NCBI GenBank assembly: GCA_950097015.1
Contig: CATNEN010000038.1
Span: 2,108,001-2,172,000 of the forward strand
From: Macrostomum hystrix
Lineage: Eukaryota > Animalia > Platyhelminthes
DNA length: 64,000 bases
Direction of reading: 5' to 3'
In this document: positions 1 through 64,000 of the stretch, one piece after another
How the letters are laid out: each line of letters starts with the position of its first letter
How positions within the stretch are numbered: position 1 is the stretch's first letter
Notes under the pieces: model-generated
What the model saw: the letters and a program-made list of their open reading frames with translations, nothing else
The model's database searches: none
What the model was told of the DNA's origin: nothing
Position numbers and translations under genes: made by a program

Positions 1-691
1 AAAGTGAGAAATTTCTTTATCTGAGCGCGAAATGTTTAGTTTAGAAGATCTAAAACTGTCTAGCTTAGTCTAAAATATTGGGCTGAAAAGACATTGAGTA
101 AATAAACAATCGTTGTCAAGCACTGGGGCCGCTGTTTCTTTTCATTGTATCGCTATTGGACGATCAAATCGTATGAACTGTCTGTGGCATAGAAAAGTGA
201 GACGCTCGTAGCAGGGGGTGTGAAGAAAACTTGAAGAAAACTTTGATGTCTATGGTAGAGTGTATTCATACCCTTCTCTCTAGCCTATTTGACGATATTA
301 GCATTGAGGATTACGATAGACAAAACTTGCATTGCAACGCACTGTAAATATTATATTCTGTTTTGTACTAAGGACGAAAGTTGATTGAGGCAAGCAGGGG
401 AGAAGAGCACATGCTTAGACTAGAGAGAAATATTAACAAACCTGGAAGCCTAGACATGGATGCTAGAAGTGTCCATCTTCTAAATTTTAATAATCTTCCT
501 GTCGATAGCTTAAATGCTTTGTCCCAGTCCGAGTTGGATCTCGTGGCCGAACTGTCGCGCAATGACTGCCGTCGTGACGAGCTAGTGACCCAGTTCTTGT
601 TGTTTGTGAAAACTCCATCGGCGACAAAGCGAACTCATCGGATCTGCCTGCTGATATTCGTGAACAACTTACCAGCATCGATGAAGCTGAG

Positions 692-1910
692 ATGGAAAGT
701 CTACCTCAAAGCAGTCGGAAACAGATGGAGGATCATGGGCGCAAGTTTGTCGGATTTCTGGAGGGTCGCGGTCTGAACTCCGATTTGGCGAAAGTGAATG
801 ACAACACCCTGAATCAGTATCTACGATTATTCTACTTCCAGTTGAAAACAAAGGGCGGTGAGATCTATTCACCATTGTCGTTAGTCTGCATCCGAGCCGC
901 TATCCAGCGATATTTGAATATCATTGTGAAGAGACAGACAAAACTGGTTGCTGCTGGGACCGTGTTTGATGGCTCAAACAGGATGCTCGAATTCAAGGTC
1001 CGTGAATTTATCAAGTCTCGCAAGACAGTTCAAAGCTACGATCCAATCGAGGAGGGAGACATGGTTAAATTGCGCGACTACTTTGATCGTAGTGACGGAG
1101 AACGACTCCAAGATGAATTGCTATTCAATCTCATGTATCAGCTTGGAGAGCGTGGACGGGAGCACATGAAGACGTTTCTCAATCGGAACTTTCTGGTGCG
1201 AGGTGTCGACTCGGATGGACGGCAGTATGCCTGTTTGCCGACGCTACCATCGAAGAATCGATTAGCAACACTGGACGCTGGTCAGGTCGCCGATTTGAAG
1301 CACGCTAGAATATATGATCTTGAGCTGCTAAAACTGTACGAGTCGGTGATTCCGGATTCCGGCGACCACTTTCTACCTCGTCCTATGAAGAGCACCATTG
1401 GGAAGAAGTTTATCTTCTCTGATAAGGCACACCGTGGTCTGCGTTATTTACAAGAGTACATGAAGAACCTATCCGAGAAGGCTAAGCTAAGCAAGCGTTA
1501 TACCAACCACTGCATTAGGTGAGTATATATTTGTGTTACGAAGTAAAAGTAAAAGCATAATTGTTTGTTCACCTTTCTGAACAAGATACCATTGCATTTT
1601 TAGAGTCACGCGCATTTGCGACTTGGAAAGCGAAGGGCATACTGTCCACGACATCATGCTTGTGACGGATCACAAGTCGGAGGCGACCGTTCGGCGATAT
1701 CTGCATAAGAGGCGTGATCGCAGTTTGTACAAGTCCTCTGTGAACGTGCATACCGCCATGAAGAAGTCTTTGGATTGTATGGATCGTACTGAGGCTGCGC
1801 CATCCATTAGTGGAGATGAGGAGTTTCATCGGGTCCAATGCCCACCAGAGAAAAAAATGCGAATCCAAGTGAACGGCAGTTCAAACATCATTGATTTCTT
1901 TTTTGAATAG
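692..1910 (+). CDS. Crypton-type tyrosine recombinase (DUF3504/CryptonA-like); exons <692-1518 and 1604-1910; 5' part probably frameshifted near 590-600
   Basis: GT..AG intron 1519-1603 joins YTNHCIR to VTRIC...IMLVTDHKSEATVRRY, giving the H-x-x-R / H / Y catalytic pattern. First catalytic Arg probably in QLGERGRE. N-terminal LNQYLRLFY...YSPLSL..IRAAIQRYL is typical of Crypton/ZMYM-like domains. The frame is open upstream of 692 only to about 580. Confidence 0.8.
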
Positions 1911-2411
1911 CTTTAATGACTGCCTTGACTGAAAGTTAACTTTTATTATTGGTGTTCATTTGAGGCATTCATCACATAGGTTTCGTCTATGTTCGTTCTT
2001 GTTACTTCTTTCGAATAAATTGAACATTCCTCTAGGTTCAATGCCGAATGGCAAACAATGAATTGTAACGCATAAAACTACAAATAATGGTAAGTTGTCT
2101 ATGAGGCAACCGCATACACAACAACATTGACAAACGCACCCGACAAGATTTCCTCCGTTGCACAAACCGTCATTGACATAACCAAGTGTGCGTAAACGTC
2201 TCAAGCTCGTGTATAGTTTATGGCCCAAAGGCCATCAAAGAAATAGATTGAAGTGTGCAGTAAATTCCGCAACTGTGCGGTAAATGATACTCCACTTGAT
2301 CTCCGTGCCATCCCTCTTCTGAGCTACTATGCAGTAAATCCCAGACGGGTATTGTCTATGGGCCGAAGGAGCTGGTCTTGCGCACACACACTTGGTCATA
2401 AATCAATGCAC

Positions 2412-2507
2412 TTATGCTAGGCTTCCTAGTGCGTAAATAGTCTATGGCACTCGTGCGCTGCGTGCACTCGTGCAAAGACTATTTACGCACTCGGAAGCCT
2501 AGCATAA
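2412..2507. repeat. 32-bp-arm inverted repeat (hairpin) downstream of the recombinase
   Basis: TTATGCTAGGCTTCCTAGTGCGTAAATAGTCT (2412-2443) versus AGACTATTTACGCACTCGGAAGCCTAGCATAA (2476-2507), 1 mismatch. Confidence 0.9.
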
Positions 2508-4861
2508 ATCTACCATTGAGACACGCAATGCGGTGCATTAAACGTTAAACAGCGTGCGTGTAACGCAAGTAGTCTATGGTAGAAACTCAACCGCGCTAAG
2601 CGTTTTCATCATGCGTGTAACGCATTTAGCGTGCGTCTAACGCTACAAGCACAAAAACAGTTTATTTCAAAAGTGGAACAGATGAAGCATACAACGTTAA
2701 CAAGTTTACTAACGTTAAAGTGTCTATGGCCCAGCTTGCATATTACAATGCAACTAATATATCGCCGCTTTGAACTTTAACGGTCTGCTGCAACTTTACT
2801 CGCAATCTGATTAATGTCAAGGGCAGCGATGCAATTGATGAAGTTTAACCTGGCACTGGCGCGATACGAGCTTAATAAACTATTGCACCAGTGCCTACGA
2901 AGGTGTAATTAATTATAAGCTCTTAGTTACTCCAGCAATTCTTGCGTCGAACAATTACACAAAATTCAATAGTAGAAGTTTAATATTAAAGGACAGGTGA
3001 AAATAAGAGCTTAACTACATAGACCAGATGTAGAGCCATAGGCGCAGCCGCAGAAGCGTATGCAAATGTTGTGTACAACTGTTCATTCCATTGGCTGAAG
3101 GGCTGCCTGAAAAACCCGAATATCCCGGACACAAATAGTTCCTCCGGGCTGAGAATCGAACTGCGGACCTCTCAGTAAGGAGTAACAAAAACAAAAAAAC
3201 ACTTAACCTCCAACTTATAAGGATATTATTGAATTGAGAGCGTTGCGGTCCAAGAACAACCCAAATAACAATCCAAAGAAGACAGACAGATTAGAGTTGC
3301 TTGAATTTAAGATTCTCTAAACGGCGATTACAACCAACGCTTAGAAACCGCTTAAAAATTTATTGAGTGGCGGTTTTTATATTTCATTTATAGTTCTCAT
3401 CAGGATATGGACAGGTAAATGGGTTAGAGAGGCCACGATAAGCAAATCAGCGACACCAAAGAAACATTACACTTTTTGCTCATCCTTCGGAATACAGGCA
3501 TAGAGAAACTCTGGGTCATGCAACGATTGGTACAGTGCCGACGGGATTGCAATTCGCTCCATATACTACTACTCTAACAAAATAGTAATAAGTCTTGTTT
3601 TCTAATGTCAAAAAAGGACAACAACAAGACGGCAAAAACATTAGTTTTATGACCAATAGTGGACACCTTACTAATGTTTAAACAGTGGCACTTGCACATA
3701 CATTTAGCAATGCATAAAAAGATACATTTTAAATTGGTAATGCGCGCGTTAACAAAACTAAAGACTATAAATTTGCGAAAATTTGTATTTCGTGCATTTA
3801 TAAGCATAAATATTTCATGTACCTTAATATACATGCCATATAGACTGTTATAAATGCCGACTACCTAATTGTATAGCAGCTAATTTTCCTAACCATCTAA
3901 TTAAAATGTAATACAACCACATTTTCCATCGTCAGAAGAAGACATACTAAGCTGGGAAGTTTTTTAAACTCATTCGCTAATAGCTACTTACAGTAGCAAA
4001 ATTGTTTAAATTCGACAAATTGTCATATGCCCTCAAGATACTACTAACACCAACGAAATAAATCATGAGTTGAGAGGAAACTGCTGGGGCGAGATTGCAG
4101 TAAGCAAGCACACAGAGTAACACGGAAATACTGAGGTACCGCGCGGGTAGGTAGCAAATCAACAAACCGGACAATATGAAAGTATTAGATTTTGGAAATC
4201 CATTTATTTGACTTTTTATCAAGCAGTTACGAAGCGGTTAATGGCAATATTTAGTGATTATTGGACCGTAGGCATATATAGAATTAACATTACTGATGTA
4301 TTAATATAACTATTTTGAGCCTTCAAGTTGCCCATTTACAAAAGAAACTGAAGTACGGTCAGAGATAGATACGGTCACTGAAAATAACTGACAAGAAAAT
4401 AGCGAACTTCCCCGTTCCAGCGACAACTACTAATGCTATTAGCAATAACAAAGCAATTCAAAGCAATGCTAGCCAAGCATAATGCTGCACCATATGTTTG
4501 ACAGCAACCGGATAGGTCTAATTGCTTTGCTAACTAGGCTGACTGAACAAATTATTGCCGATAGAAGAACCGGGCCCATCCCATTCACAATGTCAGCCAC
4601 ACCTCATATGAAGTGTCAGTTCTCAGCTGAATACACAGAAATCAATTATCATTAGAAAAAGCATTCGATAAATAAGAAACGTAAACAAAAAACTGACACA
4701 AAAGTAGCGGGCAGAGAGCAACAGTCTACAAAAAGAATAATTTCTCTCTGCATAATAAACATGCGCGTTTCATTAGAAAAGCGGTGCAATTTTCACGAGT
4801 CTAAAACGACAGAGTCCGATTGTGCCGGTCCAATCAGCAGAGTCCGATTGTGCCGGTCCAA

Positions 4862-6175
4862 TCAGCAGCATCGGCCGCTCTTATGACTGCCCCCGCCCTC
4901 GTGCGGCCTCACAGTGCCGCCGCCGCCGGCCCCGTCGCCGGCCATGGCAGCCGGGGTCTTGCGCAGGATCAGCTCGGTCAGGGCGCGAAACGACGCGTCG
5001 ACGCCGTCGCCAGTTTTTGCCGAGGTCTCAAAAAATGGGATGCCCATATCGCGGGCCAGGCGGTCCCCCTCCTCTTGGCTTACCTGCAGGTATCGAAAAA
5101 ATAGACTGGTATAATATAAAAGTTTTTTTATTTAACTAACAATTTGCGTATCAGCTACTTATTACTCGTAGTAAGCAGCCCTAACAAGCGCGTGAACTTG
5201 CTCAAATAAAAGTCCGTTTGTAATTTGTTATTATACAAAATAAAGTGGAGCTCATAGTAACCCACCTGTCGCTTGTCAGCCATATCTTTCTTGTTGCCAA
5301 CAATCACTCGTTCCACATCTTCACTGGCGTGCTCGTCAATATTTCGCAGCCATCTTGACACACTTTCAAAAGTTTTACGCGATGTGATGTCGTAGACTAG
5401 CATGATCCCCATGGCGCCGCGGTAGTAGGAGGTGGTGATGGTGTGGAACCGCTCCTGGCCAGCCGTGTCCCAGATCTGCGCGCGGTGCAATTTTCGGGAT
5501 AAGCCAGCTGTTACATTGATTAGATCACTTTCTCTTAGTTGCTTGAATTAATTACTGGGGAATAGCCATATACTAGCCAGATTATTGAGTGAGCTTGTAT
5601 CCCAGTGGTTAGAGCTTCGGACTTCCGACAAAAAGGTCGCGAGCTCGAATCCCAAAACAAGGGAAAATGTCCTTTGTAACATGTAACAGTACCCAGTTGT
5701 AACATGGGTACTGTTGCTAGAGTAGAAATTCGGGTAGTTCTCCTTAATTCATGGACTAAGCAGCTAAACAAAACCTTCTGAAGGACGGCACAATTGGTGG
5801 TACAGGCCTAACTGGGCTAGGTGCTATTTCTATTTTATCATAAATTTAATGTGTATGAAAAATGTGAGATTAGTCAAGAAACTAATTTTTACCTTTTCAT
5901 GTCACTTGTTATAACACTATGAAATACAAATACTCCATTTGCTAAAAGTTATTTCTAGTAAAATAAATTTGACGAAAAAATTAATAAATTACCTGCAGTT
6001 TAATCTTTTTGCCTTCAACTTCAATGGTTTTAATTTTGAAATCAATGCCAATAGTAGAGATAAATGAGGTCTGGAAAGTGTTGTCAACAAATCTAAACAG
6101 GATGCAGGTCTTGCCAACCCCAGAGTCTCCAATTAGCAGGAGCTTGAAGAGAAGATCATAGGATTTCTTAGCCAT
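4862..6175 (-). CDS. Rab10: Rab10 small GTPase; exons 6175-5993, 5475-5266, 5083-4862 (204 aa)
   Basis: [61 protein letters not shown] and C-terminal CC prenylation site. Two phase-0 GT-AG introns keep the frame. Confidence 0.93.
5600..5715 (+). mobile_element. Degenerate tRNA-derived SINE fragment in the first coding intron of Rab10
   Basis: tRNA-like TGGTTAGAGC...GAGCTCGAATCCC, followed by ACCCAGTTGTAACATGGGTACTG, which resembles the SINE core at 63320-63360. Confidence 0.5.
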
Positions 6176-8827
6176 TCCTGAAAGAAATGAAAGACAAGAG
6201 TCAACAATATAGTTCCAATCTATTATTTGCAAGACTATTTGCTTATAAACAATCATATGCCCTTTAAAATCACATTTTGACTAGTCGTTTACATACACTA
6301 CAAGCATTATAATTAGTAAAATAAAAAGCAGATAAACTAAATGTTGAAATATAGTATTGTTATATTATACAAAATTAGACATATACATTAATTATACAAA
6401 ACTAGAACTTTGGTAATGTCCTTGTTTCCTGCATTAAATTATTTATATCCCAAATTATAGGCAGACAAACAAAAGTGAATTAAAACAACTGGTAAAAAAT
6501 GGTCATAGCACTAGAGAAACAGTTGTATTAGACAGCATAGTAATGAGTCAGTCAGTATAAAAATTTGCTAAACTATTCTTAGACTTAGAGTATAGTCAGT
6601 GCCAGATGAACATGCTAAGGAGGGGGTCAAGGGCTCAAAAAGTTGTCACTGGTGTAATGCTGACTGTGACTATGTGAAAAAATGTAGTCAACTTGGCATC
6701 TATTGTCAATATCACCAGATTGCAATGAGTGATTTCAAGGTTGCAGAGCTTGGCCATTTGCCAATGACAACCTTTTTTGACTCTTACACCAGATAGTTCC
6801 CCTGGCAATGACCTAGACTTAAAGAGTTTTGGAAACCTGTACTGGCTGACCAATTACTATGCACTGTGTAATACTGTGTAATACACAAGAAACTAGGACA
6901 TTGCCAAAACTTATTATATCTAGTAACACCCCACTATCTGCAATATGGCCATAGCCATAGCCATGAATGACCACCACAGTGGTTAACACTATTCACATCA
7001 ATGGTTAACATATTCTGTGTCACATCACATTTTAAGGTATAGTTTTAGACTATTTTATTTTTTATAGGTTTTATACATAGTTTATTTCTATCCAGAGTCT
7101 AATCCATGTATCCATGTATCCATAATATCCATGTATATTATGCTGAAACATTCTAGCATACATTTGTCTTAGGCCAAAAGTGTACAAGTTGGCATAATTG
7201 GCATACATGTGTGACTTAGTTTGTTGTCCCTTGGTCCCCCCTTTGATTTTTTGCGCTTGGTCAATTGTTTTTAGCGACCTACCTTGCTTGGCCCTCATTT
7301 CACCCGGCCGGTTTGGCCGTGTCAGCTGGATGTTGCGCATGTATGTGCATGCAGGTGCCTAAGCTGCACTTAAGAAAATCCAAAAAGCATGCTTGAAAAC
7401 ATCTATAGTGTCAACTTTTTCTAATAGGGAGTATAGTAATAAAAAAGACAATAGGGTAAATCCAAAGATGGCCACATATATAGACAATTATGTGTCCTTT
7501 GCAATATTTTGATGCTGTTTTAGCTTCTATTTATCGCAAAGTTGTGCTAAATCAACATTTATGTTATTAAAATTAAGTTGCATTCCCATTTCAGATTATT
7601 GAGAACCGTTTTGACGGATTTGTGTGCAAATAAATTTTGAAAAAGTTTGAAAACGGCATGTCTTTGTTTGGGTGATTAAAAGTGTTTATAAAATTCTATC
7701 TAGATGTACTTGTCTAAATAGCTGTCAAACTTTTTTATCTTTTGCTAAAATGTGCAAAAATGTTGTTTTACTGCTTTAAGCTTTTCAAAAGAAGCTTGAT
7801 CCATTTTTTCCCCGCCATTTTGTTGTCTTTTTATCACTCTGTCCCAACATTGATAAATGTGTCCTAACATCGCATGTACTTTTCTTCGCAGTTAATGATC
7901 CAATCCATGCGACTCCTCCCTTATAATATTCTGTTTGAGTACATCATATAATTATTTACTATCATTATCGTATTTTTTAAATGTCAGACTTGCAGTTGTC
8001 CATAGGCTTACTTAGAGCTATTTTGCAAGCACAATATGTCCCGACATCGTTGGCATAACTTTTGTATGTCACTGAAAATTTTAGTGACCTAGTATATTAT
8101 CGTTTCTTTTAAAGAAAATATATAATGCTGTACAGTAGAATCACTGTGCTCAAGATCTCTAATATTTTGGTCATTGTCATTTGCTTGAAAAAACAGCACA
8201 ACTTGTCACAACATCGATTATCTCGATGTTGGGACCAACAAATTTTTGCTATTTTCGATGTCGGGACCCCAAATTTTATCAACTAGTACCAGTTTTAGAT
8301 TCTGTTATGCTAGGCCTAGCTAGTTGTTGGATCCAATTAACTGCTTTAGATTGTTTAATACTTCAATGGAGGCAATGAATGTTCTTGAGTCTGGACTAGT
8401 TCAGTTCAATTCAGTAAGATCTATTTTTTAATGAAAATGAAATGCTTTACAATGGTTCTTGAATATTTCAGGAATAAAATTGAGCAGGCCTATTGATTCT
8501 TAGGGCCACCCATAATAGTATCTAAGTACTTTACAATTTATACTATATTCATTTTATGCCATAGCTTGGCTGTAAGTATTAATTTTATGTTTAGAAATAA
8601 GGAATACTTGAAATTCCATTGAAGTGCTACTACATTTTATTTTTGTAACCATAATCAAATTACTTATCGCAAAATGATATAGGTATTTGGTTTTCTACTA
8701 AACATCTAATTGTTGTGCTTATGATTATGAAGTAGGTGGATTGTTAAAAATAATTAGTATCCAAGAGCAGTAAGATTTCATTATAAAAGATTTAATTAAT
8801 TTTAATGCTTTCTTTGCAGATCAGCAG

Positions 8828-11800
8828 ATGACACATAAGCTACCAGTTGTGACTGCTGCAAGAGTAAGAAAAAGAGAATGTGATCTTAAATACCAGGAAA
8901 GGAAGAAGAAAGAAAACAAGGCTGCATTCTATGCCAAGAACAATGAGGCCTGTAAGAAATACAGGAAAAATCAAAAGGACATCCATTCTAAAAGTAAGCG
9001 TGCTGCTCGTGCGAACCAAAGATATGAAACTGAGCGGAAGCGAGCATGGCGCTTACAAAAGCAACAACAGGCTAGTGAAAGCCTTAGCCAATCTATTCCA
9101 ACAGTTGTAGCCAGTAGCCCAGTAGGGTTGACTTGCCCTAGTACTTCTAGGATTGAAAAGTCATTAAGCCAAAGTTCTGTTCAGCAGCCAACAAGCATTT
9201 GCAGTCCAATGGACTCCACTAACTCAAGGCGAAGGGCAGCTGCACTAGCTCGTGAGAAGCGTAGAAGAAGAGAAACCCAGCTGGAGCTAAAGAAAAAGTT
9301 ACAGTTACTTCAGCAGCAGAATTGGCGATTGGCAAAGCAGATATATCGCAAGGTAATTTAGAGCACGTACATAAATGTAAATAAATTAATATTTTAACAT
9401 TAAACATCAACTACACTGGACATATTATAAAGCTTTTGAATGCTCCTATTACCAGGTTACTCTTCCCACGCGTGCTGCTAAGCAGGAGATGACAGCTGCT
9501 GAAAGGCACAAGGCAAATCGCCACCTTCTCCATGCCAACAGCAGAAAGCATCTGCAGAAGCTGCGCCGAGCGCGAGAAGAGCGTGCAAGACTAGAAGCTG
9601 CTGAGGTCACCCTTGACATCATGGCCAAGTTCAAGCGGTCAAAACCCATTCTTAAGATGGTCAAAAAGGTTAAACCTTTGAAATTCTGCCTTAATGATTT
9701 AAGTCTTAAAATGTAAATCCCACCCTAATTTCATAATCCAAAATCTTGAACTACAGGTCATGTTTCAAATCTTATTAATTAATTTGATTCTGAGATTACC
9801 TAAAGTATTTCATATCTTACATTGTACAGATCTGCCGCAAAGCCCATCACAATGCAAGGCGCTTTCTTGTCAGGAAGCTGCGACTTGATTATTGGACTAT
9901 TGCTAACCCTGAATCTGATGACGAGCAAGTCCGTGCCACCTCGAAGCCAAGGGATCTGGAGGCCCGCGTTGTCGCGTTCCTGTTGCGTGACGACAACTCA
10001 CGTATGTCCTCATGCAAGAAGGACGTGGTACCTGGACCTGATGGCAAGATGCAGAAGCGATTTCTGAACTTTTCTGTGGACTTGCTGTTTGAGAAGTTCT
10101 GCAGCGAGAACCCTGACGACAAGATCTGTCAATCAACTTTTTACAACCTACTGCAGAAAGCTTTCTACGTAGTGCAGCCACGACTTTCCGACAGGAGTCT
10201 TTGCCTTTGTGCTCGCTGTGCGAATTTTCAAGTAAGTATTCAGAGATATTTCATTGTTTCTAAGCTTTCATTCTCAGAGTCAGCAATTCAGTTACTGCTT
10301 TATGACTATAAATGCCGCTCCCACAGCTTATCGTCAACGCGCTGTTCCTAAAGCAAATGGTGAATACTCGTGAGAAGTATCACCTTGTACGACAGCTAGT
10401 GTGCAATAGCGACGCCAAGGCTTGCATGTATCGAGAGTGCAATGATTGCCGCGACAACTCGGTCCTTCAACCACTTGCTGATGCAGCACCGGAGACTCTG
10501 ACATACCAGCAGTGGGAGCTAACAATGTGCGAGAGAACGAAGTTCAAATCAACGCAGCTGATAAAGGCACGCCACATGAGTTTTAGCTCGATGATTTTTT
10601 TATTCCTATTACACTGCATGAAATGCTAAGGGGAGTGTCCTGGGCTCTAAACAAATGAATTTATGTAACTCTTAATTTATCCCTTCTGACAGAAGACTGC
10701 AAGTCTGCAGGATTCGATCGCGCACTTTAATGAACTTCTAGGCAAGTTCTGCGCTCATGACCTGCGCGTCAAGCATCAGCTAAGGGCCATCCTCGACGTG
10801 CAAGAAAATTTGGCTCCTGGGCACGCCATCTTGCACATCGACTTCTTGGAAAATTACTCTAGGAAATACAGTGCCGAGTCGCAAGCGTCGCACTTTGGTT
10901 TCCGGCCAGAAATTGTGATCCACCAAGGGATCTTGTACCTTGCGGTGAGCACAGTTTACCTATTGATGTACCTGAGATGATTTTTTAATTTAAGTATTGT
11001 CGCTAGAGCTTAAGTGACTAAACCGTGCGCTCGCATGCTTATCAATACAAAATTTAATTGCCTACTTTCATTTTTCATTCTAGGACTGTGAGCCAACATC
11101 CTTCGCTACTGTATCGATGGACAAGACTAAAACATCGGCGGCCATTTTGGCTCACCTACGGCCCATTTTAGACCACTGCCAGGTCGTTGTGCCAAGCCTA
11201 CAAGAAGTCACGATTATTTCTGACTCGCTGTCATCACAGTACAGAAATAAGGGCACTCTTTTTCTGTTCCAACGGGAGATGGCTGGCCGAGGAATTTCCA
11301 ACTGGCAGTGGCTCTATTCAGAAGCCGGTCACAGCAAGGGAGCCCCTGACAGTGTCGGAGCTGCTCTAAAGTGCACCTGTGATCGCGCCGTTGCGACTGG
11401 CGCAACTGTCAACAGCATCCCCGAGCTCCAGGCAGCGATAAATGGAAGACGAAGTGTAGAGTCAAGCATTCTGCTTATTGAGGTAATCCAATAGAAAATA
11501 CAATACGTAGTTTAATTACTGCCTAAAGAGCTCTTTGCTTCCCTTCGGAAGGCATTATTCTGAAAGTTACCTAAATTTATGTCGTTTTGTACGCGTGCGA
11601 TCATCCCACAGGTGACAACTAATGACATCAGCGTATATACGAACGTGCTGGAGTCGGAGCGTGATAGGATTCCGCCTATGGTGGGCATCGGCCAAACGCA
11701 CCATGTTCGCAAGTCCGAGGGCTCGGCCATTTTTTACCGCGAGCTTGCCTGCCATTGCAGTGCTAACTGCCTATGCTTTGACGCCAAGGTTTGGGAATTG

Positions 11801-12205
11801 CCGAATGCCGCAGATCAGTTGGACGTGCCTGAAGCTGCTGAGAATCTACAGACCGTTTTCGTCAACATCATCGAACTAGAGTTACCAAAGACACCACAGT
11901 TAAACGAATTCGTGGCAGTTGTCTACGACACTGCCTGGTTCCTCGGCCAGGTAACGGCCGTGACTGGCGAAATGATCAACGTAAATTTCATGCGCCAGTT
12001 GGGCAAGAGTGACCGTTTCACATGGCCAGCAACGCAAGACACGGACGAGATTAAGGCGTCATCCGTGCTGGCGGTGTGCCAGGCGCCACCGGAACTGCTG
12101 CCTGGAATTAATCGTCACTCTGTGATGCGACTTAACGAAAGGGACTTTGAGCGCATCGAGTCGAGCTACGAACAAATGGCAGCTGCTGAGGGACAGCGAA
12201 TATAA
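8828..12205 (+). CDS. Sola2-type transposase, 7 exons (8828-9352, 9456-9668, 9830-10231, 10327-10566, 10693-10944, 11084-11482, 11612-12205), about 874 aa
   Basis: Motifs FLLRDDNSR..CKKD, CLCARC, HIDFLENY, IISDSLSSQYRNK and EAGHSKGAPDSVG. Splicing through phase-0 introns (one GC-AG) gives a continuous frame. Confidence 0.8.
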
Positions 12206-12518
12206 ATGCATATAATTTCAAGGATTATGCCAAAATTAAAATGAACTTTTCCACAAGCCTTTCCTCTCCTTAACTGGCTACTTTATATTGTTATATACTG
12301 ATGTAGTTATTTTTGCTTCTGTTGCAATTTCAATGTTTGTGTAACTATGTATATTTCTGCGTTTTTTAGTGTGTTGCCATCTTTTGCCTATGTTTTACAT
12401 GTAAACAGTTTTGCCTTCCAATTTTGTGTACATATATATTTACTGTGTTTTAATAGTGTGTTGCCATCTTTTGCCTATGTTTTACATTTTAACAGTTTTG
12501 CCTTCCAATTTTAGTGTA

Positions 12519-13864
12519 CGAGGTGCATTCAAAAAGTTCTTTTCGGTCCTTTGGCATTGTTTTGTAAATGACACACAGATCAAAATTTTTTCGAATGCTG
12601 CAAGTGAAGTTTATGGCCTAAACCTTCCTGAGTTTTTAAGCCTTAGCTGGTGACTGTGTCTGAGCTACAAGCAATTTTTTAAGCTACCCTTCTATTTCTT
12701 GGCCATGGCAGAATCTTTTTCAAAGCAAGACGTTCGGAGCTTGATGAAGTTCCAATTCCTGCAAGGAAAGAAACCTCCGGAGATGTTTAGAGAGCTTCAG
12801 CAAGTGTTTGGTGACAGTGCACCAACTGAACAGACTGTTCGAAAGTGGTTCCGGTTGTTCGCTGAAGGCAGAGAGAGCGTCGAGGACAACGAACGCTCTG
12901 GAAGACCGATGACTGCCACCAACGAGACCGTGGTGAAGAAAGTGCAGGAGCTCCTGGATGATGATCGCAGACTGACTTGCGAAGAGCTGTCAGAAGATGT
13001 CGGAGTGTCAGTTGGCAGTGTGCACACCATTCTGACAGAGCGTCTCAACCTGCAGAAGAAATTCAGCAAGTGGGTGCCACACCTGCTGACAGGTGAGCAG
13101 ACGATGCAACGTGCTCTGGCCGCCACCAACCACCTGCGCCGTTTCCAGCGAGAAGGAGAGAATTTTCTTTCGAGAATCGTTGCCAGAGATGAAACATGGG
13201 TTTATAGCTGGGATCCGGAGACAAAGGCCCAGTCTGCTGAATGGCTTCCAGCCGATTCTCCAAGGCCTCAGAAGGCCATCAGGAAGCAGGGTGCATTGAA
13301 GATCATGCACGTCATGTTTTTTGATGTCCAGGGAATTCTGCTGAACTGGGCAGTCCCACATGGAACAACTGTGAATGGGGACTATTATAGATGGATTCTG
13401 CAAGAGAAGCTGCGCCCGGCGATTCGAAAGAAGCGCCCTGGTTTGCTGGAGTCTGGTGTGATCTTGCTGCATGACAATGCGCCGGCTCATCGCAAGCACA
13501 ATGTTGTCGAACTCCTGAGCGGTTGGGGCTGGGAAGTGCTGCAACATCCGCCCTACTCGCCCGATTTGTCACCCTGTGACTTCTTCCTATTCCCATCTGT
13601 GAAGAAGCACCTTCGGGGCATTCGATTCGACAGCGTCGAGCACATCAAAGCTGCTTGCCAAGGTGCGGTGCGTGAAACGGACGCGAGAGGCGTGGGTACT
13701 GGAATCAGAGGTCTGGTGCATCGCTGGCAGAAGTGCAAGGACATTGGCGGTGAATATGTTGAGTGACCGAATGACATTGAATGACCTAAACATGTTTTCA
13801 TTGTTCCATACGTTTTTTGTTAATTTTTGCTGAGCACCGAAAAGAACTTTTTGAATGCACCTCG
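12519..13864 (+). mobile_element. Mariner (DD34D) element nested in the 3' region of the Sola2 element
   Basis: 29-bp perfect TIR CGAGGTGCATTCAAAAAGTTCTTTTCGGT; TA at left (12517-12518); about 1.35 kb long. Confidence 0.95.
12705..13766 (+). CDS. Mariner transposase (353 aa from ATG), uninterrupted ORF
   Basis: N-terminal HTH region with RSGRP; WVPHLL, DETW, HDNAPAH and YSPDLSPCDF motifs. Confidence 0.95.
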   Translation: MAESFSKQDVRSLMKFQFLQGKKPPEMFRELQQVFGDSAPTEQTVRKWFRLFAEGRESVEDNERSGRPMTATNETVVKKVQELLDDDRRLTCEELSEDVGVSVGSVHTILTERLNLQKKFSKWVPHLLTGEQTMQRALAATNHLRRFQREGENFLSRIVARDETWVYSWDPETKAQSAEWLPADSPRPQKAIRKQGALKIMHVMFFDVQGILLNWAVPHGTTVNGDYYRWILQEKLRPAIRKKRPGLLESGVILLHDNAPAHRKHNVVELLSGWGWEVLQHPPYSPDLSPCDFFLFPSVKKHLRGIRFDSVEHIKAACQGAVRETDARGVGTGIRGLVHRWQKCKDIGGEYVE

Positions 13865-14084
13865 CGAGTTGCCATCGTACATATATTTGCTGTGTTTTTA
13901 TAGTGTATTGCCATCTTTTGCCAAACTTCATTCTTGATTGCGAATATTTAAAACACAAAATCGTTTAGGTGCTAACTGAATTATGTGGAAGTGTAAAAGG
14001 GAACTATGCATCCGAATTATTCTATTTGTTATAACCCTATACCAGTTTATCTGTATAAGTAATCAGTTAACTAGACAGTTCCTA

Positions 14085-14207
14085 TCCAGACATCGAGAGC
14101 GAAGTGTCCCGACATCGAGAGGTCATGTCCCGACATTGAGAGTGAAGTGTCCCGACATCGAGAGGTCATGTCCAGACATCGAGAGTGAAGTGTCCCGACA
14201 TCGAGAA
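14085..14207 (+). repeat. Subterminal tandem motif array (TGTCCCGACATCGAGA, about 6 copies) of the Sola2 element
   Basis: 21-22 bp spacing; the same motif occurs in both orientations at 7840-8270. Confidence 0.85.
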
Positions 14208-15915
14208 TATGAAAATTAATAATTTAAATAAACAAGAATTGCATTGTGTCGTGTGCTTAAAACCATTATTTTATAAAACACATCATAGTTAACTACCTTC
14301 ACAGCCAGTTGGATGAAGTTTGAACAACAGAAATCTCTAGACAGCTTATCTGTAGCAAATTTTGGATTTACCCAATAATGTAATTTTAGACAAAACTTTA
14401 CAATAGTTTTTGCATCAGTCAGTCATTTTTGTCATGTTATTAACAAATAATGAACAATAAATACTTTAGTTTTTTATTGATTTATGTTTTCAACAGATGC
14501 TATATAATAGAAAGTCAAGGTTTGAATAGCAACTTTAGTGCATTTGCTAGGCCTATGGTGATATGCCATCAAGGTTAGGCCTATTAAAAGCAATGCTCAG
14601 AAAAGCATAATGCTCCTACATTGGCAGCTCAGCTAATGTTTTGGATGCATAACCTTGCATTGTTGAACTACTGTCAACCTTTGAAACTATAATACTTTTA
14701 TTCAAGCAGTTTTTTTGTTTCTGCCATGTTTTTATAGTTTGTTATTGTCATTTATCATGATATTTAGATCCTAATTGACATACAATCATAAAACTCCTTT
14801 AAAAAGTTGGAGTACATAGGCATACAAAAAATGGAACTAATTTTCTTTCTGGCAAACATTTAGGCCCCTAACATGATTCAGACTATGGATTTCTATAGAT
14901 GACCAGGGCAGACAAAATGGCCTCATCATATTTTAGCAAAGGAATTGGCGACTGACAAGAACACAACATATTATATAAAACGACCATCAACCTAAATAAA
15001 TACATAGGGTGTAGGGCTACGTAGTTGTATGTAAAATACATATTACATTTTTTCATATATATATAAATATTCTGATATTATTATTTGCTGATAAAAGTGA
15101 CATGATACACCTAATGAACTTAGTCTGAAACCTTAATCCCGCCCGATTTACCGATTTACATAATAATAAGAAGTTGAAAATTAAGCACACGGTCTGAGCT
15201 AAAGATAATCGTGGCCAGGACCTGGCTGTACTACTGAAATTTGCAAAACTAGGTGATCAACTAATTAAAATGGAAACTGAGTTTAAACCTTAAAAATACG
15301 ACATTAAAAATAATATAGGCCTAATATGTTTTAAATAACACTGTGTTTAGTTGTTTAAAATGAACTTAAAACACGAGTGACAATATAACTTTCAGAATAT
15401 ATATACGCATACTATTTATAATTTTTTAAAGTTATGCAAGTTTCACTGTATACGGACCAACTATTTGTTTTATTAGGTAAAATAGGTAAATAGGATTAAC
15501 AAAAATATTTCAAACAATTTATTTTAAACTTTTTTCTAGGAAGATTTTTCAACTAGCAATGTTCAAGTAAAGTAGTAGTAAAGTGTCACAATGTTTCGAA
15601 TGCCACAGATCACGAAAAGCTGTAGTAATAAGTATGATTCAGTTTAACAATAAATTGTCCTATTTCTCTTATCTTTGCATTTTGTTGTTCATGAAGAATA
15701 AAATTTTAATATGGGTTACGATAGCATGGACTGTTTTATTATAGCAATGCGGCCAATTAATGCCTAGCTGTTTATCATAGACATAGGTCAGGTTTTGCCT
15801 AGGACTATGACTATAGTATAAGCTTGCATTTTCGTAATTGCGTTTAACTAGAACACACTGTTAATATTGTTGTTATAATTAGAAGCTTTCTAGGCCTACT
15901 ACTACTTCTAATATA

Positions 15916-16348
15916 GGCAATCCTTTGGATTCCCACTCTAAATTATTTTGACCCTGTGTTCGAACTTTTTAGAATCCCAAGGCAATTGTGTAGTCAACCA
16001 TTCGCTGCACTTCAGATACCCTAACAACCCTGCGGCACAAATGAATACTGTCGAGGAAATGTGGGCCCATTGCAAAGCCAAATTTCGAGCTATGCACAGG
16101 ACCAGTGACAATTTGTTCACCACATACCTGCAGGAGTTTATAGGCCTATGTTGCTGAGCTTTTCCCGAACAGCAATTTGGCAATATCCTCTACTGGATAA
16201 CGTACTACTACCCTGTGTAGTCCGAACTTGAACTGCTTTTGTACTTCTATAACCTCTATAACTCATTTTCATTGCCTCGGGAGTCTAAAAAGTTTGAAAA
16301 CAGGGTCAAAATAATTTAGACTCTAGAGTGGGAATCTGAAGGATTGCC
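15916..16348 (+). mobile_element. Non-autonomous Merlin (IS1595/ISXO2-like) element with a transposase C-terminal remnant
   Basis: TIRs of about 55 bp, GGCAATCC...GACCCTG / CAGGGTC...GGATTGCC. Degenerate 8-bp TSD CTAATATA/CTACTATG. Remnant VNHSLHF..P....NTVEEMW...K...YLQEF. Confidence 0.8.
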
Positions 16349-18514
16349 CTACTATGTATATGCTAGGTATTAACTAATATAATAGAAAGAGAGCTTGTGT
16401 GGATAGGAAGCCAGTTGTTTGCACAAGTGTTTCTACCGAGTGATTAGCAACTGTTCACCCATTATTATAGGGGTATGTGCAATGGCAGTTATATACTTTT
16501 AACTTGAATGTAGTCATTTTTTAACTTTAAGTGTAATTGAAACTGCATTACTGCATTAAGCTTGATGCCCTGACTGAGCAGAGGGCAAAAAACAAGAAGC
16601 GACAGAGTGAAATGGTTGAGCAGCTGGAGAAAGAAGTGTCCGCCAAGCATCATGCAGCTGAAGCAGCAGCCAAGGAAGCAGATAGTCTGTCTATCAAAAA
16701 GTCTTACTGAGTTCAGAGGGTTTGAAATTGAGTAGAAAGAAAATTTAGTAAGGGGGTATAACACAAGAAAAAAATTACAGTTGTTTCTAGAATCTCTTTA
16801 TTTTCCCCTTATTTTCAAAGTCTAAAAAAGTGTTGACACCCTGTTCAGAGATATAAACTTTCTATGCCATTGCTGTTGATTATGAGTAGATTCTGCCAAG
16901 ATAAAGTTGCAATTATGATTTACTATTTGATTTTAAAGTCTATATCTGCCATATACATAGTTAAAACACTGGTTGAATGGCTGCGTAGCATGTGTAGGCC
17001 TATATAATAAAATAACTATATGAGTGACTTCTGTCCATGCAAGCTCTCCATTGCTAGTATATATACAATATTGTATTTAAAAATAAATAGTAGTTATTTT
17101 AGCCTTGGCTTTTAGCTAGCTTTGCTATATATAATTCTGGCAACAAAACACTCCCAAAGTGATGACCAATGTTGAAAATTTAGAAAGGAATTCACAAAGC
17201 AAAAAAGGCAGTAGATCTAGAAAAGATAAAGAGAAAAGATAGATGCTTTGAAAGATTGATAATCTAGGCCTAAGCAAAACACCATGTTGCAAAATTGAGC
17301 AAAAATAACCTGGAAGTTGTAACTTAAATGAAAAAGTAGCAAATGAAAAAACCAGAGTCCAAGAGCATATGGCTGGGTCCCATTTTCTAACTCTCTTTTT
17401 TATCATGTGTTTTAGTAACTTTTTAAAAGTTTGTCCTATGCTCCTAGATTTTGTTCATTCCTTAATTTAGCGTGTTCACAAATTTCTAACCAAATAGACT
17501 GCCTCAGTGTTTGTTAGAATTTTGTTCCAGAAAGTAAGTTTCATGGCTAAAACAAAGATTTCAGAAGTTTTATTGCACATGTATTTTGAGATTGGCCAGC
17601 ACGAAGCTCTCTAAAATTGTGATCTTGATCTAAATGCCAATGGGGTCATGGATAGACAAGTTTGTTTAGCCTTTGTGCTTTTATTTATCTTAGGTAGTAA
17701 AGATAAATATCTTTGTATAATATAGTGTGGGATACAAATGGTAGATTGGCTAGGCATTTACCAATCTATCATGCCTATGTTTGCTCAATTAGACCCTTTA
17801 TATAGTTCTGTCTATGGAATGCAACTTAGTGAAATGGATCAAAATGGATCAAAGCTCAAAATTTTATAGAGGGTCCCAATTAAGTCAGCATAGATATAGA
17901 CACAATATTCTTATCTGTAATATACCCTGTACCTTATAAAACACTACCAAATTAACAAATATTTTCATTCATTCTTTTCTTGAATTATATGACAAAATAA
18001 CAATCAATATAATTTTTAGCATTTCTATCAGCACTTCTATTGTGGTTGAGCAGTGCACACATAGGCATGCCATGATCATACAAATTACAAAGCATTAATA
18101 ATTTTTCCAGTGATTCTAAAACTACTCATATGATTTTGTCACATAAATCTTTGCTATGTTACAATAGAACTTATGTCACCATTTTAGTTTCCCAAGATGG
18201 TATTGCAAGTCATAGCAATCATCCAGGAATTATCATGAAAAAATGAAAATTTAATTTTTTCTATATTTAATAAATATGTACTTGTAATTTATGTTGCGAT
18301 CAACATTCTATCAAGTGGTTCTAGCCCTAAATCCTAAGTTTATTTATAGTGCAGTTGTTTGTTAGAGTAACTTGCAAGCTGCAGCTAGCTTGTGTTGATA
18401 GCTCTCCATTTAGAACAAAAATATACAAATCTAGGCTGCTGTTATTTTGTTAATGCGATGCAGATGCAGATATATTAAATGTGCAATTAAAATAAAATAT
18501 TTTTTTATTTGTCA

Positions 18515-18635
18515 TACCTGGTGTCTAACATTACTAGGTGCCTACAAAAACCTATACCTGGTGTCTAACATTACTAGGTGCCTACAAAAACCTATACCTG
18601 GTGTCTAACATTACTAGGTGCCTACAAAAACCTAT
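18515..18635 (+). repeat. 40-bp tandem repeat, 3 copies, upstream of the Src-family gene
   Basis: ATACCTGGTGTCTAACATTACTAGGTGCCTACAAAAACCT repeated three times. Confidence 0.9.
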
Positions 18636-18893
18636 TTTAAACTGAGTACTATTATTTAAATCTATGCAATTTTCAAAATAATTTCGCGCATCGAATCAAC
18701 AAATTTCAGCCTTTGTGGGTGCTGCATTTTGCAGCAGAGCAGCCAGGCTTGAAATTCCACGCCCCACTCTTCAAACACCCGACAACTGCTGTAGCCAGCT
18801 TGGCTGCAAAATAACACAAGACTTGTGCAGTCAAAACTAACACCATTTCTTTCTTGTTGTTAATTAACTAGTTGCCTAGACAGCAAATACAAT

Positions 18894-21584
18894 ATGGGCT
18901 GCTGCTTCTCTAGCAATGCAGCAGATTATCCTGGGCGCATGTACATGGAGGAACCGCAGCAACAGCAGCAGCAGCAGCAGCATGTGCAGCCTGGCCGGCA
19001 GTGGAACAATTCCATGGCACCGGAAGTGATCACGGGTCCGAATAATCAGAATTATCATCCTCAGCAGGGTCACATGCAGGCCAAGTATTTGCCGTATCCG
19101 AATGGCCAGCCAATGCTTAGACCTGGCCAGCAGCTGCCTCAGGAGCAGCAGCCGCCGCCTCCGCCGCCGCCGCAGCAGCGTATACTAGTTCGAGCTCTGT
19201 ACAATTACAATGCTCAAAATCCGGATGATTTAGACTTTCGCAAGGACGATCTCATGGAGGTTCTGGGCGACACAAGCGAGCCTTGGTGGTACGCCAGGCA
19301 TCAGCGCAGCTCCAAAGCCGGCTATATTCCTTCCAACTATGTGCTCATTGACGACGGCAAGCCGACTTCGCTGAGCTCCTGGTTTGAAATCAGCCGCCGC
19401 GATGCCGACAGGTTTGATAGATTTGCCTTACAGAGAGACATTATCTAATTTCCGAATCTTCTGAGTGACATTATCCAATTTCCGAATCTACTGAGTGACA
19501 TCCAATTTCCGAATCTACTGAGTGACATTCTTCAATTTCTGAATCGACAGAGTGACATTATCCGATTTCCGAATCTACTGAGTGGCATTATCCAATTTCC
19601 GAATCTACTGAGTGACATTATCCAATTTCCGAATCTACTGAGTGACATTATCTAATTACCGAATCTTCTGAGTGACATTATCTAATTTCCGAATCTTCTG
19701 AGTGACATTATCCAATTTCCGAATCTACTGAGTGACATTATCCAATTTCTGAATCTACAGTGTGACATTATCCAATTTCTGAATCTACAGTGTGACATTA
19801 TCCAATTTCTGAATCTACAGTGTGACATTATCCAGTTTCCGAATCTACTGAGTGACATTATCCAATTTCTGAATCTAAAGTGTGACTTTCTTCAATTTCT
19901 GAATCTACAGAGTGACATTCTTCAATTTCCGAATCTACTGAGTGACATTCTTCAATTTCCGAATCTAGTGTGACATTCTTCAATTTCTGAATATACAGAG
20001 TGACATTCTTCAATTTCTGAATATACAGAGTGACATTCTTCAATTTCTGAATCTACAGAGTGACATTCTTTAATTTGGAAGAATCTACAGAGTGACATTC
20101 TTTAATTTGGAAGAATCTACAGAGTGACATTCTTTAATTTGGAAGAATCTACAGAGTGACATTGGTCTACCCGTCCACCCGCAGGCACCTGCTGATGCCG
20201 GGCAATCCGTCGGGCACGTATATTCTGCGGCCCAGTTCTTCTGGTCACTACGCACTCAGTGTTCGAGTCAAGGACCAGACAAAGGAAAATAACTTCATGG
20301 TGAAACACTACAAGATCAAGAACTTGGACAATGGTGGCTTCTACATCTCGCCGCGCATCACCTTCAACAGCATGCAGGACCTGCTTAGCCACTACCAGGA
20401 GCGCACGGACGGGCTGTGCTGCAAGCTCACAGTCCCCTGTCCCAGAGCCTACAAGCCGCCCGTTCAATTCCGCGACATCGAAGTCAACCGTGACTGCATT
20501 CAGCTCCAGCAGAAGCTTGGCAACGGCTCGTTTGGCGAAGTCTTCCTCGGCAAGTGGAACAACAGCGTTGAGGTGGCCGTCAAGACGATGAAGCCAAACA
20601 CGATGGAGGCTCAGAAGTTTATCTCCGAGGCTCAGATTTTGCATCGCCTCAATCATCCCAGGATTGTGCAGATCCTTGGCGTCTGCACCACGGGTGAGCT
20701 TCCGTCCTCCGAATATGGCTTCCCATCCTCCGAATCTGGCTTCCCATCCTCCGAATCTGGCTTCCCATCCTCCGAATCTGGCTTCCCATCCTCCGTATCT
20801 GGCTTCCCATCCTCCGAATCTGGCTTCCCATCCTCCGTATCTGGCTTCCCGTCCTCCGTATCTGGATTCCCGTCATCCAAATCTGGCTTCTCTCCCTCCG
20901 AATCTGGCTTCACTTCCCCTGAATCAGTTTTCCCATTAATCAATAAACTATTTTTCTCTCCTAGGCGAGCCGATCTACATCATCACGGAGCTGATGGTGA
21001 ATGGCGCCCTGCTGGACTATCTGCGCAAGGACAATGGTCTCAAACTGAAATTCGAGCAGCTGATCGACATGATGGCCCAGATAGCAGACGGTATGGCCTA
21101 CCTGGAGAGCCTGAACTTTGTTCATCGCGATCTTCGCGCTGCCAACATTCTGGTTGGCGAAAACAACTGGGTGAAGGTCGCTGACTTCGGCCTGGCCCGC
21201 ATGACAGCCGAGGACGACATCTACACGGCCGACGAGGGCGCCAAGTTTCCTATCAAGTGGACGGCGCCGGAGGCGGCCCAGAATCGTATGTTCTCAGTGA
21301 AGTCAGACGTCTGGTCATTCGGCGTGCTGATGTGGGAGATTGTCACCTACGGCCGGGCGCCCTACGTCGGCATGGCTAATCGCCAGGTGCTTGAGGAGGT
21401 GTCCAAGGGCTACCGGATGCCCAACCCGCACAGTGGCCCCGTCTACTGCGACAACAACATCTACCAGATCATGCTGGAATGCTGGAGCGCCAGTCCCGAC
21501 AGTAGGCCGACCTTCGCCTACCTCAAGGACGTGTTCGAGAACTACAATGTGGCCACCGAGATTCAGTATGTTGACAAGCGTTGA
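18894..21584 (+). CDS. Src-family non-receptor tyrosine kinase; exons 18894-19411, 20185-20693, 20965-21584
   Basis: MGCC myristoylation/palmitoylation N-terminus. SH3 ([15 protein letters not shown]). SH2 (WF..SRRDA, VKHYKI). Kinase ([33 protein letters not shown]). C-terminal regulatory Tyr (EIQY). Phase-2 and phase-1 GT-AG introns restore the frame. Confidence 0.95.
19435..20162 (+). repeat. About 30-bp minisatellite filling Src intron 1
   Basis: Consensus GAATCTACTGAGTGACATTATCCAATTTCC, about 24 copies, drifting to 32-bp variants. Confidence 0.95.
20698..20925 (+). repeat. 21-bp minisatellite filling Src intron 2
   Basis: GGCTTCCCATCCTCCGAATCT, about 11 copies. Confidence 0.95.
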
Positions 21585-22114
21585 AGCTGTTCTGCCGGCT
21601 TTGCTGGCTTTGGAAGATGTCTGTCAAACAGTTCTATTCTAGATTTCAACTTAAAAGACAATTCAGTTGCTCTACTGTAGTCACCGGCAATGTGCGTGCA
21701 CCCTTTTCAGTTGTTATTTAATTTCAAATCTGTCCACACAGCGATTGCTTCTTTTTTTCTCTTTTTTTTAGCAATAACTATTGGATTTCTTGCAGGAAAA
21801 TTATGCCTTTTTTATCTTTAGTGAATGAAAATATTTTCAAGTTGAGGCGTGTTTCATGATTTCTGGGCTGCTTGTTTAATAAGCAACTGAAAAAGCTGTT
21901 GTTTTCTCATATCTGCTCCATTGTTGTTTGTTGTTTGTTTGTTTGTCTGTTTGTTTGTTTGTTGGTTTTCAACTTTGTTGCGCGACTCTTTTCTTCAAAA
22001 AATAACATCTTTTTAATTTGTCTTTGAATGATCAGCTTGTTAAGGTCCTTTTCGATGCCTTAACAATGCTAATCTGCGGCCGTGTTAGACACATGGAAGT
22101 GACGCCACTTGGGA

Positions 22115-23264
22115 AGTGAATCCCAAATCGCTAGAAAAGGAATTTCCAGAATCCCAAATCCCTAAAATAATCTATTTTGAAATCCTAACTTGCTAAAAAA
22201 ATCATTTTTGAAAACTCAAAATGCTGGAAGAAAAATTTTCCCAAAATACCCAATCGCTAAAAGAAGCAATATCTAGAATCCCTAATCCCTAAAAGAAGCT
22301 ATTTCCATATCCCAAATCCCTAAAAGAAGCTATTTCCAGATCCCAAATCCCTAAAAGAAGCTATTTCCAGATCCCAAATCCTTGAAAGAAGCTATTTCTA
22401 GATCCTCAATCCCTAAAAGAAGCTATTTCCAGATCCCCAATCCCTGAAAGAAGCTATTTCCAGATCCCCAATCCCTACAAGAAGCTATTTCCAGATCCCA
22501 AATCCTTAAAAGAAGCTATTTCCAGATCCCCAATCCCTAAAAGAAGCTATTTCCAGATCCCAAATCCTTAAAAGAAGCTATTTCGAGATCCCCAATCCCT
22601 AAAAGAAGCTATTTCCAGATCCCCAATCCCTGAAAGAAGCTATTTCCAGATCCCCAATCCCTACAAGAAGCTATTTCCAGATCCCAAATCCTTAAAAGAA
22701 GCTATTTCCAGATCCCCAATCCCTAAAAGAAGCTATTTCCAGATCCCCAATCCCTACAAGAAGCTATTTCCAGATCCCAAATCCTTAAAAGAAGCTATTT
22801 CCAGATCCCCAATCCCTAAAAGAAGCTATTTCCAGATCCCCAATCCCTAAAAGAAGCTATTTCCAGATCCCCAATCCTTAAAAGAAGCTATTTCCAGATC
22901 CCAAATCCTTAAAAGAAGCTATTTCCAGATCCCAAATCCCTAAAAGAAGCTATTTCCAGAATCCCTAATCGCTAAAAGAAGCTATTTCCAGATCCCAAAT
23001 TCTTAAAAGAAGCTATTTCCAGATCCCCAATCCCTAAAAGAAGCTATTTCCAGATCCCCAATCCCTAAAAGAAGCTATTTCCAGATCCCCAATCCCTAAA
23101 AGAAGCTATTTCCAGATCCCAAATCCTTAAAAGAAGCTATTTCCAGATCCCCAATCCCTAAAAGAAGCTATTTCCAGATCCCCAATCCCTAAAAGAAGCT
23201 ATTTCCAGATCCCCGATCCCTAAAAGAAGCTATTTCCAGAATCCCTAATCGCTAAAAGAAGCTA
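22115..23264 (+). repeat. About 31-bp minisatellite
   Basis: CCCTAAAAGAAGCTATTTCCAGATCCCCAAT; degenerate at the left, homogeneous from about 22290. Confidence 0.95.
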
Positions 23265-24325
23265 TGGCAGTCGTTGTCCAAGTGTTTAACAGTTGATTTT
23301 GGACCTAATGTCTGAGTGTCCAATTCGCTAGCTATTGATTTTTGTTCCATTCTCTGCATGGTCTTTCCTGCCTATTTAACCCGACTATTCTCAGATATAT
23401 GCAGTTTTAAATGAACACTTCAGTGAGCAGGGTTTTTATGTTTTTAAAACTTCCTGTGGGGTCCATATTTTCGTCCGATCGCTAGCAAGAGCAACAGAAT
23501 GAGTTTTTTAATAATTTTTTTATTATTTGATATTCTGATGTCCCTCGCTGTACATATTAGTATTGTATCGGCCTGTCCGCGGACACTGATTGAACTCATT
23601 AAAGCTGATTTTGTTAGACTTCTAACTAAATTCAAACTTTTTACCTTGCCTATCCGACCTGTCCACAGTTTTTTTGTTAAACTTGATCAATTTTCGGTTT
23701 GTTTGTTGTTGGTGTTTTTCCCCATCAAATCCTTACGCGTATCTATGCATAGATTACTTTATTGCTATCACGCCTCGCTTAATTAATGATATTTGATGCT
23801 CTGCTTTTGTTCAAACAAAGCTCCAAATGCACTTTTGATTATCTTACAATAACTATTTGTGTACGCCTCCACAATTTACTTTTTATTAATAGACAAGATC
23901 AGAAATCTAAGCAGCATAAAAATAACTGTTTATTGTTAATTAATTTAGAGTGCTTCACTTCTAGTTTGCTACATTGTAAAATTGCTTGTAACCGCTTTGT
24001 AAGCATGCCGCAGCAAGTTCCTTTGAAAAAAAAGTTGACGATTTTTAGTAATGCATCAATCGAGCTAATAAATGCCCAAGTTTTTAACGTAAACCTAAAT
24101 ATAAAACCTGCTGCACCATCACTGCAGAACTTATCCAAATTTAATAACTCTCTTTAAGGGACTTAACGTAATGAATTTTAACAAATTGAAAACGTTGCCA
24201 TTGCGGTTGCTTTTGTTTAATAGTCGACTATTATTTATTTCATTGCACTTTTCTCTGCTAATTCTCAATTTAGTTATTTTTATGTTCCGCTTCTGATAGA
24301 TTTTAAAACCTTGTGCGTTGTGTGC

Positions 24326-26015
24326 ATCTGAAGGTGAGAGTGGACAATCTGAAGTTAAGAGTGGACAATCTGAAGGTCGGACTGGACAATCTGAAGTTGA
24401 GAGTGGACAATCTAAAGTTAAGAGTGGACAATCTGAAGGTCGGACTGGACAATCTGAAGTTGAGACTGGACAATCTTAAGTTGAGAGTGGACAATCTGAA
24501 GGTGGGACTGGACAATCTGAAGTTGAGACTGGACAATCTGAAGTTGAGACTGGACAATCTGAAGGTGGGACTGGACAATCTGAAGTTGGGACTGGACAAT
24601 CTGAAGGTGGGACTGGACAATCTGAAGGTGGGACTGGACAATCTGAAGTTGAAAGTGGACAATCTGAAGGTGGGACTGGACAATCTGAAGTTGAGACTGG
24701 ACAATCTGAAGGAGGGACTGGACAATCTGAAGTTGAAAGTGGACAATCTGAAGGTGGGACTGGACAATCTGAAGTTGATTGTGGACAATCTGAAGGTGGG
24801 ACTGGACAATCTGAACTTGAGACTGGACAATCTGAAGTTGAGAGTGGACAATCTGAAGGTGGGACTGGACAATCTGAAGTTGAAAGTGAACAATCTGAAG
24901 GTGGGACTGGACAATCTGAAGTTGAGACTGGACAATCTGAAGGTGGGACTGGACAATCTGAAGTTGAAAGTGAACAATCTGAAGTTGAAAGTGGACAATC
25001 TGAAGGTGGGACTGGACAATCTGAAGTTGATTGTGGACAATCTGAAGGTGGGACTGGACAATCTGAAGTTGAGACTGGACAATCTGAAGTTGAGAGTGGA
25101 CAATCTGAAGGTGGGACTGGACAATCTGAAGGTGGGACTGGACAATCTGAAGTTGAAAGTGAACAATCTGAAGGTGGGACTGGACAATCTGAAGTTGAGA
25201 CTGGACAATCTGAAGGTGGGACTGGACAATCTGAAGTTGAAAGTGAACAATCTGAAGGTGGGACTGGACAATCTGAACTTGAGACTGGACAATCTGAAGT
25301 TGAGAGTGGACAATCTGAAGGTGGGACTGGACAATCTGAAGTTGAAAGTGAACAATCTGAAGGTGGGACTGGACAATCTGAAGTTGAGACTGGACAATCT
25401 GAAGGTGGGACTGGACAATCTGAAGTTGAAAGTGAACAATCTGAAGTTGAAAGTGGACAATCTGAAGGTGGGACTGGACAATCTGAAGGTGGGACTGGAC
25501 AATCTGAAGTTGAAAGTGAACAATCTGAAGGTGGGACTGGACAATCTGAAGTTGAGACTGGACAATCTGAAGGTGGGACTGGACAATCTGAAGTTGAAAG
25601 TGAACAATCTGAAGGTGGGACTGGACAATCTGAACTTGAGACTGGACAATCTGAAGTTGAGAGTGGACAATCTGAAGGTGGGACTGGACAATCTGAAGTT
25701 GAAAGTGAACAATCTGAAGGTGGGACTGGACAATCTGAAGTTGAGACTGGACAATCTGAAGGTGGGACTGGACAATCTGAAGTTGAAAGTGAACAATCTG
25801 AAGTTGAAAGTGGACAATCTGAAGGTGGGACTGGATAATCTGAAGTTGATTGTGGACAATCTGAAGGTGGGACTGGACAATCTGAAGTTGAGACTGGACA
25901 ATCTGAAGTTGAGAGTGGACAATCTGAAGGTGGGACTGGACAATCTGAAGTTGAGAGTGGACAATCTGAAGGTGGGACTGGACAATCTGAAGTTGAGACT
26001 GGACAATCTGAAGGT
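24326..26015 (+). repeat. 21-bp minisatellite (about 80 copies) with higher-order variant pattern
   Basis: GGACAATCTGAAGGTGGGACT / ..GTTGAGACT / ..GTTGAAAGT variants. Confidence 0.95.
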
Positions 26016-26647
26016 GAAATCAGACAACATACACTCACTATAAGGTGAGGTGAGTCAGAGTGAAGATTACCATTGACATGTACAGTATGTACAGTATCTG
26101 TATGAATTTCTAATAGAAGGGAAGTATAGGCGCCAACCTGTGGACGTGTTGCCAAATGATGTCAGGTGCAGGTAAATTGCATGTTTGCGCACTAGGCAGG
26201 TTCGTTTCTTTTAGCTGTTAAGCCGATTATAAGTACATAGTGTTATGTACAAATGTGTCACTTCAAACTATGATAGTGGTCTCTCTGTATTGTATATGTA
26301 TATCTTATAGTCAGTAGTAGGCTATCAGCGTTGTATTATTTCTCTGACCCTTTTTTGTACGGCAAATCGGTATAAGCAACTTAACTAACTTGCAAATGCA
26401 GCGATGCATCTTTCCGTCTTGTGTGCTAAGTTTTCGCTTCAGTTTTTACATACTACTTATAGATTGAAACTGAAACTCACGACAAGTAGTATTATTAACA
26501 TTGTTTTGGAAGAATTTAGAAAAGGCATCGAAAAGAACTTTTAATTTATAATTAAAGTCTGCGTCAACTAGAATATCCAAAAAATCTAGTCAGAAAAACA
26601 AGTTGTCGATCAAAAGTACACGCAAAGTAAATATCATGTACTTTTAA

Positions 26648-26870
26648 CAGTAGAAAGAGCACGGGGCGTTTCAAATACCCTCGTTTTTGCCGTATCTCCC
26701 AAAATATTCAAATAATCACCATGAAATTCTATCAGATTTTCATCTGATAGAATTTGGAATTTCACGAAAGTCGGTCATTCGGTTTGGGAGCTGTCGTGAA
26801 GTGGGCAGTGGGTATTTGAAATACCCCCGGGTCTTTCCCCAGGCGGAAAAATAGCACAGTCTTTCTACTG
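26648..26870. mobile_element. piggyBac-like MITE
   Basis: TTAA|CAGTAGAAAGA ... TCTTTCTACTG|CTAA termini, plus an internal inverted pair TTTCAAATACCC / GGGTATTTGAAA. Confidence 0.6.
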
Positions 26871-26891
26871 CTAAAAACGTTTTTAGCTTCA

Positions 26892-29800
26892 TCAGCGACC
26901 AGACTCCAGCCTGTCTGGCAGGGCGAGAACTCCCTTTGGCAGTTCTTCTCCTTCTGAGCACACCTGATTCTCATCATCGTCTTCTGTTTGAAACCCGCCG
27001 CCACCGCCGCCGCCGCCGCCGCCAGCTGAGTTTGGCGCAGAGGCGGTGAACGAGAGCAGGTCGGCTCGGCGTTCATGAAATCCTTTGCCAGCGCCACCGG
27101 ATCCCTTGCGCCTTGGCAGCTGCTGCTGCCTGCCAGAGACCAACAACTGATCTCCAACCTGCTGCAGCTGCTGCTGCTGAGGTGGCGGCGGAGCCAAAAC
27201 TGCGCCCGGGGCATCGGCGGCGTACATGACCGAGGCCTGGTGCAGCACAGCAGCCTGGCGTTGGGCAGTCTGGCGCACGAAGCACTCGTCTTTGACGGCG
27301 TGCAGGCTGCGCTTCAACACGGCGAATTTCTTCTCCCAGGCCTGGTCAGACTTGCGGGCCTCGGCGCGCAGTCGGGTGACCTGCAGTCATTTTGAGATTC
27401 AGTCATTGTGAGATTCAGTCATTGTGAGATTCAGTCATTGTGAGATTCAGTCATTGTGAGATTCAGTCATTGTGAGATTCAGTCATTGTGAGATTCAGTC
27501 ATTGTGAGATTCAGTCATTGTGAGATTCAGTCATTGTGAGATTCAGTCATTGTGAGATTCAGTCATTGTGAGATTCAGTCATTGTGAGATTCAGTCATTG
27601 TGAGATTCAGTCATTGTGAGATTCAGTCATTGGGAGATTCAGTCATTGGGAGATTCAGTCATTGTGAGATTCAGTCATTGTGAGATTCAGTCATTGTGAG
27701 ATTCAATCATTGTGAGATTCAGTCATTGTGAGATTCAGTCATTGTGAGATTCAGTCATTGTGAGATTCAGTCATTGTGAGATTCAGTCATTGTGAGATTC
27801 AGTCATTTTGAGATTCAGTCATTGTGAGATTCAGTCATTGTGAGATTCAGTCATTGTGAGATTCAGTCATTGTGAGATTCAGTCATTGTGAGATTCAGTC
27901 ATTGTGAGATTCAGTCATTGTGAGATTCAGTCATTTTGAGATTCAGTCATTGTGAGATTCAGTCATTGTGAGATTCAGTCATTGTGAGATTCAGTCATTG
28001 TGAGATTCAGTCATTGTGAGATTCAGTCATTGTGAGATTCAGTCATTGTGAGATTCAGTCATTGTGAGATTCAGTCATTGTGAGATTCAGTCATTGTGAG
28101 ATTCAGTCATTGGGAGATTCAGTCATTGGGAGATTCAGTCATTGGGAGATTCAGTCATTGTGAGATTCAGTCATTGTGAGATTCAGTCATTGTGAGATTC
28201 AATCATTGTGAGATTCAGTCATTGTGAGATTCAGTCATTGTGAGATTCAGTCATTGTGAGATTCAGTCATTGTGAGATTCAGTCATTGTGAGATTCAGTC
28301 ATTGTGAGATTCAGTCATTGTGAGATTCAGTCATTGTGAGATTCAGTCATTGGGAGATTCAGTCATTGTGAGATTCAGTCATTGTGAGATTCAGTCATTG
28401 TGAGATTCAGTCATTGTGAGATTCAGTCATTGTGAGATTCAATCATTGTGAGATTCAGTCATTGTGAGATTCAGTCATTGTGAGATTCAGTCATTGTGAG
28501 ATTCAGTCATTGTGAGATTCAGTCATTGTGAGATTCAGTCATTGTGAGATTCAGTCATTGTGAGATTCAGTCATTGGGAGATTCAGTCATTGTGAGATTC
28601 AGTCATTGTGAGATTGTCAACCAACCTGCCGCCGCAGCTCTTCCTCGCCACGTCGAAGCTTGTCGACGTCCTTCAGCTGCGCCATCCGCTCGGCGTTGGT
28701 TCGTCTTTCACTCTCGAGCGCCTCCTCAACGTCGGCCAGAGCTCGCCGAACCGCCGCCAGCCTCTCGTCGTCTGCCAGACGCTGCCGTTCGGCGGCGGCC
28801 GAGGCTTCGGCCAGTGCGGCTGCGCGCGCTTCCGCGGCCGCCTCTGCGGCGGCTTCGGCGGCGCCAGCACCGGCGCGGCGGCGCTCGGCCTCCAGCTGCT
28901 CCGTGGCCGCCGCCCAGGCCTCCGTCTTGGTGTCGAGGGCGGCCTGGAGCCTCTCGGCTTCTTCCCGATATTTGGCTGCGTCCTCAAGGGCTGCAGTCTG
29001 GCACGTGGCGTGCAGGCATTGGGTCATTTGGTCAGAAATCTTTGATGGCTAATAACATATTATGATTTGAAGAGGCCTGTGGGGACTGACAGGACAGCTC
29101 CGACGAACCCCGAGCACACAGATACTGTACGCAGGAAGGCATTCACACGGATGTGTACATCTGCTATGACTCTCTCATGATCAGATAGTGTACCTTAGTT
29201 CGAGACCAAGCTAAACTCTCCTATTATACTTGGATGTTTGTCCGATTCTTTATTAATTAATAATTGCAGGAGGGCTGCGGGCAATGGCTCATCATTTAGT
29301 GACACTAGACTTGGCAGCCAGCGAGGAGGCAATTGTGCCCATTCCGCTGACTGCTGAGCACACACGCACCCAGATACCGTACGCAGGCTGTGTACATCTG
29401 CCCTGACTTTTTCATCGCCAGGCAGTGTGCACTTCACTGTGCCTTAGAGGTTGGCCCTCAAGGACGTTAATTGCACGACAAGCCCTCAAGCCTTCTCTCT
29501 GTGGCTGCACCGCAAATAAATGTGGCCTCGCCACGGAATCCAGCTCAGGGACCTTGGTGCGAGAGGCAAATGCGTTAGACCGCTCTGCCAGCGAGCGAAG
29601 ACACTGCGTACCCCTGAGCTTACAAACCAATATGCAATCGACCCCACTGACCTTCTCGGCAGTCAGCTGATCAGCCAGCGCGTCAGCCTTGGCCAGCTCC
29701 GACTCCAGCTTGCGAGCCCGTCGCTCTAGCTCCTCGACGTCGACTTTTGGAGTCTTCGGCTGCGCGACCGGCTGGGCCTTCGGCAGCTGCAGCATTATCT

Positions 29801-31389
29801 GCTGCTGATGCTGCAGCTCGGCTGACTGGGCCTGCTGGCGCTGCGCTGCGTCTGCCAGCTCGGAGTCCGCCGTTGCTAGGGCCTCGTTTAGCCTAGCAAC
29901 CTCGGTCTGCAGGTCGCTGACAAGGCCTTCGAGTTCTAGAATTCGATTGCGCAGTTTTCTAACGGCCGCGGGATTCAACGACTGCTCCTGCGGCTGCTGC
30001 TGCTGCTGCTGCTGCTGTTGTTGTCGTTTACCAAAGCCTGAATCGTACATTCTGTGCACCTTGAAATCAAAATGGAAATTTTAAACTTGCTTGTTAAAGA
30101 TATAACTCTTATTGTTAGACAGGAAAGTGTTTTTGTCAGATAGATTTTTTTGCATGGGCCAAATTTTGAGCTTCTTTAACAGATATAATATACTCATAAT
30201 TAGCATCAAATCTGCTTGTGAGCTCACACATCCTCATTTTTACAAACCAAACTCGGTGATAGAAAACGAAGCTCGACGCCTAAATGCGCTCAAACAATTA
30301 CGACTGGTAGATATTGTCGCAGCTAGTAAATTTATTGAGCAAACTGGGTGACCATGTGCTCACCTTTTCACACCTAAAGATTTGCCAGATTGGCCAGCAG
30401 CAAGAGCAGCCGTCATGACCAACAGTGGCGACATTCATAGCTGTTAGCTTTGAATGCTGCTAGCTGTTAAACTACTGCTTAATTCATAGCCTACGACTCC
30501 TAGAAGTTAGAGTTCAGAGTCCGCATAGTCTACTATAGGCCTGCTAAATTGTAAATTGCAGCTTGTATGAACTTGCTGAATGTCCAGTTGAATCTGACCT
30601 TGATGACAGCCTCGTCCATCTCCGCCCGGTGGGCAAGTCTGGCCCTGTCCAATTGGCGCACGTACGACCTCTCAAGCCGATGAATCTGCTCGTTCATGTG
30701 CGCCTGGAGGCTGACCGCCCTGCCGCGAATTTCCTCTTCTAGTTGGGCCTGCAAAACTCGTGGTTAAATTGATCGAGTTGAGATTAGTACAAAGGACTGG
30801 TTTCATGACGCAACGGAAGTCTAGTGATTACTAATTTGCCCAGGCTAAATATTATTTTTTAGATTGTTAGATCAATGATTAGAACAAGACACATCCAAGC
30901 CTAACAGAAAGGATTGCTTCAAACAGCAGAAATGAGCATGATCCTAATGAGACGCACCTGGAGGTAGCCGCTAGTGAGGCCGAACTCTCGCTTGAGCTCG
31001 ACTGCTCGCGTCCTCAGGGCCAGCAGCGAGGCTGTCAGCTCCGCCAAAGGTCGAATCTCGCTGACGTCTGTGTTTGTGGCCCGGTCTCCGCTGTGTTTGC
31101 CGATCTTCAGCTGGTCGGAGATCGCCGGCGGACGGAAGTCATCCTCGTCGGACTCGGAGTTCGAATCTTCTTTTTGGGCGGTGGTTTCGAGAGCTCCATT
31201 TGCTTCTATTGGCTCGACTCCTTCTTCTTCCAGGCCGTCTTCAATATCTTGATGTTGCTGAGCTTCTGTGTCGGCTTCGGCTTCCAGTTCAGCCTCAACC
31301 TCGGTCTCGTCGGCCTCAGCGATGGCGTCCGGGATGTGAGGGGCAGCGCCTTTGTTGTTGGCCGCCACAATGTCGATCGGATCGGGCAT
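26892..31389 (-). CDS. C10orf67-like (DUF4709/DUF4724) coiled-coil protein; exons 31389-30958, 30748-30599, 30059-29652, 28997-28626, 27380-26892 (about 616 aa)
   Basis: Five exons join in frame through phase-0 GT-AG introns. FRPPAISDQLKIG..SGDRATNTDVSEI and WEKKFAVLKRSLHAVKDECFVRQ..RQAAVLH resemble C10orf67 conserved blocks (from recall). Confidence 0.75.
27384..28616 (+). repeat. 16-bp minisatellite (about 77 copies) making up almost a whole intron
   Basis: ATTCAGTCATTGTGAG tandem copies. Confidence 0.97.
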
Positions 31390-33329
31390 GACTGCAATGC
31401 TGCTGAAATTTTATTAAGGAGAGGTTTACAAAAAACACGTGAGTTTTTTAATGGATTCTAGATTACATACACTCTTTACAATATTTCTTGAGACTCAATA
31501 GCTACAATTTTCTAGATTATTTTATAATCTAGAAATATATGTAGGTAACCGTAATTTCACAATGTGCTAATGTGCATTAGATATGCTACGAAGTTTCTTT
31601 AATCTAGATTTAGTAAATTTAATACCTTTAAATAAAATATATGTAAAAAAGTTATATTTATTAAAATTTATTTTTGTTTATATTCTTTCTAAGGAGGCCA
31701 ACAGCTGGTAACCAAAGTCTAATAAAATTATGAATCTAAAATATCATATATAAGAGCATAATACTATAATTTTATAGATTATCCATTTTTACACACATTC
31801 TGCACTAGCCTCTCTGATGGAGTAATTTGATTAAAGAAGCCTAAACTGAAAAGCTGAATCCAAATTTTTAATTCAAGTATATTTTCCATGAGTTTTGCAT
31901 CTCTAGTATTTTATTCTATGCTGACTCTGTCAAACAAACCTTGCGACAAAATATGTCTCGTGTGATTTTTGGAAAAAAATATATTTTAGGAGGTTGTAAT
32001 CCTGCCATATTTTTATGCACATGATTAAAAATACAATTTTCTATTTGTTCATAGTTATCTTATTGTTTTACTTCTCTTAGTAGTTAGATTAGATATGAAT
32101 TATACATAGATGGCAATGTTTAAAATGTTATCGTCTATAGCTAATACAAGTACAGCTGGTGAATCCATATCAGTAATAAATAATCTGTACTTGTACTATG
32201 TTTCTGTATAAAATCAATTAAACTTCTTATAATTTTATACCTGATGACTTAACTTGTTACGGGAATTTTAATGAACTGCCATACGAAGGCAAAATAATAC
32301 ATATCCTATACATACAGACCATAAATTAAAAAAAGAAATCAAAACATACGACTCAAATATATTATGTTCCTACTGTCAACAAAGTTTAACAAATGGTTCA
32401 ATTTTTTTAAACTGATTAGTTACCTAATTTACTAATAGTTGCAAATCATTATACAAAATGCAAAATAATGCTGTCGTAAATTAATAAATTAATAAATAAA
32501 TATGTCTTCCTTTTTTAATAAACAATAAATATATAAAAACAGCCATTAAATTTACTAAAAAATTATCGTAAAAAACTTGACATCTTGGCTTAAGCAAAAG
32601 CAGAGGCTTAACAACCTTCGTAAAATCACTATTGAGAAATTCGTTTCACTTTTTGAATACCAAATATCACAACAGCGAGGAATCTTAACTGATACTCTTA
32701 CATTGCACATGTACTACATTTATAGTATTTATAGTATAGTATTTATAGTATTTATAGCACATTTATAGTATACAGATGTAAATAAGTTGTGCTTTTTTCA
32801 AACATGCTTTAGCTCAGCTCAACTGTTATTAAGTGGACATGCCACTTTCGAAGGGAAGCAAAAACCGCTTGTACATGCAGCAATCAACTTAAGATGATGC
32901 ACATGCGCGGGGCTAGTAGCTGCGAGGTAGACTAAGAATTGGAGGAAAAATCAATACGTTGATTAGATTCTTCTCTATGTGAGCTTTTGCAGTAGGCCGG
33001 CTAATATATTTGGATCGTTTCACTTGATGCGGCAAATTACATATAATTGCCGGTTCTGAGTGTTGCAGCGTACAGTTAGAAGTACGGAGTAAGGAACGCC
33101 TAGAAAAATTTGGAAGTACATTTCGAATATATCGAGAAGTTACAGCACTGTATCACATGCACTGTCAACTCAATCCCACGGCCCAGTTGCTCTCCACGAG
33201 TTCTTCAGGCCGTCCGCACCCGGACTATAGTAATGCAACTGAAGGGAAATGCATAAAAACAAAATTAGATACTCACAAACTTGATGCATGAAGCCAACGA
33301 GACAGGATTTTGCAATCGCGATAATAGAA

Positions 33330-33660
33330 GGGCTGCAATCACAGTCAAAGACAGGCTGCAATCACAGTCAAAGAAAGGCTGCAATCACAGTCAAAGATAG
33401 GCTGCAATCACAGTCAAAGACAGGCTGCAATCACAGTCAAAGACAGGCTGCAATCACAGTCATAGACAGGCTGCAATCACAGTCAAAGACAGGCTGCAAT
33501 CACAGTCAAAGATAGGCTGCAATCACAGTCAAAGACAGGCTGCAATCACAGTCAAAGAAAGGCTGCAATCACAGTCAAAGACAGGCTGCAATCACAGTCA
33601 AAGATAGGCTGCAATCACAGTCAAAGACAGGCTGCAATCACAGTCAAAGAAAGGCTGCAA
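33330..33660 (+). repeat. 23-bp minisatellite (about 14 copies)
   Basis: CAGGCTGCAATCACAGTCAAAGA. Confidence 0.95.
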
Positions 33661-34368
33661 GAAATATTTTCCTGCGTCTTTAAAAGTGCGTTTCAGCGGC
33701 AGCGTCAACACGGGTAACTGAAAGAAAAACAGAAAACAAAGATAACGATGGGCTTGAAGCAACCAAAAGTGCTCATTTATTGACTAGATGTCGACTGTGA
33801 AGCTGTGGTTGCTTGCACTATTCTAAGGCAGCTGTATGGTCCCTCATCTGCGCGCGACCACTTGGCGGAACACAAATCAAGGGGGTTGAGTGGCAGAGAA
33901 AGAGAGAACTAGTTAGAGGATTTCGCTGAAGGAAGGGGATGTTTCGTGCGCATTTGCTTATGTAGAATCCCCGAGGCCATAGATAGGTTTGTGTGGGCAG
34001 TCAGGTGTGGCCCTGGTTGCCGGGGTAAGTCAAGTCAGACAGCTCCATCACGGACTAGCTGTCAGAAGGAGAGTCCGAATACTAATGGCGTATATCCCTG
34101 GGACAGCAGTTCGCATCTGCTGGTGTTTTTTCCTTCTTCTCGGTCTATTTCGTCTGTCTCATTTCGAATTCACGAATGGAAAAGGAAAAAGACTTGATAG
34201 TGGTTGGGACAGAGTTTTATGGCATATCCCTTGCGTGCTGCGGAGGCAACTGACTTGCTTTGAACTCCACCCAGAAAGTGCATGCTAAACCACTGCTTTC
34301 TGATTGTTTAGGTGGGCGCACAATAACTAAAAACTTTTTTTTCTAACACCTGCCTTAGACGTAAATGT

Positions 34369-34632
34369 ACCTGTCCAACAGGTAAAAGCACAAGTCCAAC
34401 AGGTAAAAGCACAAGTCCAACAGGTAAAAACACAAGTCCAACAGGTAAAAGCATCTGTCCAACAGGTTGAAGCACCTGTCTAACAGGTTGAAGCACCTCT
34501 CTAACAGGTTGAAGCACCTGTCTAACAGGTTGAAGCACCTGTCTAACAGGTTGAAGCACCTGTCTAACAGGTTGAAGCACCTGTCTAACAGGTTGAAGCA
34601 CCTGTCTAATAGGTTGAAGCACCTGTCTAACA
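34369..34632 (+). repeat. 21-bp minisatellite with an internal palindrome
   Basis: ACCTGTCTAACAGGTTGAAGC (ACCTG..CAGGT inverted), about 12 copies. Confidence 0.92.
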
Positions 34633-35319
34633 TTTCATGCTCAGTACATCATGTACATATAGAATCTTCCACTTCTGCACTAAGCTTCGTCACGAATTCC
34701 CCCAAGGTCAAAGGTCAGTTTTTTATTTCCTTGGTCTTGTCTAACTTAACTTATAAAATTTCGCCGTTTTCCGCACTTTCAGGTTGAATTTGTCCCGGAG
34801 ATTGGAGGGCCTTGGTGCACGCGAAACCGACCCCACTTCCTTTCTTTGTTGGACAGCCGGCCGGCGAAAGTGTGGGCGTTTTGAGCAGCGTGACAGTTGC
34901 TAGTAGAGTGTCTGTTCATATTTTATTCCTATTTTTTTCTGTATCCCTTCTGAGAAAGTGTTCTATTCTTTCTCTCTGGGCTCACGAGATCGTGTCATTC
35001 AGTCTGCAGTCAAGCGAAACAGAAAGGAAAATAATTCAGGCGATTAAAAGATTAGGAATGCTCAGCAGTTAGTGCACTAATTTTGCAGGCATATACGAGT
35101 ACTTCTAAGGTTTGAAGTAGCGGTTTGAGAACGGCGAGTTGAAAGTTAAAAATTAAATACCATTTCGTGAGTAAACAGCAAGTAAAGTCTGAGTAAGAAA
35201 TGATGGCAAAAGTTTGAGATTTCTGTTTGAGACTTGGTTAGCGATTGAGATTGTGGCTGGGAGACTCTTAGACAACGGGTAATAACGGGGAGTGTCAGAT
35301 GGAGATTGTGAGAGACAGA

Positions 35320-36489
35320 ATGTGAGAGGGAGGGTGTGAAAGGGGGAGTGTGAGAGGGAGAGCATGAGAGGGAGAGTGTGAGAGAGAGAGTTTGAGAGGG
35401 AGAGCATGAGAGGGAGAGTGTGAGAGAGAGAGTTTGAGAGGGAGAGCATGAGAGGGAGAGCATGAGAGAGAGAGTGTGAGAGGGAGAGTGTGAGAGGGAG
35501 AGTGTGAGAGGGAGAATATGAGAGGGAGAGTTTGAGAGGGAGAGCATGAGAGGGAGAGCATGAGAGGGAGAGTGTGAGAGGGAGAGTGTGAGAGGGAGAG
35601 TGTGAGAGGGAGAATGTGAGGGAGAGTTTGAGAGGGAGAGCATGAGAGAGAGAGTGTGAGAGGGAGAGTGTGAGAGGGAGAGTGTGAGAGGGAGAATATG
35701 AGAGGGAGAGTTTGAGAGGGAGAGCATGAGAGGGAGAGCATGAGAGGGAGAGTGTGAGAGGGAGAGTGTGAGAGGGAGAGTGTGAGAGGGAGAATGTGAG
35801 GGAGAGTTTGAGAGGGAGAGCATGAGAGGGAGAGTGTGAGAGGGAGAGTGTGAGAGGGAGAGGGTGAGAGGGAGGGTGTGAAAGGGGGAGTGTGAGAGGG
35901 AGAATATGAGAGGGAGAGTTTGAGAGGGAGAGCATGAGAGGGAGAGTGTGAGAGGGAGAGTGTGAGAGGGAGAGTGTGAGAGGGAGAGTGTGAGAGGGAG
36001 AGGGTGAGAGGGAGGGTGTGAAAGGGGGAGTGTGAGAGGGAGAATATGAGAGGGAGAGTTTGAGAGGGAGAGCATGAGAGGGAGAGCATGAGAGGGAGAG
36101 TGTGAGAGGGAGAGTGTGAGAGGGAGAGTGTGAGAGGGAGAATGTGAGGGAGAGTTTGAGAGGGAGAGCATGAGAGGGAGAGTGTGAGAGGGAGAGTGTG
36201 AGAGGGAGAGGGTGAGAGGGAGGGTGTGAAAGGGGGAGTGTGAGAGGGAGAATATGAGAGGGAGAGTTTGAGAGGGAGAGCATGAGAGGGAGAGTGTGAG
36301 AGGGAGAGTGTGAGAGGGAGAGTGTGAGAGGGAGAGTGTGAGAGGGAGAGGGTGAGAGGGAGGGTGTGAAAGGGGGAGTGTGAGAGGGAGAATATGAGAG
36401 GGAGAGTTTGAGAGGGAGAGCATGAGAGGGAGAGTGTGAGAGGGAGAGTGTGAGAGGGAGAGTGTGAGAGGGAGAGTGTGAGAGGGAGA
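35320..36489 (+). repeat. Purine-rich 14-bp repeat
   Basis: TGAGAGGGAGAGTG and variants with higher-order blocks. Confidence 0.95.
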
Positions 36490-36725
36490 TTAACTAACTA
36501 AGGTTCGGTGTGAGCTTAGATATGCGTGTGCCCGAGTGAGACATTTGAAATATGCTCAAATGAAGGATGAGCACACTAGCAGCTGAACTATACTCGGATG
36601 GCATGCTTACCAGCCCGTATCAGGTCCCTACAGGTCATTATTTATGATTAACTACCTGCCTATCGCGTGTATAAGTCTTAAATTAACAGTAGCAAATTGC
36701 TCTAGCACAGCAACAGTGACCACCC

Positions 36726-37870
36726 AGTTTCACTCTCCTAATTTCACTCCCGTAGTTTTACTACCCTAGTTTCACTCCTCTAGTTTCACTCCGCTAGTTC
36801 CACTCGCCTAGTTTCACTCCCCTAGTTTCACTCCCCTAGTTCCACTCGCCTAGTTTCACTCCCCTAGTTCCACTCGCCTAGTTTCACTCCCCTAGTTTCA
36901 CTCCACTAGTTCCACTCCCCTAGTTCCACTCGCCTAGTTTCACTCCCCTAGTTTCACTCCTCTAGTTTCACTCCCCTAGTTTCACTCCCCTAGTTTCACT
37001 CCCCTAGTTTCACTCCTCTAGTTTCACTCCCCTAGTTTCACTCCCCTAGTTTCACTCTCCTAGTTTCACTCCCCTAGTTTCACACCCCTAGTTTCACTCC
37101 CCTAGTTTCACTCCTCTAGTTTCACTCCCCTAGTTTCACTCCCCTAGTTTCACTCCCCTAGTTCCACTCGCCTAGTTTCACTCCCCTAGTTTCACTCCCC
37201 TAGTTTCACTCCTCTAGTTTCACTCCCCTAGTTTCACTCCTCTAGTTTCACTCCCCTAGTTTCACTCCCCTAGTTTCACTCTCCTAGTTCCACTCGCCTA
37301 GTTTCACACCCCTAGTTTCACTCGCCTAGTTTCACTCTCCTAGTTTCACTCCCCTAGTTTCACTCCCCTAGTTTCACTCCCCTAGTTTCACTCCCCTAGT
37401 TTCACTCTCCTAGTTTCACTCCCCTAGTTTCACTCCCCTAGTTTCACTCCCCTAGTTTCACTCCCCTAGTTTCACTCCCCTAGTTTCACTCCCCTAGTTC
37501 CACTCGCCTAGTTTCACTCCCCTAGTTTCACTCCCCTAGTTTCACTCCCCTAGTTTCACTCCCCTAGTTTCACTCTCCTAGTTTCACTCCCCTAGTTTCA
37601 CTCCCCTAGTTTCACTCCCCTAGTTTCACTCCCCTAGTTTCACTCCCCTAGTTTCACTCCCCTAGTTTCACTCCCCTAGTTCCACTCGCCTAGTTTCACT
37701 CCCCTAGTTTCACTCCCCTAGTTTCACTCCCCTAGTTTCACTCTATTAATTTCACTCCTCTAGTTTCACTCCCCTAGTTTCACTCTCCTTATTTTAGTTC
37801 CCTAATTTCACTTCCCTAATTTAACTCCCAAATTTAACTCCCTAGTTTCACTCTCCTAGTTTCACTCCCA
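36726..37870 (+). repeat. Pyrimidine-rich 15-bp repeat
   Basis: TAGTTTCACTCCCC(C) tandem copies. Confidence 0.95.
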
Positions 37871-38403
37871 TAATTTCGCTCTCCTAATTTTTCTCTTTTA
37901 ATTTCAGGCGCCCTTGTCATAGCCTTATATCCAGAGCAATACCTGCGTATAGAAATCATTAGGAACTCTTGTCTGAGCACTGGTCTTCGCTAGTCTAATC
38001 CTCATCGATTGACCGTCAAATCAAGTCATTTCTCGCATGCTGTCAATTTTTAGCTTCCGATTTGCTCCACCCTCTCTGCATTGCAGGAAATTTGCTTGAC
38101 TTTCAGAATATGCCGCGTCCGTCGACTAATCACCGAAGCCTTGTCTTTGCCACTCTCACTCACTCACTCGTCAATTCAACCCAAACGACCTGCGCGAATA
38201 GGGCAATGGAAGATTTTGCCGAAAACTGGTAAAAAGGGAGCTCTGGACGGTGAGAGAGCGTGCGGACTCGCCCGTGTGGAGTCGGCGGTGCAGCGGCTGC
38301 TGATTGGCTGCCTCGCCCCCAACCCGCCTCCGCGAACTCTCCTGGCGGCCAGGTTTGCACGGGGCAATTTCTGTATGGCAGGAGGGAGGCGCGAGAGGCA
38401 AAA

Positions 38404-38892
38404 ATGTCTTGCCAGCAGAAGCCGCCGTCACTGGAAGCAATGTTCCACTCGGCCTGCAGCCGTGACGGCATTCAACGGGTCTCCTCCGCGTCGTCACCCG
38501 GCGACGGTGCAGGAGTTCGACGCCTCAACAACTTCCTAAGCAGATTGAAAAGCATATTCTGTAGCTGTTGCTGCTGTTGCTGCTGCCGCTGCTGCCGCTG
38601 TAGCTGCAGCTGTTGGCAGAGCAGTCGGGAAGGCCGATTGAAGTACCACCAGCCCCTGCGCAGTCAGAGCCGCTCGCCGCTGCATCAGGTGACGCCGTCG
38701 TCAACCCTGCTGCTGGACTCAAGCGCGATGGGCTGCCGGCGTCTGGAGATCGATAGCGACGACGACGACCGGGTCTCGCTGAGCGATGGAAGACGTCTTC
38801 AGTCTCAGTTGCGCAAATTGCTCAGCCAGCCTGGTGACGCCAATGACGATAAAGCCCTGGCAGGACGAAGCAGCTGCAACAAACGCCACAAA
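38404..38892 (+). CDS. Probable first coding exon of an unidentified gene, with a cysteine string
   Basis: GC-rich and coding-like. ATG at 38404. CSCCCCCCCRCCRCSCSC tract. Candidate donor AAA|GTGAGA at 38893, followed by a minisatellite as in other introns here. Confidence 0.45.
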
Positions 38893-38967
38893 GTGAGAAC
38901 AGAAAGCCTATTGTCTCACTGCGGGGTCACAGTGTCCGCGGCTCATCACTCTACACCAGAAACCCAC

Positions 38968-40037
38968 TTGAGTGACAGAATCAGACCAGAGAGACATAAT
39001 CCCACCAGAGTGGCAGAATCCAAAAGTGACAGAATCTCAACAGAGTAACAGAATCCCACTAGAGTGACAGAATTCCACTAGAGTGACAGAATCACACTAG
39101 AGTAACAGAATCCCACTAGAGTAACAGAATCCCACTAGAGTAACAGAATCCCACTAGAGTGACAGATTCCCACTAGAGTGACAGAATCCCACTAGAGAAA
39201 CAGAATCCCACTAGAGTAACAGAATCCCACTAGAGTAACAGAATCCCACTAGAGTAACAGAATCCCACTAGAGTAACAGAATCCCACTAGAGTGACAGAA
39301 TTCCACTAGAGTGACAGAATCCCACTAGAGTGACAGAATCCCACTAGAGTGACAGATTCCCACTAGAGTGACAGAATCCCACTAGAGAAACAGAATCCCA
39401 CTAGAGTAACAGAATCCCACTAGAGTAACAGAATCCCACTAGAGTAACAGAATCCCACTAGAGTAACAGAATCCCACTAGAGTAACAGAATCCCACTAGA
39501 GTGACAGAATTCCACTAGAGTGACAGAATCCCACTAGAGTGACAGAATCCCACTAGAGTGACAGAATCCCACTAGAGTGACAGAATTCCACTAGAGTGAC
39601 AGAATTCCACTAGAGTGACAGAATACCACAAGAGTGGCAGAATCCAAAAGTGACAGAATCCAAGAGTGACAGAATCCAAGAGTGACAGAATGCAAGAGTG
39701 ACAGAATCCAAGAGTGACAGAATCCAAGAGTGACAGAATCCAAGAGTGACAGAATCCAAGAGTGACAGAATCCAAGAGTGACAGAATGCAAGAGTGACAG
39801 AATCCAAGAGTGACAGAATGCAAGAGTGACAGAATCCAAGAGTGACAGAATGCAAGAGTGACAGAATCCAAGAGTGACAGAATGCAAGAGTGACAGAATC
39901 CAAGAGTGACAGAATCCAAGAGTGACAGAATCCAAGAGTGACAGAATCCAAGAGTGACAGAATCCAAGAGTGACAGAATCCAAGAGTGACAGAATGCAAG
40001 AGTGACAGAATCCAAGAGTGACAGAATCCAAGAGTGA
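38968..40037 (+). repeat. Compound minisatellite: 19-bp unit switching to a related 16-bp unit
   Basis: AGAGTGACAGAATCCCACT (to about 39620), then AGAGTGACAGAATCCA. Confidence 0.95.
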
Positions 40038-40404
40038 TTGTGGCAATTTCCAAAAAGATCTCGCAATTCAATCAAATCCCGCAGCCCAGTAGCAAAAAAG
40101 TAACAATAACGATATTATATATTTTTTTACTAGCTTTTTTTGCCCGTTGTTTTTGGGGCAGAAATTTAAAGCAAAGCAGTAAGCAATTCACGTCTCTGTA
40201 TTAACTTTATAGTGAAGGTCACCATTTATTTATTTACTGCATTAATGAAAAGTGAAGAGTTTGTTTAAGGGCGTTTTAAGTAAAAAATAAGTGAAAAGTT
40301 TGTCCAAAAAGCCCCCTCTTGATTACTTCTTTAGAAACATGTCTCTTAGCCACTCCTCTATACAGTCAGTGGCAGATCCAGGAATTTTGTTTTGGGGCGG
40401 TCTG

Positions 40405-42325
40405 TCAGGGGTTTGTTTGTCGTTTGTCATTCTTTGTCGCCGATGGGTTTCCAGTGCGAATGTCAATTTGCCTGATGTTGATGTGGTACCCATCCTCTCC
40501 GTCCCAGAAAATAAGCGGATACTGCAATGTATCATAGGCTTTGTGCAGCTCAGAAATCCTTTGCAACTGATTGCTTCGCAGCTGCAGAACAATGTCTCGC
40601 TTCTCAAATTCCTGCCCAACAATTTGAATTGCGACATCGTTAACAACTGGTGCGTTATATCTCCTCTCATGCTGGCCTGCAGGCCGTTTATCAGCACGAA
40701 TGACTACTCTGTGCTCCTCTGTGTCCCGTGGCAACCTCTCCATGGCAGTTTTAAATTGACGAACATAATTATTTTTCTCGTGCAGGACTTCCTGTAACTC
40801 AAATACAATGTTGGCACGCACTCCTGGAGCGATTCTACATCGGCGCTCAACCTGCTCTTGATGATCTCCCATGAAGTAGATCTGCAGGAACTTTGGCTCC
40901 TCTCCAGGCAGTGGTAGCAATGATCCTGTCATGGTACACCTGACCTTGGACTTTGAATGCAGGCATGAACCCTGGCTCACGGACAATACTTTTAGCTCCA
41001 AAAGAAGTCATTTGAAAGCAGCTGTTGTAGCACCGGATATTAGACAGAAAGTGCTCAGATTCTTCTGTCTCACCCAGCAACAGATGCCGAAGGCATGGTG
41101 GCAGGTTCTCGTTCAAAGGTTCAAGTATGACCTTTCCGTTGGAACAGCATATGCCTGGAGTTTCGTTGGCCCATCTTAATGCATGGCAGCGTGCGCATTT
41201 GACCGACATTCTCGCCATCGCAAGTTTAGGATGGACACCATAGACAACAGTGGTATCATAACTCAGAGCCGCATTCAGTGCCCAATGACGTGGGCCAGCT
41301 GGCTGATCAGGTTCGTCAACGTTGGGGTTTGTTGGAGCCGGGGGTGGTCCAACAAATTGGAAGGTCTCATCGCGTTCCCTATGTCGCTCTCGATCATCCT
41401 GCCGACGCACTTCAGCCTGGTTGGCTGTTTCATTGCGACGGGCCTCGGCAGTCCGGTCTCTGTTCTGTTCTTGGCGCTGCTGTGTCTGGACTGCAGTCTC
41501 ATTGCGACGGGCCTCGGCAGTCCGGTCTCTGTTCTGTTCTTGGCGCTGCTGTGTCTGGACTGCAGTCTCATTGCGACGGGCCTCGGCAGTCCGGTCTCTG
41601 TCCAGTTCTTGGCGCTGCTGTGTCTGGACTGCAGTCTCATTGCGACGGGCCTCGGCAGTCCGGTCTCTGTCCAGTTCTTGGCGCTGCTGTGTCTGGACTG
41701 CAGTCTCATTGCGATGGGCCTCGGCAGTCCGGTCTCTGTTCTGTTCTTGGCGCTGCTGTGTCTGGACTGCAGTCTCATTGCGACGGGCCTCGGCAGTCCG
41801 GTCTCTGTCCAGTTCTTGGCGCTGCTGTGTCTGGACTGCAGTCTCATTGCGACGGGCCTCGGCAGTCCGGTCTCTGTCCAGTTCTTGGCGCTGCTGTGTC
41901 TGGACTGCAGTCTCATTGCGATGGGCCTCGGCAGTCCGGTCTCTGTTCTGTTCTTGGCGCTGCTGTGTCTGGACTGCAGTCTCATTGCGACGGGCCTCGG
42001 CAGTCCGGTCTCTGTTCTGTTCTTGGCGCTGCTGTGTCTGGACTGCAGTCTCATTGCGACGGGCCTCGGCAGTCCGGTCTCTGTCCAGTTCTTGGCGCTG
42101 CTGTGTCTGGACTGCAGTCTCATTGCGACGGGCCTCGGCAGTTCGCTCTCTGTTAAGCTCTCGTCGCCTATCTACGTCTCTGCCGTGACTGGCTGTAGAA
42201 CTTATTGCAGCTCCAGCACTGCTTCCACTGGTGCCTGATGTCTGTGCTCTTGTCCGAGGTCGAAGGTTATAAGGCTGGACTGGCTCAGCTTCATTTTCAC
42301 TTGAAGCTGCTTGTGGCTGTGCTGA
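40405..42325 (-). pseudogene. Helitron RepHel N-terminal region (STPR-like repeats, Zn motif, pre-Rep conserved region); frameshift near 40930; truncated before the HUH and helicase domains
   Basis: CARCHA..W..E..GICCSNGKV, FL.NIRCYNSCFQMTSFG, FKVQGQVYH, GSLLP..GEEPKFLQIY and YDTLQYPLIFWDGEDGY. Confidence 0.88.
41430..42160 (-). repeat. 69-bp coding repeat giving 23-aa STPR-like units (about 10-11 copies)
   Basis: ETAVQTQQRQELDRDRTAEARRN repeats in the Helitron frame. Confidence 0.9.
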
Positions 42326-42410
42326 ACGTCCTATTTTCCAGTACCAGTAACAGTACCAGTACCGGAAAAAATAAAAGTTAAAACAAATGGTCGTAACATC
42401 GAAAAATATT

Positions 42411-44349
42411 AATTGCCATGGCTGTAGATGAAGCACGTGCAATTTCAGCTTCCTACAGCATCCAGCGCCGGAGCAGTGGACCCTTAAAGTGCGTCTCCCC
42501 ACCCCAGCCATAGAAGCCTCTGTTACTAAGGTCATGAGGACCCTTATTGCGCCAGCATGACTGGTCAGGGGCAACTAATAACCATCAGAGCATCAATTGC
42601 CATGGCTGTAGATGAAGCACGTGCAATTTCAGCTTCCTACAGCATCCAGCGCCGGAGCAGTGGACCCTTAAAGTGCGTCTCCCCACCCCAGCCATAGAAG
42701 CCTCTGTTACTAAGGTCATGAGGACCCTTATTGCGCCAGCATGACTGGTCAGGGGCAACTAATAACCATCAGAGCATCAATTGCCATGGCTGTAGATGAA
42801 GCACGTGCAATTTCAGCTTCCTACAGCATCCAGCGCCGGAGCAGTGGACCCTTAAAGTGCGTCTCCCCACCCCAGCCATAGAAGCCTCTGTTACTAAGGT
42901 CATGAGGACCCTTATTGCGCCAGCATGACTGGTCAGGGGCAACTAATAACCATCAGAGCATCAATTGCCATGGCTGTAGATGAAGCACGTGCAATTTCAG
43001 CTTCCTACAGCATCCAGCGCCGGAGCAGTGGACCCTTAAAGTGCGTCTCCCCACCCCAGCCATAGAAGCCTCTGTTACTAAGGTCATGAGGACCCTTATT
43101 GCGCCAGCATGACTGGTCAGGGGCAACTAATAACCATCAGAGCATCAATTGCCATGGCTGTAGATGAAGCACGTGCAATTTCAGCTTCCTACAGCATCCA
43201 GCGCCGGAGCAGTGGACCCTTAAAGTGCGTCTCCCCACCCCAGCCATAGAAGCCTCTGTTACTAAGGTCATGAGGACCCTTATTGCGCCAGCATGACTGG
43301 TCAGGGGCAACTAATAACCATCAGAGCATCAATTGCCATGGCTGTAGATGAAGCACGTGCAATTTCAGCTTCCTACAGCATCCAGCGCCGGAGCAGTGGA
43401 CCCTTAAAGTGCGTCTCCCCACCCCAGCCATAGAAGCCTCTGTTACTAAGGTCATGAGGACCCTTATTGCGCCAGCATGACTGGTCAGGGGCAACTAATA
43501 ACCATCAGAGCATCAATTGCCATGGCTGTAGATGAAGCACGTGCAATTTCAGCTTCCTACAGCATCCAGCGCCGGAGCAGTGGACCCTTAAAGTGCGTCT
43601 CCCCACCCCAGCCATAGAAGCCTCTGTTACTAAGGTCATGAGGACCCTTATTGCGCCAGCATGACTGGTCAGGGGCAACTAATAACCATCAGAGCATCAA
43701 TTGCCATGGCTGTAGATGAAGCACGTGCAATTTCAGCTTCCTACAGCATCCAGCGCCGGAGCAGTGGACCCTTAAAGTGCGTCTCCCCACCCCAGCCATA
43801 GAAGCCTCTGTTACTAAGGTCATGAGGACCCTTATTGCGCCAGCATGACTGGTCAGGGGCAACTAATAACCATCAGAGCATCAATTGCCATGGCTGTAGA
43901 TGAAGCACGTGCAATTTCAGCTTCCTACAGCATCCAGCGCCGGAGCAGTGGACCCTTAAAGTGCGTCTCCCCACCCCAGCCATAGAAGCCTCTGTTACTA
44001 AGGTCATGAGGACCCTTATTGCGCCAGCATGACTGGTCAGGGGCAACTAATAACCATCAGAGCATCAATTGCCATGGCTGTAGATGAAGCACGTGCAATT
44101 TCAGCTTCCTACAGCATCCAGCGCCGGAGCAGTGGACCCTTAAAGTGCGTCTCCCCACCCCAGCCATAGAAGCCTCTGTTACTAAGGTCATGAGGACCCT
44201 TATTGCGCCAGCATGACTGGTCAGGGGCAACTAATAACCATCAGAGCATCAATTGCCATGGCTGTAGATGAAGCACGTGCAATTTCAGCTTCCTACAGCA
44301 TCCAGCGCCGGAGCAGTGGACCCTTAAAGTGCGTCTCCCCACCCCAGCC
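42411..44349 (+). repeat. 184-bp satellite array, left arm (about 10.5 copies)
   Basis: AATTGCCATGGCTGTAGATG recurs at 42411, 42595 and onward; copies look identical. Confidence 0.97.
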
Positions 44350-44798
44350 GTATGGCCTTGTGGCAAATTCAGATATGCGCGAATTAGCCAATTTTATAGT
44401 TTCTTTGGCGGCATATCTTAATTGAACAGTGAACATGCATCCTTTTTTAAGCCTCCACGTTGCTTACTCCTCGTCCATTGTTGTGCAGGATTTGCTTTTA
44501 ATTGTTAGGTTTAGTCTCTTTAAACTCCACTGGCGCTGTATTCTTATCCCAGTGTATTACGAGCGTGCCTTCCTAATGCTATTGTTAAGTCTTAAATGGT
44601 TTTAATTTTCTGACAGCTTACTGTACCTGACCTTCGTAATTTACTCCCTTTTAATTGGATGATTGTTGGCCTTCAATTTCACTGGCTATGGTGAGGAGTG
44701 GGGGTTTTCGAGCAGGGCAAATACGCTCGTATAAAGGAACTCAATACTCCGCGCAGTGTCATAAAATATTATCAATAAGGAACCTCACTTGGAACGCC

Positions 44799-47700
44799 AT
44801 GCTTCGAATTTTTGTTGTATCGCTTCTCTTTACCTCCTGCATTGCTTTTAAACGAGGAAAACTTAGCACTGTACATCTATCACCGCTTATTTTTGGTGAA
44901 TATGAAGAATCGGAGCTTTGCTCCTCTTCCTACCACGATCCTAAATCCATATGGGGTCAGATCGTTCTGAAACTTGATTTCAAAAACTCCCTTTTGAATC
45001 GCAAGACTGTCTACGAATACTATCGGCGTCACGCTAGAGGTAAGTTTGGCTTTGCTGATTGCCTTTCATGTACGTGCATGCATATGTACTGCTTGTGAAT
45101 GACGGTCACATCCAGGGGAGTCAAAACACATGTGGCCTAAATGAAAAGAATGACTCAAGATTGTTGCGATCCCATAGAATGTGTCACTAACTCCTTATTG
45201 CTTCAGTACAATCAGCTGTAAAATGAGTACGAGTATGAAGGGTTGCCACCCACAAATCTTTGGACTGAACAACAGTCATTAGATGCGTCGCGTAATCTGC
45301 AGCTGTGCTGTCGGTTGCAAATCTCGCATAGGGGCCAGGTGTAGAACGTTATCGTAATCACTATTATTACTATTAGTCGAACAGGCAATCGACATTAAAA
45401 TTTTCTCTTTAACTGTAATGGGTTGGGATCACTTTCTACTTAAAAGTATACTGTAGAATGGCACCAATGTCAGACAAAGTAAACTGACGTGAACACCACG
45501 AGAAAACTACAAGTTGGCTATCAGCTCATCAGAACATAAATTTATCTGAATACATTGCTGCTTTAATTATCACATGATTTTGGGGCTCTAAGCCTACTTT
45601 ATTATTTTGCACTATAAGGATCCAATTATTTCCAAAATTTTCCTTCCAGAGCAGCAGCGCGCGGCAGGAGCTTCACCTCCAGCAGCAGCTGAGCGCACGG
45701 ATGGAGCGCCAACTCCAGCGGCAGCGGAGCAGCGCGCGGCAGCAGCTCCACCTCCAGCGGCAGCTGGGCGCACGGATGGAGCGCCAACTCCAGCGGCAGC
45801 GGAGCAGCGCGCGGCAGCAGCTCCACCTCCAGCGGCAGCTGGGCGCACGGATGGAGCGCCAACTCCAGCGGCAGCGGAGCAGCCTTTATCAGATGAAGGC
45901 TCTTTTCAGGTGAGCGATCCCACTTCTGACAATCAATCTATCTCGAAGGATTCTGATCACCAATTAAAATTTAACATTTCAATAAGCGGAAAAGAGTGGT
46001 TTGACGGGGCTAGGTTTCATAAAGCAAAAACCTACGTGTTTACAAAGGATTCATCCATGTGGTGGATGTCAACTTTAAGGAAACTATTAGCAAGCATTGA
46101 GGATCATGAAGTATCAGGATGCATTCTAAAATTTAAAAACCGTTACATCAATGATCCTTCTGTTTCAATGCGAGCTAAAAAATACTTCATAAGACAGCTT
46201 GCCCAATGTCAGCATTCAACGTGCAACAAAAAGTTTGAATTTATATTAAAAGCATTGCCAAGAACGGCAAATGTAGATGTTACGCTATCAGTTTCAACAC
46301 AAGGACAGAAAAGGCACGACTTTCCAACTCTAAGTAAAGTTACAGCTGTTGAAGCAGAAAAATTTAAAGAGCTGTTGAAAGAAAAAAGTCCGGCTGAACT
46401 GTATGACGAGCTTTTGGCGTCAATGACAGAAAAAGAGATAGACGAGAATGACTTTTCGCGCGTCAAATCTCTTCCAGCTATTCGGCGAATTAACGCGAAG
46501 CTAGAAGTCAAAGAAGAAGGACGCGTGCACAAAAATGTCATTAAAGAACTTCATATTATGCAAAAAATTATGCGAAATACGGACATTGAAAGTAAATCCA
46601 TAAAAGGCTTCATTCAAAGCTTTGAGTTCGATCCGTTTCTAATAACGTTGTACTCAGAAAAGCAGTTAAACTTACTGGCTGACCGGCCCGGGTGCGTTTT
46701 ACATTTAGATGCGACAGGTGGAGTTCATCGAATCATCGAACATGTAAAAAAGCCATGCCTCATCTACTCGCTGCTTCTACCATCGAAAAGCGGAAACACT
46801 CGCAGCATTCCTATTGCAGAGATGGTTTCTACGATTCAAACAACTCCAAAAATAAGCAATTTTCTGTTTAGTGTCCGCTGTGATCTCGCAAGGCTTATCG
46901 GTCGAAACTCTGTGATGCGAAGGGAATGTTTGCCGGGCATCATTGTCACAGATTTTTCCTGGGCACTGCTGCACTCAGTGTGCCATGCCTTTGGCAGTGA
47001 GTTGGAGAGCTACTTAAATGAAGCTTACAATGCCGTAAAAACCAACACACTGGTTGACCATCCTATACCTTTTGTTTGCACCAATCATGTTATCAAAGCG
47101 TTTATTCGCGGACTAGGTGAAATTCCACAGGCAAAGAATACAGATAAAAGTATGAAGGAAATTCTTGTATCAGCGTTTGTATACCTCATTCATCAGGAGA
47201 CCTTCGCGGGCTTTGAGAGCACCATTAATCTGATTATTGAGGAATTCACGTCTGACCAAAATCTAAAAAAGCTTCGTGAAAGGCTTAAGCAATGGGACAC
47301 ATCTGTGTCGCACGTTTTAGAATCAGAATCTGACCGCACGCCATCTGATGTTGAAGACGAAAGTCTCAGCGAAGATGAAAAAAAAATAACCCAAGAACGC
47401 AAGAAAGCCGATAGAAAAACGATTCGAAACTGCTCGCCATTTATGAAACATTTTTCATATTTGTTAAAATCAGTTAGATCTCCTGCAGAGCATGTAATCG
47501 CGCCTGAATTACTTGAATACCTAATCAAGCACTGGCTTCCACTGGCCCCTCTATTTGCGATGTTTATATGTGAGATAAAAAGTTTTGAAAAGATCGACAG
47601 CTGGTATTCTAATGCTTTTGTGGAGTCGTACTTTCGTGAATTGAAGAAAAATAAAGCCACGAGAAGTTCTCGGCTTAAGATATGTGCATTCACTGAGCAG

Positions 47701-48747
47701 CAATTCCAGTATGTACTACGCCGCGTGAAAGGTTTCTCGATTCTTGCGGACAAACGTGCCCCTAAATTATCCAGTCAAAGAAATGAAGAAAGCGCACAAG
47801 AAGCGAAAGAGCAGTGGGGCAGGAAGCCCACAAGACAGCGAACTAAATATAAGCGACCAAGCTCACCGATTCTAAAGCCCGAGACGACCAAGAAAAAGTC
47901 ACGACATGTAAAACCGCCCCAGAACGAACCAGAATCAAGAGGCAAACCAAAGGAGAGCTTTATTTGGAAGACTACTACGAATGACGTAATCGTAGACTTC
48001 GACAAAGAATCACTACAGCCAAATGCGTGGGTTTCGCTTGGATCAGTCAATGCATTCGTAAATATTCTTTGTGAGAGCAATCCTAGAAGTCACATTCGAC
48101 TCCTAAAGTGCAGCTTTTTCGAACAGCTACTAAGAGACGACAGCGCCGCAGCAGCTCAGAGCCTCTTGGACTGCGCTGACTCAACTGCGACTAAAATTCT
48201 GTGTCCAGTTCTGCTGAACTATCACTACTTTTTAGTTTACGTCAACCTGCAAACCAAGGAATTTTCGCTTCTTGATCCCATGGTGCAAAATGAATCTCGC
48301 CGAACGAATCAGTACCTAGAAGCATGGCAAAAATTTGCAGGCAGTCAAGAAATACAAAATATAATGCCCAGCGCATATGGGCAGTACAAGAAGCGCTCGT
48401 TTCTTCACTCCATGCAAAAGGATTCATACAACTGCGGTGTTTTTGTCTGTCTGTTTGCTAAGATGTTAATTATAGGATCAGCAGCAGGATTTAGCAACTT
48501 AATGATTCCGACCAGCCAGAGGTTTTTTAATGCTGCTCGAAATTACATTTGGAAAACGATTGAAAGCAACTGTCAGAAATTATCGATGGAATCAGACACT
48601 TGCAAAGTATGCAAGGGCAGCACCAGAAGTGAGACATTTTGGATCCAGTGCGATCTCTGTGATGCCTGGATTCACAGTCGATGCGCCGAATCCGAATTAT
48701 TGATTCGTCATCAATCTGGTGCCTTTGTGTCTTGCTGCACTAATTGA
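44799..48747 (+). CDS. NOF/MULE-like DDE transposase fused to a Ulp1 (C48) protease and a PHD finger; exons 44799-45039 and 45650-48747 (about 1112 aa)
   Basis: LHLDATG (D ~46708), IIVTDFSWAL (D ~46951), CTNH (CxxH), SNAFVESYF (E ~47623). PVLLNYHYFLV..LLDPM..QKDSYNCGVFVC. CKVC..WIQCDLCDAWIHSRC. A phase-1 GT-AG intron joins the two exons in frame. Confidence 0.85.
45652..45883 (+). repeat. 75-bp coding repeat, 3 copies (Ala/Pro-rich linker)
   Basis: EQRAAAAPPPAAAGRTDGAPTPAAA units. Confidence 0.85.
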
Positions 48748-49671
48748 TCGAGTCTTCGGCGTTTTGGCTCAGGCCTCAGCACCGCGAGTCACATTCGCTT
48801 TCGTATCAATAGCTTTTCCTAATCAATTTTTAGCTGAAGTGCCACAGATTAAAACCGTTGCATATTGAGTGGTACCATGCTAAACTATACTTAGTAGTAT
48901 ATAGATTCCATTTCTTATGCACAAATGTGTTTTCTTATTTTGCATGCTTGCTCACCAAGAAGGTTGGCTCATCAGTTGTACCTGTATTTTGCCGTTTATT
49001 CGCTGTTTCTCATTCCATTTTTTATGTGTGCATCATATAGCTTCAGTGGTAACAGTTGCTCATTTTGCTTACATCGCTAAAAAACAATTATTTTCGATTT
49101 GGTCTGTATGGGACTCAACTCACCAACAGCTTTGACATTCTCCAGTCATAGCCAACAGATCCCTGACCAAGCATGTGTTGAATGAAAATAGATTATTAGG
49201 CATTAGAGAGGTAGTTTCCAACAAAGAAACTACCATGCTAGTCATAGAAGGTAGCTTTTTATGATAAGCGTAGTCGACTACAATAATGTAAATTCTACTT
49301 AGCAAAAAAAATTTTGGTGAAATATGAAAAATATTATTTTAAAATTTTGTTTTCATTTCAGTTCACAACTAAAAATTAGCAAACTATTTTTAATAATTGT
49401 GTTTAAAACTCAAAGCAGCTATGCTTTGTGATCATAGCATAATACGAATGAAAAACTTTGTGAGTAACTTCGCCAAAGTCGGTCCCAAGCCCGATTTAAA
49501 AAGAAGGAGGGTGCACATATGCCTAATTTACTGCACTAAACGAATCCAATAATTAACTCTGCCAACAAAATACTTCAAAACCCTTCTGCACCAGTAACAA
49601 ACCTTCAGAACCCTGTCACATCTTTGTCCCGGCATTTTCAACGAACCTTTCACACGTTTTAAAGGGTCGTC

Positions 49672-52600
49672 ATGGCTGGGGTGGGGAGACGCACTTTAAG
49701 GGTCCACTGCTCCGGCGCTGGATGCTGTAGGAAGCTGAAATTGCACGTGCTTCATCTACAGCCATGGCAATTGATGCTCTGATGGTTATTAGTTGCCCCT
49801 GACCAGTCATGCTGGCGCAATAAGGGTCCTCATGACCTTAGTAACAGAGGCTTCTATGGCTGGGGTGGGGAGACGCACTTTAAGGGTCCACTGCTCCGGC
49901 GCTGGATGCTGTAGGAAGCTGAAATTGCACGTGCTTCATCTACAGCCATGGCAATTGATGCTCTGATGGTTATTAGTTGCCCCTGACCAGTCATGCTGGC
50001 GCAATAAGGGTCCTCATGACCTTAGTAACAGAGGCTTCTATGGCTGGGGTGGGGAGACGCACTTTAAGGGTCCACTGCTCCGGCGCTGGATGCTGTAGGA
50101 AGCTGAAATTGCACGTGCTTCATCTACAGCCATGGCAATTGATGCTCTGATGGTTATTAGTTGCCCCTGACCAGTCATGCTGGCGCAATAAGGGTCCTCA
50201 TGACCTTAGTAACAGAGGCTTCTATGGCTGGGGTGGGGAGACGCACTTTAAGGGTCCACTGCTCCGGCGCTGGATGCTGTAGGAAGCTGAAATTGCACGT
50301 GCTTCATCTACAGCCATGGCAATTGATGCTCTGATGGTTATTAGTTGCCCCTGACCAGTCATGCTGGCGCAATAAGGGTCCTCATGACCTTAGTAACAGA
50401 GGCTTCTATGGCTGGGGTGGGGAGACGCACTTTAAGGGTCCACTGCTCCGGCGCTGGATGCTGTAGGAAGCTGAAATTGCACGTGCTTCATCTACAGCCA
50501 TGGCAATTGATGCTCTGATGGTTATTAGTTGCCCCTGACCAGTCATGCTGGCGCAATAAGGGTCCTCATGACCTTAGTAACAGAGGCTTCTATGGCTGGG
50601 GTGGGGAGACGCACTTTAAGGGTCCACTGCTCCGGCGCTGGATGCTGTAGGAAGCTGAAATTGCACGTGCTTCATCTACAGCCATGGCAATTGATGCTCT
50701 GATGGTTATTAGTTGCCCCTGACCAGTCATGCTGGCGCAATAAGGGTCCTCATGACCTTAGTAACAGAGGCTTCTATGGCTGGGGTGGGGAGACGCACTT
50801 TAAGGGTCCACTGCTCCGGCGCTGGATGCTGTAGGAAGCTGAAATTGCACGTGCTTCATCTACAGCCATGGCAATTGATGCTCTGATGGTTATTAGTTGC
50901 CCCTGACCAGTCATGCTGGCGCAATAAGGGTCCTCATGACCTTAGTAACAGAGGCTTCTATGGCTGGGGTGGGGAGACGCACTTTAAGGGTCCACTGCTC
51001 CGGCGCTGGATGCTGTAGGAAGCTGAAATTGCACGTGCTTCATCTACAGCCATGGCAATTGATGCTCTGATGGTTATTAGTTGCCCCTGACCAGTCATGC
51101 TGGCGCAATAAGGGTCCTCATGACCTTAGTAACAGAGGCTTCTATGGCTGGGGTGGGGAGACGCACTTTAAGGGTCCACTGCTCCGGCGCTGGATGCTGT
51201 AGGAAGCTGAAATTGCACGTGCTTCATCTACAGCCATGGCAATTGATGCTCTGATGGTTATTAGTTGCCCCTGACCAGTCATGCTGGCGCAATAAGGGTC
51301 CTCATGACCTTAGTAACAGAGGCTTCTATGGCTGGGGTGGGGAGACGCACTTTAAGGGTCCACTGCTCCGGCGCTGGATGCTGTAGGAAGCTGAAATTGC
51401 ACGTGCTTCATCTACAGCCATGGCAATTGATGCTCTGATGGTTATTAGTTGCCCCTGACCAGTCATGCTGGCGCAATAAGGGTCCTCATGACCTTAGTAA
51501 CAGAGGCTTCTATGGCTGGGGTGGGGAGACGCACTTTAAGGGTCCACTGCTCCGGCGCTGGATGCTGTAGGAAGCTGAAATTGCACGTGCTTCATCTACA
51601 GCCATGGCAATTGATGCTCTGATGGTTATTAGTTGCCCCTGACCAGTCATGCTGGCGCAATAAGGGTCCTCATGACCTTAGTAACAGAGGCTTCTATGGC
51701 TGGGGTGGGGAGACGCACTTTAAGGGTCCACTGCTCCGGCGCTGGATGCTGTAGGAAGCTGAAATTGCACGTGCTTCATCTACAGCCATGGCAATTGATG
51801 CTCTGATGGTTATTAGTTGCCCCTGACCAGTCATGCTGGCGCAATAAGGGTCCTCATGACCTTAGTAACAGAGGCTTCTATGGCTGGGGTGGGGAGACGC
51901 ACTTTAAGGGTCCACTGCTCCGGCGCTGGATGCTGTAGGAAGCTGAAATTGCACGTGCTTCATCTACAGCCATGGCAATTGATGCTCTGATGGTTATTAG
52001 TTGCCCCTGACCAGTCATGCTGGCGCAATAAGGGTCCTCATGACCTTAGTAACAGAGGCTTCTATGGCTGGGGTGGGGAGACGCACTTTAAGGGTCCACT
52101 GCTCCGGCGCTGGATGCTGTAGGAAGCTGAAATTGCACGTGCTTCATCTACAGCCATGGCAATTGATGCTCTGATGGTTATTAGTTGCCCCTGACCAGTC
52201 ATGCTGGCGCAATAAGGGTCCTCATGACCTTAGTAACAGAGGCTTCTATGGCTGGGGTGGGGAGACGCACTTTAAGGGTCCACTGCTCCGGCGCTGGATG
52301 CTGTAGGAAGCTGAAATTGCACGTGCTTCATCTACAGCCATGGCAATTGATGCTCTGATGGTTATTAGTTGCCCCTGACCAGTCATGCTGGCGCAATAAG
52401 GGTCCTCATGACCTTAGTAACAGAGGCTTCTATGGCTGGGGTGGGGAGACGCACTTTAAGGGTCCACTGCTCCGGCGCTGGATGCTGTAGGAAGCTGAAA
52501 TTGCACGTGCTTCATCTACAGCCATGGCAATTGATGCTCTGATGGTTATTAGTTGCCCCTGACCAGTCATGCTGGCGCAATAAGGGTCCTCATGACCTTA

Positions 52601-55600
52601 GTAACAGAGGCTTCTATGGCTGGGGTGGGGAGACGCACTTTAAGGGTCCACTGCTCCGGCGCTGGATGCTGTAGGAAGCTGAAATTGCACGTGCTTCATC
52701 TACAGCCATGGCAATTGATGCTCTGATGGTTATTAGTTGCCCCTGACCAGTCATGCTGGCGCAATAAGGGTCCTCATGACCTTAGTAACAGAGGCTTCTA
52801 TGGCTGGGGTGGGGAGACGCACTTTAAGGGTCCACTGCTCCGGCGCTGGATGCTGTAGGAAGCTGAAATTGCACGTGCTTCATCTACAGCCATGGCAATT
52901 GATGCTCTGATGGTTATTAGTTGCCCCTGACCAGTCATGCTGGCGCAATAAGGGTCCTCATGACCTTAGTAACAGAGGCTTCTATGGCTGGGGTGGGGAG
53001 ACGCACTTTAAGGGTCCACTGCTCCGGCGCTGGATGCTGTAGGAAGCTGAAATTGCACGTGCTTCATCTACAGCCATGGCAATTGATGCTCTGATGGTTA
53101 TTAGTTGCCCCTGACCAGTCATGCTGGCGCAATAAGGGTCCTCATGACCTTAGTAACAGAGGCTTCTATGGCTGGGGTGGGGAGACGCACTTTAAGGGTC
53201 CACTGCTCCGGCGCTGGATGCTGTAGGAAGCTGAAATTGCACGTGCTTCATCTACAGCCATGGCAATTGATGCTCTGATGGTTATTAGTTGCCCCTGACC
53301 AGTCATGCTGGCGCAATAAGGGTCCTCATGACCTTAGTAACAGAGGCTTCTATGGCTGGGGTGGGGAGACGCACTTTAAGGGTCCACTGCTCCGGCGCTG
53401 GATGCTGTAGGAAGCTGAAATTGCACGTGCTTCATCTACAGCCATGGCAATTGATGCTCTGATGGTTATTAGTTGCCCCTGACCAGTCATGCTGGCGCAA
53501 TAAGGGTCCTCATGACCTTAGTAACAGAGGCTTCTATGGCTGGGGTGGGGAGACGCACTTTAAGGGTCCACTGCTCCGGCGCTGGATGCTGTAGGAAGCT
53601 GAAATTGCACGTGCTTCATCTACAGCCATGGCAATTGATGCTCTGATGGTTATTAGTTGCCCCTGACCAGTCATGCTGGCGCAATAAGGGTCCTCATGAC
53701 CTTAGTAACAGAGGCTTCTATGGCTGGGGTGGGGAGACGCACTTTAAGGGTCCACTGCTCCGGCGCTGGATGCTGTAGGAAGCTGAAATTGCACGTGCTT
53801 CATCTACAGCCATGGCAATTGATGCTCTGATGGTTATTAGTTGCCCCTGACCAGTCATGCTGGCGCAATAAGGGTCCCTCATGACCTTAGTAACAGAGGC
53901 TTCTATGGCTGGGGTGGGGAGACGCACTTTAAGGGTCCACTTGCTCCGGCGCTGGATGCTGTAGGAAGCTGAAATTGCACGTGCTTCATCTACAGCCATG
54001 GCAATTGATGCTCTGATGGTTATTAGTTGCCCCTGACCAGTCATGCTGGCGCAATAAGGGTCCTCATGACCTTAGTAACAGAGGCTTCTATGGCTGGGGT
54101 GGGGAGACGCACTTTAAGGGTCCACTGCTCCGGCGCTGGATGCTGTAGGAAGCTGAAATTGCACGTGCTTCATCTACAGCCATGGCAATTGATGCTCTGA
54201 TGGTTATTAGTTGCCCCTGACCAGTCATGCTGGCGCAATAAGGGTCCTCATGACCTTAGTAACAGAGGCTTCTATGGCTGGGGTGGGGAGACGCACTTTA
54301 AGGGTCCACTGCTCCGGCGCTGGATGCTGTAGGAAGCTGAAATTGCACGTGCTTCATCTACAGCCATGGCAATTGATGCTCTGATGGTTATTAGTTGCCC
54401 CTGACCAGTCATGCTGGCGCAATAAGGGTCCTCATGACCTTAGTAACAGAGGCTTCTATGGCTGGGGTGGGGAGACGCACTTTAAGGGTCCACTGCTCCG
54501 GCGCTGGATGCTGTAGGAAGCTGAAATTGCACGTGCTTCATCTACAGCCATGGCAATTGATGCTCTGATGGTTATTAGTTGCCCCTGACCAGTCATGCTG
54601 GCGCAATAAAGGGTCCTCATGACCTTAGTAACAGAGGCTTCTATGGCTGGGGTGGGGAGACGCACTTTAAGGGTCCACTGCTCCGGCGCTGGATGCTGTA
54701 GGAAGCTGAAATTGCACGTGCTTCATCTACAGCCATGGCAATTGATGCTCTGATGGTTATTAGTTGCCCCTGACCAGTCATGCTGGCGCAATAAGGGTCC
54801 TCATGACCTTAGTAACAGAGGCTTCTATGGCTGGGGTGGGGAAGACGCACTTTAAGGGTCCACTGCTCCGGCGCTGGATGCTGTAGGAAGCTGAAATTGC
54901 ACGTGCTTCATCTACAGCCATGGCAATTGATGCTCTGATGGTTATTAGTTGCCCCTGACCAGTCATGCTGGCGCAATAAGGGTCCTCATGACCTTAGTAA
55001 CAGAGGCTTCTATGGCTGGGGTGGGGAGACGCACTTTAAGGGTCCACTGCTCCGGCGCTGGATGCTGTAGGAAGCTGAAATTGCACGTGCTTCATCTACA
55101 GCCATGGCAATTGATGCTCTGATGGTTATTAGTTGCCCCTGACCAGTCATGCTGGCGCAATAAGGGTCCTCATGACCTTAGTAACAGAGGCTTCTATGGC
55201 TGGGGTGGGGAGACGCACTTTAAGGGTCCACTGCTCCGGCGCTGGATGCTGTAGGAAGCTGAAATTGCACGTGCTTCATCTACAGCCATGGCAATTGATG
55301 CTCTGATGGTTATTAGTTGCCCCTGACCAGTCATGCTGGCGCAATAAGGGTCCTCATGACCTTAGTAACAGAGGCTTCTATGGCTGGGGTGGGGAGACGC
55401 ACTTTAAGGGTCCACTGCTCCGGCGCTGGATGCTGTAGGAAGCTGAAATTGCACGTGCTTCATCTACAGCCATGGCAATTGATGCTCTGATGGTTATTAG
55501 TTGCCCCTGACCAGTCATGCTGGCGCAATAAGGGTCCTCATGACCTTAGTAACAGAGGCTTCTATGGCTGGGGTGGGGAGACGCACTTTAAGGGTCCACT

Positions 55601-58600
55601 GCTCCGGCGCTGGATGCTGTAGGAAGCTGAAATTGCACGTGCTTCATCTACAGCCATGGCAATTGATGCTCTGATGGTTATTAGTTGCCCCTGACCAGTC
55701 ATGCTGGCGCAATAAGGGTCCTCATGACCTTAGTAACAGAGGCTTCTATGGCTGGGGTGGGGAGACGCACTTTAAGGGTCCACTGCTCCGGCGCTGGATG
55801 CTGTAGGAAGCTGAAATTGCACGTGCTTCATCTACAGCCATGGCAATTGATGCTCTGATGGTTATTAGTTGCCCCTGACCAGTCATGCTGGCGCAATAAG
55901 GGTCCTCATGACCTTAGTAACAGAGGCTTCTATGGCTGGGGTGGGGAGACGCACTTTAAGGGTCCACTGCTCCGGCGCTGGATGCTGTAGGAAGCTGAAA
56001 TTGCACGTGCTTCATCTACAGCCATGGCAATTGATGCTCTGATGGTTATTAGTTGCCCCTGACCAGTCATGCTGGCGCAATAAGGGTCCTCATGACCTTA
56101 GTAACAGAGGCTTCTATGGCTGGGGTGGGGAGACGCACTTTAAGGGTCCACTGCTCCGGCGCTGGATGCTGTAGGAAGCTGAAATTGCACGTGCTTCATC
56201 TACAGCCATGGCAATTGATGCTCTGATGGTTATTAGTTGCCCCTGACCAGTCATGCTGGCGCAATAAGGGTCCTCATGACCTTAGTAACAGAGGCTTCTA
56301 TGGCTGGGGTGGGGAGACGCACTTTAAGGGTCCACTGCTCCGGCGCTGGATGCTGTAGGAAGCTGAAATTGCACGTGCTTCATCTACAGCCATGGCAATT
56401 GATGCTCTGATGGTTATTAGTTGCCCCTGACCAGTCATGCTGGCGCAATAAGGGTCCTCATGACCTTAGTAACAGAGGCTTCTATGGCTGGGGTGGGGAG
56501 ACGCACTTTAAGGGTCCACTGCTCCGGCGCTGGATGCTGTAGGAAGCTGAAATTGCACGTGCTTCATCTACAGCCATGGCAATTGATGCTCTGATGGTTA
56601 TTAGTTGCCCCTGACCAGTCATGCTGGCGCAATAAGGGTCCTCATGACCTTAGTAACAGAGGCTTCTATGGCTGGGGTGGGGAGACGCACTTTAAGGGTC
56701 CACTGCTCCGGCGCTGGATGCTGTAGGAAGCTGAAATTGCACGTGCTTCATCTACAGCCATGGCAATTGATGCTCTGATGGTTATTAGTTGCCCCTGACC
56801 AGTCATGCTGGCGCAATAAGGGTCCTCATGACCTTAGTAACAGAGGCTTCTATGGCTGGGGTGGGGAGACGCACTTTAAGGGTCCACTGCTCCGGCGCTG
56901 GATGCTGTAGGAAGCTGAAATTGCACGTGCTTCATCTACAGCCATGGCAATTGATGCTCTGATGGTTATTAGTTGCCCCTGACCAGTCATGCTGGCGCAA
57001 TAAGGGTCCTCATGACCTTAGTAACAGAGGCTTCTATGGCTGGGGTGGGGAGACGCACTTTAAGGGTCCACTGCTCCGGCGCTGGATGCTGTAGGAAGCT
57101 GAAATTGCACGTGCTTCATCTACAGCCATGGCAATTGATGCTCTGATGGTTATTAGTTGCCCCTGACCAGTCATGCTGGCGCAATAAGGGTCCTCATGAC
57201 CTTAGTAACAGAGGCTTCTATGGCTGGGGTGGGGAGACGCACTTTAAGGGTCCACTGCTCCGGCGCTGGATGCTGTAGGAAGCTGAAATTGCACGTGCTT
57301 CATCTACAGCCATGGCAATTGATGCTCTGATGGTTATTAGTTGCCCCTGACCAGTCATGCTGGCGCAATAAGGGTCCTCATGACCTTAGTAACAGAGGCT
57401 TCTATGGCTGGGGTGGGGAGACGCACTTTAAGGGTCCACTGCTCCGGCGCTGGATGCTGTAGGAAGCTGAAATTGCACGTGCTTCATCTACAGCCATGGC
57501 AATTGATGCTCTGATGGTTATTAGTTGCCCCTGACCAGTCATGCTGGCGCAATAAGGGTCCTCATGACCTTAGTAACAGAGGCTTCTATGGCTGGGGTGG
57601 GGAGACGCACTTTAAGGGTCCACTGCTCCGGCGCTGGATGCTGTAGGAAGCTGAAATTGCACGTGCTTCATCTACAGCCATGGCAATTGATGCTCTGATG
57701 GTTATTAGTTGCCCCTGACCAGTCATGCTGGCGCAATAAGGGTCCTCATGACCTTAGTAACAGAGGCTTCTATGGCTGGGGTGGGGAGACGCACTTTAAG
57801 GGTCCACTGCTCCGGCGCTGGATGCTGTAGGAAGCTGAAATTGCACGTGCTTCATCTACAGCCATGGCAATTGATGCTCTGATGGTTATTAGTTGCCCCT
57901 GACCAGTCATGCTGGCGCAATAAGGGTCCTCATGACCTTAGTAACAGAGGCTTCTATGGCTGGGGTGGGGAGACGCACTTTAAGGGTCCACTGCTCCGGC
58001 GCTGGATGCTGTAGGAAGCTGAAATTGCACGTGCTTCATCTACAGCCATGGCAATTGATGCTCTGATGGTTATTAGTTGCCCCTGACCAGTCATGCTGGC
58101 GCAATAAGGGTCCTCATGACCTTAGTAACAGAGGCTTCTATGGCTGGGGTGGGGAGACGCACTTTAAGGGTCCACTGCTCCGGCGCTGGATGCTGTAGGA
58201 AGCTGAAATTGCACGTGCTTCATCTACAGCCATGGCAATTGATGCTCTGATGGTTATTAGTTGCCCCTGACCAGTCATGCTGGCGCAATAAGGGTCCTCA
58301 TGACCTTAGTAACAGAGGCTTCTATGGCTGGGGTGGGGAGACGCACTTTAAGGGTCCACTGCTCCGGCGCTGGATGCTGTAGGAAGCTGAAATTGCACGT
58401 GCTTCATCTACAGCCATGGCAATTGATGCTCTGATGGTTATTAGTTGCCCCTGACCAGTCATGCTGGCGCAATAAGGGTCCTCATGACCTTAGTAACAGA
58501 GGCTTCTATGGCTGGGGTGGGGAGACGCACTTTAAGGGTCCACTGCTCCGGCGCTGGATGCTGTAGGAAGCTGAAATTGCACGTGCTTCATCTACAGCCA

Positions 58601-61600
58601 TGGCAATTGATGCTCTGATGGTTATTAGTTGCCCCTGACCAGTCATGCTGGCGCAATAAGGGTCCTCATGACCTTAGTAACAGAGGCTTCTATGGCTGGG
58701 GTGGGGAGACGCACTTTAAGGGTCCACTGCTCCGGCGCTGGATGCTGTAGGAAGCTGAAATTGCACGTGCTTCATCTACAGCCATGGCAATTGATGCTCT
58801 GATGGTTATTAGTTGCCCCTGACCAGTCATGCTGGCGCAATAAGGGTCCTCATGACCTTAGTAACAGAGGCTTCTATGGCTGGGGTGGGGAGACGCACTT
58901 TAAGGGTCCACTGCTCCGGCGCTGGATGCTGTAGGAAGCTGAAATTGCACGTGCTTCATCTACAGCCATGGCAATTGATGCTCTGATGGTTATTAGTTGC
59001 CCCTGACCAGTCATGCTGGCGCAATAAGGGTCCTCATGACCTTAGTAACAGAGGCTTCTATGGCTGGGGTGGGGAGACGCACTTTAAGGGTCCACTGCTC
59101 CGGCGCTGGATGCTGTAGGAAGCTGAAATTGCACGTGCTTCATCTACAGCCATGGCAATTGATGCTCTGATGGTTATTAGTTGCCCCCTGACCAGTCATG
59201 CTGGCGCAATAAGGGTCCTCATGACCTTAGTAACAGAGGCTTCTATGGCTGGGGTGGGGAGACGCACTTTAAGGGTCCACTGCTCCGGCGCTGGATGCTG
59301 TAGGAAGCTGAAATTGCACGTGCTTCATCTACAGCCATGGCAATTGATGCTCTGATGGTTATTAGTTGCCCCTGACCAGTCATGCTGGCGCAATAAGGGT
59401 CCTCATGACCTTAGTAACAGAGGCTTCTATGGCTGGGGTGGGGAGACGCACTTTAAGGGTTCCACTGCTCCGGCGCTGGATGCTGTAGGAAGCTGAAATT
59501 GCACGTGCTTCATCTACAGCCATGGCAATTGATGCTCTGATGGTTATTAGTTGCCCCTGACCAGTCATGCTGGCGCAATAAGGGTCCTCATGACCTTAGT
59601 AACAGAGGCTTCTATGGCTGGGGTGGGGAGACGCACTTTAAGGGTCCACTGCTCCGGCGCTGGATGCTGTAGGAAGCTGAAATTGCACGTGCTTCATCTA
59701 CAGCCATGGCAATTGATGCTCTGATGGTTATTAGTTGCCCCTGACCAGTCATGCTGGCGCAATAAGGGTCCTCATGACCTTAGTAACAGAGGCTTCTATG
59801 GCTGGGGTGGGGAGACGCACTTTAAGGGTCCACTGCTCCGGCGCTGGATGCTGTAGGAAGCTGAAATTGCACGTGCTTCATCTACAGCCATGGCAATTGA
59901 TGCTCTGATGGTTATTAGTTGCCCCTGACCAGTCATGCTGGCGCAATAAGGGTCCTCATGACCTTAGTAACAGAGGCTTCTATGGCTGGGGTGGGGAGAC
60001 GCACTTTAAGGGTCCACTGCTCCGGCGCTGGATGCTGTAGGAAGCTGAAATTGCACGTGCTTCATCTACAGCCATGGCAATTGATGCTCTGATGGTTATT
60101 AGTTGCCCCTGACCAGTCATGCTGGCGCAATAAGGGTCCTCATGACCTTAGTAACAGAGGCTTCTATGGCTGGGGTGGGGAGACGCACTTTAAGGGTCCA
60201 CTGCTCCGGCGCTGGATGCTGTAGGAAGCTGAAATTGCACGTGCTTCATCTACAGCCATGGCAATTGATGCTCTGATGGTTATTAGTTGCCCCTGACCAG
60301 TCATGCTGGCGCAATAAGGGTCCTCATGACCTTAGTAACAGAGGCTTCTATGGCTGGGGGTGGGGAGACGCACTTTAAGGGTCCACTGCTCCGGCGCTGG
60401 ATGCTGTAGGAAGCTGAAATTGCACGTGCTTCATCTACAGCCATGGCAATTGATGCTCTGATGGTTATTAGTTGCCCCTGACCAGTCATGCTGGCGCAAT
60501 AAGGGTCCTCATGACCTTAGTAACAGAGGCTTCTATGGCTGGGGTGGGGAGACGCACTTTAAGGGTCCACTGCTCCGGCGCTGGATGCTGTAGGAAGCTG
60601 AAATTGCACGTGCTTCATCTACAGCCATGGCAATTGATGCTCTGATGGTTATTAGTTGCCCCTGACCAGTCATGCTGGCGCAATAAGGGTCCTCATGACC
60701 TTAGTAACAGAGGCTTCTATGGCTGGGGTGGGGAGACGCACTTTAAGGGTCCACTGCTCCGGCGCTGGATGCTGTAGGAAGCTGAAATTGCAACGTGCTT
60801 CATCTACAGCCATGGCAATTGATGCTCTGATGGTTATTAGTTGCCCCTGACCAGTCATGCTGGCGCAATAAGGGTCCTCATGACCTTAGTAACAGAGGCT
60901 TCTATGGCTGGGGTGGGGAGACGCACTTTAAGGGTCCACTGCTCCGGCGCTGGATGCTGTAGGAAGCTGAAATTGCACGTGCTTCATCTACAGCCATGGC
61001 AATTGATGCTCTGATGGTTATTAGTTGCCCCTGACCAGTCATGCTGGCGCAATAAGGGTCCTCATGACCTTAGTAACAGAGGCTTCTATGGCTGGGGTGG
61101 GGAGACGCACTTTAAGGGTCCACTGCTCCGGCGCTGGATGCTGTAGGAAGCTGAAATTGCACGTGCTTCATCTACAGCCATGGCAATTGATGCTCTGATG
61201 GTTATTAGTTGCCCCTGACCAGTCATGCTGGCGCAATAAGGGTCCTCATGACCTTAGTAACAGAGGCTTCTATGGCTGGGGTGGGGAGACGCACTTTAAG
61301 GGTCCACTGCTCCGGCGCTGGATGCTGTAGGAAGCTGAAATTGCACGTGCTTCATCTACAGCCATGGCAATTGATGCTCTGATGGTTATTAGTTGCCCCT
61401 GACCAGTCATGCTGGCGCAATAAGGGTCCTCATGACCTTAGTAACAGAGGCTTCTATGGCTGGGGTGGGGAGACGCACTTTAAGGGTCCACTGCTCCGGC
61501 GCTGGATGCTGTAGGAAGCTGAAATTGCACGTGCTTCATCTACAGCCATGGCAATTGATGCTCTGATGGTTATTAGTTGCCCCTGACCAGTCATGCTGGC

Positions 61601-61740
61601 GCAATAAGGGTCCTCATGACCTTAGTAACAGAGGCTTCTATGGCTGGGGTGGGGAGACGCACTTTAAGGGTCCACTGCTCCGGCGCTGGATGCTGTAGGA
61701 AGCTGAAATTGCACGTGCTTCATCTACAGCCATGGCAATT
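49672..61740 (-). repeat. 184-bp satellite array, right arm, inverted relative to the left arm (about 65.5 copies)
   Basis: Reverse complement of the left-arm monomer; the only variants noticed are rare 1-bp insertions. Confidence 0.97.
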
Positions 61741-61825
61741 AATATTTTTCGATGTTACGACCATTTGTTTTAACTTTTATTTTTTCCGGTACTGGTACTG
61801 TTACTGGTACTGGAAAATAGGACGT

Positions 61826-61950
61826 TGTGCTGAAGTGCTTGGTCTTGGTGCTGCTGTTGTTGCGCCGTCTTCTACTGCATTGTTTGGCCTTGCTGTTGCT
61901 CGTCGAGCTGCTTTAGTCAAGCGACTTAAAAAACTTTTCTTAGGTGGCAT
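61826..61950 (-). pseudogene. Detached N-terminus of the Helitron ORF
   Basis: MPPKKSFLSRLTKAARR...PRPSTSAQ joins in frame to PQAASSENEAE at 42317 once the insert and one TSD copy are removed. Confidence 0.85.
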
Positions 61951-63229
61951 CTGAAAGTTAGAAGTAGTCCGAATGACAGGGGACCTGTGTTGAAAAATCT
62001 TTCTCTTCTCTTCAGTGGGAGAGGCTAAGCCTCTGTATATTTTAGCAAAGCACTGTACGCCAGCCTCTCTCTTTCTTCTATCCCAGGCTGGCTGGAGAGA
62101 AATATCGACCGGAGAGCCCTGCGCACTGGGACGCCACCGCACTCACCGCACTCAGTCTCAGTGCTGCTTGGGGGCCAGTAGACAGTCTAGGGGTTTGGGC
62201 TGTGTACATTCACGGCTTGAAATACAATGTACAGTCTGGGGCTTCGGCGCCCGGGGAAGGGAGGGGGTGGCTGTAATAAAATTTGGCCCGCAGAGTGGCG
62301 GAGGGGAGTTGGGGTGGCTGTCCTCGGAAAACAAAAAGTGACTCACTTTGAGATGATGCAGCTTTGCTCTGGATTGAGTAGAGATGTTCAAAATTGACAG
62401 CATTGTTGGAAAACATGTAAAGTGTAAGTGGATCAAATTAGGAGAAAATCTGACAAAGTGGGGCGACGATATGTCGAATTGAGTGATTTTTTGACGATTT
62501 TTGAGCAGTTTTTTGCACTTTTGAGCAGGAAGGAAATGATTTTTCGGGAATTTGAGTAGCCTATTGCACTCAGCGTAGGTGGTTTTAGGTATGTGCAAAG
62601 TTTGGTGCGATTTGGTTGAGCGGTTTCGGCGTCTATAAAGACAAAAGGTTGCACACAGACAGACAGACAGACAGAGTTTTCACTTTTATATATATAGATT
62701 TCTGAAATAACTAAAGAAAGCATCTAACTGAAGAATTAACATTGCATGTCTTCAAAGACAGTCACTGAGAAGCTTGTATTGAGCAGTTTAGTTAAATTAA
62801 AAAGCAACGTTGGTTAGAACCTGAGGAGAAGGACATTTCCAGACAGCTCAGCAGATTAATCATAATCCCGCGCAATTCAGGAAGACAAAGCGGCGAAGGG
62901 CTCTGAACACATTTCTGAGCACATTTCTGAGCACATTTTTGAGGCCGCCGGCCGGCCCCAAACCCCATGGGCAAAATCTCCCAAAGCCAATCTGGCAGTT
63001 TGATAATCCGCGTCTCACACAATGTCGATGTTGTCGCTAACTGTGACCGCTAGATTCAGTCTTTAATCTTTTATTTATAACAATTTTTAATTTTCGAATT
63101 GCACGCATGCCTGTTCGTGATTAAAAAATGCTTCTTACGCTACTTAACTAAGTAGCTTGGCAATTTTCGCGACTTTTCATTGTTTGATATTACTTGATTG
63201 CATCCGCCCCAGTTGGGCCAGATGTGTAG

Positions 63230-63465
63230 ACGACAGCACAGCCGCAGGCATCTGAAGTCTGCGTACGGCTGTTCAGTCCATGGACTGGGGGGACGCCACA
63301 CCCACCCTCGATTACCCCAGCTAATGCCAGTACCCATTTAACAGCCAGCTGGGTGAACTGAAGCAATGGAGAGTTAAGTGTCTTGCTAAATGGACACAAA
63401 TTGTGCCAGTGGAGTTGGGAATCGAACCCCGGACATATCAATCGTGAGTCCGACGCACTTCCAGT
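63230..63465 (-). mobile_element. tRNA-derived SINE with a CORE-like central domain
   Basis: B box GGTTCGATTCC, then GTGTCCATTTAGCAAGACACTTAACTC...CACCCAGCTG..AAATGGGTAC; boundaries approximate. Confidence 0.65.
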
Positions 63466-63947
63466 GTCTGAAACTAAAGTCGGGAATTCCAAAAGCCGCT
63501 AACTTTTGTCAAGGATTTCCCCAAAAAATCTACAAAAAGTCCCAAATTTTGCTGGGAATAAAGTTTCGAAAGTTTCCAAACTAAAAAATATTTACTCGAA
63601 TAACATTGTAAGTAAATCTCAGTTTTTTCTAGAAGTTTAGGGAAATATATATTTTTTTCACATGTGTCAGAGCTGAAAATTCCCCTTCAATATCGAAATA
63701 TTTACTACTCTGTTCTAATCTTTAAGAAAATTCACAACTGAGTGACTTCTAGGCAAACACGTTCTTTCTGGGCTGGCAACATGAAAGTAATCAATCATTT
63801 TGGACCCGAGAACCTGGCCCAAGCTGCTTCAGCATATGCGGCAGGCCAGTCAATATTCTGCTTCACGGACAGACAGGACACAGTTTGCTAAATCATGGAA
63901 AAGACTGCATTTTCACTTTGCAGAAGCGCAAAAATAAAGAGAAGAGA

Positions 63948-64000
63948 TGAGACAGGAGAAATGAGACAGGAGAGATGAGACAGGAGAGATGAGACAGGAG
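63948..64000 (+). repeat. 13-14 bp tandem repeat running off the window edge
   Basis: ATGAGACAGGAGA(G) copies. Confidence 0.85.

Follow-up and report, generated by a model that had tools for sequence, protein, structure and literature searches.

The 19.5-kb element described here, from the flatworm Macrostomum hystrix, is a real and very recently inserted cut-and-paste transposon of a known kind, the Foldback/NOF-Rehavkus kind. It lies within a window of 64,000 nucleotides (contig CATNEN010000038.1, positions 2,108,001 to 2,172,000), which is the whole stretch of DNA analysed and to which all coordinates refer. Taken together, the observations are very probably explained by a young, complete, Foldback-type class II element of a NOF/Rehavkus-like branch related to Mutator, which inserted once and whose arms subsequently grew.

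The general organisation of the element is set out in Table 1. At its left boundary, GGC TGTGCTGA on the outside meets ACGTCCTATTTTCC on the inside, and at its right boundary GGAAAATAGGACGT is followed outside by TGTGCTGA AGT. Tandem Repeats Finder places the two arrays, which are in mutually inverted orientation, at 42411-44349 (184 bp x 10.5, 100% matches) and 49672-61740 (184 bp x 65.5, 99% matches), with an ambiguity of 2-3 nt in the placement of the core-arm junctions. The left array stops at about monomer position 102, where the core begins. Read inward from the ends, the arms are identical for 1033 nt, until the first one-base indel in the long arm. Substitutions are absent from all of the approximately 76 monomers, and the long arm departs from uniformity only by eight unique one-base homopolymer extensions spread over seven monomers, as is typical of errors left in a long-read consensus. 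Comparison of cap and monomer found no significant common motif. The initial annotation had described perfect 85-bp terminal inverted repeats, opposed 184-bp arrays of about 10 and 65 copies, a core of about 5.3 kb with one gene, and a flanking duplication, and this description holds throughout: as assembled, the arms comprise 10.55 and 65.6 copies, the core of about 5.32 kb contains a single long open frame, and the duplication is an 8-bp sequence present on both sides and single at empty sites. Chance can be excluded as the origin of this arrangement because cap, monomer, and core all recur at other loci.

Table 1. Features of the element and its insertion site (positions in the window)
Feature	Position	Strand	Remarks
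Host repeat, downstream part	40847..42325	-	Continuation of the minus-strand open frame split by the insertion
Target-site duplication, left 8-bp copy	42318..42325	.	TGTGCTGA; from end sequence; single copy in paralogous empty sites
Left 85-bp terminal cap	42326..42410	+	Starts ACGTCCTATTTTCCAGTACC; outer end of the terminal inverted repeat, not tandemly repeated
Left arm, 10.55 copies of 184-bp monomer	42411..44352	+	Copies all identical; Tandem Repeats Finder
Core, ~5.3 kb	44353..49669	+	Three near-identical genome copies
Candidate first coding exon	44799..45095	+	ATG at 44799, 99-codon frame; homology to sister-family protein N-terminus
Main open frame	45592..48747	+	1051 codons stop to stop; predicted transposase, C48 protease and PHD finger
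Coding minisatellite	45653..45883	+	75 bp (25 aa, Ala/Pro-rich), 3.1 copies
Predicted N-terminal zinc-finger beta-sheet domain	46120..46317	+	C172, C201-x4-C206, H237; WRKY/GCM1-like, weak fold match
Predicted DDE/RNase-H-like transposase catalytic domain	46519..47763	+	Includes an insertion domain
Predicted Ulp1/SENP-type cysteine protease (Peptidase_C48)	47995..48510	+	His873, Asp890, Gln937, Cys943 in place
Predicted C-terminal PHD-type zinc finger	48589..48699	+	C999-x2-C-x12-C-x2-C-x4-H-x2-C...CC
Right arm, 65.6 inverted copies of the left arm's 184-bp monomer	49670..61740	-	Tandem Repeats Finder
Right 85-bp terminal cap	61741..61825	-	Perfect inverted copy of the left cap
Target-site duplication, right 8-bp copy	61826..61833	.	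TGTGCTGA
Host repeat, upstream part	61834..61950	-	Start of the interrupted open frame, MPPKKSFLSRL...

The insertion site shows that the element entered another multicopy repeat once, with an 8-bp staggered cut. At least 20 copies of this host repeat, 91-99% identical, are present, and many of them run uninterrupted across the insertion site. The repeat carries an open frame that begins with an ATG at 61950 on the minus strand, and its downstream part contains a 69-bp tandem repeat (41430-42161). In alignments with at least five paralogous host repeats that represent empty sites, the flanks of the element overlap by exactly 8 bp. As these paralogues are contiguous, with a single TGTGCTGA, one insertion event must have occurred.

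The element belongs to a family that is mobile. A genome-wide search with the cap returned 22 matches (86-100% identity), so that the cap is not confined to this locus, and besides the 19.5-kb element there are six further convergent cap pairs, spanning 0.7-7.1 kb. Four cap pairs are bounded by different perfect 8-bp duplications (TGTGCTGA, AATGTTTA, AATACTGG, and CAAAATAA); the initial annotation had proposed a search for such paired caps with distinct duplications. A full, 7-kb copy (C10) has no target-site duplication. Another copy (C14, locus L035) is 1458 bp long and consists of arms only, with no core, and it folds into a perfect hairpin stem of about 690 bp. The core occurs three times in the genome, and the copy at this locus is 99.7-100% identical to those in C10 and C29, with the open frame 100% identical in all three. 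Elsewhere in the family the arms contain 0.4-5.5 monomers, including in the two copies with an identical open frame. Copies differ in their tandem-repeat counts, the coding 75-bp repeat included, and hardly in point substitutions. The 19.5-kb element is structurally complete, and it is very young, since the three open frames are identical, the cores nearly so, and the monomers here are free of substitutions.

The core gene is predicted to encode an N-terminal zinc finger and a DDE transposase fused to a Ulp1/SENP-like protease and a PHD finger, with all catalytic residues present. Residue numbering of the protein starts at 45607, and the main open frame has no in-frame ATG ahead of 46057 (codon 150). 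A candidate first exon is suggested by a tblastn match between residues 6-91 of a sister-family protein and positions 44784-45044 (37.5% identity, E = 1e-8). Because this exon is in a different frame from the main one, an intron of roughly 0.5 kb would separate the two; an upstream exon is assumed here. The coding minisatellite that follows has two extra copies in the C10 element and seven extra in the C29 element. The zinc-finger residues C172, C201, C206, and H237 are invariant or nearly so across the clade. The same is true, among 42 clade members, for the DDE, CxxH, and N...E columns of the putative catalytic domain, whose motifs fall at D368 (46708), D449 (46951), C491-x2-H494 (47077-47088), and E673 (47623), and for which a confident structure model matches DDE transposases. 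The protease is supported by Pfam PF02902 (E = 2.3e-6, above the gathering score) and by alignment to SENP2 (1tgz). The C-terminal finger scores 22.4 bits against PF00628 (E = 1.3e-4), just below the 24-bit cut-off, and PHD structures 1we9 and 5yc3 match it at E of about 1e-4 with the C4HC3 pattern. A PHD finger was found in 9 of 42 clade relatives (best 3e-8).

The main grounds for placing the element in a superfamily are the homologue with a NOF name, the PHD finger, and a WRKY-like fold match, which is weak. The nearest named relative of the core protein is an aphid ‘Protein in NOF-FB transposable element’ (P0003), which matches its N-terminal part with E = 1.4e-6 database-wide and 4e-18 pairwise. 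The alignment has 23% identity over 667 columns and brings the D, D, CxxH, and E motifs and the C48 domain into register. The gene appears intact and related to this NOF-FB protein, in keeping with the ‘autonomous-looking’ character ascribed to the element in the initial annotation. The Foldback-type identity proposed there is likewise upheld by the terminal cap, the variable-number tandem monomers, and a real target-site duplication. The long inverted termini are composed of tandem subrepeats that vary from 0.4 to 65.6 monomers across copies, and hairpin-forming, arms-only copies exist beside coding ones (C14 and the three copies with a 5.3-kb core, respectively). Of the traits of Rehavkus and MULE-NOF elements, the PHD finger and the combination of a subterminal tandem satellite with long inverted termini are present. 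The 9-bp duplication of FB and Rehavkus elements is not matched; duplications in this family are of 8 bp, and for this reason the element is labelled NOF/Rehavkus-like rather than a proven member. The Pfam MULE domain PF10551 was absent from the core protein at E <= 1 and from 42 relatives at E <= 0.01, in line with the treatment of Rehavkus as an outgroup to MULEs in published work (PMC6446971, PMC13359780).

Foldback ends can also arise outside the Mutator lineage. Galileo, for example, is a P element with foldback ends. The M. hystrix element could similarly be a foldback-shaped member of the P or hAT groups, outside the NOF/Rehavkus lineage, and a fold search with the catalytic domain did return IS256-family and P-element transposases as tied. 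However, the likeness to P transposase is common to IS256 and Hermes as well, and no THAP, BED, or hAT-dimerisation domain was matched in Pfam at E <= 1. THAP is also absent from the fold matches of the N-terminal domain, the best of which, albeit weak, are WRKY and AFT2. The sole named homologue is NOF-FB, the language-model neighbours of the core protein are mostly MULE clusters, and one of 42 relatives weakly matches the MULE-related PF21056 (0.009). In addition, a PHD finger is listed among the traits of Rehavkus (PMC6446971), and duplications in Mutator-type foldback elements measure 8-10 bp (PMC4079207, PMC3169594). A P or hAT affiliation is therefore very unlikely.

The same genome contains a sister foldback family (loci L026-L033), in which 5-8.7-kb inverted arms of a 170-bp monomer occur at at least eight loci. 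The two families encode proteins of the same architecture, 39% identical, and in both the N-terminal part of the gene contains a coding minisatellite and the multi-kb arms are built of a nucleosome-sized monomer. Their monomers, in contrast, show no significant similarity, and the sister gene is one uninterrupted frame, whereas the candidate first exon of the 184-bp family is out of frame. Many sister copies are long-armed, while the 184-bp family has one such copy. Long arms are thus normal for this clade in M. hystrix.

Whether the 184-bp monomer can be regarded as a satellite depends on its occurrence outside the element. An exact-pattern census found 112 monomer sites in the genome (none in the control), 77 of them in the 19.5-kb element alone. 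All 100 sites listed of the 112 lie inside cap-bearing elements. Among these 100, every array ends in caps, which is the arrangement that the initial annotation had proposed to look for, and there are no free arrays, so that the family does not form a satellite in the strict sense of stand-alone arrays. For the same reason, the suggested dispersal of satellite finds no support, with no cap-less array among those 100 sites. Transport of about 14 kb of satellite by the element, as claimed in the initial annotation, is also unsupported, given that other copies carry just 0.4-5.5 monomers per arm. This range is the reason for concluding that both arms, of 10.5 and 65.6 copies, most likely expanded once the element had inserted, and that the long arm of about 12 kb probably arose by growth in place.

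There are two other ways in which the long arm could be explained. The element might already have measured about 19.5 kb, with some 76 monomers, when it transposed, carrying about 14 kb of satellite with it. The duplication and the empty sites show that whatever lay between the caps arrived as one unit, and the sister family, with its 5-8.7-kb arms at many loci, suggests that giant elements can move. Nevertheless, there is no second long-armed copy that could have been the donor; the other copies have short arms, even the two with an identical open frame; and more than two-thirds of the monomer sites belong to this single element. Repeat counts, including those of the coding 75-bp repeat, differ between otherwise identical copies, which demonstrates rapid change in place. 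Transposition at full length is thus unlikely, although it retains some weight. Alternatively, the 12-kb right arm could be an over-extended or misjoined array, with the real element resembling the 7-kb C10 copy. Assembly is difficult across so many identical monomers, the eight unpolished homopolymer indels indicate that short-read polishing did not reach the arm, and the arm exceeds the span of public contigs. On the other hand, the assembly was built from PacBio long reads with canu (PMC10468722), and output of such an array requires reads containing it. The indels are unique to individual monomers, which fits a real long-read consensus and not a copied block, and the array keeps its register throughout before ending in the correct cap, duplication, and host flank. 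Multi-kb arms were also assembled independently at the sister-family loci. The figure of 65.6 copies is an assembled length, and the public runs are available as k-mer contigs that break at repeat borders. Word depths from these contigs, which are rough figures that carry the tool's own warning against such use, are approximately 6,300-10,400 for the monomer, 272 for the three-copy core, and 1,594 for the host repeat (roughly 15-20 copies). On this rough scale the reads would contain about 70-115 monomers, and the assembly has 112 sites. An artefact is accordingly rather improbable.

The following mechanism is proposed. The transposase would recognise the caps, and probably sites in the monomers too, excise the element, and paste it elsewhere; it would also act in trans to move copies that are deleted or reduced to arms. 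The arrays themselves would gain or lose monomers by unequal exchange, replication slippage, or repair, with no change at their junctions to the cap and the core. The monomer phase at which the arrays meet the core is always the same. One arm of the 19.5-kb copy would have reached about 12 kb in this manner, most likely after insertion. A more speculative and unlikely proposal is that the element itself generates satellite. Excision and gap repair, for example, or processing of the arm hairpins, would alter monomer number in each round, and through its SENP-like protease and PHD tail the transposase would be able to act on the chromatin of nucleosome-sized monomers. If true, the 65-copy arm would be transposase-driven satellite birth caught in the act, in a still-autonomous element.

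Several published systems resemble the element in part. Drosophila FB elements have arms of short repeats and a 9-bp duplication. FB and FB-NOF elements share with the present family variable-number tandem-repeat arms, arms-only copies, and a homologous transposase region, and the aphid NOF-FB protein also ends in a Peptidase_C48 domain. They differ in having short repeats and 9-bp duplications instead of a 184-bp monomer and 8 bp, and transposase identity to NOF-FB is just about 23%. Muta1 of Aedes aegypti is a Mutator-superfamily ‘type 2 foldback’ element in which a larger number of subterminal repeats has been shown by experiment to give stronger transposase binding and higher excision frequency (PMC5499845), while Tm1 of Meloidogyne has both MITE-like and transposase-bearing members with 8-10-bp duplications (PMC3169594). 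Both have Mutator-superfamily inverted repeats with variable-number subterminal tandem repeats. However, these are 12-15 bp long and not nucleosome-sized, and the transposases contain FLYWCH and the Pfam MULE domain, which the core protein does not match, with no protease or PHD tail.

Closer parallels exist for the arms. In Tetris (and DAIBAM) of Drosophila virilis and D. americana, a terminal domain is followed by variable tandem repeats of about 220 bp, duplications are 8-10 bp, and the monomers also build kb-sized satellite-like arrays (PMC4079207). The foldback inverted repeats are thus of similar design, but Tetris has no known autonomous copy or transposase, in contrast to the three identical copies of an apparently intact gene in M. 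hystrix. The monomer of Tetris has 37 bp in common with its terminal domain, while cap and monomer share nothing significant here. Its monomers also occur as free arrays, in contrast to the 100 monomer sites listed of 112 in M. hystrix.

Rehavkus elements are characterised by a PHD finger, a 9-bp duplication (based on few Repbase entries), and a subterminal (mini)satellite (PMC6446971, Table 1). In Tribolium castaneum and T. freemani, the arms of Rehavkus-1_TC, Rehavkus-3_TC, and Rehavkus-like elements contain 2-12, 6-8, or up to 50 satellite-type monomers and can exceed 11 kb; monomers and core evolve in concert, the elements are seen as both generating and carrying satellite DNA, and the 80.5-kb satellite array TCsat12 derives from them (10.1101/2024.12.02.626372 = PMC12581902). 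The M. hystrix element is similar in its long inverted termini of variable-number satellite-type monomers, single open frame, and PHD finger, as judged from published descriptions of Rehavkus. It differs in its 8-bp duplication, where 9 bp is listed, and in its flatworm host, known Rehavkus hosts being arthropods and annelids. Furthermore, TCsat12 is a free array, whereas the long array here is still within an intact, duplication-bounded element. The novelty implied by the initial annotation was therefore overstated, since foldback arms of approximately 150-220-bp monomers that grow into satellite have been published for both Tetris (PMC4079207) and Rehavkus (10.1101/2024.12.02.626372). The 19.5-kb element is a clean new example of this route from transposon end to satellite, not a new kind of element, and its new aspects are its lineage, its flatworm host, and its duplication of 8 bp.

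The element is a Foldback-type transposon, as the initial annotation had proposed. Inverted caps, arms of tandem monomers, a duplication at its borders and a transposase with NOF-type homology all support this identity. The two 184-bp arrays lie in mutually inverted orientation, and the arms, compared inward from the ends, are identical over 1033 nt. At the 5.3-kb core, both arrays break off in the same monomer phase, at approximately position 101–102. When the arms are walked monomer by monomer, the short left arm has no deviation from the monomer, and the long right arm has only eight single-base insertions, located in seven monomers. Every insertion is unique and either extends a homopolymer run or duplicates one base; the approximately 76 monomers of the element contain no substitutions. 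These insertions bear the mark of residual long-read consensus error, not of sequence divergence. The genome was assembled with canu from PacBio reads, with Arrow and Pilon used for polishing (Wiberg et al. 2023; PMC10468722), and homopolymer errors left uncorrected in an array of perfect repeats fit that procedure. The structure described in the initial annotation is confirmed throughout, save for the precise number of monomers in the long arm. A motif common to cap and monomer, sought by analogy with the Drosophila element Tetris, was rejected because the two share a single 8-mer, about what chance gives.

Features of the window and of two sister-family elements (window positions unless a contig of the same assembly is named)
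Feature	Position	Strand	Details
Mariner/Tc1-type transposase frame	12699-13763	+	HTH_48, Transposase_1, DDE_3
Minisatellite, 30 bp	19429-20163		24.5 copies
Exon, SH2 domain and start of tyrosine-kinase domain	20156-21181	+	partly overlapped by 21-bp tandem repeat, 20698-20936
Minisatellite, 31 bp	22249-23265		32.7 copies
Minisatellite, 21 bp	24326-26016		80 copies
Minisatellite, 16 bp	27384-28615		77 copies
Minisatellite, 14 bp	35290-36489		86 copies; GC skew +0.80
Minisatellite, 14 bp	36726-37890		83 copies; GC skew -0.64
Host repeat	40847-42325 and 61834-64000		interrupted by the element
Tandem repeat in host repeat, 69 bp	41430-42161		10.6 copies
8-bp duplication, TGTGCTGA	42318-42325 and 61826-61833		immediately outside each cap
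Left cap	42326-42410		85 bp
Left array, 184-bp unit	42411-44349		10.5 copies; 100% matches
Main open frame	45592-48747		residues numbered from 45607
Coding repeat, 75 bp	45653-45883		3.1 copies
Right array, 184-bp unit	49672-61740		65.5 copies; 99% matches
Right cap	61741-61825		85 bp; perfect reverse complement of left cap
Sister element, contig C38	3595940-3601549 / gene / 3606995-3615667	+ / gene / -	170-bp arrays
Sister element, contig C25	7149583-7157741 / gene / 7169719-7178217	+ / gene / -	170-bp arrays

The flanks of the element belong to another multicopy repeat, of which there are at least 20 copies at 91–99% identity. In many of them, the left-flank match overlaps the right-flank match by exactly 8 bp. 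Three such empty sites, aligned with both junctions, read ...GTGGC TGTGCTGA GGTGCTTGG..., with TGTGCTGA present once only. This shows that the element arrived in one insertion event, which duplicated 8 bp. The insertion splits a minus-strand open frame of the host repeat, whose ATG lies at 61950, and a Pfam search of the pieces of this frame within the window returned no domain. The host repeat itself (loci L053–L057) is young and multicopy, and it contains a tandem repeat of its own.

Elsewhere in the window, a dense run of unrelated minisatellites occupies 19429-37890, and an exon with an SH2 domain lies within it. The two 14-bp arrays of opposite GC skew were considered as a second foldback element and rejected, as they have no common inverted repeat. 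A mariner/Tc1-type transposase frame lies further to the left.

The core gene certainly encodes a DDE transposase that contains an insertion domain; the superfamily is not fixed by fold alone. Residues 110–790 have no Pfam match. Among 5.8 billion proteins, their best named relative is the Aphis craccivora ‘Protein in NOF-FB transposable element’ (667 columns, pairwise E = 4e-18). RepeatMasker's class MULE-NOF corresponds to the Rehavkus of Repbase. At E <= 0.001, an exhaustive HMMER search returned 909 relatives, of which 246 pass E <= 1e-10. The closest one outside the M. hystrix genome is only about 31% identical. The named relatives belong to a sea cucumber, where the protein is annotated as a PHD-type zinc-finger protein, and to a mussel, an aphid and a rotifer. 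Across 42 aligned clade members, the invariant or near-invariant columns are D368-A-T-G, D449-x-S, C491-x-x-H494 and N669...E673...K680, together with the N-terminal C172, C201-x4-C206 and H237. The AlphaFold model of residues 110–790 is confident (pLDDT 80.6, pTM 0.68). Foldseek places the IS256-family ISCth4 transposase first, followed by RAG1 and Hermes, and the fold search does not separate IS256/Mutator from P. The N-terminal domain has a weak WRKY-like fold match.

Two further domains follow in the main frame. A Peptidase_C48 domain exceeds the Pfam cut-off (E = 2.3e-6), and its alignment to SENP2 retains His873, Asp890, Gln937 and Cys943; the aphid protein also ends in a C48 domain. A C-terminal PHD-type finger scores 22.4 bits against a Pfam cut-off of 24, and PHD structures match it at E ~1e-4. 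Among the 42 clade members, Pfam detects PHD in nine, C48 in four and one weak match to the MULE-related PF21056, while the Pfam MULE domain is found in none. The Pfam search for MULE, FLYWCH, THAP and hAT domains likewise returned none.

No ATG precedes codon 150 in the main frame, though conservation with relatives starts at about residue 120. Residues 6–91 of the sister-family protein match 44784-45044 in a different frame (37.5% identity, E = 1e-8); within this region lies an ATG, at 44799. Taken together, these observations point to a candidate first exon starting at 44799 and a putative intron of about 0.5 kb. Each of the two candidate exons was searched on its own.

The caps match 22 places in the genome. 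Besides the focal copy, there are six convergent cap pairs, spanning 0.7 to 7.1 kb. Perfect 8-bp duplications of unrelated sequence bound four pairs, the focal one included (TGTGCTGA, AATGTTTA, AATACTGG and CAAAATAA). Among the rest are a pair with an imperfect duplication, a degenerate pair and the 7.1-kb copy on contig C10, which lacks a duplication. The copy on contig C14 consists of arms only, with 3.8 and 3.2 monomers, and as a single strand folds into a perfect hairpin of about 690 bp. The focal, C10 and C29 copies have ORFs that are 100% identical and cores that are 99.7–100% identical. Their arms carry 3.55, 4.55, 5.55, 10.55 and 65.6 monomers, with almost no point differences. These copies show that the family is mobile, with autonomous-looking, deleted and arms-only members, that it has been active recently, and that its tandem counts change fast. 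The 25-aa, Ala/Pro-rich coding repeat near the transposase N-terminus, in the same place in all three copies, is longer by two units on C10 (~5 copies) and by seven on C29 (~10 copies). As it varies between otherwise identical elements, the repeat instability of the family reaches into the protein.

The C10 copy (L036, G000:C10:2682759-2691889) is a full copy of 7131 bp with intact caps, flanked by CACTTCAT and TTGGCAAC. Its missing duplication could have resulted from a rearrangement involving two copies. An inversion between them would leave reciprocal flanks, and none were found among the other ends of the family. The C29 copy (L040, L050 and L051; G000:C29:6946000-6971699) has been hit by later insertions in cap and core. 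Nucleotides 1–24 and 19–85 of its cap lie about 5.2 kb apart, with 6 bp repeated at the break. About 8.8 kb interrupts its core after position 4953, with 4 bp repeated, and the core breaks off a second time after position 5051.

The 184-bp monomer is not a free satellite. An exact-pattern search of the genome (26-mer, <=2 mismatches) counted 112 monomer sites, compared with none for the reversed pattern, and 77 of the 112 belong to the focal element alone. All 100 sites listed, of the 112 counted, sit inside cap-bearing elements, and among the matches listed in a similarity search, monomers adjoin caps only. The expectation that monomer arrays are bounded by caps is therefore borne out for these sites, and the proposal that the element disperses satellite DNA is not shown by them.

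The same genome contains a sister family, whose proteins are 39% identical to the focal protein and are encoded at many loci by open frames of 1373–1748 codons. Each gene is followed by a 170-bp array with a 340-bp higher-order unit. Genome-wide, these arrays form inverted pairs of 5–8.7 kb around the gene, and the family includes a small arms-only copy. The N-terminal part of the gene contains long coding minisatellites (33 bp x 25–36 and 15 bp x 13–45). Homology between the 184- and 170-bp monomers, suggested by blocks in a MAFFT alignment, was rejected: the scored local alignment reached 20, and shuffled controls had a mean of 17 and a maximum of 24.

The long arm exceeds the arms of its sister copies more than ten-fold. 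Because all sister copies of the focal family have short arms, we think that the arms reached their 10.5 and 65.6 copies after insertion. The initial annotation held instead that the element moved about 14 kb of satellite with it, which is possible but not supported. The long arm is unlikely to be a product of assembly. The assembly comprises 220,453,370 bases in 42 contigs (longest 35,345,953, N50 13,505,968; PMC10468722), and multi-kilobase monomer arms are the rule for the clade within it, which speaks against a one-off misassembly of the focal arm. Logan k-mer contigs from four public runs, which end at every repeat border, recover the host repeat in its empty-site form and cap insertion sites elsewhere. 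None bridges the junctions of the focal locus, and, being unable to size an array, they neither support nor refute the assembled arm. The monomer has a word depth of about 6,300–10,400, the three-copy core one of 272 and the host repeat (~15–20 copies) one of 1,594. These suggest some 70–115 monomers, compatible with the 112 assembled, a rough check of little weight given that depth is unreliable here.

The element most likely works by cut-and-paste transposition with turnover of monomers in its arms. Through its zinc finger, the transposase would bind the caps and perhaps also the monomers, and it would cut and paste the element by DDE chemistry. Monomers may be gained or lost by unequal exchange, slippage or repair within the array, while the cap and core junctions stay fixed. 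In Muta1, a foldback element of the Mutator superfamily, more subterminal repeats raise transposase binding and excision (PMC5499845). A similar effect would explain why subterminal repeats are retained.

The papers searched contain no description of foldback elements in Macrostomum, and a full repeat account was outside the scope of the M. hystrix genome paper (PMC10468722). The element is of an expected kind and no surprise to specialists, and it is an attractive model for studying how arrays grow inside a living transposon. The link between foldback elements and satellites gains an unusually clean specimen, bounded by a duplication, with empty sites, three identical ORFs and substitution-free monomers. 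Clean bounds, an apparently intact gene, identical copies and one enlarged arm make the rate and mechanism of array growth directly measurable, and in a laboratory animal. The NOF/Rehavkus-like clade is also extended to flatworms, and the relatives in sea cucumber, mussel, aphid and rotifer show that its range exceeds the ‘arthropods and annelids’ of a 2019 survey.

Members of the Rehavkus group, which is used as the outgroup to MULEs, are described as having one ORF, a PHD finger, a minisatellite, 9-bp duplications and arthropod and annelid hosts (PMC6446971, PMC13359780). The focal element resembles them in architecture, PHD finger and NOF homology, and differs in its 8-bp duplication and flatworm host. 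In Tribolium, Rehavkus carries satellite monomers in its inverted termini, up to 50 per arm, with arms over 11 kb, and one such repeat has expanded to an 80.5-kb satellite (10.1101/2024.12.02.626372). In Drosophila virilis, the foldback element Tetris has monomers of about 220 bp in its inverted repeats and duplications of 8–10 bp; its monomer also forms satellite-like arrays, and no transposase is known for it (PMC4079207). The focal element, in contrast to Tetris, has an apparently intact transposase gene.

Follow-up and report, generated by a model that had tools for sequence, protein, structure and literature searches.

A probable Rehavkus-like foldback transposon of the flatworm Macrostomum hystrix, with a Ulp1-type protease and a PHD finger on its predicted transposase

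Related transposons

The Rehavkus transposons of Repbase are related to MuDR/MULE and occur in insects and in an annelid, and published descriptions class them as foldback elements that have tandem repeats in subterminal position and a PHD finger. Like the Macrostomum hystrix element treated here, they have long inverted ends, subterminal tandem repeats that can become satellite arrays, and one large gene for a transposase that bears a PHD finger, in elements of 5-18 kb. They differ in their target duplication, which is 9 bp and not 8 bp, in their hosts, as the host here is a flatworm, and in that a Ulp1 protease, which is present here, is absent from their entry in the published table, where the PHD finger is given. 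Also in the foldback elements FB/FB-NOF of Drosophila, Tetris, and Tm1 of nematodes, the arms consist of inverted tandem repeats of variable number; foldback elements are mostly assigned to the Mutator superfamily and have target duplications of 8-10 bp. Tetris and most Tm1 copies have no transposase, unlike the present element, and the Tm1 transposase is Phantom-like, with a PHD finger or Ulp1 domain unmentioned for it, whereas both are present here.

MuDR-type transposases of Hydra and the lancelet, as well as Ginger1-9_HM, carry a C-terminal Ulp1 protease that is followed by a PHD finger, like the protein described here, and Bao, Kapitonov and Jurka proposed in 2010 a role of the SUMO or ubiquitin pathway in transposition (PMC2836005). 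Tails of this composition on Mutator-type and Ginger transposases were thus already described at that time, and the domain layout is not new; the core of Ginger1 is of the Gypsy-integrase type, whereas the core here appears to be of the MULE type. In plants, the Mu-like KI-MULE and VANDAL elements also have a conserved Ulp1 domain, encoded in VANC/KIU genes that are part of a sequence-specific anti-silencing system; this system recognises related elements by short motifs in their non-coding DNA, and the role of the Ulp1 domain itself is still unknown in that system (PMC13317346). There, the domain is on a separate accessory gene and not on the transposase, and the elements lack TIRs and are silenced via DNA methylation, whereas the present element has inverted ends. 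Since at least 2010 it has been asked why so many unrelated transposases (Mutator-type, Ginger, Zisupton) bear SUMO/ubiquitin-type proteases, often together with a PHD finger. Bohne et al. in 2012 reportedly found a Ulp1 protease on the Zisupton transposase. The target duplication of Zisupton (KDZ) is 8 bp long (PMC12730594), as it is here.

The element and its copies

The window, which is the whole analysed stretch of 64,000 nucleotides, contains a complete foldback-type transposon (Table 1), the inverted ends of which (42325-44352 against 61826-59797) are 99.85% identical. In line with a Macrostomum host, a Src-like kinase ORF has 98% identity with a protein of Macrostomum lignano. The insertion landed in another open reading frame, as the sequence without the element and without one copy of the target duplication again has a minus-strand frame of 595 aa. 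The 85-bp terminus has 22 matches in the genome, and a genome search found the 184-bp repeat solely adjoining the termini of this element, with older copies having at most about one repeat unit. Over 2841 nt, three copies on three contigs have 0-3 nucleotide differences, and short non-coding hairpin derivatives share the ends of the element. Perfect 8-bp target duplications are present in three of the six paired copies; copy C14 has an imperfect 7-mer in this place, and at the copies C10 and C7a a target duplication was looked for and none was found. As judged by its sequence, the element evidently is autonomous and was active very recently, and it is a clear case of a transposon-borne repeat whose expansion has made one arm a satellite array of 12 kb.

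Table 1. Features of the element and its insertion site. Positions are those of the window; residue numbers of the transposase protein are counted from 45607.
Feature	Position	Strand	Basis
Left 8-bp target-site duplication, TGTGCTGA	42318..42325		direct copy flanking the element
Whole foldback-type transposon, 19,500 bp	42326..61825	+	inverted ends, termini ACGTCC...GGACGT
Unique left end of 85 bp with four CAGTA(A/C)C hexamers in tandem	42326..42410	+	22 matches in the genome
Left arm, 184-bp tandem repeat, 10.5 copies	42411..44352	+	tandem-repeat search
TATAAA, candidate promoter	44730..44735	+	about 65 nt 5' of first ATG; inferred only
Predicted exon 1, 80 codons plus 1 nt	44799..45039	+	ATG 44799, GTAAGT donor 45040
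Predicted GT-AG intron, 610 nt	45040..45649	+	donor, polypyrimidine tract, AG acceptor; phase fits
Exon 2 to stop codon: transposase, linker, C48 protease, PHD finger	45650..48747	+	open frame, domain matches
In-frame coding tandem repeat, 75-bp, Ala/Pro-rich, 3.1 copies	45653..45883	+	tandem-repeat search
Zinc-finger-like beta domain, Cx4C...H (C201, C206, H237)	46207..46317	+	conservation, predicted structure
DDE catalytic core: D368, D449, C491-x2-H494, N669-x3-E673, K680	46708..47646	+	conservation, model, profile comparison
Basic disordered linker, NLS-like	47752..47958	+	21 K/R in 69 residues (716-784); disorder predicted
Ulp1/SENP-type C48 cysteine protease domain (W808, H873, D890, Q937, C943)	48004..48561	+	Pfam, model, sequence match
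PHD-type finger (C999, C1002, C1015, C1018, H1023, C1026, adjacent C1043-C1044)	48601..48738	+	Pfam, alignment, PDB match
Right arm, inverted 184-bp repeat, 65.5 copies, 12 kb	49672..61740	-	tandem-repeat search
Unique right end, the left end in inverted orientation	61741..61825	-	sequence comparison
Right 8-bp target-site duplication, TGTGCTGA	61826..61833		direct copy flanking the element

Gene model

The initial annotation had taken 44799-48747 as one uninterrupted open reading frame. An ORF scan of the window confirmed a frame of 1046 aa that is open across 45607-48747 on the plus strand, but the whole stretch is not a single continuous frame because an in-frame stop at 45096-45098 follows exon 1. 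The 3' end of exon 1 reads AGAG/GTAAGT, and the frame reopens past the acceptor ...TTCCTTCCAG/AG at 45649/45650, which makes the initially suggested 45039/45650 a plausible splice junction. The exon 1 protein has homology to the N-terminus of a sister family, where this part is in frame, and also to the relative P0002. The proteins of exon 1 and exon 2 were analysed separately, as two pieces. The coding 75-bp repeat differs in number between elements, with about 5 copies in the C10 element and about 10 in the C29 element, as implied by their ORF lengths.

Transposase core and superfamily placement

In the zinc-finger-like domain of the N-terminal part, C42, C47 and H78 (numbering of a 631-aa segment) are nearly invariant in the homologue alignment, and residues 15-73 form a four-strand sheet in the AlphaFold model; the domain probably binds DNA, and it may be of a WRKY/GCM1-like type. 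A MULE-like D-D-CxxH-E core and a basic NLS-like linker had been proposed at the outset, and both are borne out. D368, D449, C491, H494, N669, E673 and K680 are invariant or nearly so among 65 homologues, the core of the AlphaFold model (pLDDT 80.9) adopts an RNase H fold that includes a helical insertion, and it matches the P-element transposase (Z 11.8), ISCth4 of the IS256 family (11.7) and the hAT transposase Hermes (9.6).

When compared by hhalign with six MULEs from this genome that match PF10551, the family reaches a probability of 95.4% (E 1.8e-8) over 123 columns that span D1, D2 and CxxH, and a mariner control reaches 0.08%. The kinship with MULEs stands by hhalign and by the RNase H fold, but not by Pfam, as the protein has no match to the MULE model PF10551 at E up to 1, for which the clade is too divergent, and the 48 family members (the protein and 47 homologues) have none to the Pfam transposase families at E up to 0.01. 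A profile of 65 homologues gave only chance-level matches against PDB sequences, and a word-indexed protein search, a method that is blind to such distant kin, gave none for the C-terminal part and one for the core. The ESM neighbours are, among the matches listed, mostly MULE clusters, and the 8-bp target duplication (within the 8-11 bp range) and the inverted ends of at least 2 kb are Mutator/MULE traits. Within this superfamily, the motifs LHLDATGSV, VVTDFSFA, C.AH..K, SPF, PLWS and SNA.VENWF..VK agree with Rehavkus-1_TC, -3_TC and -1_HR in an unscored comparison by eye on the printed alignment, and the PHD finger (aa 999-1044) and the subterminal repeats (184-bp, and 170-bp in the sister family) are Rehavkus traits as well. 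Profile, structure and motifs together therefore point to a Rehavkus-like transposase in the Mutator (MULE) superfamily, and it is filed as Rehavkus-like and not as a plain member because the target duplication is 8 bp and not 9 bp, as tabulated for Rehavkus.

The sister family is about 40% identical, has at least 7 intact ORFs and has satellite arms of its own with the 170-bp repeat, and both it and the relatives P0001-P0003 (26-29% identity) have the full architecture and the catalytic residues in common with the present protein. A dN/dS check gave 0.16-0.18 overall (about 0.17), which means purifying selection, and 0.23-0.35 in the C48 part. By these sequence comparisons, families and species have the whole layout in common, from the N-terminal zinc finger, the core and the basic linker to the protease and the PHD finger, and it is under purifying selection.

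The C-terminal protease and PHD finger

The Ulp1/SENP-like set of His, Asp, Gln and Cys that the initial annotation had pointed out is present in full, with H873 in HYFL, D890 in LLDP, and Q937 and C943 in QKDSYNCG, and is joined by W808, so that by sequence the catalytic residue set is complete. The Pfam match to Peptidase_C48 (aa 864-964) has 28.1 bits and is above the cut-off of 20.7. In Foldseek, the model of the domain matches SENP5, SENP2, SENP1 and Ulp1 at E of about 1e-8 with probability 1.0 and a target-normalised TM score that reaches 0.75, SENP2 is matched also by sequence (E 2.7e-4), and poxvirus core proteases give a weaker fold match (E 1e-4). As to conservation, the catalytic C943 is invariant and Q937 nearly so in an alignment of 15 sequences; the catalytic Asp is replaced by Asn in two distant relatives.

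The terminal PHD-like finger with its atypical SCC pair was likewise found as initially read. Its first six zinc ligands are canonical and the last pair consists of the adjacent C1043-C1044, where distant relatives have CxxC; the region of this pair has low model confidence (pLDDT 41-67). The PHD match of 22.4 bits is slightly below the Pfam cut-off of 24, and at E up to 0.01 Pfam finds a PHD finger in 13 of 48 homologues. By sequence, the finger is closest to those of Alfin-like proteins, BPTF and MLL (E 9e-5, for the Alfin-like PDB match, and weaker), and both Trp of the motif FWIxCDxCxxWxH are retained.

Function of the C-terminal tail and other readings

The joint best explanation, with a probability of roughly 75%, is that the gene encodes the transposase of an autonomous and recent MULE foldback transposon of the Rehavkus branch, and that this transposase carries a C-terminal accessory chromatin module. 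The N-terminal zinc finger would bind the element termini and the DDE core would cut and paste the element, and the protease and the PHD finger would be the accessory module: the PHD finger, probably of the Alfin/BPTF-like H3K4me-reader type, may dock the transposase on nucleosomes, and the protease would thereby be in place to remove SUMO, or a modifier related to it, from proteins bound to chromatin at the donor site or the target site, and such a removal may help access or repair there. Alfin-like, BPTF and MLL PHD fingers read H3K4me3. As the present finger resembles these readers and keeps both Trp of the motif, active chromatin, for target choice or tethering, is at least as likely as heterochromatin.

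A more specific role, in line with the initial annotation, would be a self-directed anti-silencing, in which the transposase, bound to the satellite arms of its own element, would read the local chromatin and take SUMO off the piRNA/heterochromatin machinery, so that the element stays transcribed and mobile. The intact and conserved catalytic set is compatible with this, the Ulp1-bearing VANC/KIU genes of plant Mu-like elements are a precedent (PMC13317346), and as its copies are near-identical, the element has evidently escaped silencing recently. We nevertheless regard this role as unlikely, because a search for motifs shared by the 184-bp unit and the 85-bp terminus found one 8-mer only, the PHD finger resembles H3K4me3 readers and not readers of repressive marks, and, with about one repeat unit at most in the older copies, long arms are not required for the retention of the tail; in the plant case, moreover, the role of Ulp1 is not known (PMC13317346). 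That the Ulp1-PHD tail is a counter-defence which is recruited to the chromatin of the element and de-SUMOylates the small-RNA-guided heterochromatin machinery is rather improbable; if it is true, animals would have, on the transposase itself, an equivalent of the VANC anti-silencing factors of plants. The protease might also cut the fusion into a transposase and a free PHD/protease piece, in the manner of the CE-clan processing proteases of adenoviruses and poxviruses, and the poxvirus fold match would agree with it, but the best matches are SENP and Ulp1, and the sole Gly-Gly of the protein is at residue 371 within the first catalytic motif; since the linker has no Gly-Gly, this very improbable self-processing was rejected. 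Membership of the Zisupton (KDZ) superfamily, which the 8-bp target duplication (PMC12730594) and the Ulp1 domain would fit, is hardly tenable, because the KDZ domain (PF18758) is abundant in the genome, at 111 places, but at none of the loci of this family, and neither the protein nor its 47 homologues have a KDZ match; it was rejected on the missing domain and on the kinship with MULE and Rehavkus, to which profile and motif matches point. There is next to no probability that the locus is a domesticated host gene between satellite blocks and not a mobile element: a long intact ORF under purifying selection would be expected in this case too, but three loci with exact ends and target duplications, the other frame that is broken by the insertion and restored on its removal, the near-identical copies on three contigs, and the short non-coding derivatives with the same ends argue against it.

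The locus holds no new principle, but it is a clean experimental entry to the Ulp1-bearing transposases, with complete and near-identical recent copies, intact catalytic residues, and a sister family to compare. The host is a laboratory flatworm and can be made transgenic. The protein itself has three psi-K-x-E SUMO-consensus sites, which by a rough estimate is about the chance level.

Insertion and arms of the element

The gene lies within an element of 19,500 bp, at either end of which a unique terminus of 85 bp (ACGTCC...) leads into a 184-bp tandem repeat. Eight base pairs, TGTGCTGA, are perfectly duplicated on the two sides of the element, and in-silico deletion of the element together with one duplicate restores a 595-aa minus-strand frame, so that the element is a true insertion. 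The interrupted frame contains a 69-bp tandem repeat and has no Pfam match in the part scanned. Genome-wide there are 22 occurrences of the terminus, and six pairs of termini delimit elements of between 0.7 and 19.5 kb, of which three have perfect 8-bp target duplications, one has an imperfect 7-mer and two have none. The element is a foldback transposon of MULE/Rehavkus type, and it has been active recently.

The repeat units of the arms are 99-100% identical, and their number differs six-fold between the two arms of this one element; in other copies, the arms have under 1 to 5 units. As a genome search found the 184-bp repeat only adjoining element termini, and as diverged copies have about one unit or less, the long arms are read as recent expansions of the subterminal segment and not as a captured satellite. 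The right arm shows a repeat carried by a transposon in the course of becoming a satellite array, here of 12 kb. The 184-bp unit and the terminus have a single 8-mer in common, and the terminus contains four tandem CAGTA(A/C)C hexamers. Short hairpin derivatives on two contigs (1458 and 702 bp) consist of two termini and inverted 184-bp units alone, are 99-100% identical to the autonomous copy, and are likely non-autonomous foldback elements that it mobilised.

Coordinates of the element, its gene and neighbouring features (window positions unless a contig is given)
Feature	Position	Strand	Remarks
Mariner/Tc1-type transposase ORF	12699-13766	+	355 aa; HTH_48, Transposase_1, DDE_3
Src-family tyrosine kinase exons	18894-21184	+	SH3, SH2, kinase
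Short-unit tandem arrays	33242-40133		23, 21, 14, 14, 19, 16 bp
Interrupted ORF	40847-42325 and 61834-61950	-	start at 61950
69-bp tandem repeat	41430-42161
Element	42326-61825
Left arm	42411-44352		10.5 copies of 184 bp
TATAAA	44730
Predicted exon 1	from ATG 44799	+	80 codons
Hydrophobic N-terminus	44799-44855	+
Donor AGAG|GTAAGT	45040	+	consensus
Long ORF	45607-48747	+	1046 aa
AG acceptor	45649	+	end of site
Coding minisatellite	45653-45883	+	75-bp unit
Right arm	49672-61740		65.5 copies of 184 bp, inverted
Hairpin derivative	G000:C14:1891826-1893283		1458 bp
Hairpin derivative	C1:27001139-27001840		702 bp

Gene structure, copies and selection

The initial annotation took the gene for one uninterrupted frame, which holds for exon 2, the one long open frame, but not for the complete gene, whose model requires a predicted intron of 610 nt. 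A short coding stretch, with a TATAAA upstream of its ATG, runs to a consensus donor, and a pyrimidine tract precedes the acceptor, the phase being compatible with the long frame. The exon-1 peptide is homologous to the N-terminus of a sister family in the same genome, where it is in frame with the remaining ORF; both begin with the same hydrophobic stretch and share the block ...GQI..KL..KN...NR..V..YY.R.... The distant relative P0002 also carries this block, and exon 1 is, judged by homology, true coding sequence in evolutionary terms. Its beginning is strongly hydrophobic and signal-peptide-like, as in the sister family (locus L023), an unexpected feature in a nuclear enzyme; perhaps a pyrimidine tract belonging to another intron upstream is being read as protein here, and the true start could be elsewhere. 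Near the transposase N-terminus there is an in-frame Ala/Pro-rich coding minisatellite with about 3, 5 and 10 copies of its unit in the three elements, and the corresponding place in the sister family is taken by about 32 copies of an unrelated coding unit of 33 bp (minisatellite loci L001, L003, L004-L010).

The 220-Mb assembly contains three gene copies; those in the window and on contig C10 show no difference over 2841 nt, whereas three positions differ in that on C29. The C10 element is compact (7.1 kb, arms of 3.5 and 4.5 repeat units), and the C29 copy is truncated and interrupted. The sister family has about 40% protein identity, at least seven intact ORFs and the same domain order. Both its N-terminal coding minisatellite and the satellite in its arms are its own, the latter a 170-bp repeat with 46 units in one arm and more than 78 in the other at the C24 copy. 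Between sister-family sublineages, the proposed dN/dS comparison gave 0.16-0.18 over the complete ORF, 0.11-0.14 for the transposase part and, with small underlying counts, 0.23-0.35 for the C48 part.

Transposase core

The first 800 residues of the ORF have no Pfam match. In a 631-aa transposase segment, T211, D290, C332 and H335 are invariant and D209, N510, E514 and K521 nearly invariant among 65 aligned relatives; in ORF numbering, the conserved core is D368, D449, C491, H494, N669, E673 and K680. In the AlphaFold model of the transposase part (pLDDT 80.9), the first of three parts is an N-terminal four-strand sheet that bears a conserved Cx4C...H, the second is helical, and the third is an RNase H-like core into which a large helical segment is inserted. 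This model matches the P-element transposase (Z 11.8), ISCth4 of the IS256 family (Z 11.7), Hermes (Z 9.6) and retroviral integrase cores (Z about 9). The Z scores of the model by themselves do not single out a superfamily, which is why three further tests were run. In a profile-profile comparison with six PF10551-positive MULEs of the same genome, the family matched with 95.4% probability (E 1.8e-8) and with the first Asp, the second Asp and CxxH in register, bearing out the proposed MULE-like core, and the mariner transposase from the window, as a control, reached 0.08%. Among the nearest protein-language-model clusters listed, most are MULE clusters, which is a lead only.

Compared by eye with the Rehavkus core alignment printed in the supplement of Dupeyron et al. 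2019, the family has every alignment block in common with Rehavkus-1_TC, -3_TC and -1_HR (LHLDATGSV, ...PV.EM.S..H, VVTDFSFA..H/N, C.AH..K, SPF, PLWS, SNA.VENWF..VK). Rehavkus has been described as a foldback group related to MuDR, with a PHD finger and with long inverted ends whose subterminal tandem repeats are variable and may grow into satellites of 80 kb; its duplications are of 9 bp, whereas those of the present element are of 8 bp.

A Zisupton/KDZ identity had also been suggested, by the 8-bp duplication together with the Ulp1 domain, but it fails because none of the 111 places matched by the KDZ model in the genome belongs to this family. Many of these KDZ/Zisupton-type matches, which are spread over many contigs and clustered on C1, sit in intact frames about 827 aa long; they form a separate transposon population, apparently a young one.

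Protease, PHD finger and their possible function

The Ulp1/SENP-like protease of the initial annotation is borne out by a Peptidase_C48 match at aa 864-964 (28.1 bits; curated cut-off 20.7), by a model of residues 800-1046 (pLDDT 80.7) that matches SENP5, SENP3, SENP2, SENP1 and Ulp1 (Foldseek E about 1e-8, probability 1.0), and by sequence matches to SENP2 and SENP1 (E 3e-4 to 1e-3). Tunnel Trp, His-Asp-Cys triad and oxyanion Gln are all present, and the catalytic Cys is invariant in 15 of 15 aligned sequences. The PHD-like finger likewise has the atypical last pair noted before, with six canonical ligands followed by an adjacent Cys-Cys, where Cys-Cys-Cys is found in the sister family and the usual CxxC in distant relatives. 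Its Pfam match (aa 999-1031, 22.4 bits) is just under the cut-off of 24, and model confidence is low in this tail. The FWIxCDxCxxWxH motif retains its two Trp, and the top-scoring relatives of known structure are Alfin-like PHD fingers (E 9e-5), followed by KMT2C, BPTF and MLL; these are largely H3K4me3 readers. Selection maintains both the complete SUMO-type protease and the PHD finger on the transposase.

In the mechanism proposed here, the N-terminal zinc finger would bind the element termini and the DDE core would cut and paste with 8-bp staggered target cuts, while the PHD finger would tether the enzyme to nucleosomes, probably H3K4-methylated ones, and the protease would strip chromatin proteins at the tethering site of SUMO or a related modifier. 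An anti-silencing role of the C48-PHD module, as first suggested, is possible by analogy with the Ulp1-bearing VANC/KIU genes of plant Mu-like elements (PMC13317346), but the type of PHD reader suits a choice of target sites in open chromatin no less well. Self-processing of the fusion protein by its protease appears unlikely from the sequence, because the sole Gly-Gly of the protein sits in the catalytic core.

Ulp1 and Ulp1-PHD tails have been published for Mutator-type transposases of Hydra and lancelet and for Ginger1, together with the proposal that the SUMO/ubiquitin pathway is involved in transposition (Bao, Kapitonov and Jurka 2010, PMC2836005). What is new is the membership, that is, a flatworm family, as judged from the closest host-gene match, with 8-bp duplications and very large arms.

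Relatives and neighbourhood

An exhaustive HMMER search gave 798 relatives at E up to 0.001, and the transposase-C48-PHD layout is also found in the best three (P0001-P0003, 26-29% identity). Matches looked up by name include loach, mussel and sea cucumber proteins, all unannotated. Among 48 relatives, accessory domains are PHD (13), C48 (9), YqaJ (3), OTU (2) and UCH/DUSP (1), and no Pfam transposase domain is present in any of the 48. Three proteins of other organisms (P0095, P0103, P0131; about 1500 aa each), which match the query mainly via its C48 region, each have a PHD finger together with a YqaJ-type exonuclease and a C48 protease, another accessory-domain combination around the same protease.

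Just left of the element there is a run of unrelated short-unit tandem arrays with strong G/C strand asymmetry. The window also contains an intact-looking mariner/Tc1-type transposase ORF and exons of a Src-family tyrosine kinase, which are 98% identical to a Macrostomum lignano protein, the closest host-gene match.
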